From Candidatus Sungiibacteriota bacterium (GTDB taxonomy: Bacteria > Patescibacteriota > Minisyncoccia > Sungbacterales > HO2-52-23): DNA of 64,000 bases. The translations under genes were made by a program, and so were the position numbers. The stretch is taken from the NCBI GenBank assembly GCA_016432465.1, contig CP066690.1:122702-186701 (forward strand), in the 5' to 3' direction. This document shows, in pieces, positions 1 through 64,000 of this stretch (positions are counted from its first letter, which is position 1; the number at the start of each line of letters is the position of its first letter). The notes under the pieces were generated by a model, which saw only the letters and a program-made list of their open reading frames with translations, was not told the origin of the DNA and did not search any database.

Positions 1-842
1 CTCTGACGCCAAAACCGCTTTCTTGGGCTCTCCCAAATACGCTTTTACCGCCCTTATCTCGGACATGAGGCGGTTAAGTCCTGTAAGCTCAAGGCTGGCT
101 GCTTGATCCGAACCCCACATAGCGCGATCCAAAGTAATATGCCTTTCTACCATACAAGCACCCAAGGTTGCTGCCACCAGTGTCGGATACGCGCCGACTT
201 CATGACCGGAGTACCCAATAAAGGCGCGCGGATATTTCTTAATTAAATGCGGTATGGTGGCAAGATGAAGTTCTTCGTGATTGGCAGGATATGTGGATAC
301 GCAATGCAGCAGCACGAGATTATCCTCGCCCAAAAAATTCACCATGCGAGCAGTGGCCGCCTCGTCCGACATGCCGGTAGAAACAACTATGGGTCTGCCT
401 TTGGATTTAATATATGCCATAAGTTCCCGGTCTTGATTACAGGCCGAGGCAACTTTGTAACAGGGTGGATCATATTGTTCCAGAAAATCTACACTTGCTT
501 CGTCCCAAGGAGAAGCATACCACAAAATGCTCTTGGCTTTGCAGTATTTATCAATTTCATCATACTGTTTCTTGTCAAATTCCAGTCCGCGTTTCAAATC
601 GCCATTGGTAGACCCAAACGGATTCTCGCGGGGACGAGCAAGCTCCTCCGAAGTATACACCACATCCACGGTTCGCTTCTGAAATTTTACCGCATCACAG
701 CCCGCCTCCACCGCGCCATCAATCAACTTCTTGGCGGTTTCCACGTTGCCGTTATGGTTGATGCCTATTTCTGCCACCACAAAAACTGGTTCTCCGTAAC
801 CAACATAACGATCGCCTATTTTAACCCTTCTTTGCCCGTTCA
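1..842 (-). CDS. NeuB-family nonulosonic (sialic/pseudaminic/legionaminic) acid synthase, C-terminally truncated by window edge
   Basis: Reverse-strand translation from ATG at 842 gives MNGQRRVKIGDRYVGYGEPVFVVAEIGINHNGNVETAKKLI..., the classic NeuB/PseI N-terminus with the AEIGxNHNG motif. This ORF is not in the six-frame track because it runs off the window. The plus-strand ORF 247..876 is its antisense shadow. Confidence 0.7.
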
Positions 843-950
843 TGGTAGGAAATCCGGACGTTGTTTACACTTTTGAGACAACGAAACATACAAGTCTTGT
901 CGAAAAAGTGGAAACAACACCCTAAAATCTTATGACCTCTGCCGGTTAGT

Positions 951-2024
951 TTATAAAACAATCTGGTCCTCGGTAAGCACGGTATCTGCCGGGATATCTA
1001 CTTTAGCGGTCTTGCCCACCACTGTATGAATCAGTGTCGGTTTTATTCCGTGTCCGGGACTCTTACAAGTAAGCATGTCCTCTCTGACCAAAGTGCCCTG
1101 CGGTATGGGAATCTTACTGACCAGACTTTTACCGTGCTTATTGCGCATGGAAATCTCCCTATCGTGTAACCTAACTTCGCGATCTTTCACCGCCCGTTCT
1201 ATTCTACGAATTTGTTTGACCATCTCTGTAAATTCCAAAGGGTCAAGACTGACTGTGCTGTGGTCTGGTCCGGGCAAGGCTTTGTCTAGTGTAAAGTGCC
1301 GCTCCACTGACGCGGCCCCCAACGTTACGGCTGCAATAGTAGGTACAAATCCCACTTCGTGGCCGGAGTAACCGACCGGGAGAGGCCGGTAGCGCTCGCG
1401 CATAGCAGTAATAGCTCCTATATTCAAATCCTCATCCGGAGTAGGATATATAGACACGCAATGTTTTATAATCAACTGGTTACTGTGTTTCAAAATTGTA
1501 TTTACCGCTTCGTCCATTTCTTCCTGATCGGCCATGCCTGTTGACATAAAAACTGGCTGTCCGATTTTGGCCACAAATTCCAAAAGTGGCCTGTTGTTTA
1601 CGTCAAAAGAGGCAATCTTCCAGCAATCCATGCCAATATGCGCTAAAGACTCTGCACTTTTTAAATCAAAAGCTGTTACAAAAAAGGCAAGCCCTAAAGA
1701 ATGAGCAATGTTTTTAAGCTCCGAAAACTGTTCATCGCTAAGTTCCAATTTCTGCCGGTATTCGCCATAAGTTTTACCCAAAGAAGTAGAATGGGTCTGG
1801 GGCTTGGACAAAAGATCTTGCGTAAAGACTTCGTTTAAACGACGTCTCTGAAATTTGACCGCATCCGCACCGGCAAGCGCGGCCGAGATCACTGACTTTC
1901 GGGCAAGCTCCATCTCGCCATTATGATTATTGCCGACTTCAGCAATAACAAAGGTAGGGTGGCCCTCCCCCACGTATTTATCACGTATCTTTATGGCTCT
2001 GGGAAGCGTTGAATCCAGCCTCAT
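951..2024 (-). CDS. NeuB-family nonulosonic acid synthase with C-terminal SAF (antifreeze-like) domain; second tandem paralog
   Basis: FVIAEVGNNHNGEMELARK motif. The C-terminus (IPIPQGTLVREDMLTCKSPGHGIKPT) is typical of a SAF domain. Start placed at the internal Met (MRLDSTLPRAIKIRDKYVGEGHPTFVIAE); the longer track ORF to 2114 would overlap the upstream gmhA-like gene by 47 nt. Confidence 0.7.
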   Translation of the reverse strand: MRLDSTLPRAIKIRDKYVGEGHPTFVIAEVGNNHNGEMELARKSVISAALAGADAVKFQRRRLNEVFTQDLLSKPQTHSTSLGKTYGEYRQKLELSDEQFSELKNIAHSLGLAFFVTAFDLKSAESLAHIGMDCWKIASFDVNNRPLLEFVAKIGQPVFMSTGMADQEEMDEAVNTILKHSNQLIIKHCVSIYPTPDEDLNIGAITAMRERYRPLPVGYSGHEVGFVPTIAAVTLGAASVERHFTLDKALPGPDHSTVSLDPLEFTEMVKQIRRIERAVKDREVRLHDREISMRNKHGKSLVSKIPIPQGTLVREDMLTCKSPGHGIKPTLIHTVVGKTAKVDIPADTVLTEDQIVL

Positions 2025-2067
2025 AAATAGTAAAACGTGGCCGTATTGACGGTGGTAACGAGTAACT

Positions 2068-2640
2068 TCATGCAAATAAGGCCCGTTCAACCAAATCGCA
2101 TATAATATGTCCAAGTGTTATGTGCGTCTCCTGAATGCGTTGCGTATCGTCTGAAGGCACCACCAAGGCGCAATCAACCAAGTCCTTAAGCTTTCCGCCC
2201 CCACGGCCCAAAAATCCGATCACCCGCAAGTTTCGTTTTTTTCCTTCCTCCACTGCCCGCATCACATTGGGCGAGTTGCCACTGGTGCTTATCGCCAACA
2301 AAAGATCCTTGGGGTGGTTGGCCAAGGCCTCCACTTGTCTGGCAAAAATCAGATCATATCCGTAATCGTTGCCCAAGGCCGTAAGAATAGAGGTATCAGT
2401 AGTAAGCGCTATAGCCGGCAGGGCCCGGCGCTCTTTCCTGAATCTGCCCACCAGTTCTCCGGCTATATGCTGGGCATCAGCCGCACTGCCGCCGTTACCC
2501 ATAATAAGCACCTTACCCCCGCCTTGATACGTATCCGCGATCATCTCGGCGGCCTGCACTACCAAATCAGCCAGTGTCTCGGCTGATTTTACTTTTACCT
2601 CGGCGCTCTCCTGCAATTGTCTTATAACTTCTTTTTTCAT
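2068..2640 (-). CDS. gmhA: SIS-domain phosphoheptose isomerase (D-sedoheptulose-7-phosphate isomerase, GmhA-like)
   Basis: 190 aa. SIS motifs [11 protein letters not shown] and [10 protein letters not shown]; size and pattern match GmhA. Confidence 0.7.
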
Positions 2641-3491
2641 ACGTAGTGGCTGTCAAAACGCCGACAAGCTTCTTGGTAGCGTTCTGGTGTTCCAATATCT
2701 AATAATTCTCCCTTGGCAAGAAATCCTCTACACTTTCCGCTTTCCGCAAGTTTAGGAAAAACGTCATATTCTAAGGAGAATGTTTTATCCTGCGGAAAAA
2801 AAACTGTAATTTCTTTCCCCATCAGATATATTCCTGCACTAATAAATCCCCCCACCTTCCCAGCGGGGTATTGGACCCCGCGGGAAGGATTTATACGGCG
2901 CCCATTCATCCCCGCAACAAGGGAAGTCTGACTTCCCAAGCTGCGGGAATTCTGGGAAGGTGGGGGGACAAATCGGGCCAGGGTATTTAAATCTTTCTCA
3001 TGAAAAGCAGTAATGAGGAGGTCGTCATTACAAATTACTGTTCCTCCGTCGGTTTTTGCCCTGACGGCAAGCGCAAACGACGCAACCGGTGCAAGCTTTT
3101 TGTGGGTACGCAGGAGTCCGGAAAAATTAACAGGGCAAAAGGAGTCGCCGTTCATTACAAAAAAGGGGTCACTGCTTATAAGCGGGAGTGCTTTTTTCAG
3201 AGCTCCCCCCGTTCCCAGAGGCGTCTTCTCCTCCGAAAATAAAATTTTAACATCAGGGTCTTTACCGTATTTTTTTTTCACATGCTCTTTCACCTGTTCA
3301 CCCAGATGCCCGATACATAAAATAAAACGCCGAAACCCAACCCGACTTAGATCTCCTAGCAAAAGGTCAATAAACGCCAGCTCGCCGATTGGAGCCAATA
3401 CCTTGGGACGATCCTTCACTACCGTCTGCAAGCGCACTCCAAGGCCCCCGCAAAGAATTACAACATCAGTTTTGGAAAGTGGAACGTACAT
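2637..3491 (-). CDS. Sugar-1-phosphate nucleotidyltransferase (HddC/GmhC-like, GDP-heptose type) carrying an in-frame insertion of about 40 aa from a palindromic repeat element
   Basis: N-terminus [13 protein letters not shown]...PKVLAPIG is an NTP_transferase G-loop. At 284 aa it is about 40 aa longer than typical. The extra segment ([40 protein letters not shown]) is encoded exactly by the 120-bp palindromic element at 2848-2967. Confidence 0.6.
2848..2967. mobile_element. About 120-bp GC-rich palindromic MITE/RPE-like element, copy 1, inserted in frame within the nucleotidyltransferase CDS
   Basis: Inverted termini CCCCCCACCTTCCCAG (2848-2863) and CTGGGAAGGTGGGGGG (2952-2967). Internal nested hairpins GCGGGGTATTGGACCCCGC and CCCGCAacaaGGGAAGTCTGACTTCCCaagcTGCGGG. 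A near-identical copy is at 29708-29828. Confidence 0.6.
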
Positions 3492-3503
3492 AAAATAAGC
3501 CTC

Positions 3504-4412
3504 TTAACTAAAACCCCCGTCCCACAAAACAGGCTGCCTTAATTTCCCTGTTTCCGCGCTGCCGTGTCTTACAAAATCCCAGGATTTTTTAAAAATTTTC
3601 CACGGTCGCGCGAGGAACGGAAGCTCACGGTCTAAATTGCGTAGACGATATTTTAAATAAAACCACGGGGAGCAGTACTCTTTGACCAAACGTCTGGAAT
3701 CTGCCAGATGTCCTTTCGAATTAATCACAACCATGCTGTGATCGTATATAAAGTGGTGAAAGGTATTAAGACGGCAAAATTTAACAACCATGCCCTTTTT
3801 TATAAACTCCAGCACAAACCCGTTATCGGCGTTGGGACTTTCCGGAAAAAGCATGGCCGAACGCACCAAGGCGTCACGGCGGAAAAACCACCCAACCTCC
3901 GCCGCCCCCTTATAACGAAATACGTCCTCTACACTCTTTCCATAATTTACCCCCGGAGGCACGCAGTATTCGGTTATGACACCGTTTCTTTCTTTGGTAC
4001 CGCCGCAGATCAAAAGATCAATTTCCGGATGCGCTTCCAAAGCTTTAATCGCCTGTTTTACCCCTTCCGGATGATAAATATCATCGTCCATCAGCGGTTT
4101 CAAAAACTTTCCCCGCGCCAAAAGTATGGCCTTATTCTGCGCTTCCTGTCCGCAAGTGTCCGGTTCCGAAATAAATACATCTATTAAATCGCGGTAGCGT
4201 GCAGCTACTTCTCCCGTGTGATCTACGGAGTCCCCATCTATCACTATAAGTTCGTCCTGGGGTCCAATAAATTTTTTTGCCCCTTCCAGCGCCCGCGCCA
4301 AATATTCAGCCCTGTTTTTGGTGATGATAAAAAATGAGACACGCTTGGGAGAATACGCATCAAAAGTATATTTTTCGGCCGTTGTTTTTACTACTGAATT
4401 TTTAAAGCTCAT
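3504..4412 (-). CDS. Glycosyltransferase family 2 (GT-A fold)
   Basis: FFIITKNRAEYLARALEG...LIVIDGDSVD pattern typical of GT2. Confidence 0.65.
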   Translation of the reverse strand: MSFKNSVVKTTAEKYTFDAYSPKRVSFFIITKNRAEYLARALEGAKKFIGPQDELIVIDGDSVDHTGEVAARYRDLIDVFISEPDTCGQEAQNKAILLARGKFLKPLMDDDIYHPEGVKQAIKALEAHPEIDLLICGGTKERNGVITEYCVPPGVNYGKSVEDVFRYKGAAEVGWFFRRDALVRSAMLFPESPNADNGFVLEFIKKGMVVKFCRLNTFHHFIYDHSMVVINSKGHLADSRRLVKEYCSPWFYLKYRLRNLDRELPFLARPWKIFKKSWDFVRHGSAETGKLRQPVLWDGGFS

Positions 4413-5400
4413 CTTGCGGCATTCTATAAATTACTTGGCTTCCCGAGAACTCAAATTTGAAAGGCACTTCCAAGAGTCCTGCTAACGCCTCTTGGACCTT
4501 ATCGCGTAATTCCGGTTTTACGAAAATAAGCATAAAACCTCCGCCTCCTGCGCCTAAAATCTTGCCCCCCAAGGCTCCGGCATGCATGGCCGCCTCATAC
4601 ACTTCGTCAATAAAAGGGTTGGTAATTTTTGACGAAAGCGACTTCTTAAGACGCCAACCCTCATGCAAGAGTCTGCCCAAACGTTCCACGGACTCCTTGG
4701 GACTTACTAGGACTTGGGTAGCCTCGTCAACCAAAGCGTGAAGCGCTTTAAGTTCAATTACCTTATGCGGCGTATTTTTTATCTGCTCGGCCGCAACCTC
4801 GGAGGCGTTCCGGGGAAATCCTGTAAAAAAAAGCGCCAAGTGCTTCTCTAGTTCCTGCATACGCTCGCGCGGCAAATCAAGAGGTTTGACCGCGACGTCA
4901 TCTTTGCCTCCGAATCTGATTTGGTTAAGACCGCCAAAAGCAGCGATGGCCTGATCCTGCGACCCCACGTTCTCCCCAATTCTTTTCTGTTCTACGTGAA
5001 TAGCGTCCAGCGCAAGCTTAAGCTTGCTGACTTCCTGTCCCCGCAGGGCGTAAAGGGAATTCAGAAGGCCTACGGTAAAAGAGGAACTTGAACCGAGCCC
5101 CGACATACCCGGCACATCGGTATTATGTTGTATTTCCACCCCTTCATTAAATTCCAAATGATTCAGGCATTCACGAACCGAGGGGTGCTCAATCTCGGCA
5201 ATAGTCTTTGTTTCCTCGTATTTGCTGTAACGGATGCGGTAGTTGCAATCAAAAAAAGGCGGAAGATACCGGCTGATAACATAACAATATTTATTGATGG
5301 AAGCCGAAAGCACTGCTCCTCCATTTTTTTTGTACCAGACCGGATAGTCAGTTCCACCACCGAAAAAAGAGATACGAAAAGGTGTACGGGTGATTATCAT
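4402..5400 (-). CDS. GHMP-family sugar kinase (D-glycero-D-manno-heptose 7-phosphate kinase HddA-like)
   Basis: GHMP motif PGMSGLGSSSSFTVGLL. The C-terminal GAGGGGF is typical of HddA/GHMP kinases. It lies in a cluster with the GmhA-like and HddC-like genes. Confidence 0.65.
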   Translation of the reverse strand: MIITRTPFRISFFGGGTDYPVWYKKNGGAVLSASINKYCYVISRYLPPFFDCNYRIRYSKYEETKTIAEIEHPSVRECLNHLEFNEGVEIQHNTDVPGMSGLGSSSSFTVGLLNSLYALRGQEVSKLKLALDAIHVEQKRIGENVGSQDQAIAAFGGLNQIRFGGKDDVAVKPLDLPRERMQELEKHLALFFTGFPRNASEVAAEQIKNTPHKVIELKALHALVDEATQVLVSPKESVERLGRLLHEGWRLKKSLSSKITNPFIDEVYEAAMHAGALGGKILGAGGGGFMLIFVKPELRDKVQEALAGLLEVPFKFEFSGSQVIYRMPQDEL

Positions 5401-5489
5401 GGTTAAATCGCTAACTGTTATTAAAACGTGGCAGAGTCCCTATTGGTTTTGTGTGGAATCATAATTCCCCACCGTGGTGGGGAATGAAT

Positions 5490-6914
5490 TTAACGCCTGA
5501 TATAAACATCAAATTTACTGCATACGACATCGGCAAATTGCTTTCCCGTATCAGTCACAACGATGGTGTCATCCGTAAGTTCAACGATGCCGTCATCTTG
5601 ACACTGCTGCAGCGCTACCATCTCGGGCTGGAAATATTCCGCAAATCTTATATCGTACTTCGTCTCCAGCTCCCTTAAATCAAGTAAAAAGTAATTGCGG
5701 ATGGTCTGTATAATTTCACGACGGAGCTGGTCGTCCCGACTCAGCTTGTGTCCCCGGAAAACTGGAAATTGGTTATGCAGAACGGCTGCCGTATAATCTT
5801 TAAGTCCGGTTTCGGGCGAACTAAAAATATTTTGAAAGTCGTAAAGCGATGCCAAACCGCTCACTGCGCCAACCCCAACACCCAAGACCGCCTGATACCT
5901 GCCGGCTGTAACGCCCATACGGTTCCAGGCCATTTTTCCTTCCCTCATGGCCTCAACTACATCATCGGCGGGTTTTGCAAAATGGTCATAACCAGTACGA
6001 ATATATCCCCCTTCCGTTAAAATTTCCGTGGCCTCAAGAAACAACATCTTGCGCTCGGCATTATCAGGGAAAGACGGCATCAACAACTGGTGAGGGAAAA
6101 ATTGCGGTATAAAGTGCATATAGTTTAAGCAGATCCTGTCCGGAGCCATTTCCACTACCTTTTTCATGGTCCTACGCATAGATTCTCTGGTTTGCTTGGG
6201 TAAACCGCAGATAATGTCAAAGTTTATTCCGTTTCTAAAAAGGCGCCGCAGCTCTGGAGCAATAAGTCTCTCAGTTAACACGGCCGGTTGTACCCGCGCC
6301 ACTGCCTTTTGCACTTCCAAATCAAAATCCTGAACGCCAAAAGAAACTCTGGAAATGCCCTTGCTGGCATAATAGCGCATCCCTTCTTCTTTCACGTGAC
6401 GCGGATCAATCTCTATGGCAAACTCGTCCAAAGAATCAAGGTCTGCGACTTCCCTTAACTTTTCAAGCAACCGATCAAAGTCCTCGTTTGTAAGATAGGT
6501 CGGAGATCCGCCGCCAAGATGTACCTCCCGAAAATTTGGCCGGATTTTGTTTTCTTCCAAAAACCGCTTTAATAGCTCTACCTCCTGATAAAGCACCTCC
6601 AGATATCTTTTTATGTCGCTGTAATTTCTGCTTATAACTACATGGCAGGTACAATAAAGGCACTGGACAGGACAATGGGGAATATGAACATAAAGCATGA
6701 GCGGCACCGTCGGATTTCCAAGAAAAAGTTCCCGCAACGCGTCACGATACTGCTTGTCTCCCTCTTCTGCGGACTGGAAAGCAGTCCAAAAACGCAAATT
6801 AGGATATTCGGTGTACATAAAAGAGCGTTCACCGTATTTCTTAACCAAACGGGGGTCGGGATTGCGCAGGGTCACGACTCTATCTCCAAAAAGAGAACTG
6901 TATAGATTATACAA
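5490..6914 (-). CDS. HemN-like radical SAM enzyme (oxygen-independent coproporphyrinogen oxidase-like / class C rSAM family)
   Basis: 474 aa with HIPHCPVQCLYC CxxxCxxC cluster. Overall length and layout are HemN-like. Confidence 0.65.
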   Translation of the reverse strand: MYNLYSSLFGDRVVTLRNPDPRLVKKYGERSFMYTEYPNLRFWTAFQSAEEGDKQYRDALRELFLGNPTVPLMLYVHIPHCPVQCLYCTCHVVISRNYSDIKRYLEVLYQEVELLKRFLEENKIRPNFREVHLGGGSPTYLTNEDFDRLLEKLREVADLDSLDEFAIEIDPRHVKEEGMRYYASKGISRVSFGVQDFDLEVQKAVARVQPAVLTERLIAPELRRLFRNGINFDIICGLPKQTRESMRRTMKKVVEMAPDRICLNYMHFIPQFFPHQLLMPSFPDNAERKMLFLEATEILTEGGYIRTGYDHFAKPADDVVEAMREGKMAWNRMGVTAGRYQAVLGVGVGAVSGLASLYDFQNIFSSPETGLKDYTAAVLHNQFPVFRGHKLSRDDQLRREIIQTIRNYFLLDLRELETKYDIRFAEYFQPEMVALQQCQDDGIVELTDDTIVVTDTGKQFADVVCSKFDVYIRR

Positions 6915-6961
6915 AAATAGCCGCCATCTGTCGATAGCTAAAAGCCATACCGCATGCCCGC

Positions 6962-6995
6962 TCCAAAAACTGGAAAACCCGCCTGAAGGGCGGGT
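6962..6995 (-). terminator. Rho-independent terminator candidate downstream of the B12-rSAM gene
   Basis: Hairpin CCCGCCtgaaGGGCGGG (6978-6994) followed on the minus strand by a T-rich tract. Confidence 0.45.
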
Positions 6996-7003
6996 AGAAA
7001 AAC

Positions 7004-8371
7004 TTAGGCAGGTTGGGAGCGCGTTTCAACCTTGCCGCCAAAAAACTCAAAAGAATTCAGTCCTCTCTCCCTAAGTCTTTGTAGAAGCTCCGTATAATTT
7101 TTGATAATTTGCTCCGGGGTCATACTTCTCCCCCAAGGAGTTTCTTCTTCATATACAAAAGTAAGTTGCGGCAGCTCGTCCCTGTACTTCCCGTGCTGAT
7201 GCATCATCTTTTTCCAGTCACGGAGCACTTCCCGAATACCAAATCTTTCCGGATGATTATAAACTTCTGTCCCCGGACGTAACGTAAAAATAGCCAAATA
7301 AACAAGGTCGGGTTGGGTTTCTTCAATAAAAGACCACGTTCGCTCCACAATGTCCTCTGGCTCTCCCGGAAGACCAATAATTAAATAGATCCTTGCCTCA
7401 ATGTCATTTTCTTTCAGCACCCTTATGGTGTTTTTAGCTCCTTCAACCGTGGTACGCTTGTTAATTATATCAAGCGATCTTTGCCAAACGCTCTCTACTC
7501 CCAAACCCATGGCCATGCATCCGCTTTGTCTGGCCAAAGCCGCAAGAGAGGACGTAATCCCATCCACACGACATTGCCCCCTCCAAACAATGCTGGTTCT
7601 GCCTATGGCTTCCAGATGACGCTGGGCCTGATCCTCTTTTAGGGGAAGAACGATTTCGTCCGAAAGCGACAAACCCTGAATTCCATATTGGGATTTAAGA
7701 TATTCTATTTCCTCTTCCACCCTTTCAGGGGCCCGATATCTTATACCGGGCACCTCAAGCCGCGCATACTCAATGGCGCAAAAATGACAGCGGTACGGAC
7801 ACCCCCTACTAAACATGGCCGTAGTGCCCAAAAGTTCTTCATAGCCCATTTTGTGTTTGAGATTCATAACACTCTTCCTTGCAGTTGCGCTAGCCGGAAG
7901 AAAATGTCTGCGCCAGTGAGGATAAATATTAATATCTACCGGTTTTGGGTCTCTATATATACGCTCTAGCCTCTGCCCCATGAAGTCTTCCAGCGCCTGA
8001 ATAACGGTTCGTTCTCCTTCGCCCAGAATTAAAGCATCAAATACCTCCAGTGACTCTTGAGTAAACATATTAGCATGCGGCCCGCCCGCAATGTGCCGCG
8101 CCCGGGGATAGTGACTGCGCAACGATTTCACTATGGAACATTGCTCTTCATAGTCCAGGGTATAAACAGAATGCAGATAAACATCGCACTCGGGAATGTG
8201 GTAGATGGCCGAGTCTCTTTTGATGCCGCGTAGATCAACTAATCTGGCCTCCACGTCGCGTCCGAAGTGATCCTCCAAAATGGTTAATAACTGAAAGTGA
8301 ACAAAGGGGTCCCCGCGAAAAGGGTCAAACAGATAGTCGCTCGACGGGAATATAAATCCTACCTCCAGCAT
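7004..8371 (-). CDS. B12-binding (cobalamin) radical SAM enzyme
   Basis: N-terminal B12-binding-like domain, then rSAM cluster SRGCPYRCHFCA. Confidence 0.7.
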   Translation of the reverse strand: MLEVGFIFPSSDYLFDPFRGDPFVHFQLLTILEDHFGRDVEARLVDLRGIKRDSAIYHIPECDVYLHSVYTLDYEEQCSIVKSLRSHYPRARHIAGGPHANMFTQESLEVFDALILGEGERTVIQALEDFMGQRLERIYRDPKPVDINIYPHWRRHFLPASATARKSVMNLKHKMGYEELLGTTAMFSRGCPYRCHFCAIEYARLEVPGIRYRAPERVEEEIEYLKSQYGIQGLSLSDEIVLPLKEDQAQRHLEAIGRTSIVWRGQCRVDGITSSLAALARQSGCMAMGLGVESVWQRSLDIINKRTTVEGAKNTIRVLKENDIEARIYLIIGLPGEPEDIVERTWSFIEETQPDLVYLAIFTLRPGTEVYNHPERFGIREVLRDWKKMMHQHGKYRDELPQLTFVYEEETPWGRSMTPEQIIKNYTELLQRLRERGLNSFEFFGGKVETRSQPA

Positions 8372-8472
8372 TTTTTGTCCCTGTTATAAAAGATCATTAT
8401 TTTTAATTTTACTATAAAAACTGCTCTCTAGCAAGCTTGGCATGGAAACTTGGATGATTATTGGCGTCAAAC

Positions 8473-8506
8473 TTAAAAAGAAAGTACCGCATCGGGGTGA
8501 TGCGGC
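8473..8506 (-). terminator. Rho-independent terminator candidate
   Basis: Hairpin CCGCATCggggtGATGCGG (8487-8505) followed by a T-run on the minus strand, downstream of the stop at 8523. Confidence 0.5.
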
Positions 8507-8522
8507 AGTAAGTATCTGCTGC

Positions 8523-10379
8523 TTAATTAGCTGGCTGACGGAGTCGTATATCTTCTTCCACGCGGCGCATAATCTCGTTTAGTCCGAGGACGGCAAAACG
8601 CAAACGCCAGTAGGCTACGCTTTCGGAGAATGTCTTGGCCAGCGCAAGTCGTCTTTGGGCCTCTTCCGGTCTTCCCAACTTAAATTCCAAAACTGCAAAA
8701 TAAAGATTGACTAGAGCGTTATTGGCGTGGGTTTTGTCGCAAATGTTCACAAAGAGCTTTCTTAACATTTCAAGTTTTATAGGATTTTCCTCCCGCCAGA
8801 TTTTTCCTTCATAATTTATTTTCCAGTCCATCACCATCCAAATATCCGCGATCTCGTCTCTCTGGGGAACATAAACAGGATCTCCATCCAGTAAATTTAC
8901 AAATTCCTTGGCCCGCTCCTTTTGTCCGGCGACATTACGGATATGCTGTCCGGTGGATCCTGTAAACGGCCGCTCTGTTCCGTCAATCAGCTGCTGTTGG
9001 GTAAGAAGACCGGTATTGAGCGCGTGGTTGGTAATTTCTACGCCGGGAATGTAGTTCAAAACCTGAATAGTGGACCAATCGGGCTGCGTTTCAACGCAAA
9101 GCTTAATGGTCTGCCAAACCTCACCAATAGTTTCATCAGGAAACCCAACGATTAAAAGAAACTTGGTAAAAATCTGGGGATATTTTCGCAGTATCTCCAT
9201 GCAACGGTGGAAGTGGCGCACACCGCTAGGTTTCTTAACGGATCGCAAAATCCTCTCACTGCCTGACTCTACGCCAAAACTCAAGCCAATGCATCCTGAT
9301 TCGTACGCGGCCTGTGCAATTTCCTCGGTCATGGCAGAAGCAATGATGCCATTGGACGCATCCCACGTGATTCCAAGGTTCCTCCTGACCATTTCGTTAA
9401 ATAAAGCCACCGGGCCTCCATAAAGAAGATCATCGTCCAGCCACATAATATGCCGGACTCCATAGGTATCACGGATGTACTCAATTTCATCCACCACGTC
9501 GCTAGCCGGCCGGTCAAAGACTCCCCGACCGTTAAAATTACGTACCGAACAGAAAGTGCATTGAGCCCGACACCCGACGTTAGCCAGAACCGTAGAAGCG
9601 CGGGTGCCTTCCGGCCATAACCAATAGTAAACCCCTATTCGTCCGTTTTTGGGACTGTAATCGCCAATCCTTAAATCATGGTAGTAGGGCCGGACACTTA
9701 CCGAGGTTCTGTTTTTAGCGGCCCTGTTTTTTAAAACGGTATATTCGCCATCAATTAGCGCGGCTATCTGTGATAGCGCCTCTTCTCCGGCTCTGCCGTT
9801 TACAAAATCCAGCAAGTCACCAAAAGCCGTATTGCCTTCGTAAAGACCAATAAAATCAATCTCCGGACAATCTTTCAAAACCATTTCTCCTGCCTGCGTA
9901 GTATGTACTCCTCCGGCAATAATGGAGACGTAGGGATAATTTTCACGGATAAACTCCGCAGTTCTTTTCATGGCGCGGTGTGTAACTGTAAACATGCAGG
10001 TCAGAGCAACAAGGTCGGGTTGAAAATTTTCTATCCTTTCCCGAAGCCATTCTTCCCACACATCGTAGTTAAACCCCTGACGCCCTGATTGTAATTCTTC
10101 CTGAAGATCAAAGTTGAGATCAATAAGGTCTGTCTCGTATCCGCGCTCTCTTAGGTTTCGGGAAAGAACGCCAAGCCCGTATGGAGGATAAACCGGATAG
10201 CGATTACCGACTGCAACTTCCACAGAGTAATCTTCTTTGGGAACATGGACCGGATTAACCAGTAGAACACGACGGCAACCTTGAGGCAATTTAAATCGTA
10301 GCTTCTCGGCTATTAGGCGCCGAAGCAGGTTATCTGCCTTTGACGTAACTGTTTTTAGCTCCACCACCAGCTGCCCCAA
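8523..10379 (-). CDS. B12-binding radical SAM enzyme with C-terminal helical/TPR-like extension
   Basis: rSAM cluster NVGCRAQCTFCSV preceded by a B12-binding-type Rossmann region; 618 aa. Confidence 0.7.
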   Translation of the reverse strand: MGQLVVELKTVTSKADNLLRRLIAEKLRFKLPQGCRRVLLVNPVHVPKEDYSVEVAVGNRYPVYPPYGLGVLSRNLRERGYETDLIDLNFDLQEELQSGRQGFNYDVWEEWLRERIENFQPDLVALTCMFTVTHRAMKRTAEFIRENYPYVSIIAGGVHTTQAGEMVLKDCPEIDFIGLYEGNTAFGDLLDFVNGRAGEEALSQIAALIDGEYTVLKNRAAKNRTSVSVRPYYHDLRIGDYSPKNGRIGVYYWLWPEGTRASTVLANVGCRAQCTFCSVRNFNGRGVFDRPASDVVDEIEYIRDTYGVRHIMWLDDDLLYGGPVALFNEMVRRNLGITWDASNGIIASAMTEEIAQAAYESGCIGLSFGVESGSERILRSVKKPSGVRHFHRCMEILRKYPQIFTKFLLIVGFPDETIGEVWQTIKLCVETQPDWSTIQVLNYIPGVEITNHALNTGLLTQQQLIDGTERPFTGSTGQHIRNVAGQKERAKEFVNLLDGDPVYVPQRDEIADIWMVMDWKINYEGKIWREENPIKLEMLRKLFVNICDKTHANNALVNLYFAVLEFKLGRPEEAQRRLALAKTFSESVAYWRLRFAVLGLNEIMRRVEEDIRLRQPAN

Positions 10380-10435
10380 TATCGTCTTAAGTGCTGGTCA
10401 TTATTATACTACAAAACCAGTTTCAAACAAGACCG

Positions 10436-10470
10436 GAATCAAAAACTAAATCTCCACCCAAGGGTGGAGA
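10436..10470 (-). terminator. Rho-independent terminator candidate
   Basis: Hairpin TCTCCACCCaaGGGTGGAGA (10451-10470) with T-rich tail on the minus strand, just downstream of the stop at 10476. Confidence 0.5.
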
Positions 10471-10475
10471 GACAA

Positions 10476-11456
10476 TTAACTAGAGAAGAGATTAAATCGT
10501 GTCTGCCGGGCGAAATCTTTGTGGGTACGGTACCACTCCACAGTTTCGCGAATTCCTTCCTCCAACGAAATCTGCGGCTCAAAACCAAGAGACCGCGCTC
10601 TTTGAACGTCCAGGACTCTTCGGCGGTCGCCGCTGGGCCCGGAATCCTTCCAAATTGTTTTCGGCGTACACTCTGAATGCCGTAAAACTATCTCTAACAC
10701 CTGCCGTATGGTGTATCCTATGCCACTTCCCAGATTTACCGGCTCGGAGACTCCTTTCTTGGCAACCAGCATCATTCCTCGCGCCACGTCCCGCGCATGA
10801 ATGAAGTCCCTCACCTGCAGTCCGTCACTTTCCATCCTCAAAGGATTCCTGCCGCCTACTGCCTCCCGAATCAAATAAGGAATCACCATGGCCGCATCCG
10901 ACTCAAAATCATCATACGGTCCATAGGTATTGGCCGGACGCACAATGGAAATTTTTTCCCAACCATACTGGAGCCTATAGGCTTCGGCCTGAATCTCCCC
11001 CATGCGTTTAGCCAGCCCCGCAAACCAATCATTCTTAGAAGGAAAACCTTTCCAGACGTCATCTTCGTGGAATACTTCAGCCGGAGGATAAACGGCAAGA
11101 GAGCTTGCCAGTAAATAACCGTCAGCCCCCTTCTCCCGAGCGGCGCTAAGCATGTTTACGTCAAGCATCAAATTCATTTCAAAAAGCGTAGCGGGTTTTT
11201 CTTTGTTAAACCGCGGGGGGCCCTTGGCACATAATAAATTAAACACATAGTCCATCCCCTCGCAGACATGCAAACAATTATCCATTTTTAGCAAATCAAT
11301 CTTGCGAAACTCTGCTTGCTTGTGCGCACGCGATTCATGATCCAGAGATGCGATCCGGACTTGAGCTCCTTCCTGAATTAAAATCTCCACCAAGGGTATT
11401 CCAATAAGCCCAGTGCCTCCGGCAACCAACACTTTTTTATTGGCGAAGTCAAACAT
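10476..11456 (-). CDS. NAD-dependent epimerase/dehydratase (extended SDR; GDP-sugar 4-epimerase/reductase-like)
   Basis: N-terminal KVLVAGGTGLIGIPLVE Rossmann motif; extended-SDR length of 326 aa. Confidence 0.7.
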   Translation of the reverse strand: MFDFANKKVLVAGGTGLIGIPLVEILIQEGAQVRIASLDHESRAHKQAEFRKIDLLKMDNCLHVCEGMDYVFNLLCAKGPPRFNKEKPATLFEMNLMLDVNMLSAAREKGADGYLLASSLAVYPPAEVFHEDDVWKGFPSKNDWFAGLAKRMGEIQAEAYRLQYGWEKISIVRPANTYGPYDDFESDAAMVIPYLIREAVGGRNPLRMESDGLQVRDFIHARDVARGMMLVAKKGVSEPVNLGSGIGYTIRQVLEIVLRHSECTPKTIWKDSGPSGDRRRVLDVQRARSLGFEPQISLEEGIRETVEWYRTHKDFARQTRFNLFSS

Positions 11457-13426
11457 TAGAAGTGCCCTGCTTTTTCGGGTTCACATTTGATATTGCCATA
11501 AAGATACGCGCCTCTTTTGTTGCCATACCAGACAACAAGTTTATACCAATCCTCCCAGCTCTGCCAATGCTCGCTGTTGCGATCAACCCTGTAAATAAAA
11601 CTTCCCCGGACAAGCGCTACGTCACACATTGCGCGTACGCCCCGATAAAATTCCCAGATATTGTAGGAGAGCGTAAGAACGGTGTCTTCTTCAACAAAGG
11701 GAAGTTTTATAAGACCCTGATTAAGCTCTATGGCTTGACGGAGTAACTCTTCGTCAACAACGATATTATTTGTTCTGAAGAACTGCGTAAGGACCCGCCG
11801 GGCCTCGTCATAAAATTGATCCAGTTTTCCTTCTCTGCAAAGCTTAATAAAGATAAATTCGTCCACCGGCCAATAGATATTCAACCACTCCGGCGCCGGA
11901 CAATACTCTATGCCCCCGGCCATAATGCTTTTTGCCTTTGCGCGGAAAAAAGATTGTATTTCCTTAAGCACCGGGAATTCTTCCAGTTCCCCTTCGGTAA
12001 ATACCTCAATCAGACGACGATAAGACACGCCCGTGGTTTGACGCAAAACTATCAACGGTATCTGAAAAACTTTGTCAAAGTGCAGAAGCGAGGTCGTCCA
12101 GCAAAACACTCTGGTGCGCGCCCAGTCTTCCCGCGTCAGGGTGCTGGTTTCTACCACAATATCTTCGCTTTCTGCTACCTGATCTGGTGTTTCATCAATA
12201 ACACCGTGAAAGATAACTGCTTTAACCTCAACGGTTTTAAGTCCATACCTCGCTACATACTGCGGATCGGACATGGGAGCATTGGGCATCATAGAAAGAT
12301 TGCCAAACTGAATCCGGTTGTGCTGTCCCTGCTCAATGGTAAGCGCAACTCCATCGGCAAAAGAATTATAGGTTTCTTGGGGTAAAGCAATAAGCATATC
12401 GCTGTAAGTATCAATGCCGGCCTCGGTAAACCTTCTCTGAAGATTACGGAAGGCATCCATAGAAATATTTGTTCTCTCCACTGCCCGCAAAACTTCCGGA
12501 TCCTGCGACTGAAAAGCAATGGTTACACCGGTACTTAAACCGGCATCGGCAAGAATTTTTTGCGTCTGAAAAATACGTTCCTCTGCGTTTTTGGCATTCT
12601 GCGTAGAAAGGGCTCTGGGCAGACCGTAGTGCGCTTTGATCTCCGCGGCTTTTCGTGCAATATCAACGTCTCTCGGCAGCAGTCCGAAGTTGGCGTCACA
12701 ACAAAATATAAACTGTATCTTATGCTGCGCAAACCACTCCAGCTCTTTAAACAAAATCTCCAGATCAAATCTAATTACTTTATTTTTAGTGTTGGAGCCC
12801 CAGTCGCAGAAAGAACAAAAAAAAGGACAGCCGCGATTAGTTTCCCACAACGCATCCCATCTTTGATTAGGGTATGCTTCCATCAAAGGAGTAAAGGTTC
12901 CGTTAAGGTAGGGTGAGGGCATGACAGCGAGACTTCGCATCCTCGGAAGCCATTGCGTCTGAACACAGTTGCCCGAAGGGTCCAGAAAACTTACCGAAGG
13001 TACTTCCCCCCATTCTCCGGAAAAACTTTTTTCCAAAATATGGACAAAGGCTTGTTCTCCCTCGTTATGGCAGGCAAGATCTACAAAACGGTTTTTTCTC
13101 AAAAATTCTTCCGAACGATCCGGTACTTCGGGCCCGCCAAAAACAGTAATAACACTTGGTCTTTTTTGTTTTAGGCGCCGGGCAATTTCCAAAGAAATAT
13201 TGCGGTTCCAAACATAAAGACTGAATCCAACAAGATCAGCCTCCAGCAGATGCTCCACGGCGATGTCGACCGGAATACGTTTGTAAACCGGCAGAAGAAA
13301 TTGGTAGTTTCCGGGGTCAGCAACATTCTTTTGAGCATAAACCTGAAGGTCGGCGACCGAAAGCGGAAGATACGTTACTCCGGAGAATTCATTATTGATC
13401 TGCACCAAACCTATTTTCAGCGCCAT
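11456..13426 (-). CDS. B12-binding radical SAM enzyme (third paralog)
   Basis: rSAM cluster NRGCPFFCSFCDWG; N-terminal B12-binding-like region; 656 aa. Confidence 0.7.
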   Translation of the reverse strand: MALKIGLVQINNEFSGVTYLPLSVADLQVYAQKNVADPGNYQFLLPVYKRIPVDIAVEHLLEADLVGFSLYVWNRNISLEIARRLKQKRPSVITVFGGPEVPDRSEEFLRKNRFVDLACHNEGEQAFVHILEKSFSGEWGEVPSVSFLDPSGNCVQTQWLPRMRSLAVMPSPYLNGTFTPLMEAYPNQRWDALWETNRGCPFFCSFCDWGSNTKNKVIRFDLEILFKELEWFAQHKIQFIFCCDANFGLLPRDVDIARKAAEIKAHYGLPRALSTQNAKNAEERIFQTQKILADAGLSTGVTIAFQSQDPEVLRAVERTNISMDAFRNLQRRFTEAGIDTYSDMLIALPQETYNSFADGVALTIEQGQHNRIQFGNLSMMPNAPMSDPQYVARYGLKTVEVKAVIFHGVIDETPDQVAESEDIVVETSTLTREDWARTRVFCWTTSLLHFDKVFQIPLIVLRQTTGVSYRRLIEVFTEGELEEFPVLKEIQSFFRAKAKSIMAGGIEYCPAPEWLNIYWPVDEFIFIKLCREGKLDQFYDEARRVLTQFFRTNNIVVDEELLRQAIELNQGLIKLPFVEEDTVLTLSYNIWEFYRGVRAMCDVALVRGSFIYRVDRNSEHWQSWEDWYKLVVWYGNKRGAYLYGNIKCEPEKAGHF

Positions 13427-13524
13427 CTGGTCTCACCTCTTTTCAAAGATCATTCCCACTTTGGATTATAACGATATTACAATAAATGAAGTCATATGGC
13501 AAGAAAAAATATAGGGGGAATCCA

Positions 13525-14007
13525 CGCATTGTTAACACTTTCCTCCGTCCCGCTTTTGATAAAAAGGTATTGGGGGTAAAGATGCTCGGCGAAGTAAAGA
13601 CGCCCCTCTTTTATTCTCCCCGCCTCGCTAAGCGTCCGTGCCGCCCCGTAGGTTATGTCCTTGATACTTATTCCTCGCTGACAGCGGCACTTCCGATTCT
13701 TTCCCCCAGTGAGGGGCTCGACCCCGCGTACTTATAACCGAAAGCGGGGCGGAGGTACGAAAGCGTGGTTGAGCGGATGGGAGTGAACGAGGAAGTTTGG
13801 TCGAGGCTATGTTCGCCTGAAGACAATGGGAGGAGCGATTTGCTTAGTTCCGAGCCGTAAGGCTAGGAAAATCGCGACGACCCTTAGCGAGCTTGCCGCT
13901 GGAGCAAGCGAGTCGTGTCTGAAGGCGAATATGGCGGAGGGCACCGAATTCCTAGTATATCCTGATCATCAGAACACTCAACCGCGCTTTCAGTATTAAC
14001 AACGCGA
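13525..14007 (+). mobile_element. GC-rich non-coding MITE-like structured element, copy B, with terminal inverted repeats
   Basis: Termini CGCATTGTTAAC (13525-13536) and GTTAACAACGCG (13996-14007). Interior GC-rich, hairpin-rich, with no credible ORF. Blocks of strong similarity to the reverse complement of 45201-45838, e.g. CAGCGGCACTTCCGATTCTTTCC..CAGTGAGGGGCTCGA.CCC, AAGCGGGGCGGA and AACCGCGCTTTC. Confidence 0.5.
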
Positions 14008-14089
14008 CTAAATTTTATAGAAAAAAACGGCCTGATCTGTCGATAGGCCGTTAAAGCTGTGGTTGCACCAAATTCGCTGGTGCGATAAA

Positions 14090-14812
14090 TTAAATAATTG
14101 ATTGATGCAGAGTAATCTCGTACGCCACTTCACGACGTCGGGATCCCAAGGTGTAATTTTCGCCGCGCAAAATATACATAATACCAAAGTGGGGCCTGGA
14201 ACGTACAACAGAAGTATTGGGATAAGAGCCGTGAATCAGGTTACCGTGCTGAACGTATAAAGATCCTTTCGGTAAATAAAGATCACTTTTGTCATAATGA
14301 GCAGGGACCCCTACTTCATTGCCGGGATTGTCCTGCGGATCAAAACTTGGGTGCGGTACAAACGGCAGAAGCGGCTCGTGATGTGATTGCGGATAAAGAT
14401 ACATGCCACCGTTTTCCGGATCACTATCTGCCAGAGAAAAAATGGCCGAGAGCGATACACCACGGCGCGCCCGAAGATAAGCATTGTCCTGATGCGGACG
14501 CCAAGCGTGTCTGGCAAAAGGCGTACCGGGCTTTTTAAATAAAACTTGCGACCCGATGCATAATGCCTCTCCACCCAGCACCTCTTCAACTATCGCCACA
14601 AGTAACGGCTGTTTTATTAAATGCAGAATTTCTGGTGCCTTCAACTCAATGTTTAAAATCCCCGGGAAGTCCGACTCCGCGTGCGCTTCAAAAATTGCAA
14701 GTAACCAAGCGCAGTAGTCAGATGAAAGAAGGTTGTTAACGACCAAATAGCCCTTTTCTGCATAAAAAATTCTCTCGGCTTCAGTCAGTACTGACGGCAT
14801 GATCTCTACCAC
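14090..14812 (-). CDS. Phytanoyl-CoA dioxygenase (PhyH) family Fe(II)/2-oxoglutarate-dependent oxygenase
   Basis: WRPHQDNAY motif and a downstream H; about 240 aa. Confidence 0.65.
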   Translation of the reverse strand: MVEIMPSVLTEAERIFYAEKGYLVVNNLLSSDYCAWLLAIFEAHAESDFPGILNIELKAPEILHLIKQPLLVAIVEEVLGGEALCIGSQVLFKKPGTPFARHAWRPHQDNAYLRARRGVSLSAIFSLADSDPENGGMYLYPQSHHEPLLPFVPHPSFDPQDNPGNEVGVPAHYDKSDLYLPKGSLYVQHGNLIHGSYPNTSVVRSRPHFGIMYILRGENYTLGSRRREVAYEITLHQSII

Positions 14813-14875
14813 CTCGATGTCCTTTAAATTATGGTACTTGAGGGCCGTTTAGGAGTCAAGATGAAAAATTTATCG

Positions 14876-14906
14876 GTACAAAAAAGGGGTTCTAGACCCC
14901 TTTTGG
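14876..14906 (-). terminator. Rho-independent terminator candidate (symmetric, could act bidirectionally)
   Basis: AAAAAGGGGTTCTAGACCCCTTTT palindrome with flanking A/T runs, immediately downstream of the stop at 14919. Confidence 0.55.
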
Positions 14907-14918
14907 TTATTATAGAGG

Positions 14919-15755
14919 TTATGTAAACCGCCTGCATCTAACAGCTTTTTTCCAGGATTCGTGGCCGCAAGCTAAACACGCTTCTTTTCTCTGCGCTATT
15001 CTGCCCGGCACAAAGTTCTTGCCCTTGCTGATTCCTAAAGTGCCGTAAGGCACAAGCAACATGGCCCGCGACCTTTCAGACTCATTGGAACGCGATCCAT
15101 GAATAACGTTGCCATGCAGAAAAAGAACACTACCTTTCTTAAATTCAAGATCAACGGCTTGGTACCTGGATGGAACTTCTACGCAATGTCCCGGACTTTT
15201 TCCTGATTTCTCATGGAAACTTTTTACTTTAACGCTCGGCAGTATAGGCTCTTTATGTGAGCCGGGATAAATATACATTCCGCCATTCTCAACAGTGTGA
15301 TCTTCAAGAGCAATGTTGCCGGTAATGTACATACCGTAATCTGCCTGCGGGTAGGCATTGTCTTGATGCGGATTCCATGCCTGCAAGGCATAGGAAGTTC
15401 CAGCCCGTTTGAAAAGAACCATGGACTGCAAATGAACAACCTCCGCGAGCTGCAGTATACCTAAAATCTTAACCAGGCGGTGGTCGCTAATCATGGACCA
15501 GACAGCCAGACTGTCATCTGCCAAAACCTCCCTGCGCTCAACTTTTTCATTACCGTCTGCATCCTGTTCCTGATACTCAACAAAGCCGCGTTCCAAATTC
15601 ATGATGCCGCGAAAATCAGGCTTGGCATAGCGCTCATAAACCCGCAGTACGGCTCCGCACTCTGCCGGAACAAAAACATCAGGCACAACTAAATAACCGT
15701 TTTCTTTATAAAGTTGTACTTGTACTGAAGTCAGGCCGCACCCGCAAATATCCAC
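14919..15755 (-). CDS. PhyH-family Fe(II)/2OG dioxygenase (paralog)
   Basis: WNPHQDNAY motif. Paralogous to 14090..14812. Confidence 0.65.
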   Translation of the reverse strand: MDICGCGLTSVQVQLYKENGYLVVPDVFVPAECGAVLRVYERYAKPDFRGIMNLERGFVEYQEQDADGNEKVERREVLADDSLAVWSMISDHRLVKILGILQLAEVVHLQSMVLFKRAGTSYALQAWNPHQDNAYPQADYGMYITGNIALEDHTVENGGMYIYPGSHKEPILPSVKVKSFHEKSGKSPGHCVEVPSRYQAVDLEFKKGSVLFLHGNVIHGSRSNESERSRAMLLVPYGTLGISKGKNFVPGRIAQRKEACLACGHESWKKAVRCRRFT

Positions 15756-15839
15756 GGTCTCTTTCTCCTTTTACAGATGCTTTTTGGAGTATAAAGACTC
15801 GGCGTGGCCGTGTCAAATAGCATGAATGGTGATCTCCGC

Positions 15840-16529
15840 CTATATCATACTCTGTATAAGCGGATGGTCTTTGAGTTCTGTAAACTCCTCTAGTACTTCG
15901 TCCGCCTCCGCGAGCTGCTCGCGACCCAAGGTGGAAGCTATAGCAATGCAGTAAGCCCCGGCGGCTTTAGCGGCCCTTATTCCCAAGGGCGCATTTTCTA
16001 CCACTACACATTTTTCAGGATCAACACCCAGCATCCTTGCGCCTTTCAGATACGGATCTGGAAAGGGCTTACCGCGCTCTGTCATCTCGCCTGTTATAAT
16101 AGCCTTAAATTTTTCCAAAAAAGATGACGGTACAGTTACGGAAATTCTTTTAAACTGTCCGCCGCTTACGATAGCAAGGGGCACCCCTCGCTGATGCAAA
16201 GATTCCACGAGCTCCTCCACACCCGAATAAAACTTAAGCTGTTTACGGTGTCCGACGTAATGGCGATCTTTTTGCGCAACAATCTGATCGGCTAAAGTCA
16301 GGGCGTCAGGCCTGTCACCAAGTCCGCAAAAAATCTTAGCCATCTCACGGGTAGGCATACCCTCATGCGGCAAAAATTCTTCCCGCGTGAGGGCAATACC
16401 AAAATCTGCCAAGACCGAATGCCACGCCCTAAAATGATCTTCCATGGTGTCGGCCAAAACCCCGTCAAAATCAAATAATATTCCTCTAAAATTTCTCATG
16501 TAAGCAGTTGAAGCGTTTCTCTCATCCAC
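15840..16529 (-). CDS. HAD-superfamily hydrolase (HAD-IA, phosphatase/beta-phosphoglucomutase-like)
   Basis: LFDFDGVLADT motif I and a later GD motif. Confidence 0.65.
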   Translation of the reverse strand: MDERNASTAYMRNFRGILFDFDGVLADTMEDHFRAWHSVLADFGIALTREEFLPHEGMPTREMAKIFCGLGDRPDALTLADQIVAQKDRHYVGHRKQLKFYSGVEELVESLHQRGVPLAIVSGGQFKRISVTVPSSFLEKFKAIITGEMTERGKPFPDPYLKGARMLGVDPEKCVVVENAPLGIRAAKAAGAYCIAIASTLGREQLAEADEVLEEFTELKDHPLIQSMI

Positions 16530-17002
16530 TCACCCATGTATTTATAATGAGGACTTGTAACTAAGTTACCGTCTACCACCACCGACGCATCCTCGTAAGT
16601 AGCCCCCGCATTTTCAATGTCGTCCTTAATGCTGTAGTAACCGGAGATTTTTCTGCCCTTGATAATTTTGGCGGAAATCAAAAGCTGAGAGCCGTGGCAT
16701 ATCGCAGCAATAACCTTACCTTTTTCGTGAAATTCCCTGATAATGCGCAAAATGTCCTGATCCTGTCTTAAATACTCCAAAGACCGTGCGCCTCCGGGAA
16801 GAATAAGTAAATCGTAATTATCAATTTTAATTTCAGGTATGTCTAGGGTTGGCACTACTTTTACGCCTATTACGCCGAAAACCGTTTCTTTGTCCCGTAC
16901 CGCAACATCAACACCCCAACCCGCCTCCTGAAGACGATAGTAAGGATAAACATATTCCACATCCTGCACAAATTTTCCGGTTATAATTAATGCTTTCCTC
17001 AT
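16496..17002 (-). CDS. DJ-1/PfpI family protein
   Basis: 168 aa; VIAAICHGSQLL nucleophile-elbow motif. Confidence 0.65.
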   Translation of the reverse strand: MRKALIITGKFVQDVEYVYPYYRLQEAGWGVDVAVRDKETVFGVIGVKVVPTLDIPEIKIDNYDLLILPGGARSLEYLRQDQDILRIIREFHEKGKVIAAICHGSQLLISAKIIKGRKISGYYSIKDDIENAGATYEDASVVVDGNLVTSPHYKYMGEWMRETLQLLT

Positions 17003-17763
17003 GCCACTGTTTTTTTAATGGCCATTAATTCCAGAGTTTCGTCATTGGCTAAACCATCCTCACGGGCTAAATGCTGCCACAGCATAGAGTCACCTGTGGC
17101 CATTATACCTGTTCTATCCTTGCCTAAAAGTCTTCCCTGAAGCAGCGCAATAACTGTGGGCTCAAAACTATTCAGTTGTTCTTTGAGCTCCGGCCAAGAA
17201 CCGGCAGTGACTACTACCACCTCGCACTCGCCTATCTTTTTTGTACACCGATACCGTTCCTTCTCATTATGAAAATGGCAGACGGAGTCATCCCGCACCG
17301 CATGAAATTCGTGTCCTTCGTAACGTTTTCCCTGCCTGCCGTACTCGTCATCAATTCTAAAAAGATCTGTCTTGCAGGTTGGTGTCTCAACCTCCATAAT
17401 GACGGCCCAGTCAGGATTTAAAGCCTCAGTCGTATGAAATACCCCCTTTCCAAATATAAGACCCTCGCCGGCTTTAAGTTGGTGTTTGGAACTATAGGTT
17501 TTACTGCTAACTTCTCCGGCCAAAACCGTGAGCGAGGTTTTTTTGTTGGGATGACAATGAAAAGATGTTTTTGCCCCTTTTTTCATGTGGAGCGCCCATA
17601 CAGCTGCGTCTTTATTCTGGAAAATTAAATACTCAAAGCCCCAAGGCTTTTTTATAAGTACGTTCCTGTAATCAAAAGTGTCGTCTAGTTGCTGCAGCTC
17701 GCCCGGTGAAAACAGGGTGAGAGCCTTTTTGTCTTTTTCTGACTGTTGAATCCAATGAATCAT
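16999..17763 (-). CDS. Cupin-domain protein related to mannose-6-phosphate isomerase type II / GDP-mannose pyrophosphorylase C-terminal cupin
   Basis: KKPWGFEYLIF...SFHCHPNKKTSLTVLAGEV...IMEVETPTCKTDLFRIDDEYGR matches the M6P-isomerase type II cupin pattern (PWG, two His, EVQ, DivR.dDvYgR). Confidence 0.5.
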   Translation of the reverse strand: MIHWIQQSEKDKKALTLFSPGELQQLDDTFDYRNVLIKKPWGFEYLIFQNKDAAVWALHMKKGAKTSFHCHPNKKTSLTVLAGEVSSKTYSSKHQLKAGEGLIFGKGVFHTTEALNPDWAVIMEVETPTCKTDLFRIDDEYGRQGKRYEGHEFHAVRDDSVCHFHNEKERYRCTKKIGECEVVVVTAGSWPELKEQLNSFEPTVIALLQGRLLGKDRTGIMATGDSMLWQHLAREDGLANDETLELMAIKKTVA

Positions 17764-17879
17764 GGCTGGGGGTCATCTCCAAAACCTTTTTCATAGCGAG
17801 GTTGCTCAATCTGCAGCAGAAAAGGGGGTTTAGAGATGGCCCTGTAATAATAAAACGCCGGGGTTTGCTCGCTGGTATC

Positions 17880-17912
17880 AAATTAAAAACCGTCCCGATT
17901 GGTCGGGATGGT
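17880..17912 (-). terminator. Rho-independent terminator candidate
   Basis: Hairpin ACCGTCCCGAttggTCGGGATGGT followed by a T-run on the minus strand, downstream of the stop at 17922. Confidence 0.5.
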
Positions 17913-17921
17913 CTTAAATGT

Positions 17922-18899
17922 CTATTCTAGATCATGCTGCACAATATTTTCACGATACCAGGCAAGGGTACGCTTTAACCCCTCATCCAGAAGAATCTGC
18001 GGGGTCCAACCAAAATTTCTTTCAGCCTTACTTGAATCCAGAACAGGTTTGGAAGGAATAGCCGACTTGAGGGCGCCAAACTCCACCCTAAGGGGTTTTT
18101 GCATCAAAACCATAACCTTCTCCAGAAGCGCGCGCAGGGAAAGAGGGCTACCCGATCCAATACTATAGATCTCAAAGGAACTGGATTGCTTACCCAAAAG
18201 TAATTCAATAAAACGTACAAGATCCGAAACATATAGGAGGTCTACTTCCTCGCTTCCATCGCCATCTACGTTGATCGTTCCCCCGTGTGGTGCCGACATG
18301 ACTTTAGTGATAGCGGTACCGACTGTGCGGGAACTTTCGAGGTTGAATCTGTCATGCGGACCATAAATACTGGCGGGTCGCACAATACTAAATCGTGTCC
18401 TACTACGCATTGAATAAAAGTCACAAAGACGCTCTGTATATAATTTTGTTAATGCTGCGCCAATGTCTTTTTTATCAATTCGTCCCTGACCCGTAATGCT
18501 TTCCCAATCCGGACGACCCAAACACAGAAAATAAACTGCTGGGCTGCTCAAAAAAATAAATTGTTTAACAGAGTTTCTAGCTGCCTCCTCAAGTAACAAC
18601 ATATTCATCACGATATTAGCGGTTGAATCAAAGTACGGCGGGATCGCCTGATCTTTGGCATCTGAAGTTGCGGCAGCTGCATGAATAACCACATCAAAGC
18701 CTACCTGCAATATCTTTGGTATAAGATCAAGATCCCGCAGATCAACCCGAAGAAGCTTGGGGTTTACGCTGAACTTTCGCGAAAAGTAGGTGCCATAAAC
18801 TTCAAGATCTGCTCGCTGGGAAAGAGCTTCAAACAAATTTCTCCCGATAAAACCCGAGGCGCCGGTGATAAGCACACTCTGCTTTTTTGCATGTGCCAT
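17922..18899 (-). CDS. NAD-dependent epimerase/dehydratase (GDP-fucose-synthase-like extended SDR)
   Basis: VLITGASGFIGRNLFEAL Rossmann motif. Paralog of 22161..23138. Confidence 0.7.
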   Translation of the reverse strand: MAHAKKQSVLITGASGFIGRNLFEALSQRADLEVYGTYFSRKFSVNPKLLRVDLRDLDLIPKILQVGFDVVIHAAAATSDAKDQAIPPYFDSTANIVMNMLLLEEAARNSVKQFIFLSSPAVYFLCLGRPDWESITGQGRIDKKDIGAALTKLYTERLCDFYSMRSRTRFSIVRPASIYGPHDRFNLESSRTVGTAITKVMSAPHGGTINVDGDGSEEVDLLYVSDLVRFIELLLGKQSSSFEIYSIGSGSPLSLRALLEKVMVLMQKPLRVEFGALKSAIPSKPVLDSSKAERNFGWTPQILLDEGLKRTLAWYRENIVQHDLE

Positions 18900-19044
18900 A
18901 CCAATACCTCCTCCATTTTTTAGGCGCTGTCTATTATGTATCAGTTACTTTACAAATTGTCAATCAACCCGTTTTCAGCGCTTTTATCCACGCACCAAAA
19001 GACCACGGGCTTGCCCGTGGAGCTTCATCTTTAAAAAGGAACTA

Positions 19045-19082
19045 GAACTTATGACTCGCGCCTAGGCGCGAGTCATAAGTTC
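19045..19082 (-). terminator. Perfect 17-3-17 palindrome overlapping the stop of the transketolase C-subunit gene; probable terminator or protein-binding site
   Basis: GAACTTATGACTCGCGCC-TAG-GCGCGAGTCATAAGTTC, followed on the minus strand by a T-rich stretch. An additional hairpin CCACGGGCttGCCCGTGG lies at 18999-19016. Confidence 0.45.
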
Positions 19083-19967
19083 TTTTACTTTTTTCATAAT
19101 GCGTTCCGGTGTGGGCGGCAGGTTATCAAGATGGGGCGCAAAACCCGCGGTGCGTTCCTCCAGACACAAAACATCAATCTTCTTTGAGCTTTGGCGCATA
19201 ATGTCAAAACCAATACACTTGGCCACGCCGTTTTCAAAATCGCCATCAATAATCAGCCCTCCATGGCGTGAACTCTCCAACGGCCCCAGAATCCGTTCGT
19301 CGGCAAGAAACGGCTTAAGCCAAAAGAGATGCACAATGTTTACTGCTATGCCCTCTTTAGCCAGTTCCTGCGCAGCCGCTATGGCATTAAGGCGGGTGGA
19401 AGAAATGGGGTAAAGTGTAACGTCGGCGTTGGGGTGCACCACGTCTTCCATTTCATAATCAATTTTAAAACTGGTGCGATGTTCGGATACATACATAGGA
19501 CTGTCATGCTCCATAAAAAAATCCCAAGCTTTTCGGTACTCTCCCGATGTCATAGGGGCTACAATAAATACTCCCGGCATACGCTCAAACATTCCATGAT
19601 GACTCCCGGAAGCCACAGGACCCATTCCTCCGTCCATACCAATAGAGCGGACAAAAAGAGGACAGGGAATTCCCCAAAGTTCTTTTGACTTGGCGGCATA
19701 ATTAGCTATGTGCGCAGCATTAAACCACTGAAATCCCTGATAGCGCACGATATATATGGGCCGTCGGCCTGCTAGAGCATAGCCAACCGCAATTCCGCCC
19801 CCAGACACATCGGCCATGGCAAGCTCTACGATGCCCTCTTCCACCGTCATTTCGGGTACTGTTCCGCCCACCCAGCCAACAGCCGTAAGACACTGCCCCA
19901 AAGCAACACCGTTGTTTTCTTTCAGGTGCTTACGCGTTATTTCCCTGATAGTTTCTGCTGAAGTCAT
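19062..19967 (-). CDS. Transketolase-family C-terminal (pyrimidine-binding plus C-terminal domain) subunit
   Basis: Similar to the split transketolase / E1-beta layout. Adjacent to the TPP-binding N-terminal subunit gene. Confidence 0.65.
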   Translation of the reverse strand: MTSAETIREITRKHLKENNGVALGQCLTAVGWVGGTVPEMTVEEGIVELAMADVSGGGIAVGYALAGRRPIYIVRYQGFQWFNAAHIANYAAKSKELWGIPCPLFVRSIGMDGGMGPVASGSHHGMFERMPGVFIVAPMTSGEYRKAWDFFMEHDSPMYVSEHRTSFKIDYEMEDVVHPNADVTLYPISSTRLNAIAAAQELAKEGIAVNIVHLFWLKPFLADERILGPLESSRHGGLIIDGDFENGVAKCIGFDIMRQSSKKIDVLCLEERTAGFAPHLDNLPPTPERIMKKVKELMTRA

Positions 19968-19975
19968 AAAATTAA

Positions 19976-20977
19976 TTATTTAAACTCTGGCTGCCAAATA
20001 AGAGCAACCTCTTCTTCTGTCTTTTTTTCAATATTTTCTGACTTTTCTTTCAAACCAATACGGGCCAATTCCTCTTTTACCATTTGAAACCGGTCCCACT
20101 CCGGAGGGCCGTCGCAGCCAGTACCGTTGTGCCAGAGATGGCGAACTACATGTATATTAAGCAGCGCCGGCAGATTTTGCTGCAACTCTGCCGTATGACG
20201 CATGATAAGCCACGGATCATCGGTGATTTCAACGGCGGACATTTTAAAGGCCTTGGCCAGATCTGTCGCGGTCCAGTGTCTTCGCACCTTAACTTCTGTT
20301 AGTACCGAAAGATTATTATCCAGACAAATAAAAAGTATGGGCGCTTTTTTAAAAGCCGCAAAGGCCGTGGCGGCCATAACATAATCCTCTTCCAGGGCAG
20401 CATCACCCATAATTGATAGAATCTTTTCTTTGCTGTCTTTTCCCAACGCATACCCTACCGCGATGGGAACCTGCGTGCCCAAAAGACCATCATGTCCCAC
20501 CATACCTATTTTAGGCGAATGAATTGATGCTGAACCACCCATACCGCCTGCACAACCCGTAGGACGGTGCAGAAGTTCATCACGCAAGGCCACGGGATCG
20601 CCGCCATAAGCAAGATAAACATCATGGCAACGATGCTGGCCGAAAATCTTGGGCTGCTGGTAAACCATAGAAAGCGCTGCTGCCACTGACTCCTGTCCCA
20701 CTGAAAGATAAATAGGCGCCTTGATCAACTTTTTATCAGACGCCTCTTTTACTTTCAGCTCAAAATAGCGGATAAAACAGATCCTTCTAAAAACCTCAAG
20801 ATTCTCGTCTTCGCTAAAACTTTCAGAAAGACGAGAGATTTGTCCAAAGTCTTGAGACCTCATAACACACATAATACAACGAAAAATACGGTTGTCTAGT
20901 TTTTTAACAAATCCTGCTCTTGACACAAATCTGTGATATGTTTTATGCTTATTGTAGACCCTTAGGGTAGACGCCAT
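19976..20977 (-). CDS. Transketolase-family N-terminal TPP-binding subunit
   Basis: TPP motif region GDAALEEDYVMAATAFAAFKKAPILFICLDNN. The start is uncertain: internal Met residues at 20872 and 20863 are alternatives. Confidence 0.6.
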   Translation of the reverse strand: MASTLRVYNKHKTYHRFVSRAGFVKKLDNRIFRCIMCVMRSQDFGQISRLSESFSEDENLEVFRRICFIRYFELKVKEASDKKLIKAPIYLSVGQESVAAALSMVYQQPKIFGQHRCHDVYLAYGGDPVALRDELLHRPTGCAGGMGGSASIHSPKIGMVGHDGLLGTQVPIAVGYALGKDSKEKILSIMGDAALEEDYVMAATAFAAFKKAPILFICLDNNLSVLTEVKVRRHWTATDLAKAFKMSAVEITDDPWLIMRHTAELQQNLPALLNIHVVRHLWHNGTGCDGPPEWDRFQMVKEELARIGLKEKSENIEKKTEEEVALIWQPEFK

Positions 20978-20989
20978 ACGGGTGAGCTG

Positions 20990-21580
20990 ATGGATCTGGA
21001 ACTTTTAACGCCTCAAAAAGTAGGCGAGGCGACTGAACTGGTAAAAAGGGTTTTTGGGAAAACGCTTCTTAGCCAAAAATTTCGCAAGCCAACTACCGGA
21101 GAGATCTATGAATACGCGATGCATGACTATAAGTCGGGTAAGGTGCCTTCCTTGGTCTTTCCCCTAAACGTAAAACACGAAGTTGTTGCCCTTAGACAAT
21201 TCAGGCATGCTGCCAATCACTGGCTCTGGGAGTTCCCCGGAGGAAATCAGGTGACAGATGAATTGCCGGAAGAGGTGGCCAAACGAGAACTGCTGGAAGA
21301 AACCGGCTATGCCCCCACTCAACTAATCTTGCTAACCCCAAAACCCATTTGGTGCGAGCCGGCTGACTACGTTAATCCTTTTTATGCGTTTCTGGCCACA
21401 GACTGCAACCTTACCAGTAAACCACTGCTTGACCCCACAGAGTATCTGGAAGTTAAAACTTTTCCGCTATCCCAGTGGCTGGCCATGATCTGGGATGGAA
21501 AAATACGAGATTCCAAAACTATTGCAATCACTATGCTGGCACTTCCGCATCTTAATACAGAGGTCAGAAACTATAAATAA
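20990..21580 (+). CDS. NUDIX hydrolase
   Basis: Nudix box [26 protein letters not shown]. Confidence 0.7.
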   Translation: MDLELLTPQKVGEATELVKRVFGKTLLSQKFRKPTTGEIYEYAMHDYKSGKVPSLVFPLNVKHEVVALRQFRHAANHWLWEFPGGNQVTDELPEEVAKRELLEETGYAPTQLILLTPKPIWCEPADYVNPFYAFLATDCNLTSKPLLDPTEYLEVKTFPLSQWLAMIWDGKIRDSKTIAITMLALPHLNTEVRNYK

Positions 21581-21585
21581 CAACG

Positions 21586-21619
21586 GCCTCGACGTTACGT
21601 CGAGGCTGTTCTTTTTTTT
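21586..21619 (+). terminator. Rho-independent terminator (between convergent genes, likely bidirectional)
   Basis: GCCTCGACGTtACGTCGAGGC hairpin followed by a TTCTTTTTTTT run. Confidence 0.7.
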
Positions 21620-21642
21620 ATTCCAGAAAAAATATGAAGCGA

Positions 21643-22161
21643 CTAGCCATGCGGCAGGGAACGTATTTTTTCAATTATATCCGAGGTGGACAGATCTCCG
21701 TGCCCGGGTATGAGGGAACGCTCCGATATCACAAGTTCTACACCGTGTTTTTGCGCTAACTCCCGTCTATAAGGAATATCCCAAGCATCGGTGTTGATGA
21801 CGTATTTATCGGGTTTTAAAAGCTCCATTACCGTGCCCAAAAAGGCAAGCGGGTAACCTTCCACAGGAACATCCAGAAAGCAAAAATCTACGACCCTTAG
21901 CGATCCAACCATTTTCAGTCGGGCCTGCTCATTTAAAATCGGCCTTCCTTCTCCTTTGTTTTTTCTAATTAAGGCATCATGGGCTACCTCGACCACCAGT
22001 ATATCGCCAAGTTTTTTACACTTCTCAAAAAAAGCAACGTGCGCCGCGTGAAGGAGGTCAAACGCTCCGGAAACAAAAACTATGACTTGGCCCCGGAACT
22101 TACTTCTTACCAGAGGCAAATCTCTATACTCTATGAAAGTCCCCAGATCCTTGACAGCCAT
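21643..22161 (-). CDS. Cytidylyltransferase-like (HxGH) nucleotidyltransferase, RfaE domain II / glycerol-3-P cytidylyltransferase-like
   Basis: VSGAFDLLHAAHV HxGH-type motif; 172 aa. Confidence 0.6.
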   Translation of the reverse strand: MAVKDLGTFIEYRDLPLVRSKFRGQVIVFVSGAFDLLHAAHVAFFEKCKKLGDILVVEVAHDALIRKNKGEGRPILNEQARLKMVGSLRVVDFCFLDVPVEGYPLAFLGTVMELLKPDKYVINTDAWDIPYRRELAQKHGVELVISERSLIPGHGDLSTSDIIEKIRSLPHG

Positions 22162-23138
22162 TACCTCTTCCGCCTCTTTAAAATGTGGTCACGATACCAT
22201 TGGATTGTTTTTTGAAGACCTTCGTCTAATGAAATCTGCGGACTCCAGCCAAGCTTTTCACCTGCTTTAGAAATATCAAGCTTAAGTTTAGTCGGAATAG
22301 TTGGTCCAGCTGGATCAAAGTGAATTCTAACCATTCTGCCTGATAAACCAATAATCTTATCGGCAAGGGCCCGAACCGAAATTGTCTCACCCAGCCCAAC
22401 ATTAAAAATTTCATAAGCAGAACTCTGTTTGTCTATGGCCATTTCAAGAAAACGGGTCAGATCCGCAACATAAAGCAAGTCTCTTTCCTCACTGCCATCA
22501 CCGCCCAGAGTAAACACTCTACCTTCAGGCGTTTCCAGCGCGCGGGTAATGACTGTTGCGGTAACGTGCGCGCCCTCAGAGCCGAACTTGTCGTAAGGAC
22601 CGTAAATGTTGGAGTGTCTCACTACGGTAAATTTGTTTCTTCCGAGACGCGCAAAGAATTCGCACTGCTTCTCGGAAAAAATCTTCATCCAGGCTCCCCC
22701 AAAATATTTCTCATACGGACCTTGGTTCAGGTCCAGATCTTCTTCTTTAAGAATACGTCCCGTATTCATCTGATAAACCACAGCACAGCTAAGAAATACT
22801 ACGTGCGGTACACAATAGTCAAAGGCAGATCTTAACACCCAAGAATTCATAACCGCATTATCGGTCACATGAATTTCGGGACGGCTAACAATATCCTTAA
22901 CACCCGAAGTTATGGCTGCTGCCATAATAAGAACGTCATATTTCTCCCTAAGAAGCCGGGTTACGTCCTCCTGTCTGGTTAAATCCGCCGCAATCAGTCT
23001 GGGAGAAAGGGTTAAATCCCCGCGATCGGTAGCAAAAGTTCCGTACACATCAAGGTCGTCTCTTTGCGATAGCGCCTCAAAAAAATTTCTGCCTATAAAA
23101 CCAGAAGCGCCGCAAATAAGTACACGCCGTTTTTTCAT
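22161..23138 (-). CDS. NAD-dependent epimerase/dehydratase (paralog of 17922..18899)
   Basis: VLICGASGFIGRNFFEAL motif; the sequence is similar along its whole length to 17922..18899. Confidence 0.7.
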   Translation of the reverse strand: MKKRRVLICGASGFIGRNFFEALSQRDDLDVYGTFATDRGDLTLSPRLIAADLTRQEDVTRLLREKYDVLIMAAAITSGVKDIVSRPEIHVTDNAVMNSWVLRSAFDYCVPHVVFLSCAVVYQMNTGRILKEEDLDLNQGPYEKYFGGAWMKIFSEKQCEFFARLGRNKFTVVRHSNIYGPYDKFGSEGAHVTATVITRALETPEGRVFTLGGDGSEERDLLYVADLTRFLEMAIDKQSSAYEIFNVGLGETISVRALADKIIGLSGRMVRIHFDPAGPTIPTKLKLDISKAGEKLGWSPQISLDEGLQKTIQWYRDHILKRRKR

Positions 23139-23956
23139 ACGATGGACCTCACCGTGCCGCCATCAACATCAATACAGGTGCCGGTGATGAAGTTAGCGAC
23201 CGGAGATGCCAAAAAAACCACAAGATTGGCAACGTCCTCCAAGGTGCCGAGTCTGGACAGAGGGTTTTTCTTTTTATCTGTCTCCTCTGTTTTTCTTGCG
23301 GCCTCCTCCTCGCTTATACCCTCTCGTAGGGCGCGTTTCTTTACGTTGGTATCCCATCCTCCACCCCTCAAAGTGCTTGGACAGATAGCATTTACCAAGA
23401 TGTTGTACTGCCCCAGCTGATTGGCAAGGTGCTTGGAAAGATTCAACAAGGCGGCTTTAGCCGCAGAGTAATGCGGATTATAGCCACCCGGTTGACGAGC
23501 AGGCACCGAGGATATATTTATAATCCTTCCATTTCCTGATTTTTGGAGCCAAGGTAACGCCTCGCGTGAAAAATACACCGCACTCATAAAATTAAGCTCG
23601 TAGGCCCTGATCCAATCTCTGTCTTTCAAGTCACAAAATCCGCCAAAACTTTCTGCGCCGCCCACGTTATTAACCAGAACATCCAGAGATCCAATTGCTG
23701 ATATCAACCCCAAGGGCGAGAATAAGGCCATGGCTTCCTCTGACTTGGTAGCGTCTAGAACACACGTAAAAATTGTTTTAGAACAGCTGTTTTCAACGCC
23801 GCAAAGTTCCTCTCTAGCTTTCCTAAGCGACTCTGCATCACGCCCACAAATTACTACCCGTGCTCCTTCAGCCACAAAGGCGCGCGCAATAGCTTTCCCA
23901 ACACCCCGGCTTCCACCAGTAATCAATACCGTACGGTTTTTAAGATTAAGGTTCAT
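23135..23956 (-). CDS. Short-chain dehydrogenase/reductase (classical SDR)
   Basis: VLITGGSRGVGKAIA glycine-rich motif; 273 aa. Confidence 0.7.
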   Translation of the reverse strand: MNLNLKNRTVLITGGSRGVGKAIARAFVAEGARVVICGRDAESLRKAREELCGVENSCSKTIFTCVLDATKSEEAMALFSPLGLISAIGSLDVLVNNVGGAESFGGFCDLKDRDWIRAYELNFMSAVYFSREALPWLQKSGNGRIINISSVPARQPGGYNPHYSAAKAALLNLSKHLANQLGQYNILVNAICPSTLRGGGWDTNVKKRALREGISEEEAARKTEETDKKKNPLSRLGTLEDVANLVVFLASPVANFITGTCIDVDGGTVRSIV

Positions 23957-24022
23957 ATCATTCCCTCGTTAAGGTGCTTATATACTAATAAAACATCCTG
24001 TGACAAAAATCAAGTCACGCCC

Positions 24023-24051
24023 TTGACAGGAAAACCGAGTAAGGATAATAT
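24023..24051 (+). promoter_or_regulatory. Sigma-70-like promoter candidate for the NUDIX gene at 24098
   Basis: TTGACA (24023-24028), 17-nt spacer, TAATAT (24046-24051). A GGGGGT RBS lies just before the ATG at 24098. Confidence 0.4.
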
Positions 24052-24097
24052 AAATTGTCCGTACTTTGTCATTACAACACAACGACGGGGGTAACCA

Positions 24098-24667
24098 ATG
24101 CTCCACAGGCCCGTACCAATCGGTGAATTAATTTATCTAGTGGATCCGGTCTTTGGTAAAACTCTTGCCAAGCAAAGATTTCGTCACCCTACTACCGGCG
24201 AAGAATACGACTACATCTTTCTTCACGGAACAGCTCGTTGGTCCTCCATGGTAATGCCCATAACCGAAGATGGAAAAGTTGTCATAGTCTATCAATTCCG
24301 TCATGGCGCCAACGACTATATTTATGAATTCCCCGGAGGTAACGCGGATGGTGCAGAGTCTCCAATAGAGGTGGCCGCAAGAGAACTAACGGAAGAGACC
24401 GGATTTGTGGCTAAGAAAGTTTTGCCGCTGGTGCCAGAAAACATATTCATTGAACCGGTCAGCAGTATGGGAAGACTTTATGTGTATTTAGCGGTTGGCT
24501 GTCAAAAAGTAAAAGAGCCGACCCTTGATCCTTACGAATTTTTAGAAATCCAATGTTTCCCTCTGGAAAAGTGGTTTCAAATGATTCGGCAGGGAACGAT
24601 CGTAGACATGAAAACCGTTGCTATAACCCATCTGGCAGAACCCCTGCTTAAAGAAGTTGGATACTAG
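24098..24667 (+). CDS. NUDIX hydrolase (paralog)
   Basis: Nudix box EFPGGNADGAESPIEVAARELTEETG; sequence similar along its whole length to 20990..21580. Confidence 0.7.
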   Translation: MLHRPVPIGELIYLVDPVFGKTLAKQRFRHPTTGEEYDYIFLHGTARWSSMVMPITEDGKVVIVYQFRHGANDYIYEFPGGNADGAESPIEVAARELTEETGFVAKKVLPLVPENIFIEPVSSMGRLYVYLAVGCQKVKEPTLDPYEFLEIQCFPLEKWFQMIRQGTIVDMKTVAITHLAEPLLKEVGY

Positions 24668-24673
24668 ATAAAT

Positions 24674-24706
24674 CCGCAGCTGACTACTGCGGTTATTAAT
24701 TTGTTT
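24674..24706 (+). terminator. Terminator candidate
   Basis: Hairpin CCGCAGctgactaCTGCGG followed by a T-rich stretch. Confidence 0.45.
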
Positions 24707-24722
24707 GGTTCTTTGCTCCGAA

Positions 24723-25262
24723 CTAAATTTCACTAAGCTCTGGCGGCGCCAACCTCCACTTAATAAGAAAAAGTACGCCCAGCAAGCCAACCGGTTGAGG
24801 GTCTGTCTTCGTAAACATATCTATAAACTCACTTGGGGTAGCGGTTAAAACCTCTATGCCCTCCTCGGCTTGGACGCTACCTTTGTTTTTTTTTGCATTG
24901 CGGCCAAAAAAAACATGTATGTTGTCATTGATCCTATCGGCCGCCCCCAAAGCATTACCGACAAACTGCAGGTTAGAACAGACATAACCGGTTTCTTCTA
25001 AAAGTTCTCTCTGGGCGGCCTCCAGCGGAGATTCGCCCTGCTTTATTCCGCCTGCCGGTAATTCCAAAACAATCCTGTTGACTACCGGCCTAAACTGCCG
25101 TACCAAAACCATCTTCCCCTCTTCTGTAAAAACAGCCAGCACCACGCTTTGGGGAACATTAAGACGATAAATCGGTTTGCCGCATAAGGCAGGGAGATTT
25201 GGATATTCCTCGCTCTCTATATCAAACCAGTCAGTATGCAAAACAACTATTTTATTGGGCAT
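24723..25262 (-). CDS. NUDIX hydrolase (ADP-ribose/GDP-sugar pyrophosphatase-like)
   Basis: Nudix box [27 protein letters not shown]. Confidence 0.7.
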
Positions 25263-25286
25263 AATGTATTTATCTTCCGGGCGTAT

Positions 25287-25781
25287 TTAAATCGCCCTTA
25301 TCTTTTCAATAAGTTTTGTCGTTGACACTTGATCAAATTTTTTAGGGCAGCGTCTTTTAAGAACAGCAAACTTTATCCCTAATTTTTGGATAAGGTGCCT
25401 ACGGGTAGGTATATCAAAAGCGTCTTCGTTGACTACGTAGACATCGGGTTTAAGCCTGCGAAACATTTCCTCCATAAAACCAAGCGGCCGTCCCTTGGGG
25501 GCGGAAGACACAAGACAATAATCAACGGGTTTCAGGGAGTTTATCATTTTTGCCCGCATGTGGTGATTGAAGATGGGACGCTTTTCACCCTTGATGTCGC
25601 GTATGGAGACATCATCCCCGACGGCCACCACCAAAATATCTCCTTGCTTTTTGCAGTCTTCCAAAAATAAAACATGGCCGGGATGGGTCAAATCAAAAGT
25701 GCCGGAGCAAAAAACAATGGTTTTATGACGATGCTTACGTCTAACTTCGGCTAATTTATTTATGCTGATTAGTGACGCCAT
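25287..25781 (-). CDS. Cytidylyltransferase-like (HxGH) nucleotidyltransferase, paralog of 21643..22161
   Basis: FCSGTFDLTHPGHV motif; 164 aa. Confidence 0.6.
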   Translation of the reverse strand: MASLISINKLAEVRRKHRHKTIVFCSGTFDLTHPGHVLFLEDCKKQGDILVVAVGDDVSIRDIKGEKRPIFNHHMRAKMINSLKPVDYCLVSSAPKGRPLGFMEEMFRRLKPDVYVVNEDAFDIPTRRHLIQKLGIKFAVLKRRCPKKFDQVSTTKLIEKIRAI

Positions 25782-25789
25782 TTTGGTAA

Positions 25790-25970
25790 AAATCCTATTA
25801 TCTCTGGCAGAATACCTCGCGGCTTTGCCGCGAGGATGAATGCCAGCCCGGAGTCCCGGCTTGCCGGGACGGAGGAGATAACCCCGACGGTGTCGTCCGA
25901 TTTCAGGACGCGTATTCCATCAGGAATACCGCGCAGCTTGGGAAGTCAGACTTCCCTTGCTGCGCGGTCG
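25790..25970. repeat. Intergenic cluster of GC-rich hairpins including a GGGAAGTCaGACTTCCC palindrome module
   Basis: Hairpins CCTCGCGGCtttGCCGCGAGG, GTCCCGGCttGCCGGGAC and GCGCAGCttGGGAAGTCAGACTTCCCttGCTGCGC. The last one shares the GGGAAGTCnGACTTCCC core with the 120-bp element and with 45794-45810. Confidence 0.4.
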
Positions 25971-25971
25971 G

Positions 25972-27933
25972 TTATTTAAACAGCGCTTCAATCCGTTTAG
26001 CGATGGATTCGGCGTCTAGTTTGTGATATTCCAGCACCTCCTGATTCTGACCGCACACGGGAATTTCCTCTACCCCAAGATTAACAACTTTGGGGTGAAT
26101 CGTAAACGCCTTAGCAACGGCGCTGGAAAGTAATGTCCCCTGCCCCAAGGTAACATAGTGATCGTCAATTGTTATTATGATACGAAAAGAAGCAAGATGC
26201 TGAAGAAACCATTTCTCGTCAACCCGATTTAGCCAAGGAAAATTGATAACGGCGGCTGATATTCCTTTGAACATAAGAAGATCGGCGGCTTTTACAGCTT
26301 CGCTAAGCATCACCGGGCCATAAGCAAATATGGCCGCATCTTTACCGTCCCGAAGCACTACTCCTTGCCCTATATGTAACTCGTATGTTTCCGGTAACTC
26401 GTACGGAGTCTCGCAGGGAATACTAACTAGTCGGATATAGGTTGATTCCGGATTTTTCTCAACGGCCCAGCGCAGGGTCAACCGCGTTTCTTTTTCATTA
26501 CAGGGTTGGATAAGCGTCAGGCCCGGAATAGCGCCGAGTGCCGAAATTCCGCGTACTGACTGATGAGAGTGTCCGGGCGTTCCCGGAAGAAGTCCGGCCA
26601 GCGAACCTGTATAAATAATTTTTGTCTTCTCCGTAGCGTTGTTATAAAAATGTTCGTTGGGGCGGGTAGAAAGAAAACACTCAAAGGAATGCACCACAGG
26701 AAGCATGCCCTTAAGTGCCATACCTCCAGCCAGAGACACCATGTCCTGTTCGGCAATGCCGCACTCAACGTAGCGTTCCGGAAACTCTTTTTTAAATGGA
26801 ATAAGGCCGGTATCCAACACCAGGTCTGCATCCATCGCAACGACCTCTTTTCGCTCACTCGCTATTTTTACAAGTTCGTCTGTATAAGCGGTTATAAGTT
26901 TCTGCGCATGGGGCGCTGGCGCGACTCGGGGCGGTATTTCTTTTGTTTCCAAAACAACCGGCGCTTCGCCCCAAACAGCAAGATGATTGTTGATGCGATC
27001 CGTAAGTTCTTTTACGGCCGCCTCGTAGTGCTCAGGACTTGGTGCGCCGCTATGGAATTTATAAAGACCGTCTTCTCCTAACCTTTCCATAAACGACACC
27101 CCTTTCCCTTTAATGGTATCCGCAATAAGAATTTGGGGCCGATCTTGGACGCTTTTGAAGTGCGCCAAAATTTCGGCAAGTTTATGAAAGTCGTGGCCGT
27201 CGGAACGAGCCACTACCCACCCAAAGGATCGGAATTTATCTTCAAGGTTTCCAAGATCGCTGGTTTCTTTTATATGACTATCGGACTGCATTTTGTTGTG
27301 ATCCACAATTACGGTAATTTCTGCAAATCCGCCATTTACAGTTGGCTGCAAAGACTCCCAAACTTGGCCCTCCTGCAGTTCTCCGTCGCCGGTAAGCACG
27401 TAAAGCCTTCCGGACTTTCCTTGGAGTCTATTGGCCAGAGCCATTCCGCGCGCTTTAGAAATCCCCATGCCTAAGGAGCCTGTGTTGGCCATCACGTAAG
27501 GCGTGTCTATATCAGGGTGTCCGGGCAGACCGCCAAGACGCCGTAACTTATGGACGTATTCATACGGTAATTTCTCAAGGCCAATTAGCAAAGAGTATAA
27601 TGCCGGCGCGTCATGGCCTTTGGAAGAAAAGTAAGTGTCGCTAGGATTTGCGTCCTTGTCATTCGGGTTTTGCATCTCCTCCAGCCACAACCAGGTCAAA
27701 ATATCCATACAGCTAAAACTCGTTCCTATATGTCCGGAACCGGCCTCCATAATCATGGAAAGAGTATTTAGCCGGAAAACATCTGCCAGAATCTGGGCGC
27801 GCAAAAACGGGTCCGTGATTATCTCCCGGATACGACTCATTTCCCGAGGTGGAACATATTTGATATTTATCATTTTGGTTATTATCTCAATATAACGTTT
27901 ACTCCCCCTTCGTAGTATCACTGTCCAGAACAA
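25972..27933 (-). CDS. Transketolase-family TPP enzyme, fused single chain
   Basis: 653 aa. N-terminal GSGHIGTSFSCMDIL TPP motif plus C-terminal transketolase domains. The true start is probably an internal Met (MINIKY... or MSRIRE...). Confidence 0.65.
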   Translation of the reverse strand: MFWTVILRRGSKRYIEIITKMINIKYVPPREMSRIREIITDPFLRAQILADVFRLNTLSMIMEAGSGHIGTSFSCMDILTWLWLEEMQNPNDKDANPSDTYFSSKGHDAPALYSLLIGLEKLPYEYVHKLRRLGGLPGHPDIDTPYVMANTGSLGMGISKARGMALANRLQGKSGRLYVLTGDGELQEGQVWESLQPTVNGGFAEITVIVDHNKMQSDSHIKETSDLGNLEDKFRSFGWVVARSDGHDFHKLAEILAHFKSVQDRPQILIADTIKGKGVSFMERLGEDGLYKFHSGAPSPEHYEAAVKELTDRINNHLAVWGEAPVVLETKEIPPRVAPAPHAQKLITAYTDELVKIASERKEVVAMDADLVLDTGLIPFKKEFPERYVECGIAEQDMVSLAGGMALKGMLPVVHSFECFLSTRPNEHFYNNATEKTKIIYTGSLAGLLPGTPGHSHQSVRGISALGAIPGLTLIQPCNEKETRLTLRWAVEKNPESTYIRLVSIPCETPYELPETYELHIGQGVVLRDGKDAAIFAYGPVMLSEAVKAADLLMFKGISAAVINFPWLNRVDEKWFLQHLASFRIIITIDDHYVTLGQGTLLSSAVAKAFTIHPKVVNLGVEEIPVCGQNQEVLEYHKLDAESIAKRIEALFK

Positions 27934-27983
27934 AATTAAAGGGCTCCTAACGGGGCCCCTAACTTGGCTTTAAAAATAATTTA

Positions 27984-28679
27984 CTAACCCTTCTTGCGGG
28001 CAACAGAAACCTGTGCAGCAAAATGCTCCGCGGCTTCGGAAATCTCTTTCCAAGCATTACGACTCACAACATCCTGTTTGACCATTCCTCCGCTAATAAC
28101 AAACAAGTAGCCTTCCTGTAAAAACCAAGCAGCATTATCAAGATTGATGCCGCCGGTTACGGCAAATCCAGTCCGCGGAAAACATCCCCGGAATTGTTGC
28201 AGACGTAAAGTACTATCACGGACATCAAGCGGGCTTGGCATAAAAAGTTTTATCGCTAACGGATTATAGGGTAGAAGGGAACGTACTTCTTCTTGTGTTT
28301 CCGCGGCCGGCATCACTAAGATACCTTTAGTGTTGGCAGCTTTCACGACTTCTATGGCTGCGGCATTACTTACCACAAACTGAGCGCCATAAGCATGGGC
28401 CAAGCTTACGTCTTCTGCTGTCTGCAGCGTACCGCATCCAATCAAAAATCTTGTGCCGGCCAAAGCTCTTCGTATCTCACGGATCGCTTCAAAACGTCCT
28501 ATGGGAATCTCACTCAAAACGGGTCTATAAAGAATTTCCATGGCAGGGATTCCGCCCTCCAGTAAAGCACGAGCAATTTCAACGTAGTTTCCAACGGTTG
28601 TTTCTACGTTAACAGTGGGGAGTACCCCCACTTTTGTCAGGCGCTCCAAAACCGCAACCCTTTCCGGCCAACTTGTCAT
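27984..28679 (-). CDS. KDPG/KHG aldolase family protein (Eda-like)
   Basis: Start placed at MTSWPERVAV (ATG at 28679), which is preceded by a GGGGGAG RBS with a 6-nt spacer. The longer track ORF to 28727 lacks an RBS. Confidence 0.55.
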   Translation of the reverse strand: MTSWPERVAVLERLTKVGVLPTVNVETTVGNYVEIARALLEGGIPAMEILYRPVLSEIPIGRFEAIREIRRALAGTRFLIGCGTLQTAEDVSLAHAYGAQFVVSNAAAIEVVKAANTKGILVMPAAETQEEVRSLLPYNPLAIKLFMPSPLDVRDSTLRLQQFRGCFPRTGFAVTGGINLDNAAWFLQEGYLFVISGGMVKQDVVSRNAWKEISEAAEHFAAQVSVARKKG

Positions 28680-28825
28680 CCCCAACTCCCCCTTTAAGTG
28701 AAAAACAGCTAAAACTAGCTGTTGCACATAAATAACTAGGTGTCAATGGTTGACACTGGTGCAAAAAACTGGCGTGTAAATACGCCAGTCACTGTAGGTG
28801 TTGCTGAAAGCAACACTTGGCCTTT

Positions 28826-29671
28826 TTAGCCCCTCCAGCCCGGAGGAGGCACGCAGCCACTCTGGCCTGGAAAAGGATTGGGGTCGTAAATTTTCGGACG
28901 ATTCGCAAGATCAATACCCTTGGCCTTCAGCCCCTCACGGTCATCGTAATAGATCGTGAGAACGGCATTCGGCGTCTCGGTTGCCTTATCAAAGCGTACT
29001 CGAACAACCCGATGCCCAACCTGATGACCAAAACCAGTACCGATGTTCTGCGCTCGCCCCTGAAGCTCCGACAAACCAGACGTGGTGCTCTTGACAGAGC
29101 GCAACTTCTCGCCAAACCTACGGGTCACATTCGGCTCATCCATAAAATAGTAGTCCGGCCGCACAGGAACTGGCGGCTTTTCGTAAAACACGGCACAGCC
29201 AATGACTCCCACATCTGTCGGCTTACCCATTTGAGCCGCATACGATTCCCCGAAGGTGGTTGAAAACAAAAACTGGGCAACGGTTTCATCGTTTAGGCGC
29301 CACCCGGGAATGACAATGCTAGAAAAACCATCTACCACATAACCGCTTGACTTATAATTTCCGGTTTTCCCATCCATGACTGAAAGCCCATCAACTGTAA
29401 TTACGGCCAAAAGTCTCCGAGCAGAATGGTTATGAAATTGTAAAGAGTAGGCAGAACCCTTTCTCCCTTCTACATAGGTTCTACCTTCGTGTAGGTACTC
29501 TTTAATCGCACTGCCATAAACCAGCACGTCTAACTCAAAACCCCCAAAACCTTCTCCGTAAAACCAATGCTGCACTGGTTCACTCCTCTCCGGTGGACTT
29601 CTGCCCGGACCACCCGGGACTTCTGCCACCACTGGAGTTTTTAACTCCAGCGATCTGGAGGATGATGACAT
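28826..29671 (-). CDS. Hypothetical protein
   Basis: Uninterrupted 281-aa ORF with ordinary amino-acid composition; no family recognised. A cluster of small hairpins at 28740-28815 downstream may be its terminator(s). Confidence 0.35.
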   Translation of the reverse strand: MSSSSRSLELKTPVVAEVPGGPGRSPPERSEPVQHWFYGEGFGGFELDVLVYGSAIKEYLHEGRTYVEGRKGSAYSLQFHNHSARRLLAVITVDGLSVMDGKTGNYKSSGYVVDGFSSIVIPGWRLNDETVAQFLFSTTFGESYAAQMGKPTDVGVIGCAVFYEKPPVPVRPDYYFMDEPNVTRRFGEKLRSVKSTTSGLSELQGRAQNIGTGFGHQVGHRVVRVRFDKATETPNAVLTIYYDDREGLKAKGIDLANRPKIYDPNPFPGQSGCVPPPGWRG

Positions 29672-29707
29672 CCTTCCAAGTCGCTGGAGTCAAAAAATTC
29701 AATAAAT

Positions 29708-29828
29708 CCCCCCACCTTCCCAGCAGGGTATTGGACCCCGCGGGAAGGATTTCTACGGCGCCCATTCGTCCCCGCAGCAAGGGAAGTCTGACTTCTCAAG
29801 CTGCGGGGTATTCTAGGAAGGTGGGGGG
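29708..29828. mobile_element. About 120-bp palindromic MITE/RPE-like element, copy 2 (intergenic)
   Basis: CCCCCCACCTTCCCAG ... CTAGGAAGGTGGGGGG. About 90% identical to 2848-2967, including the AATAAATCC leader and the GGGAAGTCTGACTTC core. Confidence 0.6.
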
Positions 29829-29922
29829 ATAAAAGAGCCAGACCGTATATTACTTAGAGTATAGCAAATAAAATAATCCCTGTCAATTAAAAAAATATAC
29901 CGCCGCAGGGCGGTATATTCCT

Positions 29923-31377
29923 TTAAAATTCCCTTGTTGAATGATAATCTATGCTCACCTGTTTCCATTCCGAGTAAAAATCCAGAGCAGCAAATCCGGG
30001 CTCGCGCCAGCCATTGCCTGAAATTCCTAACCCCCCAAAAGGAACATGCGGCTCTGACCCATGCGTAGGGCCATTAACCCGCACTACTCCCCCTTGAAAC
30101 TCGTTAATAAATTCCTGCGCCCGATCCATATTTTTGGTATGAATAGCGGCGGTAAGCCTAAAGGGTGAGCTCTTGGCCAGCATCACTGCCTCGCTAAAAT
30201 ACTTCGCCCTATAAATACAGACCACCGGCCCAAAAAGTTCGCTTTGAGAAATGTCATCATCAGGAGACACACTGGAAATTACAGTTGGCTCCATAAAATA
30301 TCCGGGTCTATCTACTCTGTTACCGCCAGAAAGCAGTTCTGCTCCCCGCGAAACTGCAGAATTAACCGCTTTCAAAATCGCATTTAGGCGCGGCTCGCTA
30401 ATAATAGCGCCGAAATCATCAGTATCGTTAGTTCCCGCCCGCAGCTGTTTTACCTTTTCCAAAAATAAACGCAGAAAATCATCATAAATGGTATTCATCA
30501 CAATAATGCGGCTGGCCGCGGCGCAGCGCTGTCCGGCGTCCACAAAAGCTGACTTGACCGCCCACTCCACTGCCCGATTAAGATCCGCGTCGTCGCAAAC
30601 CACAAAAGGATTCTTTCCTCCAGCCTCTATAAGAACTTTGGCCAGACGATTGGCTGTTTCTTTTAGTATGAATCTGGCTGTTTCTACCGAGCCCGTAAAA
30701 CTGACAAATTTAACATTGCGGTCAGCAATCAGCGGAGCCCCAACGCCGCTTCCCGATCCTTGCACTACTGATATCACATCAGCCGGCACACCCGCTTCCC
30801 TAAAAATCTTGGCGTACAAAACCGGCGTATAGGGCGTGTATTCGTGGGCCTTGATCACCACAGCGTTGCCGCAAAGAAGCGCGGGAAAAAGCTTCCAAGC
30901 AATACCAGCCGCAGGATTATTAAAGGGGGTAATCAGCGCGCCCACGCCCATACTCTGTCGTATCAGAGAAATAGTTCTTCTGTCGGCGCCGCTCGGGAGC
31001 ACTACTCCGTTGTAACGCTGTCCTTCTCCAGCAAAGAAAAATCCGCACTCTACTGCTGCTTCAATTTCAGAACGCGCATCTTTCTTTGATTTTCCGCACT
31101 CCTGCGCTATGACTTCCGCCAACTCCTCTTTTCTCTCTTGAATCAAGAGGGCGGCCTGACGAAGTATTTTGGCGCGATCCAAAACCGGTATTTTACGCCA
31201 ACGTTCATACCCGCGATGGACCCCCCCTATAGCTTTTTCGGCATCCTCGGCTGTGCCCCCAGCCACTTCAGTAAGTTTCTCTCCGGTGGCTGGATCATAC
31301 TTATCAAAAAACTTGCCGCGCTGCGGCTCTGTTTCCCGATCATCAATCCAGTGAAGTACTTTTTTTGGATAGTCCAT
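29923..31377 (-). CDS. NAD(P)-dependent aldehyde dehydrogenase
   Basis: ALDH architecture with EAGGKNP and a GQRCAAAS catalytic-Cys region; 484 aa. Confidence 0.7.
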   Translation of the reverse strand: MDYPKKVLHWIDDRETEPQRGKFFDKYDPATGEKLTEVAGGTAEDAEKAIGGVHRGYERWRKIPVLDRAKILRQAALLIQERKEELAEVIAQECGKSKKDARSEIEAAVECGFFFAGEGQRYNGVVLPSGADRRTISLIRQSMGVGALITPFNNPAAGIAWKLFPALLCGNAVVIKAHEYTPYTPVLYAKIFREAGVPADVISVVQGSGSGVGAPLIADRNVKFVSFTGSVETARFILKETANRLAKVLIEAGGKNPFVVCDDADLNRAVEWAVKSAFVDAGQRCAAASRIIVMNTIYDDFLRLFLEKVKQLRAGTNDTDDFGAIISEPRLNAILKAVNSAVSRGAELLSGGNRVDRPGYFMEPTVISSVSPDDDISQSELFGPVVCIYRAKYFSEAVMLAKSSPFRLTAAIHTKNMDRAQEFINEFQGGVVRVNGPTHGSEPHVPFGGLGISGNGWREPGFAALDFYSEWKQVSIDYHSTREF

Positions 31378-31424
31378 AAGTCTAACCCTGTTTTAGAGTG
31401 CTGTTTAAAACTTGTAGCATAAAT

Positions 31425-33020
31425 CTATCTTGCTGTCCAACCCCCATCAATAACTAAGGCGGAGCCTGTCATGTATGAGGAGGCGTGGTGTGATGCGAGA
31501 AACAAAATAGCCGCATTGTATTCATGCTCTTCGGCCATACGGCCAAGGACGGTACGTTTGCTGTACTCCTTAAGGAAAATCTCGTTTTGTCCGGCATAAA
31601 CGCCGCCGGGAACAAGGGTGTTTACGCGGACCGGAATCCCAGATTGTCTGCAGTATTCCGCAAGCCATCTGGTAAAATTTAAAACCCCGGCTTTGGCCAC
31701 GCTGTAGGTTATGGGTTTATAAAATTCTTCTCCATTTTCTCTACGAAAATCGTACACGGATTGATCCGGAGCAACCAGACCATAGGTGGAAGAAATATTT
31801 ATAATGCTCCCCTTCTTTCCTGATGTTTTAATGTGGCGGATAAATTCCTGCGATACAAAGTGGGCACCGGTTAGGTGAGAATGAAGAACTTCATGCCAAG
31901 CATCTTCCGGATAGTCTTCGTAAGGACCGTTGACGGCCGCAGAAGCATCAGGAGACGCGTCCAGGCCGGCGTTATTTACTAAAATTGTAGGAACCCCAAA
32001 ACGCGCCACCACCTCCCTAAACCCCCTTGCTACTTCCTGCTTTTTAGTAATATCAACTTTATGACAGGAGACAGAGAAACCGCCTTCCTGCAGGGCCCGA
32101 ATTTTTTGACTGGGAATGTCTTTTAAATCAAAAATGGCTACAGCCGATCCTGCCCCAACTAATGCTTTTGTAAATTCGCCCCCCAACCTTCCCATGCCGC
32201 CGGTAACAACTGCTATCTCACCGGTTAAATCAAAAAGGTTTCTGTACAAGGAATCTTTTATTTTTATGTCCAGGTCGGGACGAATTTCTTTGGCGCGTCG
32301 GGCCGCCCTTTCCTGTAAAATGGCCTCGGCGCGTTCAAAGTCTTTTTCCGTATCTATATCTACGGCTTCGTCAATAACGTGATAACGGACCCGGTCTCCA
32401 GCCATAGACTTATTTTCTACTAAAGTTTTCCAGCGTATAGCCGAGGAATCAATGTAAAAATAAGCTCGGGGGTAAGACTGACGAGGCTTGTTGTAGGCAT
32501 CTCTGATGCCGGTAAAAGATTCTGTTAGAAACGGCTCAATAGCGTCTCCTTTTATACGCCACATTTTGTAAGGATGCTTGGCCGGCTCCATAATGGTGTA
32601 AGCAGAATCGGCCGTTGGATCGTCCAACAGCAGTTTAATCGTTGCGTCAACATCTTCGGTGCGGCAAATAGGAGAAGTGGGCGGAAGACGAACAATAACA
32701 TCGGCCTTCCATCCCTCGTTTTCTGCCAGCCACACGGCCGCATGATGTAACCAATCAAAATCCGGCACATGATCTTCGGCCAGCTCCTTGGGACGCAAAA
32801 ATGGAGTTTCGGCTCCATAACGCCTTCCAATTTCGGCATATTCCGGGGAGTCGGTTGATAAAACTACCCGCGTAAGGTATTGGGAACGTTTGGCCGCCTC
32901 AATGATCCAAGACAGAAGCGGTTTCCCTAAAAGCGGCTTTATGTTTTTGTGCGGTATGGTTTTGGAACCGGAACGCGCTCCAACTACTCCAAGAATTTTT
33001 AGATTTTGGAACTCGGTCAT
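31425..33020 (-). CDS. Fusion protein: N-terminal NeuA-like CMP-nonulosonate cytidylyltransferase plus C-terminal SDR oxidoreductase
   Basis: N-terminus ILGVVGARSGSKTIPHKNIKPLLGKPLL (CTP_transf_3 / NeuA pattern). The C-terminal half has AVVTGGMGRLGGEF and an SDR layout. Confidence 0.6.
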   Translation of the reverse strand: MTEFQNLKILGVVGARSGSKTIPHKNIKPLLGKPLLSWIIEAAKRSQYLTRVVLSTDSPEYAEIGRRYGAETPFLRPKELAEDHVPDFDWLHHAAVWLAENEGWKADVIVRLPPTSPICRTEDVDATIKLLLDDPTADSAYTIMEPAKHPYKMWRIKGDAIEPFLTESFTGIRDAYNKPRQSYPRAYFYIDSSAIRWKTLVENKSMAGDRVRYHVIDEAVDIDTEKDFERAEAILQERAARRAKEIRPDLDIKIKDSLYRNLFDLTGEIAVVTGGMGRLGGEFTKALVGAGSAVAIFDLKDIPSQKIRALQEGGFSVSCHKVDITKKQEVARGFREVVARFGVPTILVNNAGLDASPDASAAVNGPYEDYPEDAWHEVLHSHLTGAHFVSQEFIRHIKTSGKKGSIINISSTYGLVAPDQSVYDFRRENGEEFYKPITYSVAKAGVLNFTRWLAEYCRQSGIPVRVNTLVPGGVYAGQNEIFLKEYSKRTVLGRMAEEHEYNAAILFLASHHASSYMTGSALVIDGGWTAR

Positions 33021-33751
33021 ATGGTGTTAAGCCCCACCCTCCTTCTTAGAAGCTCTTCGGCTATTAAAAAATCTATATCAGAATCAATATCTATAGCATC
33101 GGTTTTGGGTATTAAATGATACCTGACTTTTTTGCCGGCCATAGACTTTTCTTCTACCAGAGTTTTCCAGCGAAGCGCAATCACATCCACGTGCTGATAC
33201 GCCTTGGGGAAAGCTTGACGCGGCATATTATGGGCATCTTTAAAGCCGGTAAATTCTTCTGATAAAAACGGTTCCAGATACTCGCCCTTAGCCCGCCAAA
33301 GTTTATAAGGATGTTTAGAGGCAGAAGTTATCGTCCGAGAAGAATCAGCCAAAGGGTCAGCGATTAAAAGTTTAACACATTCATCAATGTGTTCGGGCCG
33401 GCAAAGCGGAGTGGTGGGCGGAAGACGCAAAATTATATCCGCCTGCCAACCTTCGTTGTCACGAAGCCAAGTCGCGGCATGATACAAAAAATCAAAATCA
33501 GGAACGTGATCCTCGGCCAGTTCCTTAGGTCGTAAAAAAGGCATCTCGGCTCCATAACTTTTAGCAATTTCCCCGTACTCCGGAGAGTCTGTGGAAATTA
33601 TGAGGCGTGTTACGTACCCCGATGCATTGGCCGCCTCAATGATCCAAGCCAGCAACGGCTTACCCAAAAGCGGTTTTATGTTTTTATGGGGTATGGAACG
33701 CGAGCCCGAGCGCGCGCCTACCACTCCCAAAACCTTTAACGATTGGTCCAT
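33017..33751 (-). CDS. NeuA-like acylneuraminate (nonulosonate) cytidylyltransferase
   Basis: VLGVVGARSGSRSIPHKNIKPLLGKPLLAW. Close paralog of the N-terminal domain of 31425..33020. Confidence 0.65.
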   Translation of the reverse strand: MDQSLKVLGVVGARSGSRSIPHKNIKPLLGKPLLAWIIEAANASGYVTRLIISTDSPEYGEIAKSYGAEMPFLRPKELAEDHVPDFDFLYHAATWLRDNEGWQADIILRLPPTTPLCRPEHIDECVKLLIADPLADSSRTITSASKHPYKLWRAKGEYLEPFLSEEFTGFKDAHNMPRQAFPKAYQHVDVIALRWKTLVEEKSMAGKKVRYHLIPKTDAIDIDSDIDFLIAEELLRRRVGLNTI

Positions 33752-33768
33752 ATGAGATAGAACTAAAC

Positions 33769-34620
33769 TTAAAAATAACTAGTCTCACCTCTTTTTCTCT
33801 CAAAAATATAATTAAATGTTTGTGGCCTTTTTCTTTTATAGGAGTTGGACATAACCAATCCCGCGCTATGCAGCCGTTCTTTAATTTCAGCAGCACCGGC
33901 GAGGGATTCATTAATTTCAATAAGCAGCGATTTCAGGGTGGGACTGGCCAGAGTACGCTCTGCCCCCTTAATAACACGCAGCTCTTCGCCGTCAACATCA
34001 ATTTTTAAATGCGTCGGGTGCGGCAGATTAAATTTTTCTATAAAATCATCCAATCGCCAACCCAACATTGGTTGGCTAAATGCCGGATGCGGAACTCTTT
34101 GGGCAGAAGCAGAAAAGTCACTTAGTTCGTGCAGGGCATGTCCCGGAGAAATATCTGAATAATGAAAATAAAAAATCTCTGTTCTATCGGCCAGCGCCAC
34201 CGGCAGAGGTATAATTTTATCTCCGCACTTATTCAAAATTAAATTCTGGACGAGCGCATCAAAAGTGGAAAATCCGGGTTCAAAAGCATAAATTCTGCCC
34301 TGCCCCGCCGTGACGGTCCAAGCGATCAATGAATAGGCACCAACGTTGGCGCCAATGTCATACAGTATCTCACCGGGACGAAAATTATTTTCAAGCCAAG
34401 CCACAGTTTCCGGCTCTCGCTGACAGGATTTAAGGTGATCAAGTTGACTGTAAGATTTAACTTCCATCACCAACGGTCTTTTGGCGTAATCCAATATGCC
34501 CAGACCCTTCAATGCCCAGGAAAGGGGCCTCCAACCCGACCCTTCTATCATAAACTTAATATTATGCCCCCAAAGCCGTAAAACTCTCCTTAGGGTTTTG
34601 GGGATTAAAAGACGTAGCAT
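33769..34620 (-). CDS. FkbM-family SAM-dependent methyltransferase
   Basis: LYDIGANVGAYSL...AFEPG motifs. Confidence 0.6.
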   Translation of the reverse strand: MLRLLIPKTLRRVLRLWGHNIKFMIEGSGWRPLSWALKGLGILDYAKRPLVMEVKSYSQLDHLKSCQREPETVAWLENNFRPGEILYDIGANVGAYSLIAWTVTAGQGRIYAFEPGFSTFDALVQNLILNKCGDKIIPLPVALADRTEIFYFHYSDISPGHALHELSDFSASAQRVPHPAFSQPMLGWRLDDFIEKFNLPHPTHLKIDVDGEELRVIKGAERTLASPTLKSLLIEINESLAGAAEIKERLHSAGLVMSNSYKRKRPQTFNYIFERKRGETSYF

Positions 34621-34629
34621 ACCTTTAAA

Positions 34630-35982
34630 TCACTTTATTAGAGATATCACTGTATCAAAAATCCGCTGGGATGCGCCCCCAATCGGCCCCACCAAGGTCT
34701 CTACCAAACGCCGCCTGCCCTCTTCGTGAAGTTTGGGATTTTCTAAATAAGTTTTAACAGCCTGAATCAATTCTTTTTCGTTTCGCACTTTCCATACGCC
34801 GCCTGTTTCTTCCACGTCTTTATAGTGCACGGTGTTAGCCAGCGTTACCGAAAGCTTATTCTGCCACGGCAGTTTATCTTCATCATAACCATTAAAAGCG
34901 GCAAGGATAATCGGACGATTAAAAATGGCTGCTTCCAAAGCAATGGTAGAACCAAGGTTTATAGTAACGTCGCTCAACCTCAAAACATTCAGGAGCAACT
35001 TTACATCGTCCCATCCGAACTTGAAATCTTTACCAAAATCAAGAATGGGAATCTTAGCCGCCTCCCCCTGCAAAATAATGTTGTCATTGGGGTGCACACG
35101 TACCAAAATTTGGGCATTGCCAAATTCACCGCGCTCGCACGAGCGCTTCAGCATTAACACATGGTCCGTATAATCACGTTTATTAAGAACTGAAAGCGGC
35201 AGCCCGCCGGTAAAATAAGTTATCCAACGCTTGCCCGGATCCAGATTAAAACGTGCGGCCAGCTCTTCTCGTGACATGTGCCAAGCTGAATCAAAGTACT
35301 TCTCAAATTGCGGGAAACCTACTATCCTAATCCGTTCTCGGGGATAATCACCCAACTTGGTTGCTTCTTCCACCATATGGGGATTTTGCACCAGTAGCCT
35401 ATCCGGGTGGATTCGCAAAAAAGTCTTGGAAGTAAGATTGTCCCAACTGCGCACCATACCTACAGTAGGAATGCGGCGACGCTTGGCATACTTTAACAGG
35501 GCGGTGTCTTCATCCAGAGTCAAACTGGTACCCATAACAACTGCCGGCCGGTATCGTTCAAAATACTTCTTCCATATCTGATCATCATGCAAAATATAGT
35601 ACTCAAAAGAACGAAGAAGCAATTTCCATATTTTAAAATGCCCCAAGATCCAGATAAAATGCTTGAAAAGATAGTTAATCATAGATCCCCCATTGAGGTA
35701 GGCGCGTTTTTGACGAAACTGAATGGTGGGAGTGGCAATACTGGCATAGCAGATAAGATTTAAAAAACGCCGCAGGGGCTTTTGGGCTGTTTGAATATCG
35801 GGAACCGGCTCTATTGTCTGGTTTTTTTGCGAGAATTTATTTTTACAGAACTCGTACTTAACCGCCTCCACAAAAAACACCACCCGCATATCCTGTTTTT
35901 CCTGAAGAAAACGGTAAAAATCACTTACTAAAAAATTTCTTATTTCCAGCCCGGTTAAGGCCGTTACAAAAATTGTTCTCAT
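34630..35982 (-). CDS. GT-B-like TagF/KpsC-family (glycerophospho- or Kdo-type) transferase, paralog 1 of 3
   Basis: About 450 aa with a conserved C-terminal block GSTIALEAAIFNRPII. Paralogous to 40638..42038 and 42035..43408. Family assignment is tentative. Confidence 0.35.
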   Translation of the reverse strand: MRTIFVTALTGLEIRNFLVSDFYRFLQEKQDMRVVFFVEAVKYEFCKNKFSQKNQTIEPVPDIQTAQKPLRRFLNLICYASIATPTIQFRQKRAYLNGGSMINYLFKHFIWILGHFKIWKLLLRSFEYYILHDDQIWKKYFERYRPAVVMGTSLTLDEDTALLKYAKRRRIPTVGMVRSWDNLTSKTFLRIHPDRLLVQNPHMVEEATKLGDYPRERIRIVGFPQFEKYFDSAWHMSREELAARFNLDPGKRWITYFTGGLPLSVLNKRDYTDHVLMLKRSCERGEFGNAQILVRVHPNDNIILQGEAAKIPILDFGKDFKFGWDDVKLLLNVLRLSDVTINLGSTIALEAAIFNRPIILAAFNGYDEDKLPWQNKLSVTLANTVHYKDVEETGGVWKVRNEKELIQAVKTYLENPKLHEEGRRRLVETLVGPIGGASQRIFDTVISLIK

Positions 35983-35990
35983 AACAAAAT

Positions 35991-37784
35991 TTATAATTTA
36001 ACCTCCTGCAGGTGATGCATTTTATGAAAATATGACGCGGGGTTTGCTAAAAGCTCCTCCGGCGTTCCCTCCTCTACGATCTTGCCCTGATCCAATACCA
36101 AAAGCCGATCCACGTGCTTTACGGTGGAAAGACGGTGGGCAATAATTATGACCGTAACTTCTCCTTTAAGCTTTTCTATGGCCCGCTGAATAGCGCTTTC
36201 CGACTCGCTGTCCAAGGCGCTGGTGGCTTCATCCAGAATTAAAACTGCGGGACGGCGCGCCAAAATACGCGCGAGAGCCACACGCTGCCTCTGCCCTCCG
36301 GAAAGCATAGTGCCGCGCTCTCCTACCAAAGTTTCAAAATCATGAGGCAAACTTTTTATAAAATCATAAATTTGGGCGCGCTCGGCGGCTTCTGCTACAT
36401 CTTTATCTTGTAGAATACGATCATAAAAAATAATATTTTCTTTAATGGTATCATTTAAAAGGAACGGGTCCTGCGCCACGTACCCGATATTTTTACGCCA
36501 GCTTATTAAATCAAATTCTTTACTCAAAATACCATCTACAACTACAACGCCACTGCTGGGATCATAAAGCCGCATCAAGATATCGGCCAGAGAAGTTTTG
36601 CCCGCACCAGACGGCCCCATTAAACCCACAACTTCCCCTTTTTTTATACGTAAATTAATGTCCGCCAGCACCGGGGCTCTTGACGACGGATAGGAAAAAA
36701 ATACGCTCTGCAGTAATAGTTCCCGCTCCATTACAAACGGTTTTCCTTTTATCACCTCTTCACGCTCTTGGGCCAAAGCCTCTTTGAAACGTACCACATG
36801 CGTTGCATGCGGAATCGTGTCATTGATGAGATGGAGTGCGGTCTGGCCGTTATTTAAATAAAGAAAGATCCTTTGGATAAGAAAAAGGGTGGCAGCAAAT
36901 ACTTGAATGTTAAATCCCGGCGCTTTATACGCCACAGCAAAGGCGTAAGCCACAAATACAATACTGATGGGTTCAAACGCCACACCCGTGAAGGTGGCGA
37001 GGATCGCACGCTTTAATTCCAGAATCCTTCTTTGAGCAAAATAAGCAAAGCCGCGGACACGTACGGCTTCTTCACTGGCTGTACTTTTGACGGTTTTCAT
37101 CCCTAGGGTATGTTCCGTCACAAACTGCGAAATATCTTTGTTCAAACTGGCACCGGCTTGGCCCAACTTTCTGGTTTTTCGCACCAAGGGACGAAATAAA
37201 AAAAGGAGAAAGGCACCGGCAACAACTATCATCAAGGTAAGCCGCGGCTCTGCCGCAAAAGCAAAAGCAGACAAAATAACTATGCTTAGAAAAGAGAGAA
37301 GGACCAGAGCCAACGATTCCAGAAGTTTCCCCGCCGAATCAACGTCCCGAAAAATTACATCATTCACATAGCCAACTTTTTGGGTACCGAAAAAAGACCA
37401 ACGGGAACGAAGCATATAAGAAATAATTTCTGTGGTGGTGCGCTCTTTGAAATCGGCGCGGATATAGGCGCTTAAATACCCAAAAATCATAAGAATCACT
37501 GCCCGGGCCATAAAAAGAACAACAATGCCCAGCAGCAGGTATTTCAGGGTAAAGGGGATGGAAAAAAATTTAAAAATCAGGGCAATATAGCGCGCAATTC
37601 CTCCGGCCGAAGATTCACCCGCATCTCCTATCACAAAGGATAGAAACGGTATAACCGCGCCAATCCCGATACCGGCAATTAAGCTGGATAAAAAACCAAG
37701 CACTCCGAGGAGTGCGATATACCATTTGTAGCCGCCAAAGGCCTTACGCAGTAATGCAAAAGTTGGGATGGGTTTTGCTTCCAT
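35991..37784 (-). CDS. ABC transporter, fused permease/ATPase (MsbA-like exporter; candidate glycan/lipid flippase)
   Basis: Walker A GPSGAGKT, signature LSGGQRQRVALAR, Walker B ILDEATSALD; N-terminal half has multiple TM helices. Confidence 0.8.
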   Translation of the reverse strand: MEAKPIPTFALLRKAFGGYKWYIALLGVLGFLSSLIAGIGIGAVIPFLSFVIGDAGESSAGGIARYIALIFKFFSIPFTLKYLLLGIVVLFMARAVILMIFGYLSAYIRADFKERTTTEIISYMLRSRWSFFGTQKVGYVNDVIFRDVDSAGKLLESLALVLLSFLSIVILSAFAFAAEPRLTLMIVVAGAFLLFLFRPLVRKTRKLGQAGASLNKDISQFVTEHTLGMKTVKSTASEEAVRVRGFAYFAQRRILELKRAILATFTGVAFEPISIVFVAYAFAVAYKAPGFNIQVFAATLFLIQRIFLYLNNGQTALHLINDTIPHATHVVRFKEALAQEREEVIKGKPFVMERELLLQSVFFSYPSSRAPVLADINLRIKKGEVVGLMGPSGAGKTSLADILMRLYDPSSGVVVVDGILSKEFDLISWRKNIGYVAQDPFLLNDTIKENIIFYDRILQDKDVAEAAERAQIYDFIKSLPHDFETLVGERGTMLSGGQRQRVALARILARRPAVLILDEATSALDSESESAIQRAIEKLKGEVTVIIIAHRLSTVKHVDRLLVLDQGKIVEEGTPEELLANPASYFHKMHHLQEVKL

Positions 37785-37787
37785 GTG

Positions 37788-38369
37788 CTAGCGAAGAAGA
37801 AGCGAAGTTACGTCAACTCCTTTGGCATCCAGTATAAAATTGGCCAGATCACGTATAGCTCCATGCCCACCGCGACGAGGAGTTACGAAATGAACAACTT
37901 TTTTAACAACATCTTCCGCCTGCGCAGGCGCAGCGGCAAGGCCCACATGACGCAGGAGATCGTAATCAGTAAGGTCGTCACCGAGGGCAGCGCAATCACC
38001 CAAATTCAGCCGGTGACTTGCAAGCCACGATTCCACAACCGCTACTTTTTGCAAACGCTCCACCCCGCTGAAAATTTTAATGGGTAGCCATTTGCCGGAC
38101 GCTACCGAAGGAAGGCCATTCCACTTTTCCACCAACCGCTCTAAAAAAGCCGCATGCTGTCCATGCTCTCCAGTGACGCAGACAATAGGAATACCCGCGG
38201 CGCGCAGCAGCGAAACCCCTTGCCCATCAGCATGACAACGTGTCTTGGCCAACGGTCCTTCTTTTCCTTCAATCACATGCCCTGTAAAAATAACTCCGTC
38301 GCTGTCCAAAGCCACGGCCTTTATGTTACGGGCGCGGGCTAAAATGTCCTCTGGATATTTATAATTCAT
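37788..38369 (-). CDS. KdsC-family HAD phosphatase (3-deoxy-ulosonate phosphate phosphatase-like)
   Basis: IKAVALDSDGVIFTG ... GDDLTDYD; KdsC/YrbI length and pattern. Confidence 0.65.
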   Translation of the reverse strand: MNYKYPEDILARARNIKAVALDSDGVIFTGHVIEGKEGPLAKTRCHADGQGVSLLRAAGIPIVCVTGEHGQHAAFLERLVEKWNGLPSVASGKWLPIKIFSGVERLQKVAVVESWLASHRLNLGDCAALGDDLTDYDLLRHVGLAAAPAQAEDVVKKVVHFVTPRRGGHGAIRDLANFILDAKGVDVTSLLLR

Positions 38370-38439
38370 ATTAACTACTATAACGCTTACGGAACATAAA
38401 TGGTAAATCCCGCATGAAGCTCATGCGGGATAAATTAAG

Positions 38440-39621
38440 TTAACTTTGTCTTGCATACTTCTGGATCGTAGCCGCCATTTTGCTTACTGCAATTCCGGGT
38501 TCACGGTACGGATACTCACGCTCCTGCAGTCTCTTCTGACCCACATACCCATCATAAAAAAGAAGACCGGCAATCACCTGCCAAAGATGGGTGGGGTCGC
38601 CGTATACACCAATGGAAGCGCCCAGAACCGCAGGCTGCCACTCTTCCTGCCCATATGATTCAGGATTTCTGCCACGAGAATAACAAGAAAGGTAAGAGAC
38701 AGCCGGTTTACGCCGATGGGCAGCTTCAACCTCTGAAGTTGAAGCAGGGCCAATTACCAAATCGCTCCCTACAATCAACCTGGAGGTGCTCATCCCGCCA
38801 ATACCACTTTTGCGATCACCGGGAATCACTCGAAAAGGAACACCGCAATATCTCGTCACCGCAGCTTCTTCGTAGTAAATCTTAGGTTCTGGATATTTTA
38901 TCAATGAATCGGTCAAATCGTTTTGGGGATTAAGGGTGACATCGCTGGGGTGAAGTGAAAGTAAAACCTGAAATTTTCTATACATTTTATGTGGCACGTG
39001 TAAGGCCTCCATTACCCCAATAACCATGGGCATATTAGTATAGGGCGACTTGCTGCCGCTTAAAACAATCAGCTTCTCGTCAAGTCCAACACCAAGCTCC
39101 GCTCTTACTTCCTCGTACGAGGACAAAGGCAGAAACCATTCTTCCCAGATGGGATTACCGCTGGCAACCACTTCTGCCTTGGGAAAAAGTTTTTGGGCCG
39201 AAGCCGCTTCAGAATCGCTAATCTGGAAAAGAAAACTTGCGCTGTTACGAAACTCCTCAAACCAAGGACGATAGTGACAGCCATAAATATCGCAATAAAA
39301 ACCAAAAGGAATACCTTGATCCAAAGCGGCTTTAGCAGCAACAATTTCCACAACCGCATTATCTGCGGGATTGGACATGCCGAGAACCACAACCGCAGCT
39401 TGCTTAACCGCACTAATTATTTCTTCGATACTTGCCTTAGACGGCTTTCCGTAACCAAGAAAGGCAGTAACTGGCCAAGTGGGATTAAGATGCCGGGGAG
39501 CATTAGGATCAGCGGCTGACCATGCGGACTGTTCTTCCAAATTCTTCTTAACCCGATCCAGCGCCTGCGAAGGAGCAGTATCATGAGCTACCAAAACAAC
39601 CGGCCTTACATCCTTAACCAT
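38440..39621 (-). CDS. Hypothetical protein (possible GT-B-fold enzyme)
   Basis: 393-aa ORF; no confident family assignment. Confidence 0.3.
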   Translation of the reverse strand: MVKDVRPVVLVAHDTAPSQALDRVKKNLEEQSAWSAADPNAPRHLNPTWPVTAFLGYGKPSKASIEEIISAVKQAAVVVLGMSNPADNAVVEIVAAKAALDQGIPFGFYCDIYGCHYRPWFEEFRNSASFLFQISDSEAASAQKLFPKAEVVASGNPIWEEWFLPLSSYEEVRAELGVGLDEKLIVLSGSKSPYTNMPMVIGVMEALHVPHKMYRKFQVLLSLHPSDVTLNPQNDLTDSLIKYPEPKIYYEEAAVTRYCGVPFRVIPGDRKSGIGGMSTSRLIVGSDLVIGPASTSEVEAAHRRKPAVSYLSCYSRGRNPESYGQEEWQPAVLGASIGVYGDPTHLWQVIAGLLFYDGYVGQKRLQEREYPYREPGIAVSKMAATIQKYARQS

Positions 39622-39780
39622 CCTGCTACCTCCTCAAATGAAAAGAGCTGGACCCCTCCAGCCCAAAATATATATTAAGAAATTGTTAAGAAAAGTCAAG
39701 CCGGTCTTAACCATTCGCAACATCCATGAGTCGTATCACGAAAGAATTACCGAACTTTTGTTACCAATGTCTTGAAGGAT

Positions 39781-39806
39781 TAAAAAAACCCTGACCAGGG
39801 GTCAGA
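39781..39806 (-). terminator. Rho-independent terminator candidate
   Basis: Hairpin CTGACCaggGGTCAG followed on the minus strand by GGTTTTTTT. Confidence 0.55.
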
Positions 39807-39822
39807 GCTTATCGAGTTTTTG

Positions 39823-40482
39823 TTACAGATGCGGCCGTCGTATTCTAGAACGAGGTGCCCTCGTCGTAGTCCGTGAAGACTTGCTTGGGACCTGTGCTGC
39901 CTGCCTAAACGAACGGTACGGTTCTTCTGCACTCCAGTGAGTTAGATTCAAGTCTCTCCAGCACAAACCACAAATATCGAAGTTACATTCGTGTCGACAG
40001 CAAATTCCAATTATGTGGTCACCCACAAGGTTTTCTAACCGTTGCCACTCTCTTTTGGCGGTCCTTATCTTCATATCATAAGGCTGAAGCCTTCTAGCTA
40101 ACTCTGTCCCGGAAAGTCCTTCAACGATTGCTTGTACCTGTGCTTTATGCTGTTCAATCGCCGCTGCGCCAACAATTTCTGCCTTTTTCCTGAAAACTTC
40201 CCGTATTCTTTGTAGCAGAGGGGCATTTATTCCTAGCCCTGTATCCCTTTCGGGATCACCCCAAAGAGTGGGATAGAAGCCAAATTCTTTTTCAAATATG
40301 CGGCGCTCCCTATTCAAATATATATATTTGATAAGCCAATAGGAACCGGCAAGAGCCAAAGGTATAGAGACGAACACCACACCTTTGATGAAAAAGATGA
40401 GGGTGAGTGCGACCAAAACACTAACTACTCCTGTATCCAACAGAGAAAGAATATACCACTTGCCGCAGTTGAACTTACCCAT
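39823..40482 (-). CDS. Membrane protein with C-terminal Cys-rich motif (hypothetical)
   Basis: Start placed at MGKFNCGKWY, which is preceded by a GGAGAAGGGGA RBS. Two TM helices, then CCRHECNFDICGLC. Hairpins at 40521-40590 sit upstream in the 5' region. Confidence 0.4.
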   Translation of the reverse strand: MGKFNCGKWYILSLLDTGVVSVLVALTLIFFIKGVVFVSIPLALAGSYWLIKYIYLNRERRIFEKEFGFYPTLWGDPERDTGLGINAPLLQRIREVFRKKAEIVGAAAIEQHKAQVQAIVEGLSGTELARRLQPYDMKIRTAKREWQRLENLVGDHIIGICCRHECNFDICGLCWRDLNLTHWSAEEPYRSFRQAAQVPSKSSRTTTRAPRSRIRRPHL

Positions 40483-40637
40483 TCCGTCCCCTTCTCCGAT
40501 GTTCCTCATCGGATGTCCACGGTTCGTCCGTGGCCCGGCGTTCCCCGCCAGGAGTAAAAGTTTCTTGTCAAACCCTTACTCCTGGCAACGATCTATGCCT
40601 AAGACCATTAAAATCCTAACATGTAATAAGTTTTACG

Positions 40638-42038
40638 TCAAGCTCGCTCCAGAGAAAGTAAAACTTGTGCCAACAGTTCTGTGGCTCTTCCGTCCTGCGG
40701 CCCCAAAAAGCGGGAACGCAGACATTCCCGCCCCTTCTCGTCCAGAGACGGGTTTTTAAGATACTTGCTAATTGTTCTTTCAAACTCTTTAGGGGAAGAT
40801 ACCGCCCGTACTCCTCCCGTTGTGATAAGATCTGTCCAATAAAAAGCCGTACCGTCATAAAAACGGGCAAAAGATTTCCAATACGGAACATCGGGCGCAG
40901 CATCAAAAGCAGTAACCACCATGGGTTTTTTAAAAACTGCGGCCTCAAGCAGAATGGCGCCTCCGGGTGTTATCAGCATCTCGCTGTAGCGCATGGCGTT
41001 TATAAAACTGTTTATGTTTCCCCGGTCTATGGTCGGGTCAGGATATTTGAGATTGGTGGTATTTACAAAATCAACCACCACCGAATCAAAACGACGCGAC
41101 CTTAACTCTTTTAGGGCTTCAGCCGCGCCGGCATAATAGGGTTGGGGCCTGAAGATCATAACCAAATCTTTGGGCAGGCGTCCGTTTTGGACCAATTTTC
41201 CAAAAAGCTCTACAAAAGCAAGATCGCGCCCCAGATCCCCAATGCCGCTATCGGCATAAAGGATACAGCGTTTTCGCGGGTCAATTCCGAGTGCCCTGCA
41301 AAACTCCTCGCGCGACGGCAGGGACTGATCTGTCTTAAACCAGTCAAAATAAGGAAATCCGGTGACATGAATTCTGTTTTTCGGAAAAAAGTTAAATCGT
41401 ACTGCCATGTCTTTTAAAAATTCATTCTGTAAAATCAGATGGTCGGGGTGAAAAAGCAAAAAAGAAGTCGGACCAAGGTTGGTCCACATACGTACCGAAG
41501 CGGCTGTTGTTGCGCCGTAACTTCGGGCCGCAAGAAGTATAGGAACATCAAAAGTCCATTCAGTAAGCGACGTTGCAAATACCAGATCTGGTTTTATCTC
41601 CTGAAAAAGAGGGGACAGAGATGAAGATACTGAAATCTTGGCAACCACCCGCCTGACAAGTCGCTGGGTGAGGCGTGAAGGAATAAATCCCACCAGGCGC
41701 CACAACAAAAGACGCGGTATAAGAAGAAACCAAGACTTGCCACGACGCACGCTGCGGTAAATCTGATGACGCACTGCTGCAAAATTAACCAAAACATTCT
41801 CGGAGACCAAAACGCAAATCCTAAATAAAAAAGAAGGGCGTCCTGTCCCCACCCGCACCCCCATAACTCTTACCCGTTCCCCTTCAAATTCTTCCTGATA
41901 TTGTTTTTCAAATCCTTTCTCAACCAGAAGCACCACCTTTACATTTCCGCTTGAGACAAGTTTTTCCAGAAGCCCGCTTCTTAAAAAATAACGCTGAATA
42001 AGCTTAGTGTTTTTTACGCAAATACAAATAGTCTTCAT
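40638..42038 (-). CDS. GT-B-like TagF/KpsC-family transferase, paralog 2
   Basis: Paralogous to 34630..35982, with a shared N-terminal layout and a C-terminal block ITPGGAILLEAAVFKKPMV. Confidence 0.35.
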   Translation of the reverse strand: MKTICICVKNTKLIQRYFLRSGLLEKLVSSGNVKVVLLVEKGFEKQYQEEFEGERVRVMGVRVGTGRPSFLFRICVLVSENVLVNFAAVRHQIYRSVRRGKSWFLLIPRLLLWRLVGFIPSRLTQRLVRRVVAKISVSSSLSPLFQEIKPDLVFATSLTEWTFDVPILLAARSYGATTAASVRMWTNLGPTSFLLFHPDHLILQNEFLKDMAVRFNFFPKNRIHVTGFPYFDWFKTDQSLPSREEFCRALGIDPRKRCILYADSGIGDLGRDLAFVELFGKLVQNGRLPKDLVMIFRPQPYYAGAAEALKELRSRRFDSVVVDFVNTTNLKYPDPTIDRGNINSFINAMRYSEMLITPGGAILLEAAVFKKPMVVTAFDAAPDVPYWKSFARFYDGTAFYWTDLITTGGVRAVSSPKEFERTISKYLKNPSLDEKGRECLRSRFLGPQDGRATELLAQVLLSLERA

Positions 42039-43408
42039 GAATACAGCTTCTTAAGCAAAATACGCGCGATTCTTTCCCCCACCCTTCCGTCATACGGCTC
42101 AAGAAATTGTTCTCGGACGCGTTCCCTCCCCTCAAAGTCCAGATGCGGATTTTTAAGATAAGATCTGATGGCATTTGCAAATTCCTCCGCAGTATCAGCC
42201 CGACGAAAACCGCCGGTTTCAAGCAACGCTTGCCAATGCGACCAATGGTCCAAAAACCGTCCTGCCGAAAACCAGTAGGGCGCGGGTCCGGCCTCAAAGC
42301 CCACTGATATGGCGGGTTTATCCAAAACAATACCGTCAATACCCAAAGTGGAGGCAACGGTCACCACCATTTCGCTGTGGAAAATAGAATTCATAAGATG
42401 CGCCGTCTCTTTCTCCCGCATCTCCCAAACATCAGCCGCTGACTTGGTAAAAGAACTGATATCAGGCACCACATAACGCAGTCCCTCTATTCTTTCCATA
42501 GAACCGGTGGATCCGGGATAAGGACGAAAGAGCATAATAAGATCTTGCGGAAGCTTTCCCGACTCTACCAGATTATTAAAAATACGGGCAATTTCTCCAT
42601 CGCGCGGAAACCAGAAATATTCCATAGCGCCAAAAAATATAACGCGTTTTTTGGGATCAATGCCCAGACGCGCCAAAAAATCCTGACGGCTATCAATTAA
42701 GTCCTTCCTTAAAAACCAGTCGTTTCTGGGGAATCCAACGCGGATTGTGCGTTGGTCAGGGATAAATTGATATTTTTGCGCGGTCTTGCCGGCAAAACGG
42801 CTGTGCACCAATAAAATATCCGGCACCACCCTCATCACACCGCTATTGGTAAAGTTATCCCAGCCGCGCGTAATACCAATGGTCTGAACCATCCGGCGTC
42901 TGGCTTCGCGCAAAATAGGAACATCCATCTGGGCAAACATGGCTACCGTGGAAAAAACTAAACTGGGATGGTAACGCTCAAAAAGCTGTCCGACACTCGG
43001 ATGCGGCGGCAAAAAGGTTTCGGCCGTGCGCAAAAACTTTTGGAAAATACGCGAGCGTCCGAGAAAAAACCAAAGACCGCGTTTTAGAAAAAAAGCAATA
43101 TGCCGCATCAATCCCTGCGTCGTTAAGTATTTACGCATCTGATTCAAGGTAACGGTACTGGTACGCAGAGCATTGAGGGCCAAAAATAGCATCAGCCGCT
43201 CAAGAGTAGAAAAAGGAATGGATGGAAGCGCCTCTACCAAGATATTGTCTCCGCTAAATTCTTTTCTGTATTCTTCGGCTTTAGACGGAGGCACAATAAG
43301 GACAATACGAAAATTACGTCCTGCCAAAAGCTTCCTCCAAAATTCGCCGCGCAGAAGATGATGCGCCACGCTGGCCTCTCCCACGGTAATAAAAATAGTC
43401 TTGGTCAT
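42035..43408 (-). CDS. GT-B-like TagF/KpsC-family transferase, paralog 3
   Basis: Paralogous to the two above (TVASTLGIDGIVLDKPAI). Confidence 0.35.
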   Translation of the reverse strand: MTKTIFITVGEASVAHHLLRGEFWRKLLAGRNFRIVLIVPPSKAEEYRKEFSGDNILVEALPSIPFSTLERLMLFLALNALRTSTVTLNQMRKYLTTQGLMRHIAFFLKRGLWFFLGRSRIFQKFLRTAETFLPPHPSVGQLFERYHPSLVFSTVAMFAQMDVPILREARRRMVQTIGITRGWDNFTNSGVMRVVPDILLVHSRFAGKTAQKYQFIPDQRTIRVGFPRNDWFLRKDLIDSRQDFLARLGIDPKKRVIFFGAMEYFWFPRDGEIARIFNNLVESGKLPQDLIMLFRPYPGSTGSMERIEGLRYVVPDISSFTKSAADVWEMREKETAHLMNSIFHSEMVVTVASTLGIDGIVLDKPAISVGFEAGPAPYWFSAGRFLDHWSHWQALLETGGFRRADTAEEFANAIRSYLKNPHLDFEGRERVREQFLEPYDGRVGERIARILLKKLYS

Positions 43409-45159
43409 TTTTTCTTCAAAAGATAGGGGCCCAAGACAAGATAGCGAAGCCCGGAATTATCAAAAACGTGCAGTGCGTCCTCCGGCGTATAAACTATGGG
43501 GTGGCCGTGAAGGTTAAAAGACGTATTGAGGATAATCCCTTCTCCGGTCAATCGCTCAAATTCAGAAATTATCCGAAAATAAGACGGGTTAGAATCTGAC
43601 GACACTTCCTGGGGTCGGCAAGTGTTATCGTAAGGATGAAGGGCCGCCGCAAGCTTATCCACCTTCCCCTCTTTTACGTCAAAAGTAAGAATCATGAAGG
43701 GCGCAGGAACGCATTTGGGATTTTCAACATAGCGATCAAGCTCAATACAGGACGGAGCAAAAGGCATCCAAAAATCCCGTGATTTTATCATGCGATTAAT
43801 TTCCTTAACGACCCCCCACTCGCGAGGATCCGCAAGAATAGAACGATTACCCAAAGCCCGCGCCCCAAATTCCATTTTTCCGTCAAAACGCGCGACTACA
43901 GCGCGGCCGGCAAGAAGCTCCGCAATTTTTCTCTCCACATTTTCCGGGCGTTCCCACTCTACGGCGTTTCGAAAAGCATAGGAGCGTATGGACTTCTCCA
44001 CCTCTTTATCCGAAAAATCTCCACCAAGATACAAATGCCGCAAGGGCTGCGGCACCTTGCCGGTCAAATTTTGATAAGCAAGATAAAGACCGCCAAAAAC
44101 ATTGGATTCGTCCCCGCAGGACGGGAATACAAAAAGCTTTTTCACCCCTTCAAGCTCCATTATTTTTTTATTGAGCTTGACGTTCATAAATAAACCCCCG
44201 GAAAGAGCAAGATTGCTGATCTTTAGGGTGCCCAGGATGTTATGAACCCACTCCGTCACAAATTCTTCCACAAAAAGCTGAAGACCGGCTGCAATGTGGT
44301 CAAAACGATAAAACTTAAGGTCGCGCGTAAGACGCGGCCCCAGTTTATACGTTGCCTCAATTCCCGGTGACCTGTGATAGGTCAAACCATCGTCGTTTAG
44401 CAGAAAAAATTTTTTAAAATAAGCGCAAAGCTCGCGGGCAGAGCGTGAATCCTGCGCATAGGGCGCCAAACCCATTACTTTATACTCATGCTCCAGCGGC
44501 ACCATGCCAAGATAATAGGTAATCAGGGCATAAAGGCGCGCAATGGAATCTTCCACGGGGATTAGGGCCAGACGCTTCAGCACTCCGCCCTCCAAAACAC
44601 TGACGCTGCCCGACAAATTGTCTCCGGCGCCGTCAGAAGTAATTACCACCAGCTTCTCCCCCAGACCCCATCCGTAAGCGGCTGATGCGGCATGGCACAG
44701 GTGATGATCAAAAAATTTAATTTTTGATCTAGAAACCCCTAGATCCAACAGGGGTTTCATCCGGCGCTCTAAAAACTCCGCCCTTTTCCTTTCCTGCAAA
44801 ATCCCAAAAACCGGAGAAGGAAGAAAGCCGACTAAGCTCTTTTGGGCTGTACGCAAAAAGGAAACAGGAGACAGTTTTCTTTCTTCAAAAAGATTTCTGT
44901 GTTTTTGCATCAGATACTCCACCCCTTGCCCCTTTTTCCACCCTCCGGTATTTAGCGCATCGGTGAATACAAAAATATCAACATCCCGGATATGGAGTTG
45001 GTGCCTTTGCAGGAGCTCCTGCAAAGCAAGCTCCGGAAAACCGGCTGTATTTTTTATCCGCGTAAGTCGCTCCTCTTGTATGGCAAACTTCACTTCGCCT
45101 TCTTCCATATAAGCAAGGGAGGCGTTGTGGCCGTCTTGTATGGCGACAATTTTAATCAT
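43405..45159 (-). CDS. Carbamoyltransferase (NodU/CmcH family)
   Basis: N-terminus IVAIQDGHNASLAY...EERLTR and overall 584-aa layout typical of O-carbamoyltransferases. Confidence 0.7.
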   Translation of the reverse strand: MIKIVAIQDGHNASLAYMEEGEVKFAIQEERLTRIKNTAGFPELALQELLQRHQLHIRDVDIFVFTDALNTGGWKKGQGVEYLMQKHRNLFEERKLSPVSFLRTAQKSLVGFLPSPVFGILQERKRAEFLERRMKPLLDLGVSRSKIKFFDHHLCHAASAAYGWGLGEKLVVITSDGAGDNLSGSVSVLEGGVLKRLALIPVEDSIARLYALITYYLGMVPLEHEYKVMGLAPYAQDSRSARELCAYFKKFFLLNDDGLTYHRSPGIEATYKLGPRLTRDLKFYRFDHIAAGLQLFVEEFVTEWVHNILGTLKISNLALSGGLFMNVKLNKKIMELEGVKKLFVFPSCGDESNVFGGLYLAYQNLTGKVPQPLRHLYLGGDFSDKEVEKSIRSYAFRNAVEWERPENVERKIAELLAGRAVVARFDGKMEFGARALGNRSILADPREWGVVKEINRMIKSRDFWMPFAPSCIELDRYVENPKCVPAPFMILTFDVKEGKVDKLAAALHPYDNTCRPQEVSSDSNPSYFRIISEFERLTGEGIILNTSFNLHGHPIVYTPEDALHVFDNSGLRYLVLGPYLLKKK

Positions 45160-45200
45160 AAATTAAATAAATTAGTATAATTATAATCGTAAGAAATCAT

Positions 45201-45838
45201 CGCGTTGTTTACGCTTTGGAAAGCGCGGTTCCCTCGTCCCCCCCTTCTCCGCTCACGGGTTCCAGCGCGGACAAATTCTACGCGCTCCGCTCAAGGAACC
45301 CTCGGTGTTCTCCGACTACGGTCGGAGCCACCGTTTCCCCTTCGCTCCGCCTGCGTGAATTTGTAGCCGCGCTTCCACAGTTCGCGGAAGAAGGGGGGGC
45401 TCGACCGCGCTTTCAGGATTTCCGCCCCGCTTTTTGTATAGATACACGGGTTCGAGCCCCTCACTTGGTGGAAAGAATCGGAAGTGCCGCTGTCAATGGG
45501 GGGCCGGGGAGAGAAGACATCACGGAGCGGCACGGACGTCCCGCACATATCCCGAACGCAGTGAGGTTAAAGTGCGCGATCCCGTACTGTCCGCGAATGA
45601 TGACCTTGGTATTACCAAGAACTCATTCGGGATATAACGGGATCCTCGCAACTGGTAGCCGCTCACTATGTTCGCGGACAGTTGCGGGACTTAGCGAGGC
45701 GGGGAGAATAGAGGAAGAATTTTTACCCCGCCGAGCGTCTTTACACCAAGTGAGGGACGAGGGGCACCCGTGATACCTTTTTACAAAAAGCGGGGAAAGT
45801 CTGACTTCCCGGGGCGGAAAAGTGTAAACAACGCGGTT
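45201..45838 (-). mobile_element. GC-rich non-coding MITE-like structured element, copy A, with perfect 12-bp terminal inverted repeats
   Basis: Termini CGCGTTGTTTAC (45201-45212) and GTAAACAACGCG (45827-45838). The interior is about 60% GC with many hairpins. It is block-homologous, in inverted orientation, to 13525-14007, with an extra insertion of about 160 nt. It contains a GGGAAAGTCTGACTTCCC palindrome at 45794-45810. The plus-strand ORF 45216..45773 is low-complexity and judged spurious. Confidence 0.5.
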
Positions 45839-45848
45839 AAATCTTACA

Positions 45849-47006
45849 TCATAATCTACTTAGCATGAAATTAAAAATATTATCACTTCTCCGCTCCCAG
45901 GAATACTTCTCCACTTCTTTTTGGGCGGCCAGTCCGCGCTTTTTTGCCTCTTCTTGGTGCTCTTCTATATAACGAACGGTATCCGCAATTGACCTCGCAT
46001 TGTCCGGCTCAAAAAAGAATACCAGTTCTTCGTCAACTATATCGCGGATGGAGGGAAGGTCGGAAGCGGCAATGGGGCGACCAGAGGCCATATATTCAAA
46101 AAGCTTCACCGGAGAGGTTTCGTACTTTGATTCCGGAAATTTAGCGCTATTGGGCAACACTAAAACATCCGCGGCCCTTTGCCAAAGTGGAATTTCTTTA
46201 TGCGGCCTTCTTCCTACAATAATTATATTATTAGATTTTAAGTTTAAAGTTTTAAGTCTAAAGTTCTTAATATCTTCATCCGTCCCTCCCACAAAATAAA
46301 CTACCTCATCCTCGCCCAGAAACTGGTGAGCATCAAAAAGAGTATCCACTCCCTTCCAGTCAAAAAGATGACCGGTATAAAGAATTATGGTGGAGTTCTC
46401 CGGTAAATTCAGGCTCCGGCGCGCTTCCTCACGAGAAACATCAATCCTAAACATACCCACGTCCACGGCATTGGGTTGATGCAGCATTCGCTCCTCGGTA
46501 ACTCTAAAATCCTGGTGGAGTTTTTTCATCTTAAGGCGGTTGGTCACGATAAAACCACTTATGGCAGAAAAAACCCAATTATTAACCTGACTCCTTCCCG
46601 ATTTATAGAAATCATGAATTTCTAAAAACATGGGTCTGCCCCAAAATTTAAGCAGCGCCGCGTCCCGAACATCGTGAAAATAAAAAACAACATCATCCCC
46701 AAGAACCCGAAACAATGCATACAAAAAAAGCGACAGGTTAAAAGTTGCCACCATCAAGATAAAAAATAAATTTCCGTGAAAAATTCCCGTAAGATCAAGA
46801 GACGGCAATCTTCTGATTACAAAATTGCGCTCTACGCCGTGATGCAAAAACGGATCCAGTTGCAAAAAGCCGCGGTTTTGACGCCACGGGACCCAGAGTT
46901 CAACCCCCAGACCCTTGCGAGCCAGCCCCTCGCAGGTTTTCATAATCAAGGGAGACATGGTTTTCTCGGAAGGGAACCGCCAATGAGAAATATATATGAT
47001 ACGCAT
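45849..47006 (-). CDS. Glycosyltransferase family 4 (GT-B)
   Basis: Start at MRIIYISHW (ATG at 47006), which abuts the upstream gene's stop at 47008 without overlap. C-terminal GT4 motifs are present. Confidence 0.65.
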   Translation of the reverse strand: MRIIYISHWRFPSEKTMSPLIMKTCEGLARKGLGVELWVPWRQNRGFLQLDPFLHHGVERNFVIRRLPSLDLTGIFHGNLFFILMVATFNLSLFLYALFRVLGDDVVFYFHDVRDAALLKFWGRPMFLEIHDFYKSGRSQVNNWVFSAISGFIVTNRLKMKKLHQDFRVTEERMLHQPNAVDVGMFRIDVSREEARRSLNLPENSTIILYTGHLFDWKGVDTLFDAHQFLGEDEVVYFVGGTDEDIKNFRLKTLNLKSNNIIIVGRRPHKEIPLWQRAADVLVLPNSAKFPESKYETSPVKLFEYMASGRPIAASDLPSIRDIVDEELVFFFEPDNARSIADTVRYIEEHQEEAKKRGLAAQKEVEKYSWERRSDNIFNFMLSRL

Positions 47007-47007
47007 G

Positions 47008-47796
47008 TTAAAATAGTTCCTTGACAATAAGAGACAGGAGACGAATCTCAAACTTGATACGCAACCACTCGTAACTCCAAGGCAGACGATAGCCGCGGCA
47101 GAAAAAAAGATTCCGCAAAAATCTGATAGTATAAGAAACTAATGTCCTTGTCTGATGCTTGATCAGTCGTAAAAGCTTTTTGGTATGAGCGCCCTCATAA
47201 ATTTTTCTCTCTAGAGGAATATAACGCTCCCAGCGCGCCTTAAGATGCTCCAAAGATTCCAATGGCACATATTCAAATCCGTTGATTATCCCAACCTGAA
47301 CCCCTTCTTTTAGTTCAATCCGCTCATGCACCGGCTTTATAAAGCTCTTGACCCAACCGCGGTGAAATAGCCGGATTTGTTGATTGGGATAGGTCATGGC
47401 ACAATCCACCACCTTTCCATCTAAAACATATTTTCGCGGCTGCCAAAAGGCATAGACGCGCGGTGCGGGACTAGTCGTAATAGAACGAATATCGGCAACC
47501 GCTTCAGGCGAGAGGTATTCGTCCGAATCAATAAACATAAACCAATCATGGCTTGCCAGACGCAGCCCCTTATTACGAACTTCCGAATAATCTTTTATAG
47601 CGACATTCGGCTCGTCGGTATCATACTGTTTATAAATTCTGCAACCGTAACGCTGTGCAATCTCGAGTGTTTTATCTATACTGTTACCGTCCAAAATAAT
47701 AATCTCGGCAAGGTCCTTCACGGATTCCAAACAGCGCTCCAGAGTTAGCGCTGAATTTCTTGTAAGAATTTCTACGGAACAAGGAATTTTGTCCAT
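47008..47796 (-). CDS. Glycosyltransferase family 2
   Basis: VEILTRNSALTLERCLESV...IILDGNSID pattern. Confidence 0.65.
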   Translation of the reverse strand: MDKIPCSVEILTRNSALTLERCLESVKDLAEIIILDGNSIDKTLEIAQRYGCRIYKQYDTDEPNVAIKDYSEVRNKGLRLASHDWFMFIDSDEYLSPEAVADIRSITTSPAPRVYAFWQPRKYVLDGKVVDCAMTYPNQQIRLFHRGWVKSFIKPVHERIELKEGVQVGIINGFEYVPLESLEHLKARWERYIPLERKIYEGAHTKKLLRLIKHQTRTLVSYTIRFLRNLFFCRGYRLPWSYEWLRIKFEIRLLSLIVKELF

Positions 47797-47863
47797 AATA
47801 GTATCTTGATATAGAACGAAGGGCGACGAGGCAAGGTTGTAGATGATTGAAGTCGAACTTCAC

Positions 47864-48580
47864 TCATAGTAGCCGTAACCGCAGGTATCTTAATTTACTA
47901 TCCACAGATACTATACAAAATATTTTTGGAATTGAGAACGCCGCACGGAATAAACACGTGCGGCGTTGAAATTTCCCAAGGATCAAAGAGCTATTCACGA
48001 GGGCGGAGGAGACGGCCAAGGGGTCCCCAGCCGCTCCTGAGCCGAGAAGGCCAATGTAAAATCCACTGCCCGCCGAGCCAGCCGAGGCACGCGACGCAGG
48101 GGTAGCCGCTCGGGCGCCGCCAAACCGTCCCGGGGAAAACCAGGTAGTACTGAGGAACTCCGCGGGGATCTCCTCCTGATGCTCCAGGAGGAACTCCGCA
48201 TCTTCCTGCCCCAGATGCGTGCCGAGCTCGTAGCGCGCCCGGCCGATCAGGTCGTAGCCTTGAATCGAGCTCTCACCCGGCCGAAGAAACGGGACGAGCT
48301 CGAGATTAACGCCAGAAGTGATGCTCTGCGAGACATGCTCAATTAGATCCCAGTTCTCCTTCCGCTTATCATAGCGGAAGTTGAGCTTTTTGCTCCTCTG
48401 CGAGATGACCCCAAACGGATTACGGTGTTCGGTCATCGCCTGCAGTTGATCAAGGCTGAGTCCCTTGGTGGGATCCTGCAGGCCCCGAATCAACTGTTGA
48501 TCAATTTCGGAGAATACCCTTCTCCGCTTCTCGAGCCAGCCCGGCATCTGATCCGGGCTCACGACGACGATTTTACCCAT
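47864..48580 (-). CDS. Hypothetical protein in a compositionally atypical (GC-rich) segment; C-terminal part low-complexity and possibly not real
   Basis: The first 150 or so residues have ordinary composition; the remainder is Gly/Ala/Ser-rich. The region 47990-48600 is markedly more GC-rich than its neighbours. A strong hairpin CGCCGCACGgaataaacaCGTGCGGCG sits at 47940-47966 inside the ORF tail. Confidence 0.3.
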   Translation of the reverse strand: MGKIVVVSPDQMPGWLEKRRRVFSEIDQQLIRGLQDPTKGLSLDQLQAMTEHRNPFGVISQRSKKLNFRYDKRKENWDLIEHVSQSITSGVNLELVPFLRPGESSIQGYDLIGRARYELGTHLGQEDAEFLLEHQEEIPAEFLSTTWFSPGRFGGARAATPASRASAGSAGSGFYIGLLGSGAAGDPLAVSSALVNSSLILGKFQRRTCLFRAAFSIPKIFCIVSVDSKLRYLRLRLL

Positions 48581-48701
48581 CGCCGTTTCTCCTTTCTCCC
48601 CGCCTCCAGCGGGCTTTTGGCCTCGCCTTGTCCCGCACCATGCGGGATTTCGGCAGGCCTGTTTCGTATATCCTTATTATACACTTCTTATACACCAAAA
48701 C

Positions 48702-50405
48702 CTATTTTTTTGCAAGGTACGGACCAATAGCTAAATAATCAACGTCTGTCTTTTTGAAAAACAACACAGCTTCTTCCGGAGTATTTACAATTGGCTCGCC
48801 TTTGACGTTTAGGGAGGTATTAAGCACAACCGGCACGCCGGTCTTTTGGAAAAAATACTCAATCATTTTTGCGTACAGAGGATTTGTTGCGTGAAAAACT
48901 TCTTGTGGCCGGACAGTATTATCTACGTGACATACTGCCGTAATTTTTTCCCGCCATTCGGGCTTTACGGAAAAAGACATAACCATATAAGGAGATGGCA
49001 TATAATGTTCCAGAAACTCCTCCCCGTGTCCCTCCAAAAATGAAGGACAAAAAGGACGGAAGGGTTCACGGAATTTTACTTTGGCGTTAATTATATCCTT
49101 CATCTGGGCGGTCCTCGGGTCGGCGAGCACGGAACGAGAACCCAAGGCGCGGGGACCAAATTCCATCCTGCCCTGAAACCAAGCCACAATTTTCTTCTGC
49201 GACAAAAGGTTGACAACCTCATCCGCAATATCGTCTGATTTTTTATAATTAAGACCGCTTCTGGCAAGGGACTTTTCTATTTCGGCTTGAGAATATTCTG
49301 GCCCAAGATAAAGATGCCGCAACGGCTCCGGATGCCTGCCTGTTTTTTGATAATAAAGAAGCCAAGCCGCTCCAAAAACATTACCCATATCTCCGGCTGC
49401 GGGCTGTATCCACATATTTTTTACCAGCCCAGATTCCCAGATGGCTTTATTCATTTTGACGTTTAGAGCAACGCCGCCGGCCAGACATAAACTTTCAGCT
49501 TTTAGCTTATAGCTTTTAGCTGTCAGCAGAAGCTCCCGTACGTAATAAAGCGTCGCTTTTTCCAGACGATCTTGCAAAGTCGCGGCAATATCGGTGTTGG
49601 GCTGCGGCGGCGTATCCTCCTGATACTCTCTGTTGATATTCGGAAATCGGGCCTCCAAGCTGCGGATGGAAAAAGGATAAAGCGAATAGCGGGTGTTAAT
49701 TCTCACGCCCCTATCGCCCACTGAAATTACGTCATCCATCTCGTAGACAGCTTTTCCGTAGGGCGCAAGCCCCATTACTTTGTATTCGCCATCATTTATA
49801 CGAAATCCCAAAAAATCGGTGATGGAGCCGTAAAGATAGCCGAGGGAATTAAAAATGCCGTAGCGCTTAAGCAGTTTAAGACCTCCGCCCTTCCCGTACC
49901 ACATAGAGATGGACGTCGCCTCGCCCTTGCCATCCATACATAAAATCGCTGCCTCATCAAACCCGGAACCATAATAGGCCGAAGCGGCATGGCACAAATG
50001 GTGGTCAAAAGAATAAACTTTCCGCGCTCTAACCCCCATAACTTCAAAAATCCGCTTATACGAGGCTAAGCCTCGTAGTGCCGAGAATAAACCCTGTACC
50101 TGTACCTTCACTAAAGCGAACATATAGCGAAGTTCGGTAAAATTCCGTGGTGGACGCATTAAAAAATACCAGCCCACCTTAAGAAACGTGGAGAAGTTTT
50201 TGGCACGCGCAAAAACAATATAATCCACCTCGTCCAGGGTTAAATTACGCGTGGAAAGACAGTAGCGAATGGATTTTTCCGGGAAAAAATCGGCGGCATG
50301 CTTCACCCGATTAAATCTCTCTTCCTCCACCGCCGCAATGATTTTCCCGTCCTCCAAAAGACAGGCAGCAGGGTCGTGTCCGGTTTTAAAACTTAGTATA
50401 CGCAT
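48702..50405 (-). CDS. Carbamoyltransferase (NodU/CmcH family), second paralog
   Basis: N-terminus ILSFKTGHDPAACLL...EEERFNR; 567 aa. Confidence 0.7.
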   Translation of the reverse strand: MRILSFKTGHDPAACLLEDGKIIAAVEEERFNRVKHAADFFPEKSIRYCLSTRNLTLDEVDYIVFARAKNFSTFLKVGWYFLMRPPRNFTELRYMFALVKVQVQGLFSALRGLASYKRIFEVMGVRARKVYSFDHHLCHAASAYYGSGFDEAAILCMDGKGEATSISMWYGKGGGLKLLKRYGIFNSLGYLYGSITDFLGFRINDGEYKVMGLAPYGKAVYEMDDVISVGDRGVRINTRYSLYPFSIRSLEARFPNINREYQEDTPPQPNTDIAATLQDRLEKATLYYVRELLLTAKSYKLKAESLCLAGGVALNVKMNKAIWESGLVKNMWIQPAAGDMGNVFGAAWLLYYQKTGRHPEPLRHLYLGPEYSQAEIEKSLARSGLNYKKSDDIADEVVNLLSQKKIVAWFQGRMEFGPRALGSRSVLADPRTAQMKDIINAKVKFREPFRPFCPSFLEGHGEEFLEHYMPSPYMVMSFSVKPEWREKITAVCHVDNTVRPQEVFHATNPLYAKMIEYFFQKTGVPVVLNTSLNVKGEPIVNTPEEAVLFFKKTDVDYLAIGPYLAKK

Positions 50406-51423
50406 TGATTATTTTCTGAATAGTATTTTCTAAACCATGCTTTTCTTCCACCAACCTGCGCAGTGTCAAATTGGGACGAGGCTCATCCGCAAGTATTTTT
50501 ATGTGCTCGGCCAGAAACTCCGGACTTCTGGTCTCAAGGAAATACGTCTCTGGCAGCAGAGATTTGAAAGCTTCGTTGGCCGTAATAATCGTAAGACCAG
50601 AGGACATAGCTTCCAGCACCGATTTGTCCATAGACCCCGTGGTGGACATAGAAATAAAAATATCGTGATCAAGATAAGCCGAAGGAACCTCGTTGTATGG
50701 TATAGAACCGTGAAAGCTAACGTAGTGTTCTAGTTGTTTTTCTTTTACCATCTTTTTAAGCGACTCCAAATAGTCATTATCACGCGGCATAAGCGGACCG
50801 CCAACAATAGAAAGAGTCCAAGCTCTCTGCCATGTATTTTTTAAAACTTCACAGGCGCGAATGGCAGTCTCAATATCTTTAACCGGTGAAATCCGGCCCA
50901 AAATCAAAAGTCGTATTCCAGAACTGGAAACTGGGAATTGGGAATTGGGAATTGGCCGGAACGTTCCCGTATCAATCGCGTGTCCGGTGTACAAGACCCT
51001 TAGAGAGGGCAGACGAAAACTTAACTCCGAAGCAGTAAAAATCCAATCCACCATACGTTCCGCCCACCTTAGAGTCGGGGTAACGCTTTTATGCACATAC
51101 CATAGCCCGCTCGGCTTTTTTAGTGACACAAGAAATGGGGCCGCCGCCATTACGTATTCTGGAATCATATGAAAAAAAACCGCATCGGTACGTGCGTAGT
51201 GATACGAGAAAAGCTCCCAAAATTTCCAAAGTTTTGCAATCCTTGAGTTTCTTTTCCCGAAGGTAAAGACTGAAACGTTTTTGGGGAGTGAGTGTACTCC
51301 TTCTTGCAGGGCAATCACTCGTACCCCATCCGTGAACTTGGCAAACTCTTCCAGCCATCGGTGAAAAAATCCGAGATTCTCGTCATTTTTATCTACTTTT
51401 TGAGTTACCACCAGTAGCCTCAT
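50386..51423 (-). CDS. Glycosyltransferase family 4 (GT-B)
   Basis: 345 aa with C-terminal GT4 motifs. Contains the heptanucleotide repeat at 50926-50955. Confidence 0.65.
   Translation of the reverse strand: MRLLVVTQKVDKNDENLGFFHRWLEEFAKFTDGVRVIALQEGVHSLPKNVSVFTFGKRNSRIAKLWKFWELFSYHYARTDAVFFHMIPEYVMAAAPFLVSLKKPSGLWYVHKSVTPTLRWAERMVDWIFTASELSFRLPSLRVLYTGHAIDTGTFRPIPNSQFPVSSSGIRLLILGRISPVKDIETAIRACEVLKNTWQRAWTLSIVGGPLMPRDNDYLESLKKMVKEKQLEHYVSFHGSIPYNEVPSAYLDHDIFISMSTTGSMDKSVLEAMSSGLTIITANEAFKSLLPETYFLETRSPEFLAEHIKILADEPRPNLTLRRLVEEKHGLENTIQKIINAYTKF
50926..50955. repeat. Heptanucleotide tandem repeat (GGGAATT)x3 plus one degenerate unit, inside the GT4 CDS
   Basis: ggaaact gggaatt gggaatt gggaatt gg. 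The unit length of 7 is not a multiple of 3. Confidence 0.5.
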
Positions 51424-51439
51424 GCCGATATTATACGAA

Positions 51440-51470
51440 TTTCTCTCTTAAATTAAAATGGCGGCACTCA
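51440..51470 (-). terminator. Terminator candidate
   Basis: Hairpin GCGGCactcataaccGCCGC with an A/T tract. Confidence 0.4.
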
Positions 51471-51511
51471 TAACCGCCGCGGGTCCAAAAAATACCCAAT
51501 GAAGAAGCCTT

Positions 51512-52189
51512 TTAGTATTCCACACTCTCTTTGCCGGTCATTAAATCAACGGAGTGAACGTGCGGAAGTGCGGAAAGAGAAGAAACAACCCTTTCAGGAC
51601 CCAGGCCCTCGGCAAGTTCAACCGCCAAAGAATATTCCATCTCCTCACCGGAAGACTTTATATGTAACACATGGTAAGTAACACCCAACGATCGGAAAAG
51701 TTCATTAAGCTTTATGGGATCAAACGCGCTGCCGGCCTGAAGCATGATAAGGTATCCTGTCCGAAAGGCCGCACCCAGACGCTTACGATGAACCACTAAA
51801 AGTGCTATGGCAATAAAAGTAAGGGCAATGCCGGCAATAGCATAATTGCCGGTGCCAATGGCCACTCCTTCTACCAGAGCGAAAAAAACATAAGCTACGT
51901 CTTTAGTATCTTTTACAATAGTGCGAAATCTTATCATGGAAAAAGCACCCAGCAGAGCAAAAGCACCGATCAAATTCTCTTGTACCACCATCATAACTAC
52001 CGAGCCCAGAGTACAAACCATCATCAGGGTCACTACAAAAGAACGCGAATAAGAAAGTCCGCGGTGGGTTTTACGATATACCCCAACAATCACCGCTGCG
52101 GCTGCAAAAGACAATAAAATATTCAGCACAATTACGGCGGCATTAAGTTCAGTGGAGGTTAAGTTGTAGAAATTTTGCATCGAAGGCAT
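51512..52189 (-). CDS. DUF4956-like integral membrane protein
   Basis: About 225 aa with 4-5 TM helices. This type typically accompanies VTC-domain and CotH genes. Confidence 0.5.
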   Translation of the reverse strand: MPSMQNFYNLTSTELNAAVIVLNILLSFAAAAVIVGVYRKTHRGLSYSRSFVVTLMMVCTLGSVVMMVVQENLIGAFALLGAFSMIRFRTIVKDTKDVAYVFFALVEGVAIGTGNYAIAGIALTFIAIALLVVHRKRLGAAFRTGYLIMLQAGSAFDPIKLNELFRSLGVTYHVLHIKSSGEEMEYSLAVELAEGLGPERVVSSLSALPHVHSVDLMTGKESVEY

Positions 52190-52206
52190 AATTAATATCT
52201 GAAAAC

Positions 52207-52935
52207 TTATCTTGGCATGGGGTGGAACGATCGTAACGCCTCCATGGCGCGGCCATATTTGGAAATACTAATTCGTTCCAGCTCCAAAAATTTAATAAGA
52301 GTTCCGAACCAAGCAGGAAGATTCTTAACAAATTTCACCTCCATAATAACCATATTTTGCTCAATCGGAACCCACGAGAAAGGATACCATAAATCGGGTT
52401 TTGCGCAAGTCTGAAGCCCGGAATCAAAAGTAATACGGAGGAGCTCACCAGCATAAAATCCTACATAAGGGCGGCGCTGATACTTAACAAGGAGCAACGG
52501 TTTACGGCACCCCATGATTATTTTGGAAAGTATGGCCTCGCCTTCCTGCCGGTATTCGTGACCGGACAAAGACTGAAAAAAAGAAGGAGCTCCTGCCTTA
52601 AGTAACTTCTCAAAATCAGAGCGTCCCAAACGGATCCTGGTTTTTCTCGTCAGGGCATCAAAACGCTCTTTGGCTTCGAGCCAAATTTCATTCGTGTTCT
52701 CGGTGATCCGGGGCGCATAAATCCTGGCCCGAACCTTAGTACGATGTAGAAACCCACCACTTTTATCGTAGTAATCGCTCTTGGGCGGGGTGTCAAAATA
52801 AAGACTCGTGACAGTATACTCCCCTGCCTGCGCATTAGTATCAGGCTTCAATCCTACAGACTGAATAAAACGCTCCGCGCGCCGCGCGGCTACGGGATCA
52901 ATAAGGTATTTAAACTCAAAACGATACTTGGTCAT
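52207..52935 (-). CDS. VTC-domain (polyphosphate-polymerase-like / CYTH-like) protein
   Basis: YRFEFKYLI...TSLYFDT...KVRARIY pattern characteristic of bacterial VTC domain proteins. Confidence 0.55.
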   Translation of the reverse strand: MTKYRFEFKYLIDPVAARRAERFIQSVGLKPDTNAQAGEYTVTSLYFDTPPKSDYYDKSGGFLHRTKVRARIYAPRITENTNEIWLEAKERFDALTRKTRIRLGRSDFEKLLKAGAPSFFQSLSGHEYRQEGEAILSKIIMGCRKPLLLVKYQRRPYVGFYAGELLRITFDSGLQTCAKPDLWYPFSWVPIEQNMVIMEVKFVKNLPAWFGTLIKFLELERISISKYGRAMEALRSFHPMPR

Positions 52936-55208
52936 GGCCTTAAAGGAGTAGCAACCTCAATTTGAGAGCGCCCATCGCTTTTAATATCTTCCTTATTTTT
53001 TAGAAAAGTCGGATTTATCACCAGCGCGTAACCGCCGCCAAATTCATGTTTTTTTTGATAGGCGGAGATGGCAACATCGTCCTCCTTAAAAATATTGGAA
53101 AAAATACGGGCGCGGCTTGAGTCTTTAACCGCTACTCCCACGGAACAGGAAGTAATTACGTTTTTGATAATAATCGGCCGCGAGGCCTCACCCACACTAA
53201 TTCCTTTATCAGCGCAGCCAAGAATAATATTTCTTTGAATCAAAACCTGCGAAAAACTTAGATCAATAGCATCCCCGCCGGTCTCTTTTGTGCCCAAGGG
53301 GGAGGCAAAGGTGTTATCTTCCACAATGCTAGTCGCATCCACGGCGTCAAAGTCAAGAGCATCGGAATTTGTCTTGAAAAAGGTGGAGCGACGTATTATG
53401 GCCCGGCCGTATTTTACATTAATTGCATCGTCATCATGCGAGTCAGAAAAAATACTTTGAGAAACCTCAAGATCACTATCGTGTACTGCCAACATACCCG
53501 TGGCTCTGATACCGTTTATCTCAACACCTGATCCTCCGGAAACTTGAGCAAACTCAACCCTGCTGGGAGTTTTACTATTATTAAGTATCAAAATAGAGCC
53601 CCATGGTTTTTGCGCATCCAGAGCCGCAACAATGACTGGTGCGCCGCTGCTACCCACGATCTCCACCGGACCGTAGGAAACTAAGGATACCCCTTCACCC
53701 AGCAGTAGCGTTGTTCCCGCATTTATACGAAGTGTAACGCCCGCAGGGATGATCGTAGTCTCGGTAATAATTGTAGTTCCGGTGCCAAGTGAAACCGTCT
53801 TTTCATCAAGCGCATAAAACCGGGGATTATAGGCCAAAAACTCTATCAGGCTTCGGCTGATTTCTGGAAAACGTGCAAATTCGGTAGGCATAACTAAACT
53901 GCCGGTTTTTTGCAAAAAATACGGCGGTGACACTCGCCCCAAAAAAGCCGTGGCTTTTTGAAAATTACTTTCCGTAAGATCGCGTAACCTGCTTATCTCG
54001 CTCAAATACTTCAGATTGCTGTGAAATTTTAGAGAGTCGCTCAAAAATTCAGGTTTCATGCGTCTTGCTAAACTATCATAAAAGGCAAGATCGTCGCGCA
54101 GGTTATCTTCGTTAAGATAGCTCTTTAGAACCTCGTCGCGCTCTTTACGAAATTCCGGGATGGAAAAGACGCGGCTGGCAAGTTTCTCCGCTGCCTCGTC
54201 CCGCAGATACTCACCCATTTCCATACCCATGTCAAAAGGTACTGTCTCAAATTTTCCGGTGGCGGTATTAAAAATAACAATCAGGTTTGCTGCCTCCCAC
54301 TGATGAGCGCTGTCAGCCAGCGCCCGCAGCGCATGCCAAGCATAAAACTTAGGTAAATCAATAATATGCGGTATGAGTTTAGTGAACATGGTATCATCGG
54401 TCTTTTCAATAATCTCAACTAAAGCTTCCAGTTCCGGAAACGACTTTGTGTTATTTTGGGTATAACTCTTCCAGCGGCGCAATCCTTCCCTGGAAAAAAG
54501 CGGGGCAGTATCTTCAAAAAGGCCGGGTTTTCCGTCATCAACCGCAAGAATATGGGAAGTATCGGGAAGGCCGGAACGCGAAAGCCAACGATTGGACCAC
54601 TGCTCCCAAGCCATATAAACGCCTGCATCCCAACCGTTTATTTTCAGCCGCACAAACCAAATATCCGGCACGTTAAGTCCCAATTTACGAGCACGGTAGG
54701 CGTTTAAAAGTTCTATAAAATAGAGCCGATCATAGGGAATCACCAAATTCAGACCCTTCATGCCTTGAAAACGAGACTCTTTAGAAAAATTTATCCGCCA
54801 GGACTTCTGCGCTGCCGCCCAATGGTTATTTTTAAAACCCCTATACCTTAGTTCTACCCGCTCCCTAAAATCTCCGGCAGCAAAGTCGGCTTTAACCCTT
54901 ACCCGATTATCATCAAGAAGCGGCGCCCCAAAAGGGTCAGGAAGACCGGCGTTTAAGGTGGCAAGATCCTGCTTTTTTATAACAAGCTTGTAAACAGGGA
55001 GCCGGGTTTTGTAGAAAAAATACGGGGAAAACACTAAATCAGGAAGTTTGCGCACCGACCTGTAGGTTGGCACCAATTGCTGAAACATCGGGCTTTGTAT
55101 CAAACGATAACGAAGTGATTCTGATTTTATAACAATAAGTCCGGCCACAAATATAAGGACAAGAAGGAGGACTGATATTTTTTGATTTTTATAAACCGAC
55201 GCAAACAT
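52932..55208 (-). CDS. CotH-family atypical protein kinase fused to a C-terminal right-handed beta-helix (PbH1 repeat) domain; N-terminal signal/anchor
   Basis: N-terminal TM segment. CotH-like core across residues 100-450. The C-terminus has PbH1-like repeats (NIILGCADKGISVG, NVITSCSVGVAVKDSS). Confidence 0.55.
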   Translation of the reverse strand: MFASVYKNQKISVLLLVLIFVAGLIVIKSESLRYRLIQSPMFQQLVPTYRSVRKLPDLVFSPYFFYKTRLPVYKLVIKKQDLATLNAGLPDPFGAPLLDDNRVRVKADFAAGDFRERVELRYRGFKNNHWAAAQKSWRINFSKESRFQGMKGLNLVIPYDRLYFIELLNAYRARKLGLNVPDIWFVRLKINGWDAGVYMAWEQWSNRWLSRSGLPDTSHILAVDDGKPGLFEDTAPLFSREGLRRWKSYTQNNTKSFPELEALVEIIEKTDDTMFTKLIPHIIDLPKFYAWHALRALADSAHQWEAANLIVIFNTATGKFETVPFDMGMEMGEYLRDEAAEKLASRVFSIPEFRKERDEVLKSYLNEDNLRDDLAFYDSLARRMKPEFLSDSLKFHSNLKYLSEISRLRDLTESNFQKATAFLGRVSPPYFLQKTGSLVMPTEFARFPEISRSLIEFLAYNPRFYALDEKTVSLGTGTTIITETTIIPAGVTLRINAGTTLLLGEGVSLVSYGPVEIVGSSGAPVIVAALDAQKPWGSILILNNSKTPSRVEFAQVSGGSGVEINGIRATGMLAVHDSDLEVSQSIFSDSHDDDAINVKYGRAIIRRSTFFKTNSDALDFDAVDATSIVEDNTFASPLGTKETGGDAIDLSFSQVLIQRNIILGCADKGISVGEASRPIIIKNVITSCSVGVAVKDSSRARIFSNIFKEDDVAISAYQKKHEFGGGYALVINPTFLKNKEDIKSDGRSQIEVATPLRP

Positions 55209-55229
55209 ATTGAGGTCTATCTTATAACT

Positions 55230-58200
55230 TTATCCTTCACTGGCGCAAACGCGGAGCACCTGTTGATATGCCGCAACATAAGATTCCCAGCCCCGATGAG
55301 GAAGTTGCTTTATCTTCTCTTCGGCCGCATGCGCCAAGTAACTACGTAATTCTTTATCCTGATAAAGTCGAAGGAGTGCCTTGAGAAATTGTTTTTTGTC
55401 ACCCACTGGCACCACTAATCCATTCTCTCCATTGTGCACCACCTCCCCCGCCAAACCTACGTCAGTCATAAGAATGGGTAGAGAAGCGGCCATGGCTTCT
55501 ATAATAACCCGCCCCCACCCCTCATAATTTGATGATAAAACAAAGAGATCAAAAGATTTATAAAACGACGGTAGATCATCACGCCACGGCTCAATAAAAA
55601 CGTTTTTGTCTAATCCGTAATTTCTAATTTGTAATCTGTAGTTGTCTCTATCGGGCCCGTCTCCCACCAACACTAAAAGCGTCTTGGGGTACATCTTCGT
55701 CAAATTCCGCATCAACTCAATAAGCATGGAAAAGTTTTTTTCTTTATCTACGAAACGCCCCACACTTACTATTTTAAATTCGTAGTCCCAAAAACGCTCC
55801 TCGGTTTTAGGATCTCTATCGGAATTAAGAAATTTAGAAATGTCGGTAAAGATAGGCAAAACCGTAATTTTATCTTCGGTGGCAAGTCCTGCCTCCTTTA
55901 AAGAACTTTTAATACGTTCCGAAACTACTCTAATACGGCTTGCTCTGGGTATCAAGAATTTAACCATGAGATATCTAGTAAATTCTTTTAAGGAGGCCTT
56001 CCTGTACCACGGGCTTAAAATATCAGTATGCACTTGAAGCTGAAAGGGCTGCCCAAAACGCCTGCTAAGAAGCCACGCCACCATCCCCTCTTCAAACGGA
56101 TTTTCAGAGCTTATCACCCAACGGCCGCGTCGCTGGAGCAGCCGTGCTCCTTCTTTATAAAGAAGGTACCACGACAAAAGCTTACTGGAGTGAATCGGAC
56201 GTAAAACCAAAGTACCCTCCTTCATAGCAGGCAGCTTATGATGGCTGCGGCAAAGAACATGAAATGAAGAAAATGGTTCGGCGTAAAATTGCGCCCTTTC
56301 CCGAAGCGGAGAATTATGTTGAAAAATACTCTCATCCGTGCCGATGGTTAAAATATTTAACCCCGCGGGCGGCCCGATAATCTTTTTAAAAAGTGAGATC
56401 CAGTCCTCTGCAACTTCTTTCCACAGTCTCACTGTCAAGACTGACTTAATGGTCCCTACCGTATCTTTCTTGGCCAACATCACTAACTTTTGGGCAATAT
56501 CGTCTTCAGACAACGGATTTACCAGTACTGCGCTATCGCCCACGTATTCTTTTAAGCCGGACTCCTGCGTCATAACAAATGGTGTCCCCAGTGCCCAAGC
56601 TTCAGCGATAACATTGGGCCCAACATCAGAAAAAGATGGCAGTAAAAATACGGACGCCTCCTGGATTTTTTTAAGAAGTGGGTCATGCGGTACTGGCGTT
56701 AAAAATTTGACTCTGGAAATTTTGTTTTCCTTTACAAACTCCTGCAACCTTTCTTTTTCAGGACCATCACCTACTAAATGAAGTTCATAATCACGCAGGC
56801 CCGATTTGGTAAAAGCGCGGATCAGACGGTAAAGATTCTTCAAATAAAGCATCCTTCCTGCCCATAGGATAACGGGTTTCCGGGTTAATCCTGCGCTGGC
56901 TCCCATTTGCTCCTGTACATTTTGGACAATAGCCGTCTTATTTTTGTCTAAACCATAGGCCTGCTCCACCATTTTCCTGCGCCAATCAGAAGAAAATACC
57001 AACGCATCGGCCCTGTGCATAACCCAGCTACTAATAAATTTTATAACACGCTCTTTCCAGGACAGAGGCATAGGAAGCGTATAAAACTGCGGAAGGGTAA
57101 CATCATTTCGGGTCCTCTCCACAAAAGATTCCCACAGAAAATCGCCTTCCAATCTAATGACCAGCGGCTTTTTATACAAAAAGGATATCAGGGCTGCCGG
57201 CGCTCCCACGCTGAAATAGTCCAAGGAAAAAATTAAATCAGCGTTTTTGGCTCGCTTAACGAGCGAAAGCAAATAAAAAAGATGACGAATCAGGGTTGGG
57301 TATTTTAAAAAGCGGCCAAAAGAAACTACCGAGACGCCGAGGCCTTGCGAGCGAAACTCACGGGAAAGATTCTCGGCATAAAGCGCCGGGCCTCCAAGTT
57401 GAGGAGGGTAAAGAGGTGTAGCAATCAGAAGACGGGTACGAGCTATGTTTTGTGAAAATACGTTTTGATATTTTTGGGCTATGACGTCCCATAAAAAGCG
57501 CTCCTTTATCATTCGTCTTCCATCCTCCACCATTTTTTGCGCTAAAATTTTTTCATCCAAAAGAAACCGGATTTTGGCCGCAAGATCAAGATGATCATCC
57601 ACTTTGACAAAAAGACCGGTTGCTCCGTCTTTGATAATATCCGTTATGCCGCCTACAGCCGTACCAATTATGGGAAGACCCGCGGCCAACGCCTCTATGA
57701 ACGAGATGCCCATGCCTTCGGAACGAGAGGGACGGACAAAAACGTCGGCTTCATGAAGATATTCGGGTATCTTCTCATGCGGGATTTCACCGAAAAATTT
57801 AATATCAGCTTGTAGCTTGCCCGCTCCGCCGGAGCTTGAGCGAGGCGAGTAGCTTGTCCCTAGGCTCTTTGAGCCGGGATCCCGGCCACTTTGTGGCCTA
57901 GGGATAGCTTGTAGCTCAAGATTTTTACGCTCTGGACCGTCGCCGATAATCCAACATTGAACATTAGGAATGGCTTTTTTCACTTCTGCCATTGCCCGAA
58001 TCAAAATATCAATTCCGTTTTTTGGCACCAACCGTGAGGTCGTAATGATGGTAGAAGCAGATTTACGCAAATAGCTATGCGGATTTGCGCGGATATCATT
58101 TCTAAATTTCTCTGCGTCAACGCCGTTATGAATGATCTCTCCCGGTCCCCTATATCCATAACTTCTTGCCAGATTCAAAAGATAAGTAGAGATTGCCGTT

Positions 58201-58664
58201 ACGTAATCGGCCTGCCAAAGAATAAAACGAAAGGCCGCATTTATCGCGCCAAACCGTCCAGAAGCAAGCCGAGCATCCCCTTCCCCGTATTGAATGTTCA
58301 AAATAAAAGGAATTCGGGGATGAAATAACTTATAAATTGCCGCCGTAACAGAGGCATGCGAAATATCCACCCCCACTACCGCACTTGGACACGGCGTGTC
58401 CAAGTTGGACGTTAGGCACCAGAACGGCAGAAGGTATTTATCAAACCGGGAGCCGAATCCGGCTCTTATAATTTTTACGCCCTGATAGGAATCCTCACGC
58501 GGTAAGTCTTTTTTGAATCTGGAAGTTACAATATAAAAATCGAAGCGGTCTTTTAACCGCCTGCAAACCTCCGCTATGGCAATCTCCGCTCCACCAATAA
58601 ACGGGTGGTAGGAGGTAGTAAATACAAAAACTTTTGGCTTCATTGCATTAAAGACAGAAATCAT
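55230..58664 (-). CDS. Giant multidomain glycosyltransferase: three tandem GT4 (GT-B) modules in one 1144-aa polypeptide
   Basis: Three successive GT4-like units, each with its own N-terminal sugar-acceptor half and C-terminal E-x7-E region. The first unit carries an in-frame palindromic insertion at 57806-57918. Confidence 0.65.
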   Translation of the reverse strand: MISVFNAMKPKVFVFTTSYHPFIGGAEIAIAEVCRRLKDRFDFYIVTSRFKKDLPREDSYQGVKIIRAGFGSRFDKYLLPFWCLTSNLDTPCPSAVVGVDISHASVTAAIYKLFHPRIPFILNIQYGEGDARLASGRFGAINAAFRFILWQADYVTAISTYLLNLARSYGYRGPGEIIHNGVDAEKFRNDIRANPHSYLRKSASTIITTSRLVPKNGIDILIRAMAEVKKAIPNVQCWIIGDGPERKNLELQAIPRPQSGRDPGSKSLGTSYSPRSSSGGAGKLQADIKFFGEIPHEKIPEYLHEADVFVRPSRSEGMGISFIEALAAGLPIIGTAVGGITDIIKDGATGLFVKVDDHLDLAAKIRFLLDEKILAQKMVEDGRRMIKERFLWDVIAQKYQNVFSQNIARTRLLIATPLYPPQLGGPALYAENLSREFRSQGLGVSVVSFGRFLKYPTLIRHLFYLLSLVKRAKNADLIFSLDYFSVGAPAALISFLYKKPLVIRLEGDFLWESFVERTRNDVTLPQFYTLPMPLSWKERVIKFISSWVMHRADALVFSSDWRRKMVEQAYGLDKNKTAIVQNVQEQMGASAGLTRKPVILWAGRMLYLKNLYRLIRAFTKSGLRDYELHLVGDGPEKERLQEFVKENKISRVKFLTPVPHDPLLKKIQEASVFLLPSFSDVGPNVIAEAWALGTPFVMTQESGLKEYVGDSAVLVNPLSEDDIAQKLVMLAKKDTVGTIKSVLTVRLWKEVAEDWISLFKKIIGPPAGLNILTIGTDESIFQHNSPLRERAQFYAEPFSSFHVLCRSHHKLPAMKEGTLVLRPIHSSKLLSWYLLYKEGARLLQRRGRWVISSENPFEEGMVAWLLSRRFGQPFQLQVHTDILSPWYRKASLKEFTRYLMVKFLIPRASRIRVVSERIKSSLKEAGLATEDKITVLPIFTDISKFLNSDRDPKTEERFWDYEFKIVSVGRFVDKEKNFSMLIELMRNLTKMYPKTLLVLVGDGPDRDNYRLQIRNYGLDKNVFIEPWRDDLPSFYKSFDLFVLSSNYEGWGRVIIEAMAASLPILMTDVGLAGEVVHNGENGLVVPVGDKKQFLKALLRLYQDKELRSYLAHAAEEKIKQLPHRGWESYVAAYQQVLRVCASEG
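57806..57918. mobile_element. About 100-bp GC-rich palindromic element inserted in frame in the first GT4 module, flanked by 11-bp direct repeats
   Basis: Direct repeats AGCTTGTAGCT at 57807-57817 and 57907-57917. Nested palindromes CCCTAGGC..GCCGGGATCCCGGC..GCCTAGGG and GCTCCGccGGAGC. Encodes an extra Ser/Gly/Pro-rich segment of about 35 aa (IPRPQSGRDPGSKSLGTSYSPRSSSGGAG) between conserved GT4 blocks. Confidence 0.5.
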
Positions 58665-58694
58665 TCACCCTCCCGCCATATTTGGTGGGAGGGC

Positions 58695-60068
58695 TCACCC
58701 GCCACGAATCCGGCTTTTTATCATAATAAATGCCCCGGCCGCAAGAACGCCCACACCCAGCGCTGCGAACAAAAATGCAAAACTGGCAGGGCGGTCGGAC
58801 CGGACGAGGGCCGCACTTTCCGAAGCAGGGTCAGACCCCGTATTTTTTCCCACACTCTCTACTGGGGAAACAACAACAGCTTCTGGTCTAGAAGAAATTG
58901 TGGGCTCCTGACCAGTAACGGCTTTTGCCCATGTCACCGCAACAATACCGTTGGGGTAACGAAGATTTACCAAACTAACTCCATAGTGGAAAAGGCCGGT
59001 GGTACGATTGGAAAACGCGACGGTTGAGCGTCCGCTAATTTTTGTTTGGGAAGGAATAATAAAATTCTGACTGATACCGTCATCAATAATCCAGGCGCCA
59101 ATATCAAGATCAAAGTCATCCGGATTGGTGAATTCAATAAATCCTGCCTCACCCTCTACAACGCGTAAAATCTTTACTTTGTTTGGGATGACATTGACCC
59201 TAACGTAATCAGAAACCGCATGGGTACCTGAAGAAACATGAAGACCCACAAGATACACCCCCGAAGTATTGAAAGTATGGGTAAGCGAGCGGCCCTCGGC
59301 GGTTGCGCCATCACCAAAATTCCACCAAAATCTTGCATTCCCCAACTCACTGCCATCCAGATATTCAGCATAGCCGGGAAAATCTACAATTGCTCCGGCA
59401 ATCACATTTTTATCTTCTCCGGCATATACTCTAAAGGGCGGCGGGGCAATATTCGATATCTGCGTACTTGATGGAGACGACGATTGTTGTTTAGGTTGCT
59501 CCGACATGCCCGAACCTTGATTAGCAGCACGAGGAGTTGCTTTGGCCGTAATCCATGATGGGCCGCCTCTTTGCATTGTATCTTTAGTCGTGTTATCGCC
59601 TGCCGGCCAACCCGAAGAGGCGTTTATTTCGTCAACAGTTTCTCCGCTAGAATTTTTGAGAAATATGTGCTCTCCAAGATTGGAAAGCGCATTATTTTTA
59701 AAGGGGTATATAATATCGGCCGGAGTGCCAGCTACAACCTCATCGCTGCCCCGCTCCAGCAAAAAATATCCTCCGGCCGGAATGGAACCAGATAGCAAAA
59801 AATCAGGCATAGTGTCCGAAGCCACAATTTTCCAACCCCCTAGGGACAGTGCCGAGTCGGTAGGATTATGGAGCTCAACCCACTCGTTATTGGCAGCGGC
59901 CTGTGCGGACTCGCCTTCTTTGGGAAGCGTCCCCATCCAGGCAATTTCGTTAATTAAAATACCCGCTCCCGAAACAGAAAGCGGTATAAAAATACTTATC
60001 AAAATAATTGACACCCGTGGTCCAGCCTTCATTAAAACATCTGTAGCAAAAACCGCTGGAAACGTCAA
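58695..60068 (-). CDS. Cell-surface protein with two lamin-tail domains (LTD), a PKD-like domain and a C-terminal membrane anchor
   Basis: N-terminal signal/TM. LTD signatures ILINEIAW...NEWVELHN and VKILRVVEGE...EFTNPDD. PKD-like WWNFGDGATAEGRSLTHTF. C-terminal hydrophobic helix then RIRGG. Confidence 0.5.
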   Translation of the reverse strand: MTFPAVFATDVLMKAGPRVSIILISIFIPLSVSGAGILINEIAWMGTLPKEGESAQAAANNEWVELHNPTDSALSLGGWKIVASDTMPDFLLSGSIPAGGYFLLERGSDEVVAGTPADIIYPFKNNALSNLGEHIFLKNSSGETVDEINASSGWPAGDNTTKDTMQRGGPSWITAKATPRAANQGSGMSEQPKQQSSSPSSTQISNIAPPPFRVYAGEDKNVIAGAIVDFPGYAEYLDGSELGNARFWWNFGDGATAEGRSLTHTFNTSGVYLVGLHVSSGTHAVSDYVRVNVIPNKVKILRVVEGEAGFIEFTNPDDFDLDIGAWIIDDGISQNFIIPSQTKISGRSTVAFSNRTTGLFHYGVSLVNLRYPNGIVAVTWAKAVTGQEPTISSRPEAVVVSPVESVGKNTGSDPASESAALVRSDRPASFAFLFAALGVGVLAAGAFIMIKSRIRGG

Positions 60069-60835
60069 CTTTTAACCAAAGCCGCTGCGAGCGTCACGCC
60101 ATACCAGTGCAGTTTTGGGAAATAACGCAGGAAACGGCGAAAACCTGAAAGTTTCCCCGCCTCCCAAAATTTCTCAAGGCGCATGCCCAAACTCTCCAGC
60201 TCCCGGATAACCTCGTAGGAAGACGCAAGATAACGCAGGTCATCGTCCTTTTTTTCATAACGACCGGTGGCGTCTGTAAAATTTTCTTTTACGATCCGGA
60301 AGGTAAAAATTCCAAAAATTCTTAAAAAATAGTCAAGCATGCGCAGGGCCACAAAACCGATCCGCCAGAAAGCGGATCTATGCCGTAGGGCGGATGGTCG
60401 CGAAAAAGGAAACTCAAGGTTAGGCGCAAGAATAACGAGACTTCCTCCTCTTTTTAAAACCCGTACACACTCGGCCAAAACCTGCCGAGGATGGAAGACA
60501 TGCTCAATCACAAACAATAAAAGCACGGTATCAAAGCGTGCTTCTGAAAAAGGGAGATTCTCCGCCTCTCCAACAAGAAAAGTTGCATCCGGAAAAATGC
60601 CGGCCCACTTTTCTTTAGCCCCCCTTACTGCGTAGTCTGAACGCTCCAAACCATAATAGCTTACGCCCGAAGGCAGAAAGGATAGAATTTCAGCCGTACC
60701 GCACCCCACTTCAAGAACTGAAGATCCGACTTTTAAATTGGCCCGCAAGTATTCAAGCACCTTAGATCTTGGAAAAGATGACCAATCGCCTTCTTCCCGC
60801 GCCATCTCATAGTAACGGGGTTCAAAAGAAGTCAT
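60065..60835 (-). CDS. Class I SAM-dependent methyltransferase
   Basis: VLEVGCGTAEILSFL motif I and LKRGGSLVILAPN. Confidence 0.6.
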   Translation of the reverse strand: MTSFEPRYYEMAREEGDWSSFPRSKVLEYLRANLKVGSSVLEVGCGTAEILSFLPSGVSYYGLERSDYAVRGAKEKWAGIFPDATFLVGEAENLPFSEARFDTVLLLFVIEHVFHPRQVLAECVRVLKRGGSLVILAPNLEFPFSRPSALRHRSAFWRIGFVALRMLDYFLRIFGIFTFRIVKENFTDATGRYEKKDDDLRYLASSYEVIRELESLGMRLEKFWEAGKLSGFRRFLRYFPKLHWYGVTLAAALVKS

Positions 60836-61714
60836 TTATGGTGCGGGTTCTAGCCTCAATTTAATTTTTGTGATTCTGGATTCAACATCGCTGTCTCCCG
60901 GAAAAAGCTCGTTTACCTTCTGCCACCACTCCAGCGCCTTTCCCCATTCTTTTCTTTGTTCATACAAATAAGCAAGGCGGCTCATTAAAGTTTGGTTTTG
61001 AGGATTAGCCTCAAGCCCCCGCAGTAAAACATCGTCTGCCTCCTCCGCCTTTTCTTTATAGGAATAATAATAAAGTTCAGCAAGCGAAACGTGGGTTTGG
61101 ACATCAGCGGGTTTATTCTTTAGGGAAATTTTAAGATTGGCTTCAGCTTTAGGAAAATCTTTAAGGTATCTCCAGTAAAGCTCTCCTAGATTGGCAAAAG
61201 ATAAAGAGTTTAAGGGCTCAAGCAAACTCGCGTATTCCCAAGCATCCCGCGCTCCTTCAAAATCTCCTATAATTTTTTTGAAAATTCCGACCTGAATCCA
61301 GCCCGTAAAAAAGTTGGGCCGGGCTTTTACTGAACGGCCATGCATATCAAGAGAAGCATAAAGCTCCTGTTTTTGGGCTTCCGTAAATAATTTAACTTCT
61401 TCCGGAATCGGACGAACCTCAATCGGGTCGCGACCGATATAGGGGGGTGGTGGTAGGCCGGCAGTAGTTCGGGTATCTGGGTTTGCCCCCAAAGGAGTTT
61501 TAGTCTGCCCTGTGGGTAAGGATGCCGACTCCGGGACTTCAGTATTTTTCGGAATTTGCGGTAACGGAGCCGATCCCGCTGACGGCTCTAATTTTTTACC
61601 TAAATTTAAAGAGAGGAAACGTGATATCTCGTCTTGAAAAAATATCCCCGCCACAACAATGACGAGCACCAACAAACCCAAAATAGCGTTTTTGTAAAAA
61701 CTTTCTTTTAGCAT
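60836..61714 (-). CDS. TPR-repeat protein with N-terminal membrane anchor
   Basis: N-terminal TM helix, Pro-rich linker, then TPR-like repeats (AWEYASLLEP..., ANLGELYWRY...). Confidence 0.55.
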   Translation of the reverse strand: MLKESFYKNAILGLLVLVIVVAGIFFQDEISRFLSLNLGKKLEPSAGSAPLPQIPKNTEVPESASLPTGQTKTPLGANPDTRTTAGLPPPPYIGRDPIEVRPIPEEVKLFTEAQKQELYASLDMHGRSVKARPNFFTGWIQVGIFKKIIGDFEGARDAWEYASLLEPLNSLSFANLGELYWRYLKDFPKAEANLKISLKNKPADVQTHVSLAELYYYSYKEKAEEADDVLLRGLEANPQNQTLMSRLAYLYEQRKEWGKALEWWQKVNELFPGDSDVESRITKIKLRLEPAP

Positions 61715-61727
61715 ATAGAAAAAGTTA

Positions 61728-62897
61728 TCACAGCGGCGGCTCTTTGGTCAAGAGGAAGTCCCAGCCGCCAACCGTACTTATGTTGGTGACCGTATTGATT
61801 TTCGTGGTTTTGATTTGTAACTTCCCGCTTTTTACATATTTAAACTGTTCCACCCAAAGACTGAACTTCCTCTCCTCTCCTTGTTTTACCGTAACATCAA
61901 AACCCAGTGATAGGACGGATTTGTGGGGACTCCCGATTTTGGGATGCTCGGTAATAAAAGTAAACTCGGTTTTACTAATTAACTTATCGGCTGAGGAAGT
62001 TCCATCCCGTAAAATAAGATATATTTTGCGGGCGCGATTGGGGGTTGAGTCCATCTCGTCTATAATTAGAGTCTCAAAATTGGCCAACAGCACATCCGAG
62101 GTTGTCCCGTTATAAATTGTAAAGTCACCCAGTTTATACGGGTCCACTTCCACCTCTGGAAAAGAATTAGTAAATACCGTAAGTAAATTTATCCAGTTGG
62201 GGGTAGTAAAAGAGACATCGGCCCTGACCGGATTACCCGCCTGATCTTTTACGCTCACCGTACAAGAATAGTCAGTATGCGGCTCCGGAAAGTATTCGGT
62301 GAGACGTCCGGCTGGCTTGGCTACTTTTATGGTGGGGGTACAGGTTACAGACTCATCCACCACACCCGTCTCATCCACTGCCCAATCAAAGACCACCCGA
62401 TAGGGATAGTGAACGCCAAGCGGAGAATTGTCTATAAAGCCCTTTTTGAAAACTTGAGGTTTTTTAACGAAACTAGGCGGGGTAGTATCGGCGGGAACCG
62501 TGGTGGTTGATACCTGCTCTTTTGCCAGCTTTTCCTGAAGCGCCTTAAGTTCTGCCTGCAGCTTTTGTATTTGCTCAATAATCGCCTCTTTGGTTACGGG
62601 CGCTGTTTTTTGGGCCAAAACCGTATTGGCCCGCGCCCTGGTTTTAGGACCAAAGTATCCGACCGCGGGTACAATTTTTTCTCTTTCCTGAAATTTTTTA
62701 ACAGCGGCTCGCGTAAGCAAGAAGAAATTTCCGGTAACCGGACCGCTATAAACCCCCTCATCCCGCAAAAACTCCTGAAGTTGAGTAACCCCGGAATCAC
62801 TTTTTAAGCCAAAATAAAGGTCACGGTCAAAAGAGGCCGCAAAACTTAAAAACGGCATAAAAACCAATATAGTAATCAAAATAACCTTTTTTAGCAT
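61728..62897 (-). CDS. Secreted protein with N-terminal peptidoglycan-binding-like domain, coiled coil and beta-rich C-terminal domain
   Basis: Signal peptide. DRDLYFGLKSDSGVTQLQEFLRDEGVYSGPVTGNFFLLTRAAVKKFQ resembles a PG_binding_1 domain. Confidence 0.45.
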   Translation of the reverse strand: MLKKVILITILVFMPFLSFAASFDRDLYFGLKSDSGVTQLQEFLRDEGVYSGPVTGNFFLLTRAAVKKFQEREKIVPAVGYFGPKTRARANTVLAQKTAPVTKEAIIEQIQKLQAELKALQEKLAKEQVSTTTVPADTTPPSFVKKPQVFKKGFIDNSPLGVHYPYRVVFDWAVDETGVVDESVTCTPTIKVAKPAGRLTEYFPEPHTDYSCTVSVKDQAGNPVRADVSFTTPNWINLLTVFTNSFPEVEVDPYKLGDFTIYNGTTSDVLLANFETLIIDEMDSTPNRARKIYLILRDGTSSADKLISKTEFTFITEHPKIGSPHKSVLSLGFDVTVKQGEERKFSLWVEQFKYVKSGKLQIKTTKINTVTNISTVGGWDFLLTKEPPL

Positions 62898-62932
62898 AAG
62901 TCTATTATAACATACCTGCCAGAATCGCGTCT

Positions 62933-63982
62933 CTACTTATCAACACCACTATTATCTGCCTGCGCCTCAAGAAGTACAAGATACTGCCCGGAGAAAGGAA
63001 TGGTTAAGCCCGGCTGTGCGGTATTTTTAAGATACGGACGGGGCATAATCAAGAAATACGGCGGCCTGAATCCCATTTTAAGACTCTCGCGCTCCACCCG
63101 CTCAATATATTTTCTGCCGCTATAATAATAGATAGTATCAAAAGAGCTCCAATCAAAACTGTAAAGCGCATGCCCCTGATCATTCTTTTTTATAAAAAGG
63201 CCTATTTCTTTCTCCTCTTTCGCATAAGGATAAGAGTAGGGAACGTTGGAAATAAAAAGCTGATAATAGGTGCTTAGCGCCCCCAAAAGCAGAAGAGCCG
63301 CAAAAACCGCAACTACGGCATAGCGTCCGGTGATACTTTGACGAATACTCCGATACCAAACTCCCCCTAGTGAGGACACTAACATACCTTCAAAAGGAAA
63401 CAACGGAATAAGGTAAAAAATGAGCTTGGTGCGGGATATGGCAAAGGTAATAAAAATAAAAAGTGCGGAGAAGAGAGAGGCCAGCGCCAACCGGCGTTCC
63501 GGAAGCTGACCCAAACGTCTCCAAAAAATCCAAAGGCCGCCACCGATAGCCGCCAGAAACCAGGGCTCGTTCAAAAGCAAAAGTTGTTTTAAATAACTCC
63601 GGGTCGTAACCGATCCTCCCAGTATCGGAGCGGCAACACGTTCAAAGACATGACGCACAAGATACACGTCCCAAAAATCCTTGCCAAACTTTATGCTCTC
63701 ACGCAGGTGCCAGGGCAGGATAATGATTAAAAAAATTATAGTCCCCAGCCAGAAGTACCAATCTCTAAGCCAGCGCCATTCTTTATACACTGCGCTAAAT
63801 ATCAAAATCACCGGCACTAAAAGCAGCGCCGGAAAACTGCGCAGCATCACTCCGATACCAAGAAAGAACCAAAATGGAGCCCAACGGGCAAGCCCGTGGT
63901 ACCCATTCTTTACGGTCAAGCCTGATGGCTTGCCTGCTGGGGCGGAATCCCGCCCCAGAAAACCGCATTCATCCACGGGCAA
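62933..63982 (-). CDS. Polytopic membrane protein, possibly GT-C fold (ArnT/PMT-like) glycosyltransferase; start uncertain
   Basis: Many TM helices, then a soluble C-terminal domain of about 100 aa. The reading frame is still open at the window end. An alternative start is the Met at 63847; GC-rich hairpins (CTGGGGCGGaatCCCGCCCCAG, CCACGGGCaaaCCCGTGG) at 63925-63990 may be non-coding. Confidence 0.35.
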   Translation of the reverse strand: MPVDECGFLGRDSAPAGKPSGLTVKNGYHGLARWAPFWFFLGIGVMLRSFPALLLVPVILIFSAVYKEWRWLRDWYFWLGTIIFLIIILPWHLRESIKFGKDFWDVYLVRHVFERVAAPILGGSVTTRSYLKQLLLLNEPWFLAAIGGGLWIFWRRLGQLPERRLALASLFSALFIFITFAISRTKLIFYLIPLFPFEGMLVSSLGGVWYRSIRQSITGRYAVVAVFAALLLLGALSTYYQLFISNVPYSYPYAKEEKEIGLFIKKNDQGHALYSFDWSSFDTIYYYSGRKYIERVERESLKMGFRPPYFLIMPRPYLKNTAQPGLTIPFSGQYLVLLEAQADNSGVDK

Positions 63983-64000
63983 ACCCGTGGTCTTCTGGGG

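Follow-up and report, generated by a model that had tools for sequence, protein, structure and literature searches.

Gene organization of the locus

The window analyzed here is a 64-kb stretch of DNA from the genome of Candidatus Sungiibacteriota, an ultra-small CPR bacterium. Nearly all genes of the window lie on the minus strand and are separated by short gaps. Three consecutive minus-strand ORFs are present at 51512-55208, where the first-pass annotation had placed a CotH kinase, a VTC-domain protein and a DUF4956-like protein, and HMM searches put all three assignments above the Pfam thresholds. The features of this trio and its neighbors are listed below.

52932..55208 (-): CotH and right-handed beta-helix gene (gene 1), 758 aa, membrane-anchored (ORF, Pfam)
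55125..55178 (-): N-terminal signal-anchor of the CotH protein, residues ~11-28 (hydropathy, family charge bias)
54033..54890 (-): CotH kinase-like domain, residues ~107-392 (phmmer, profile, Foldseek)
52950..53816 (-): right-handed parallel beta-helix domain, residues ~465-753 (Pfam, NCBIfam, AF2, Foldseek)
52207..52935 (-): VTC-domain gene (gene 2), 242 aa, soluble (Pfam VTC over full length)
51512..52189 (-): DUF4956 membrane protein gene (gene 3), 225 aa, MgtC-like (Pfam, AF2)
51785..52141 (-): five-helix transmembrane domain of DUF4956, residues ~17-135 (hydropathy, AF2 helices)
51536..51757 (-): ACT-like C-terminal domain of DUF4956, residues ~145-218, cytoplasmic (Foldseek)
51461..51480 (-): terminator-like hairpin in the 88-nt gap past the DUF4956 gene (weak evidence)
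55230..58664 (-): 1144-aa protein with three GT4 glycosyltransferase modules, 21 nt upstream of the CotH gene (Pfam)
50386..51423 (-): GT1/GT4-type glycosyltransferase downstream of the trio (Pfam)

The layout of the trio is operon-like: the CotH and VTC ORFs overlap by 4 nt (ATGA), and 17 nt separate the VTC gene from the DUF4956 gene. The hairpin is suggestive by its position alone, since such sites in the region do not exceed the shuffled expectation. The trio is flanked by glycan genes, namely the triple GT4 fusion, GT1, carbamoyltransferases and GT2, and the island further contains three TagF-like enzymes, cytidylyltransferases and an ABC exporter. The glycan-island setting noted earlier is thus borne out. 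The combination of TagF-like phosphotransferases, cytidylyltransferases and exporter points to a phosphate-containing surface polymer, and the island looks like a teichoic-acid type. The PADLOC defence models gave no match to the three trio proteins or to the GT4 fusion.

The VTC protein

The product of gene 2 consists of the VTC domain alone (Pfam VTC: 1.4e-27, 97 bits versus 23, profile positions 2-234 of 235) and shows no hydrophobic segment in hydropathy; a profile search against yeast Vtc4 (3G3Q) gave 1.3e-17. The window protein matches Vtc4 at each of the nine catalytic positions (K200=K9, R264=R69, R266=R71, K281=K89, Y359=Y152, R361=R154, E426=E199, S457=S225 and K458=K226), and these triphosphate/Mn-binding residues are invariant in 38 homologues. 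K458 is present in the active Vtc4 and lost in the non-polymerizing Vtc2/Vtc3. From its sequence, the protein is predicted to have the triphosphate-tunnel fold and to be a cytoplasmic polyphosphate polymerase of the yeast type.

The triphosphate-tunnel fold (CYTH/TTM superfamily) hosts several chemistries. The VTC protein might therefore act as a tripolyphosphatase, nucleotide triphosphatase or cyclase, with its product or substrate signaling to the ACT-like domain of DUF4956 and so controlling the outer enzyme. The lack of the SPX and membrane domains of Vtc4 in the bacterial VTC protein would fit such a role, as would the ACT domains among the fold matches of DUF4956, which usually bind small ligands. 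We consider it improbable: every Vtc4-specific residue is invariant, among them the Ser-Lys pair in which Vtc2/Vtc3 lack the Lys, and the isolated central domain of Vtc4 suffices for polyphosphate synthesis (Hothorn et al. 2009). A literature search found no biochemical data on any bacterial VTC or DUF4956 protein.

The DUF4956 membrane protein

Gene 3 encodes a protein with several hydrophobic segments, as expected from its earlier description as a multi-TM protein, and it matches Pfam DUF4956 (PF16316) with 3.6e-13 (50 bits versus 30.6). The MgtC model (PF02308) reaches 22 bits, below its threshold of 31.4, so the protein belongs to DUF4956. A total of 375 homologues were found, and among the matches listed most carry PF16316. 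An alternative start at Met4 is suggested by P0134 (100% identity, 222 aa). The AF2 model (pLDDT 81) comprises five helices followed by a beta-alpha-beta-beta-alpha-beta domain, and the basic loops YRKTHR, RFRTIVKDTKD and HRKR assign it an N-out, C-in topology. Polar and charged residues invariant in the family are N23, H42, S46, N72, R87, R89, T90, K93, D97, T113 and Y116. For the C-terminal domain, Foldseek ranks the corresponding domain of M. tuberculosis MgtC (2LQJ; target TM 0.62, rmsd 3.1) first among PDB structures, followed by ACT domains. The known role of MgtC-family proteins is that of regulators rather than channels. The membrane domain of yeast VTC is not related to DUF4956.

The CotH and beta-helix protein

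The 758-aa protein is 100% identical to the NCBI entry 'CotH kinase family protein' of Candidatus Sungiibacteriota bacterium, and its AF2 model has a pLDDT of 85.6 and a pTM of 0.84. Both the N-terminal anchor and the beta-helix fusion of the first-pass annotation proved real by hydropathy, Pfam and AF2. Other loci have the same fusion: across CPR lineages it is how the trio normally occurs, and a Chloroflexota protein shows it as well. A single hydrophobic segment lies at residues ~11-28 (Kyte-Doolittle maximum 2.76). In 98 family members the net charge of the anchor flanks is +3.0 on the N-terminal and +0.66 on the C-terminal side, with the N-flank more positive in 75 of them. This family-wide positive-inside bias indicates an N-in, C-out orientation of the CotH protein and agrees with the proposed extracytoplasmic location, the charge around the anchor of the window protein itself being neutral (+2 on each side).

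The CotH assignment rests on Pfam CotH (PF08757: 1.2e-19, 71.5 bits versus a cut-off of 23.8, residues 120-384), on searches against B. cereus CotH 5JD9 (phmmer 1.2e-11; profile 1.2e-20) and on the fold, the AF2 model of the domain matching 5JDA in Foldseek with E 4.5e-16, target TM 0.79 and rmsd 3.6. Residues R121, R123, G124, S136, D160, E202, H302, N308 and D326 are kept in at least 90% of 43 fusions. Inspection of the catalytic residues gave a divided picture. The Mg-binding Asp (B. subtilis D251) corresponds to D326, which aligns to the PWD motif of 5JD9 and is kept in 40 of the 43 fusions, and the catalytic-loop Asn is N308, aligned to the HN motif of 5JD9 and kept in all but one. The canonical catalytic Asp (B. 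subtilis D228), however, has no conserved counterpart; an ungapped alignment leads to Gln303 and a profile alignment to His302. Position 303 is Q, V or S across the fusions, while the adjacent His302 is conserved. The B. subtilis D228Q mutant, which carries the same substitution as Gln303, is kinase-dead. A nearby acidic residue, E305, occurs in just 28 of 43 fusions, leaving about one third of the family without an acid in the loop. AF2 confidence is low in the loop around position 303, and the catalytic base may thus be shifted. With the canonical Asp absent, kinase activity of this CotH protein is an assumption and not a given.

The beta-helix domain is detected by Pfam Beta_helix (4.3e-11, 43 bits versus 25.9) and NosD (4.3e-10, 39.8 bits versus 23.6), both at residues ~570-721, and barely by the NCBIfam para_beta_helix repeat TIGR03804 (20.7 versus a cut-off of 19.45). 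It is modeled with strands only at pLDDT >90. The subfamily to which it belongs comprises ~550 clusters at 50% identity and is almost always fused to CotH. Foldseek matches are PL6 alginate lyases, the epimerase AlgG, the adhesin PfbA and phage tailspikes, with sequence identity of just 9-15%, so that the earlier description of the domain as carbohydrate-binding or lyase-like appears to hold at the level of fold only. An Asp-rich set of residues is conserved in at least 90% of the 43 fusions (D593, D594, D616, D619, D621, D646, D649, D667, K668, E674, K695, D696, Y717, K719 and K720). The strongly conserved polar constellations of the CotH and beta-helix domains appear enzyme-like.

These data also bear on the possibility that the CotH domain is inactive or re-purposed and that the beta-helix is the working part, the protein serving mainly as a surface adhesin or in the breakdown or remodeling of polysaccharide. 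It might, for instance, bind or cut the glycan of the host cell that a CPR bacterium lives on, or the bacterium's own wall polymer. The replacement of the catalytic Asp by Gln303 and the higher mean identity of the beta-helix among the fusions (0.396, versus 0.346 for the kinase domain) would be in line with this, as would the Asp/Lys-rich invariant face of a fold otherwise seen in lyases, an epimerase, an adhesin and tailspikes. CotH-less beta-helix proteins accompany the VTC and DUF4956 genes in other phyla, and the CotH homologues of Mucorales fungi are investigated as virulence factors rather than kinases. Nevertheless, N308, D326, R121, R123, D160, E202 and H302 persist in no fewer than 90% of the 43 fusions despite their divergence, which speaks for some form of catalysis having been kept. 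The beta-helix protein yielded no lyase or hydrolase catalytic motif, and the fixed link to a predicted cytoplasmic polyphosphate polymerase would be left unexplained. We therefore regard a purely beta-helix-based function as doubtful.

Recurrence and synteny of the trio

Adjacency in the window alone proves little, because nearly all of its genes share one strand with short gaps, and the three genes could be unrelated neighbors in a long array. This reading is in practice refuted, and we give it almost no credence, since order and spacing are kept in dozens of species amid differing neighbors.

The recurrence of the trio in bacteria, claimed earlier, was confirmed: the order CotH-beta-helix, VTC, DUF4956 was found in 42 of 80 species-level DUF4956-seeded loci, and two more are cut at contig ends. 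In most of the 42 loci, all from CPR, the CotH-beta-helix gene immediately precedes VTC, and a median of 23 nt separates the two (n=37). DUF4956 is the next gene after VTC in 74 of the 80 loci, from CPR and Firmicutes, at a median distance of 15 nt. This synteny is tight across phyla, and the arrangement is far beyond chance. The order of the trio is maintained in several CPR classes while flanking genes differ. In a relative with 59% identity (L002) the triple-GT4 gene is likewise upstream of the trio, and the GT1 gene that follows is on the same strand in L002 and on the opposite strand in L001.

The trio recurs, but it is not the invariant unit. The invariant core is VTC followed by DUF4956, and the outer partner varies, CotH being one alternative among several. 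In place of CotH, 13 loci have a Cthe_2159 beta-helix protein encoded after DUF4956, and most of these proteins have an N-terminal lipobox or signal-anchor; such secreted proteins replace CotH in some Firmicutes and Saccharibacteria. As judged from sequence, the third partner, when present, is always predicted to be extracytoplasmic, whether CotH or a Cthe_2159 protein. In Listeria and some CPR loci, neither a CotH nor a beta-helix neighbor accompanies the VTC-DUF4956 pair, so the core can work without an outer partner.

The pair might accordingly be an internal module for phosphate or energy homeostasis, in which VTC makes or hydrolyzes cytoplasmic polyphosphate and the MgtC-like protein uses its ACT domain to regulate VTC, ATP synthase or phosphate sensing. 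The CotH-beta-helix protein would then be a separate surface enzyme, merely co-regulated because envelope synthesis consumes phosphate. Apart from the loci lacking an outer partner, the P-type cation ATPase and Crp-type regulator in the vicinity of the Listeria pair are consistent with such a module. So is the likeness of DUF4956 to MgtC in the membrane domain (at the sub-threshold Pfam score) and in the C-terminal fold, the described targets of MgtC being ATP synthase and PhoR. Several observations speak against it: the overlap or near-zero spacing with an extracytoplasmic partner is kept across dozens of species, a second, unrelated secreted family occupies the same slot, and the CPR pairs sit among envelope glycan genes even where CotH is lacking. 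Moreover, cytoplasmic polyphosphate accumulation is described as toxic in yeast, where synthesis is for this reason coupled to export. On balance, an internal homeostasis role seems unlikely, though it deserves to be kept in view.

A putative membrane-spanning phosphate pathway

The reading that we tentatively prefer, with a probability of roughly 35%, is that the trio forms one membrane-spanning pathway, in which polyphosphate would be made inside and passed through or at DUF4956 to the outer enzyme, which would use or bind it to modify a phosphate-rich surface glycan. The trio may thus represent an unstudied system that supplies the cell surface with phosphoryl groups or a phosphate polymer. 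An extracytoplasmic phosphorylation or polyphosphate-related modification, as the first-pass annotation suggested, can reasonably be inferred for the trio.

In this pathway, the soluble VTC protein would work at the cytoplasmic face and convert the ATP gamma-phosphate into polyphosphate in its triphosphate tunnel, like yeast Vtc4. DUF4956 would be its obligate membrane partner, anchoring VTC and passing the growing chain or phosphoryl groups across the membrane through a conserved, basic cytoplasmic mouth (R87, R89, K93), with the ACT-like domain being presumably regulatory. It would resemble the yeast VTC channel in function but not by homology. In yeast, the polymer is made and moved across the membrane in a coupled process, with rings of basic residues lining the pore. 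The bacterial VTC protein has no membrane segment of its own, and its constant neighbor is the polytopic DUF4956 protein with invariant polar and basic residues; we count this for the pathway. The outward-facing CotH/beta-helix protein would receive a phosphate source where ATP is unavailable, and either of its two domains may use the polyphosphate. It would phosphorylate a cell-surface polymer, or attach or trim a phosphate polymer on it, the target probably being the teichoic-acid-like glycan made by the island. In favor of the pathway are also the synteny of the trio, the intact Vtc4 residues, the extracytoplasmic third partner, the effects on Pel and aggregation of deleting the DUF4956 or CotH homologue in S. 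intermedius, and the phosphate-polymer genes of the island. Against it weigh the regulatory role known for MgtC-family proteins, the lack of a reported phenotype for the deletion of the VTC homologue SIR_1593, the missing canonical Asp of CotH, the loci in which the core has no outer partner, and the neutral charge around the anchor of the window protein. In addition, the beta-helix has an acidic conserved face, to which polyphosphate could bind only with bridging cations.

Comparison with known systems

In line with the earlier statement that no function is assigned to the trio, the literature that we found treats the three genes only as accessory to Gram-positive Pel loci and ascribes no role to them. 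In Streptococcus, Clostridia and Bifidobacterium these loci carry cotH, polyphosphate polymerase and DUF4956 (and DUF4832) accessory genes, contiguous with pelDEA(DA)FG, and the authors did not find the arrangement outside Pel loci. The three families, their order and their block arrangement are the same as in the window, and the set is linked there to an exopolysaccharide. CotH is predicted to be secreted, and DUF4956 is described as an MgtC-type membrane protein with an intracellular ACT domain. In S. intermedius the genes are SIR_1594, SIR_1593 and SIR_1592. Deletion of the DUF4956 or CotH homologue altered the amount of Pel polysaccharide and reduced aggregation, whereas no phenotype is reported for deletion of the VTC homologue SIR_1593. 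Among the window genes scanned from 25972 to 63982, which include ~11 kb on one side and ~9 kb on the other up to the window end, no Pel-type or DUF4832 gene was found. The window also differs in its CPR host, in its glycan island of teichoic-acid-type appearance, and in the C-terminal fusion of CotH, which is FN3 in Pel loci and a beta-helix here. The trio beside Gram-positive Pel loci is thus already known; its occurrence in CPR, without Pel genes and with the beta-helix fusion, is new.

The eukaryotic VTC complex (Vtc4/Vtc3 or Vtc2/Vtc1) shares with the window the Pfam family, the nine catalytic residues and the combination of a cytoplasmic polymerase with a membrane component. Its SPX sensor and fused three-helix, pore-forming membrane domain are both absent from the window VTC, whose catalytic domain is a separate soluble protein with a five-helix, MgtC-like membrane partner. 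The target compartment is the vacuole in yeast, whereas the cell exterior is proposed here. MgtC/SapB proteins resemble DUF4956 in their architecture, a polytopic membrane domain at the N-terminus and then an ACT-like domain in the cytoplasm; we know of no pairing of MgtC with a polymerase. Bacillus CotH (5JD9/5JDA) has the same Pfam family, fold, Mg-binding Asp and loop Asn as the window protein, but it lacks the membrane anchor and beta-helix and acts on coat proteins, while the window CotH is predicted to be extracytoplasmic. The beta-helix has its fold in common with PL6 lyases, AlgG, PfbA, NosD and Cthe_2159, without a specific relation to the last (hhalign probability 0.5%). Most of the beta-helix fold matches act on or bind polyanionic polysaccharides.

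Gene organization of the trio

The three consecutive minus-strand genes proposed in the first-pass annotation were recovered as open reading frames (ORFs) at 51512-55208. The assignments to DUF4956, VTC, CotH and beta-helix were likewise borne out by a domain search, all above the curated thresholds of Pfam.

Genes of the trio and domains of the CotH protein
52932-55208, minus strand: CotH-beta-helix gene, ORF of 758 aa; Pfam CotH at residues 120-384, 71.5 bits (cut-off 23.8)
Residues ~570-721 of the CotH protein, minus strand: Beta_helix and NosD domains, Pfam, above curated thresholds
52207-52935, minus strand: VTC gene, ORF of 242 aa; Pfam full-length match, 97 bits (cut-off 23)
51512-52189, minus strand: DUF4956 gene, ORF of 225 aa; Pfam 50 bits (cut-off 30.6)

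The parallel beta-helix repeat was also detected by NCBIfam, and a database 'CotH kinase family protein' of Candidatus Sungiibacteriota is 100% identical to the 758-aa protein, which places the window in CPR/Patescibacteria. There is a 4-nt overlap between CotH and VTC and a 17-nt gap between VTC and DUF4956, and the trio is probably co-translated. One hairpin after DUF4956 was the sole informative output of a promoter and terminator scan. A database protein (P0134, 222 aa, 100% identical) begins at Met4 of the DUF4956 ORF (52181-52189), so the start codon of this gene is uncertain by three residues.

Distribution and relation to known systems

The architecture of the fusion protein recurs in ten homologues at 35-59% identity. 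The order CotH-beta-helix, VTC, DUF4956 is kept in the long contigs of three homologues, with different flanking glycan genes. The VTC alignment held no stretch conserved enough to seed a scan, and the DUF4956 alignment was used instead against one genome per species. A total of 352 contig stretches with DUF4956 relatives were matched, making the trio system common in CPR/Patescibacteria, and 80 loci were kept. ORFs in these loci were scored by HMMs built from our own alignments, with calls spot-checked against Pfam. Because the scan was seeded with DUF4956, the co-occurrence counts are conditioned on this gene.

Gene content of the 80 loci seeded on DUF4956
42 of 80: VTC and CotH-beta-helix fusion (14 of these also with a second, beta-helix-less CotH)
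2 of 80: VTC and a partial beta-helix at the contig end
2 of 80: VTC and stand-alone CotH only
28 of 80: VTC without CotH or beta-helix match
6 of 80: DUF4956 alone (three of the six cut close to the gene)

Directly upstream of DUF4956 comes VTC (74 of the 80 loci; median gap 15 nt, n=75), and directly upstream of VTC there is usually the fusion gene (median gap 23 nt, n=37). The trio therefore recurs in bacteria, as had been claimed from the single stretch, and chance adjacency of three genes so arranged is hardly credible. We show that it is a conserved unit with one cytoplasmic, one membrane and one extracytoplasmic product.

When the beta-helix alone was used as query in an exhaustive search, 550 clusters (50% identity) were obtained at E<=1e-30. 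Among the best 149 matches, 113 of the 118 proteins of at least 650 aa carry an N-terminal CotH domain; this CotH-type beta-helix subfamily is found almost only fused to CotH. The C-terminal sequence of a Chloroflexota protein (P0012), inspected by eye, suggests the same fusion; Pfam gives CotH only for this protein. A locus from Ryanbacteria possesses an extra pair of CotH (without beta-helix) and DUF4956, with no VTC, some 5 kb upstream of the complete trio at that locus (L001:1153-3224), and a second, stand-alone CotH gene adjoins the fusion gene in 14 other loci.

The trio was reported in 2019-2020 as a set of accessory cotH, 'PPP', DUF4956 and DUF4832 genes beside Gram-positive Pel operons, and authors who returned to it in 2025 were unable to find this arrangement other than at Pel loci. 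Unlike that accessory set, the CPR trio had no Pel genes found beside it, either in the window or in the flanks of three relatives. VTC genes and a CotH gene also share one cluster in C. perfringens NELoc-2. Our literature search found no paper linking CotH with CPR, the term CotH being absent from the 15 best-ranked papers. The finding is real and belongs to a known but uncharacterised system; its abundance in CPR, usually as the beta-helix fusion, is new here.

Genomic context

The minus strand carries nearly all genes of the window and almost every ORF of 150 aa or more (1-64000). GC skew is uniformly negative over the same range, and no tRNA genes were found within the 64 kb.

Genes around the trio
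58695-60068: lamin-tail and PKD surface protein, upstream of the GT4 fusion
55230-58664, minus strand: single ORF of 1144 aa with three consecutive GT4 modules, 21 nt upstream of CotH
43405-45159 and 48702-50405: a pair of carbamoyltransferase paralogues no more than 7 kb apart
33017-37784 and 40638-43408: TagF-like glycerophosphotransferases (three paralogues, weak), two cytidylyltransferases and an ABC exporter

Other genes around the trio encode a GT1, a GT2, another GT1 and several methyltransferases, and these neighbours support the earlier placement of the trio in a glycan island. The island looks like one making a phosphate-containing, teichoic-acid-like polymer, since the TagF-like enzymes, cytidylyltransferases and ABC exporter together suggest such a pathway in this CPR genome. 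The carbamoyltransferase pair implies that the surface glycan contains carbamoylated sugars. A homologous locus, L002, has the same triple GT4 fusion ahead of its trio and shares with the window the block PG-binding, TPR, LTD-PKD, GT4x3, trio and GT1. A Pel locus was ruled out as the setting, because a scan of the genes from 25972 to 63982 gave neither Pel-type genes nor DUF4832. A defence system was ruled out as well, with no PADLOC model matching.

VTC and DUF4956 proteins

The window VTC protein has no hydrophobic segment. A single-sequence search against the PDB gave nothing meaningful and a profile search was needed; the profile of 38 VTC homologues matched the catalytic domain of yeast Vtc4 at 1.3e-17. 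In the cryo-EM structure of yeast VTC, triphosphate is bound by K200, R264, R266, K281, R361, K458, S457 and Y359 and Mn by E426, and the only one of these that the non-catalytic Vtc2 and Vtc3 have lost is K458. All nine residues are identical in the window protein (K9, R69, R71, K89, Y152, R154, E199, S225 and K226) and invariant in the family alignment. This comparison shows VTC to carry the full catalytic equipment of a polyphosphate polymerase, and a different triphosphate-tunnel chemistry, used for signalling, seems quite unlikely beside it. Bacterial polyphosphate synthesis is generally ascribed to PPK1 and PPK2 (PMC8776046). No paper testing a bacterial VTC-domain protein was found in our literature search. 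A yeast-type polymerase with its catalytic residues intact and a membrane protein as constant partner would represent a new route to polyphosphate in bacteria, and it may supply cell-surface or extracellular polyphosphate as well.

In the AF2 model of DUF4956 (pLDDT 81), five membrane helices are followed by a beta-alpha-beta-beta-alpha-beta domain. Among solved structures, this domain best matches the C-terminal domain of M. tuberculosis MgtC, with ACT domains next. The positions of the basic loops YRKTHR, RFRTIVKDTKD and HRKR predict, under the positive-inside rule, that the N-terminus is outside and the ACT-like domain inside. The invariant residues N23, H42, S46, N72, R87, R89, T90, K93, D97, T113 and Y116 are mostly polar or charged and lie in helices or at helix ends. 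The protein terminates in Glu-Tyr (51512-51520), with E224 invariant and Y225 at least 90% conserved in 37 sequences, and this end could be a docking tail.

CotH-beta-helix protein

The AF2 model of the fusion protein (pLDDT 85.6) matches B. cereus CotH with a target TM of 0.79; toward the C-terminus it resembles PL6 lyases, AlgG, the PfbA adhesin, tailspikes and NosD. These matches uphold, at the level of fold, the previous description of a polysaccharide-binding or -cleaving type of beta-helix, but the fusion is the usual CPR form and no local peculiarity. A strong N-terminal hydrophobic segment is present in 90 of the 98 gene-called family members. Across these 98 the net flank charge of the anchor is greater on the N-side (+3.0) than on the C-side (+0.66), so the catalytic domains are predicted to face outward, in line with the extracytoplasmic location suggested earlier; the window protein alone, with +2 on each side, is uninformative. 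Just outside the anchor and ahead of the kinase domain lies a conserved motif YRSxRKLPDxxFxP (55020-55065, residues 49-63), with K54 and P62 invariant, which would be adjacent to the outer face of DUF4956.

Substitution D228Q or D251A inactivates B. subtilis CotH (PMC7821199), and the catalytic residues are identified here from that work and from alignment. A stretch of B. cereus CotH aligns ungapped with the window stretch QWEAANLIVIFNTATGKFETVPFD. The catalytic core expected of a CotH kinase was thereby retained in part: the loop Asn (N308) and D251 (D326) are kept, and the canonical Asp, D228, is replaced by Gln303. The profile alignment is shifted by one and puts His302 at the D228 position.

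Catalytic-loop positions in 43 divergent fusions
His302: 39 of 43
Position 303: Q, V or S
Position 305: acidic in 28 of 43 (Glu in the window)
Asn308: 42 of 43
Asp326: 40 of 43

At least 90% of the 43 fusions also retain R121, R123, G124, S136, D160 and E202. Within the kinase domain, the AF2 model has its lowest confidence at the catalytic loop. From this conservation we conclude that the CotH domain is under selection as an enzyme, yet without the canonical catalytic base; an acid at a shifted position or His302 may serve in its place, or the transfer reaction may be a different one. Also new here is that the putative polymerase residues of the trio are intact whereas the catalytic Asp of CotH apparently is not.

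Conservation is higher still in the beta-helix, with a mean identity of 0.396 versus 0.346 for the kinase domain. The beta-helix possesses a stacked Asp/Lys set (D593, D594, D616, D619, D621, D646, D649, D667, K668, E674, K695, D696, Y717, K719 and K720), and this pattern fits a putative active site or cation-dependent binding face, not a spacer. The adhesin and lyase matches and the replaced Asp are compatible with a non-kinase adhesin or glycan-remodelling protein; with Asn308 and Asp326 so widely kept, we consider this improbable.

Proposed pathway

Yeast makes polyphosphate and moves it through a basic-ringed pore in one coupled process. By analogy, VTC would dock on DUF4956, which would conduct the polymer or hand it over, and the outer CotH/beta-helix enzyme might take it as phosphate donor or cargo for the surface glycan. 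We assign this full model a probability of about 0.35. Fam20B and POMK, members of the wider secretory-kinase group linked to CotH, phosphorylate sugars, so a glycan acceptor for CotH has precedent. The model would explain, in concrete and testable terms, how activity of a CotH-family enzyme beyond the cell membrane is possible.

It is rather unlikely that the trio represents a third, VTC-type bacterial polyphosphate route built for export. VTC and DUF4956 would then extrude polyphosphate across the cytoplasmic membrane, and the outer CotH with its His-containing loop, or a beta-helix partner, would use the polymer on glycans, as phosphoryl donor or as attached group in cell-surface glycan modification. 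If true, this would solve phosphorylation outside the cell, where there is no ATP. The trio makes this specific idea, export-coupled polyphosphate synthesis in bacteria, directly testable.

Genetic data for trio homologues come from S. intermedius only. Loss of the DUF4956 homologue raised Pel and lowered aggregation, loss of the CotH homologue lowered both, and loss of the VTC homologue had no reported effect; the VTC result weakens a strictly linear pathway. The full model may explain why homologue deletion alters Pel-dependent aggregation in a pathogenic Streptococcus. CPR bacteria depend on surface contact with their hosts.

VTC-DUF4956 core and outer partners

A further new feature is that VTC-DUF4956 is the invariant core of the system and the outer partners are interchangeable. 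An iterated search from the B. cereus CotH sequence (5JD9) detected no CotH up to 8 kb away in the loci of Firmicutes, among them Listeria, Lachnospiraceae and Erysipelotrichaceae. A gene of the Cthe_2159 family (PF14262) immediately follows DUF4956 in 13 loci from Firmicutes and two Saccharibacteria-labelled genomes (L058-L062, L067, L076, L077 and L079-L083; e.g. L059:8571-10247 and L060:8666-10219). Members of this family are beta-helix proteins binding cellulose and polygalacturonic acid, and the partners found here mostly begin with lipoprotein-type (lipobox) or signal-anchor sequences. As a rule, the system combines a cytoplasmic enzyme with a membrane protein, to which an extracytoplasmic protein containing a beta-helix is usually added. 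The Cthe_2159 protein is a second type of outer partner for this core: comparison with the beta-helix fused to CotH gave no sign of a specific relationship (hhalign probability 0.5%), and a common origin was rejected.

In Listeria (L064, L066 and L068-L074), VTC-DUF4956 occurs without CotH or beta-helix partner. A possible, if doubtful, alternative to the full model is that VTC-DUF4956 is an internal phosphate-homeostasis pair and CotH-beta-helix an independent surface enzyme; against it, the pair is still found among GT2, PMT-type and methyltransferase genes in CPR loci without CotH. In one Listeria locus (L068) the neighbours of VTC-DUF4956 are a Crp-type regulator, a protein of the beta-lactamase family and a P-type cation ATPase, a setting that recalls the mgtC-mgtB linkage.

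Follow-up and report, generated by a model that had tools for sequence, protein, structure and literature searches.

Two small hairpin-forming modules inserted in frame in a Patescibacteria glycosyltransferase gene, one of them linked to a GIY-YIG nuclease gene and tRNA-Gln

In-frame small palindromic repeats in essential genes are best known from Rickettsia, whose RPEs are ~150 bp long and confined to that group. To our knowledge, the spread of RPE-type repeats has never been pinned to an enzyme, and we know of no link between RPEs and a nuclease or a tRNA gene. REP/BIME sequences, short G+C-rich imperfect palindromes that occur alone or in clusters, have a single dedicated gene of the small nuclease type as their partner. 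This partner is an IS200/IS605-like Y1 (RAYT) transposase gene, and an extragenic location is part of the definition of a REP. A MITE, by definition, descends from a transposase-encoding IS and has target-site duplications of fixed length, the G+C clusters of yeast mitochondria have an AG target with duplication, and homing endonucleases have long asymmetric sites in intron-less or intein-less alleles, not small palindromes.

RPEs have been described as small palindromic repeats of a reduced-genome bacterium that lie in frame in unrelated, often essential genes, encode a conserved peptide and are apparently compatible with the protein fold, and bacterial MITEs (Correia/NEMIS, ERIC, BOX, Nezha and others) as short structured sequences, non-autonomous and present in many copies, which end in inverted repeats and at times give in-frame fusions (PMC10969869). 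The yeast mitochondrial G+C clusters and the double-hairpin or repetitive hairpin-forming elements of fungal and sponge mitochondria are short G+C-rich hairpins, single or double, in A+T-richer compact genomes. Alone or in tandem, they lie between genes, within rRNA genes and, now and then, within a protein gene such as var1; the transcript retains them, their stems are conserved, and they have short preferred target nucleotides (PMC2800124; PMC4478555). In CPR bacteria, GIY-YIG-carrying insertions unlike group I or group II introns lie in rRNA genes, and many short (<200 bp) uncharacterised ORF-less insertions lie in structural RNA genes (Tsurumaki et al. 2024, PMC11270868). UPF0213 proteins are a prokaryotic group related to Slx1 (PMC1564403), and Slx1 is described as cutting branched DNA, including four-way junctions.

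The 99-bp insert and its empty site

The host gene (Table 1) lies in the window, i.e., the whole 64-kb stretch of DNA that was analysed, and encodes a protein of three GT4 glycosyltransferase modules; the insert sits in module 1, in its C-terminal Rossmann half. Counted as the spacing of two perfect 11-bp direct repeats, the insert is 99 bp long (33 codons), with 88 bp between the repeat copies, and it contributes the 33 residues IPRPQSGRDPGSKSLGTSYSPRSSSGGAGKLQA between ...GDGPERKNLELQA and DIKFFGEIPHEK. As the original prediction had it, the 1144-aa ORF remains open across the insert, all of the proposed palindromes are present in the insert, and the added residues form a Ser/Gly/Pro-rich linker; its true length is 33 residues rather than the ~35 suggested. 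The perfect repeats bounding the insert and the position of the first copy were likewise correct, and the second copy had been placed one nucleotide off. The G+C content of the segment was 63%, as against 46.7% for the whole window, and its predicted folding was more stable than that of shuffled sequences (RNA z = -4.35, DNA z = -4.0; 0/200 shuffles equally good); few other 100-nt stretches of the window are as highly structured. A "120-bp element", also mentioned in the prediction, was not confidently identified: the sole candidate in the GT4 gene was an 18-nt inverted repeat at 55891-55997, which is single-copy and lies within ordinary GT4 coding sequence, judging by its translation.

Table 1. 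Positions of the host gene, the modules, the repeats and the palindromes in the window
Feature	Position	Strand	Sequence	Basis or remark
Host gene, 1144-aa protein	55230..58664	minus		ORF list and translation; Pfam Glycos_transf_1, Glyco_transf_4 and related families
Direct repeat, copy 1	57807..57817		AGCTTGTAGCT; gene strand AGCTACAAGCT	encodes (K)LQA; holds target 7-mer copy 1, TTGTAGC, at 57810-57816
Module B flanks	57817-57819; 57850-57853		TTG; TAGC	
Module B, imperfect hairpin, 30 nt (31 nt counting G57819)	57820..57849	minus	gene strand CTCGCCTCGCTCAAGCTCCGGCGGAGCGGG(C)	encodes SPRSSSGGAG
Palindrome	57823-57835		GCTCCGCCGGAGC	
Internal junction 7-mer	57850..57856		TAGCTTG	TAGC, right half of one interrupted copy; TTG, left half of the next
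Module A, 48 nt, double-hairpin or four-way-junction element	57857..57904		TCCCTAGG-CTCTTTGAG-CCGGGATCCCGG-CCACTTTGTGG-CCTAGGGA	gene strand read (I)PRPQSGRDPGSKSLG(T)
Module A, hairpin unit 1	57857..57879		TCCC-TA-GG-CTCTTTGAG-CC-GGGA	predicted minimum-energy fold (DNA here; RNA in many other copies)
Palindrome	57858-57865		CCCTAGGC	
Palindrome	57873-57886		GCCGGGATCCCGGC	
Module A, hairpin unit 2	57880..57904		TCCC-GG-CCACTTTGTGG-CC-TA-GGGA	fold prediction and compensatory closing pair
Palindrome	57896-57903		GCCTAGGG	
TAGC	57905-57908		TAGC	right half of interrupted target 7-mer copy 3
Direct repeat, copy 2	57906..57916		AGCTTGTAGCT	holds target 7-mer copy 4 (57909-57915)

The closest ortholog (P0001), encoded on a syntenic contig (L001), showed a clean 33-residue gap at the insert in a BLASTP alignment. 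The DNA of this contig at the empty site reads CTTGAGCTACAAGCT and then AACGCT, with 82% identity to the window over the 120 nt around it; the 11-mer occurs there once, which answers a check proposed with the original prediction. The window and the syntenic ortholog thus carry the filled and empty alleles of one site with a precise junction, showing that the segment is an insertion, as had been predicted. None of 120 homologues carried the segment, so a native lineage-specific linker of the enzyme is not supported, and such a linker, or an assembly artefact, is extremely improbable as an explanation. The intact frame and the Ser/Gly/Pro-rich composition would be typical of a linker, but the syntenic ortholog lacks the segment as well, both halves belong to repeat families found in independent assemblies and metagenomes, and the segment stands out from the gene in its G+C content and folding; nor would an artefact be expected to keep the frame or to lie between exactly duplicated copies of the empty-site sequence. 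The two modules of the insert, described below, would have arrived in the gene once its lineage had separated from that of assembly GCA_964372945.1. In an AlphaFold model of the protein (pLDDT 90 overall), residues 253 to 283 formed a coil, with pLDDT <50 at 264-273 and 275-277; for the insert this predicts a disordered surface loop of 33 residues between a helix and a strand of the Rossmann domain. A loop of this kind would be tolerable for the enzyme.

Two modules and a shared 7-bp target

Two small G+C-rich modules that form hairpins, A and B, make up the insert, in place of the one element of ~100 bp originally envisaged; the two are unrelated and each recurs alone elsewhere. No second copy of either module was found in the 64-kb window by blastn-short or by covariance-model search, and a protein search with a 40-residue composite peptide gave no candidate, so the A+B composite was not seen in other proteins. 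Exact string decomposition revealed the 7-mer TTGTAGC four times at the insert, two of the copies being interrupted at TTG^TAGC, and both modules sit at this same point of the same 7-bp target. The added pieces amount to 48 + 30 + 21 = 99 nt, and since each is a multiple of three the frame is kept. Successive events with 7-nt duplications would put each intermediate out of frame. The 11-mer AGCTTGTAGCT occurs exactly twice in the 64-kb window, and a partial third copy (82%), overlooked in the original prediction, lies at 57851-57861.

A degenerate-pattern search of GTDB species genomes gave 34 loci for module A, ~26 of them in low-G+C contigs that are mostly from Patescibacteria; a few carrier contigs were labelled as non-CPR bins (Pirellulales, Gammaproteobacteria, and Armatimonadota). 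The window copy was the sole copy in the window and the top-scoring match of the covariance model R1 (65.9 bits). The length of the module ranged from 42 to 56 nt in the family, and all of the 25 aligned copies had the ends TCCCTAGG ... CCTAGGGA, which are 8-bp terminal inverted repeats; the 88-bp composite as a whole has none. TC preceded and G followed the search pattern in 25/25 aligned copies, although the pattern did not demand either, and the motifs CCTAGG and CCGGGAYCCCGG were invariant across very distant lineages. Among the contigs retrieved there were two or three copies per genome, with hairpin sequences that differed within a genome. Many copies were located within about 100 nt of tRNA genes. 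Module A was absent from the viral contigs searched. Rfam 15 gave no meaningful match in 57500-58200 at E up to 10, nothing at the gathering score in the whole window, and only tRNAs in 20 loci of the module A family, and no published description of the family was found in the literature on CPR in-frame palindromes, CCTAGG elements, and GIY-YIG proteins with palindromic repeats.

The hairpins of module A covary. Pairing was observed in 96.8% of the alignment cells (99% for helix 1 across the family), two-sided changes occurred in 59-69 cells as against 20-24 in shuffles, with 0/500 shuffles reaching the observed value, and the signal collapsed once the pairing partners were slid. In 15 copies the closing pair of unit 2 (alignment columns 34 and 63) was U-A, and in 10 it was C-G; this compensatory change favours the double hairpin, a fold that recurs in the family. 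The ten GACC-type copies behind this pair may stem from one single change. Module A can also be drawn as a four-way junction without unpaired junction bases; we rejected the view that the stable fold is a strict cloverleaf or four-way junction, as this was never the predicted minimum-energy structure and lay 4-15 kcal/mol above it.

Module A lies within seven long ORFs, namely GT4, DnaE-, GspE-, CHASE2/cyclase-, MiaA-, and MurB-like ORFs and one unnamed; for MurB and MiaA, comparison with solved homologues shows the module to be inserted. In 7/7 of these coding copies the core length was divisible by three and the peptide read PR...LG, whereas non-coding copies spanned all length classes (Fisher p = 0.005), showing that the coding copies are filtered by length and frame. 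Module B, searched with a 22-mer of its sequence, was present in eight metagenome contigs of differing contexts, six of which had the full 31 nt; the shared stretch was 26 nt in L039 and L042 and 30 nt in L043. It is read in frame as SPRSSSGGAG four times, in the GT4 gene and in ACS-, UvrA-, and GyrB-like ORFs (named by reading of their translations). No recurrent protein was found near module B. Hairpins related to it exist, and a B-like hairpin was seen in four G+C-rich viral contigs. Both modules are repeated palindromic elements that lie in frame in several unrelated protein genes with a conserved peptide, and they recur within essential genes (MurB, MiaA, and DnaE-, GspE-, UvrA-, and GyrB-like). 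Tandem arrays were present in L011 and L037. The proposal that structured elements colonise coding sequence was thus borne out, and beyond this locus too.

It is quite unlikely that A and B are host-useful RNA or DNA motifs, acting for instance in processing, termination or stability near tRNA genes, of which the GT4 copy would be an accidental, neutral transfer by recombination. The covariation would then reflect selection on pairing, and the position of many copies near tRNA genes and the deep conservation would fit, though hairpin sequences differ within one genome. On the other hand, seven unrelated protein genes contain copies, as do fragments of tRNA pseudogenes that the element interrupts, either orientation works, the copies are sometimes upstream and sometimes downstream of genes, a match in Rfam is absent, and the length and frame filtering of the coding copies resembles that of a tolerated parasite rather than of a functional part.

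Flank-versus-flank local alignment of 23 module A copies gave no direct repeat for most of them (p > 0.1), which led us to reject target-site duplication as a family-wide trait. The repeats of the few copies having them were 7 to 12 nt or more in length, the MurB copy was core-only, and the flanks of module B shared no repeat. Because flanking direct repeats are not a trait of either family, the target-site duplication originally suggested as one source of the 11-bp repeats is, in its transposase-type form, not the best reading. The corresponding account, a single classical MITE of ~88 bp moved by a DDE-type transposase that duplicates 11 bp of its target, is very unlikely: it would account for the perfection of the 11-bp repeats, for their exact position at the ends of the insert and for the single copy at the empty site, and it is in keeping with the terminal inverted repeats of module A, but the 88 bp between the repeats split into two modules found separately elsewhere and lack such repeats of their own, a third target copy lies between the modules, and no transposase is recurrent near the family.

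A GIY-YIG nuclease gene and tRNA-Gln beside module A

Module A is linked to a nuclease gene and tRNA-Gln. A ~85-aa GIY-YIG gene (PF01541, E 1e-13 to 1e-17) was located no more than about 100 nt from A, or from an A-like element, at nine of the 25 A-selected loci; module A adjoins this gene or is split by it, and tRNA-Gln then follows directly. In the reciprocal search from the nuclease protein, four of five independent contexts (68-77% identity) had module A (54-60 bits) and an overlapping tRNA-Gln, and the fifth (53% identity) had neither. Fragments of a split tRNA-Gln flank the nuclease unit, and the two acceptor halves match. These longer units share the ends of module A yet encode a GIY-YIG nuclease and tRNA-Gln and no known transposase. 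Several of the called nuclease ORFs run on through module A or the tRNA. The solved structures nearest to the GIY-YIG protein were the UPF0213 proteins 1zg2 and 1ywl (BH0048 and EF2693). No DDE, serine or tyrosine transposase was recurrent near module A, and the recurrent neighbour was GIY-YIG (PF01541), not Y1_Tnp (RAYT). The window copy is solitary and ORF-less, and tblastn found no GIY-YIG gene in the 64-kb window. We know of no GIY-YIG protein that is a transposase and of no activity for this ~85-aa subfamily; the association could instead make A the landing site of the nuclease gene.

TAG or CTA abuts module A in 7/26 copies (p about 1e-5), i.e., in about a quarter of the copies only, and insertion points before TAG or TAA were found in tRNA-Gln D-arms (GG^TAGGAC and GTC^TAATGG) and at G^TAGC in the GT4 gene. 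As an explanation of the whole, we favour with moderate confidence an A+B composite inserted after the lineage split at TTG^TAGC, with A coming from the nuclease-linked family. Module A is here a solitary ORF-less copy of a family found mostly in Patescibacteria, whose longer members bear a UPF0213/Slx1-like GIY-YIG gene beside or inside the second hairpin, followed by tRNA-Gln, in units that interrupt older tRNA-Gln genes. We infer that the GIY-YIG nuclease may act in trans to make the break, with A then copied in from another copy by a homing-like or microhomology-guided repair. If sites that precede TAG or TAA are preferred, as those in tRNA D-arms do, this would explain the hit on this gene, whose site G^TAGCTCA appears to resemble tRNA positions 7 to 14, and the extra 7-mers may be by-products of repair or the result of successive hits on the same target.

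The junctions themselves could also be ascribed to templated insertion, in which template switching during replication or microhomology-mediated repair, with no dedicated element enzyme, copied hairpin repeats from other places in the genome into a site that had stalled or broken, via TTG, TAGC, and AGCT, and slippage gave the 7-mers. The same 3-4-nt microhomologies at every junction, the small quasi-palindrome formed by the target AGCTACAAGCT, the CAAGCT contained in the loop of B, the varying lengths of the direct repeats where present, and the window without a nuclease gene would all agree with it. We nevertheless regard it as unlikely, as it leaves unexplained both the invariant CCTAGG and CCGGGAYCCCGG across very distant lineages and the tight reciprocal link to GIY-YIG and tRNA-Gln. 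Templated insertion is compatible with the favoured nuclease-linked origin as the repair step after a nuclease cut. A wider reading of that origin is plausible but tentative: module A may be the miniature form of an undescribed class of bacterial mobile elements, whose autonomous copies, with conserved double-hairpin ends able to form a four-way junction, a ~85-aa Slx1/UPF0213-like GIY-YIG gene and a spare tRNA-Gln, would invade tRNA-Gln genes. Its ORF-less derivatives would be mobilised in trans and would have spread among Patescibacteria, entering intergenic DNA, tRNA pseudogenes and, with the frame kept, essential protein genes.

Comparison with described systems

The best reading of the insert is a colonisation of coding DNA like that by the RPEs of Rickettsia, and probably a nuclease-driven one. 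Comparable in-frame repeats are now seen in Patescibacteria, a very large and poorly understood group with tiny genomes. The signature of module A and its reproducible link to the nuclease and tRNA-Gln make the question of mobility testable, as it comes down to a single small protein, a DNA of 48 nt and a defined set of candidate targets, and if the wider reading is true, it would provide a CPR counterpart of the RPEs with an identifiable enzyme. Such inserts enlarge and diversify CPR proteins and can mislead gene callers and domain annotation, and the modules may explain part of the unexplained short insertions in CPR RNA genes.

Compared with REP sequences and their RAYT genes, module A differs in that the associated gene is GIY-YIG and that seven copies are intragenic. 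It is similar to homing units in having a nuclease ORF inside or beside the element, which holds for the family but not for the window copy. The likeness to free-standing GIY-YIG proteins and Slx1 consists in the stand-alone GIY-YIG domain of the neighbouring protein and in the four-way junction as which A can be drawn, although that form was never its predicted minimum-energy fold. Module A shares terminal inverted repeats with the MITEs, whereas neither descent from a transposase-encoding IS nor a duplication of fixed length was seen for A or B. With the mitochondrial hairpin elements it shares the double hairpin, and the tandem arrangement known from them was seen in L011 and L037; those elements have organelle hosts, however, and A has no consistent duplication and has TAG or TAA as its preferred flank. 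We know of no sequence relationship between the mitochondrial elements and module A.

By description, the insertions in CPR rRNA genes are similar in that a nuclease-bearing unit and ORF-less A occur in tRNA-Gln genes of the same host group, whereas no sequence motif, palindromic end structure or copies in protein genes were reported for those insertions (PMC11270868). The RPEs differ from the present modules in size (42-56 nt for A and 30/31 nt for B), in host, which is here a member of the Patescibacteria as judged from its protein neighbours, and in the tie of A to a GIY-YIG gene and tRNA-Gln. The likeness to the RPEs, again by description, is that A encodes PR...LG in at least seven genes and B encodes SPRSSSGGAG in at least four, and that the insert is predicted to form a surface loop.

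Structure of the insert and its empty site in an ortholog

The insert in the triple-GT4 glycosyltransferase gene was confirmed to be bounded by perfect direct repeats, the 11-mer occurring twice at a spacing of 99 bp (33 codons), with the second copy lying one base away from the position first assigned to it. Every palindrome named in the original prediction was found in the insert, whose G+C content is 63%, against 46.7% window-wide. The insert folded much better than shuffled sequence (RNA z = -4.35, DNA z = -4.0) and ranked with the most structured stretches across the 64 kb. The reading frame is preserved as proposed, the ORF remaining open through the insert, which adds IPRPQSGRDPGSKSLGTSYSPRSSSGGAGKLQA. 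In a confident AlphaFold model (50-sequence alignment, pLDDT 90.3), the insert region is predicted as coil at residues 253-283, between a helix (246-252) and a strand (288-292), with pLDDT <50 at residues 264-273 and 275-277; on this model, the insert is read as a disordered surface loop tolerated by the enzyme.

Searches with GT4 module 1 as the query returned Patescibacteria-type GT4 proteins, with a top identity of 55%. The closest homologue, P0001, reads GDGPERKSLELQANAKFLGEIPHEK at the insert site, and BLASTP against it left a single clean gap of 33 residues. P0001 is encoded on contig L001 (GCA_964372945.1), which shows synteny with the window at 57.6-61.9 kb and 82% identity over 120 nt around the site, where the L001 DNA reads CTT GAG CTA CAA GCT AAC, that is, one 11-mer without the insert. 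The question raised earlier, whether the 11-mer is single-copy where the insert is absent, was thus answered affirmatively in a syntenic contig, favoring insertion. That the segment is a linker native to the enzyme, or an artefact of assembly, is very improbable, as it occurs in none of the 120 best module 1 matches aligned and the syntenic L001 is an empty site. These data demonstrate that the segment was inserted, the ortholog having a clean empty site.

Coordinates of the features in the window and in the contigs fetched for comparison
Feature	Contig	Position	Strand	Remarks
Host GT4 gene	window	55230-58664	minus	1144 residues, three GT4 modules
11-mer AGCTTGTAGCT	window	57807-57817 and 57906-57916		sole two occurrences in window
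Module B	window	57820-57849		30/31-nt hairpin
Module A	window	57857-57904		48-nt double hairpin
Covariance model match	window	57853-57908		single window copy
18-nt inverted repeat	window	55891-55908 / 55980-55997		89% complementary, 71 nt apart, in GT4 module 3 of host gene
Multi-hairpin stretch	window	63871-63998		about 130 nt, right end; 82% identity to L005 7810-7947 (Saccharibacteria)
41-nt piece of that stretch	window	18982-19022		93% identity
CCACGGGCTTGCCCGTGG hairpin	window	19003-19020		directly precedes palindrome
40-nt perfect palindrome AGAACTTATGACTCGCGCCTAGGCGCGAGTCATAAGTTCT	window	19044-19083		centre CCTAGG; between two minus-strand ORFs
Hairpin-filled gap	window	25782-25971		190 bp, between two minus-strand ORFs
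Module A in long ORF	L006			DnaE-like (name from translation)
Module A in long ORF	L020			GspE-like (name from translation)
Module A in long ORF	L021			CHASE2/cyclase-like (name from translation)
Module A in long ORF	L023			MiaA
Module A in long ORFs	L030 and L034 (MurB)
Module A and tRNA-Pro	L005	1630-1760
Five B-like hairpins	L037	about 7630-7760	minus	CTCGCC-loop-GGCGAAGC and similar
Over-extended GIY-YIG ORF	L010	3000-3470
Over-extended GIY-YIG ORF	L011	2719-3330
Over-extended GIY-YIG ORF	L029	6260-6840
Over-extended GIY-YIG ORF	L031	3549-4100
Over-extended GIY-YIG ORF	L048	1500-1960

Two recurring hairpin families

The insert is not the single element originally described, being a composite of two modules, A and B, each from a recurring family. 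A scan of GTDB species genomes with only the pattern CCTAGG ... CCGGGNNCCCGG ... CCTAGG returned 34 loci for module A. About 26 were on low-G+C contigs, mostly labelled Saccharibacteria, Yanofsky-, Wolfe-, Moran-, Harrison-, Buchanan-, Nomura- or Paceibacteria, with 2-3 copies each in several genomes; the other loci, on G+C-rich contigs, lacked the additional features of module A. TC 5' and G 3' of the pattern were present in 25/25 aligned copies, though the pattern required neither, and the two variable stretches are self-complementary in every copy while differing in sequence among copies. In the pair count, 96.8% of cells were paired, and 59-69 cells were changed on both sides, compared with 20-24 for the shuffles (0/500 as high), a signal that was lost once the partners were slid by 1-3 columns. 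These data demonstrate that hairpin pairing in module A is under selection. A signal useful to the host, at the RNA or DNA level, is an unlikely explanation of the repeats. When the alignment was turned into a covariance model, the window copy was the top match overall.

The pairs are compatible with a four-way junction without unpaired junction bases or with two tandem hairpins (YCCC-TA-GG-X-CC-GGGA, then YCCC-GG-Y-CC-TA-GGGR). The former was the predicted minimum-energy fold in no copy, and the latter was a recurrent predicted minimum. Linked T-to-C and A-to-G differences in ten copies are a compensatory U-A to C-G change in the tandem-hairpin drawing, and may represent one common ancestral change. 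Carriers binned outside CPR were L003 and L028 (labelled Pirellulales), L013 (Gammaproteobacteria) and L014 (Armatimonadota), of which L003, L028 and L013 have a low G+C content (38-43%), and L003 and L013 also have the GIY-YIG/tRNA arrangement described below; either the binning of these contigs is wrong or the host range is broader.

Several copies of module A lie within long ORFs (table), adding about 13 residues to MurB (core alone) and about 41 to MiaA relative to solved structures. The TC...GA core length is divisible by three in 7/7 coding copies, including that of the window, all of which use the only stop-free frame, giving PR...LG; the non-coding copies fall into all three length classes (Fisher p = 0.005 versus coding), and the bias therefore reflects filtering of insertions by selection.

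For module B, a 22-mer taken from the insert outside module A matched 8 metagenome contigs. A 31-nt hairpin, CTCGCCTCGCTCAAGCTCCGGCGGAGCGGGC, is identical in 6/8 of them, in unrelated contexts, with partial sharing of 26 nt in L039 and L042 and 30 nt in L043. ORFs resembling ACS, UvrA and GyrB contain module B in frame, where it encodes SPRSSSGGAG. Shorter related hairpins exist, including a tandem array in L037 that is in frame within a UvrA-like 889-aa ORF and encodes ...SPYGEAGSPHGEAGLPAGKVSLPRGGADSPRSSSGGAG... A near-identical B-like hairpin, CTCGCCTCGCTGAAGCTCCGGCGAAGC(GGGC), was present in the IMG/VR viral contigs L044-L047 (67-68% G+C); therefore, module B or a look-alike is not restricted to Patescibacteria.

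Other hairpins were observed in the window. The multi-hairpin stretch at its right end contains CCACGGG-loop-CCCGTGG hairpins and GGGGCGGGATTCCGCCCC, has no Rfam match, and could represent a small RNA not yet known or a third family of shared repeats. The 40-nt palindrome is the most stable local fold of the window. The hairpin-filled gap contains successive G+C-rich hairpins (CCTCGCGGCTTTGCCGCGAGG, CCCGGCTTGCCGGG and GCGCAGC...GCTGCGC), with no tRNA or Rfam family. The 18-nt inverted repeat, which is single-copy, may be the 120-bp element of the original prediction; judged from its translation, it appears to be ordinary GT4 coding sequence rather than an insert. CTAG is strongly depleted window-wide (57 observed, about 245 expected from base composition), and CCTAGG occurs 5 times (about 13 expected), 2/5 within module A.

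Direct repeats and a 7-bp target

The direct repeats had been taken as consistent with a target-site duplication or with duplication-mediated insertion. Flanking repeats were absent from most of 23 module A copies, and module B flanks had nothing in common among copies, so that they are not a trait of either family. The reading as a classical MITE, which would have duplicated 11 bp, is improbable: module A copies show no target-site duplication of constant length, and no transposase recurs near them. The window plus strand reads exactly CAGC / TTGTAGC / TTG [B] TAGC / TTG [A] TAGC / TTGTAGC / TCAAG, and the empty site CAGC / TTGTAGC / TCAAG. Four copies of TTGTAGC are thus present, two of them split at one and the same bond, and the 11-mer repeat arises as a consequence. 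The added pieces (48, 30 and 3 x 7 = 21 nt) are each divisible by three. This arrangement, known from one allele, may reflect a series of hits on targets that had been duplicated, entry of the modules into a 7-mer array that was already expanded, or a single copying event guided by microhomology. Enzyme-independent template switching as the source of the insert is unlikely, if the least improbable of the alternatives weighed.

TAG, or CTA at the opposite side, directly abuts module A in 7/26 copies (p about 1e-5), in agreement with the positions at which tRNA D-arms are interrupted. The likeness of the gene site G^TAGCTCA to tRNA positions 7-14 is suggestive only.

A GIY-YIG nuclease, tRNA genes and known systems

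When every ORF surrounding module A was clustered, a single small protein recurred, at nine loci. This protein consists of a free-standing GIY-YIG domain (PF01541, E 1e-13 to 1e-17). Among solved structures, it is most closely related to the UPF0213 proteins 1zg2 and 1ywl, members of the prokaryotic Slx1-like group (PMC1564403), and its gene lies at most about 100 nt from module A or a weaker A-like match. Reciprocally, relatives of the nuclease were gathered by protein similarity alone and their contigs fetched, giving five independent contexts. In the four at 68-77% identity, module A lay beside the nuclease gene (54-60 bits, 4/4) and a tRNA-Gln overlapped the 3' end of that gene (4/4); the fifth (53% identity, adjoining a tyrosine recombinase gene) had neither. 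These results demonstrate a link between module A, the nuclease gene and tRNA-Gln. The 64-kb window has no GIY-YIG gene, its module A copy being solitary, and no tRNA gene or Rfam family.

Upstream of the nuclease ORF, a 5' tRNA-Gln fragment is interrupted by module A at GG^TAGGAC (L002, L050) or GTC^TAATGG (L051, L054). In L010, L011, L029 and L031, the ATG comes within about 5-7 nt after one full hairpin unit and CCGGGGTCCCGG, whereas L048 has only a CCGGGTCCCGG remnant ahead of it. The ORF is followed by a complete tRNA-Gln, CYTAGGGA and the remainder of the older tRNA-Gln, whose acceptor halves match each other (TCGGGGA / TCCCCGA in L031). From this fragment order and these matching halves, it follows that the second hairpin of a module A element accommodates the nuclease gene together with a spare tRNA-Gln, and that this element interrupts a tRNA-Gln gene. 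The called ORFs run on upstream through module A (...APRS.SDRGPG...) and downstream through the tRNA-Gln gene (...AAGSSNGRT...); therefore, the 109-130-residue database nucleases are probably proteins of about 85 residues plus translated element and tRNA. In L005, module A lies between a duplicated 5' tRNA-Pro fragment (GGGCCGTAGTATACCGG) and an intact tRNA-Pro gene sharing a 12-nt exact repeat, GTAGTATACCGG, with a GIY-YIG gene ending 55 nt upstream; the tRNA association therefore extends beyond tRNA-Gln. In L003, the tRNA partner is tRNA-Cys.

We propose that the nuclease, acting in trans, would cut at or beside TAR-containing sites or at module A, and that repair would copy in the element from another locus. 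Module B would share this route or have arrived by template switching.

The insert is a real case of coding-tolerant palindromic repeats, known in kind and richer than first described, and the module family has an unusual, testable link to an enzyme. No account of the module A motif or of in-frame palindromic inserts in CPR was found in the literature searched. REP/RAYT identity was rejected, the recurrent neighbour gene being GIY-YIG and not Y1, and seven copies being intragenic. Non-intron insertions encoding GIY-YIG proteins occur in rRNA genes of this host group, as do many short ORF-less insertions (PMC11270868), and these may be related to the module A system. The element differs from a MITE in the two respects mentioned; its nearest analogue in behavior is the Rickettsia palindromic element (PMC10969869), and in architecture it comes nearest to mitochondrial G+C clusters and double-hairpin elements from fungi and sponges (PMC2800124, PMC4478555).
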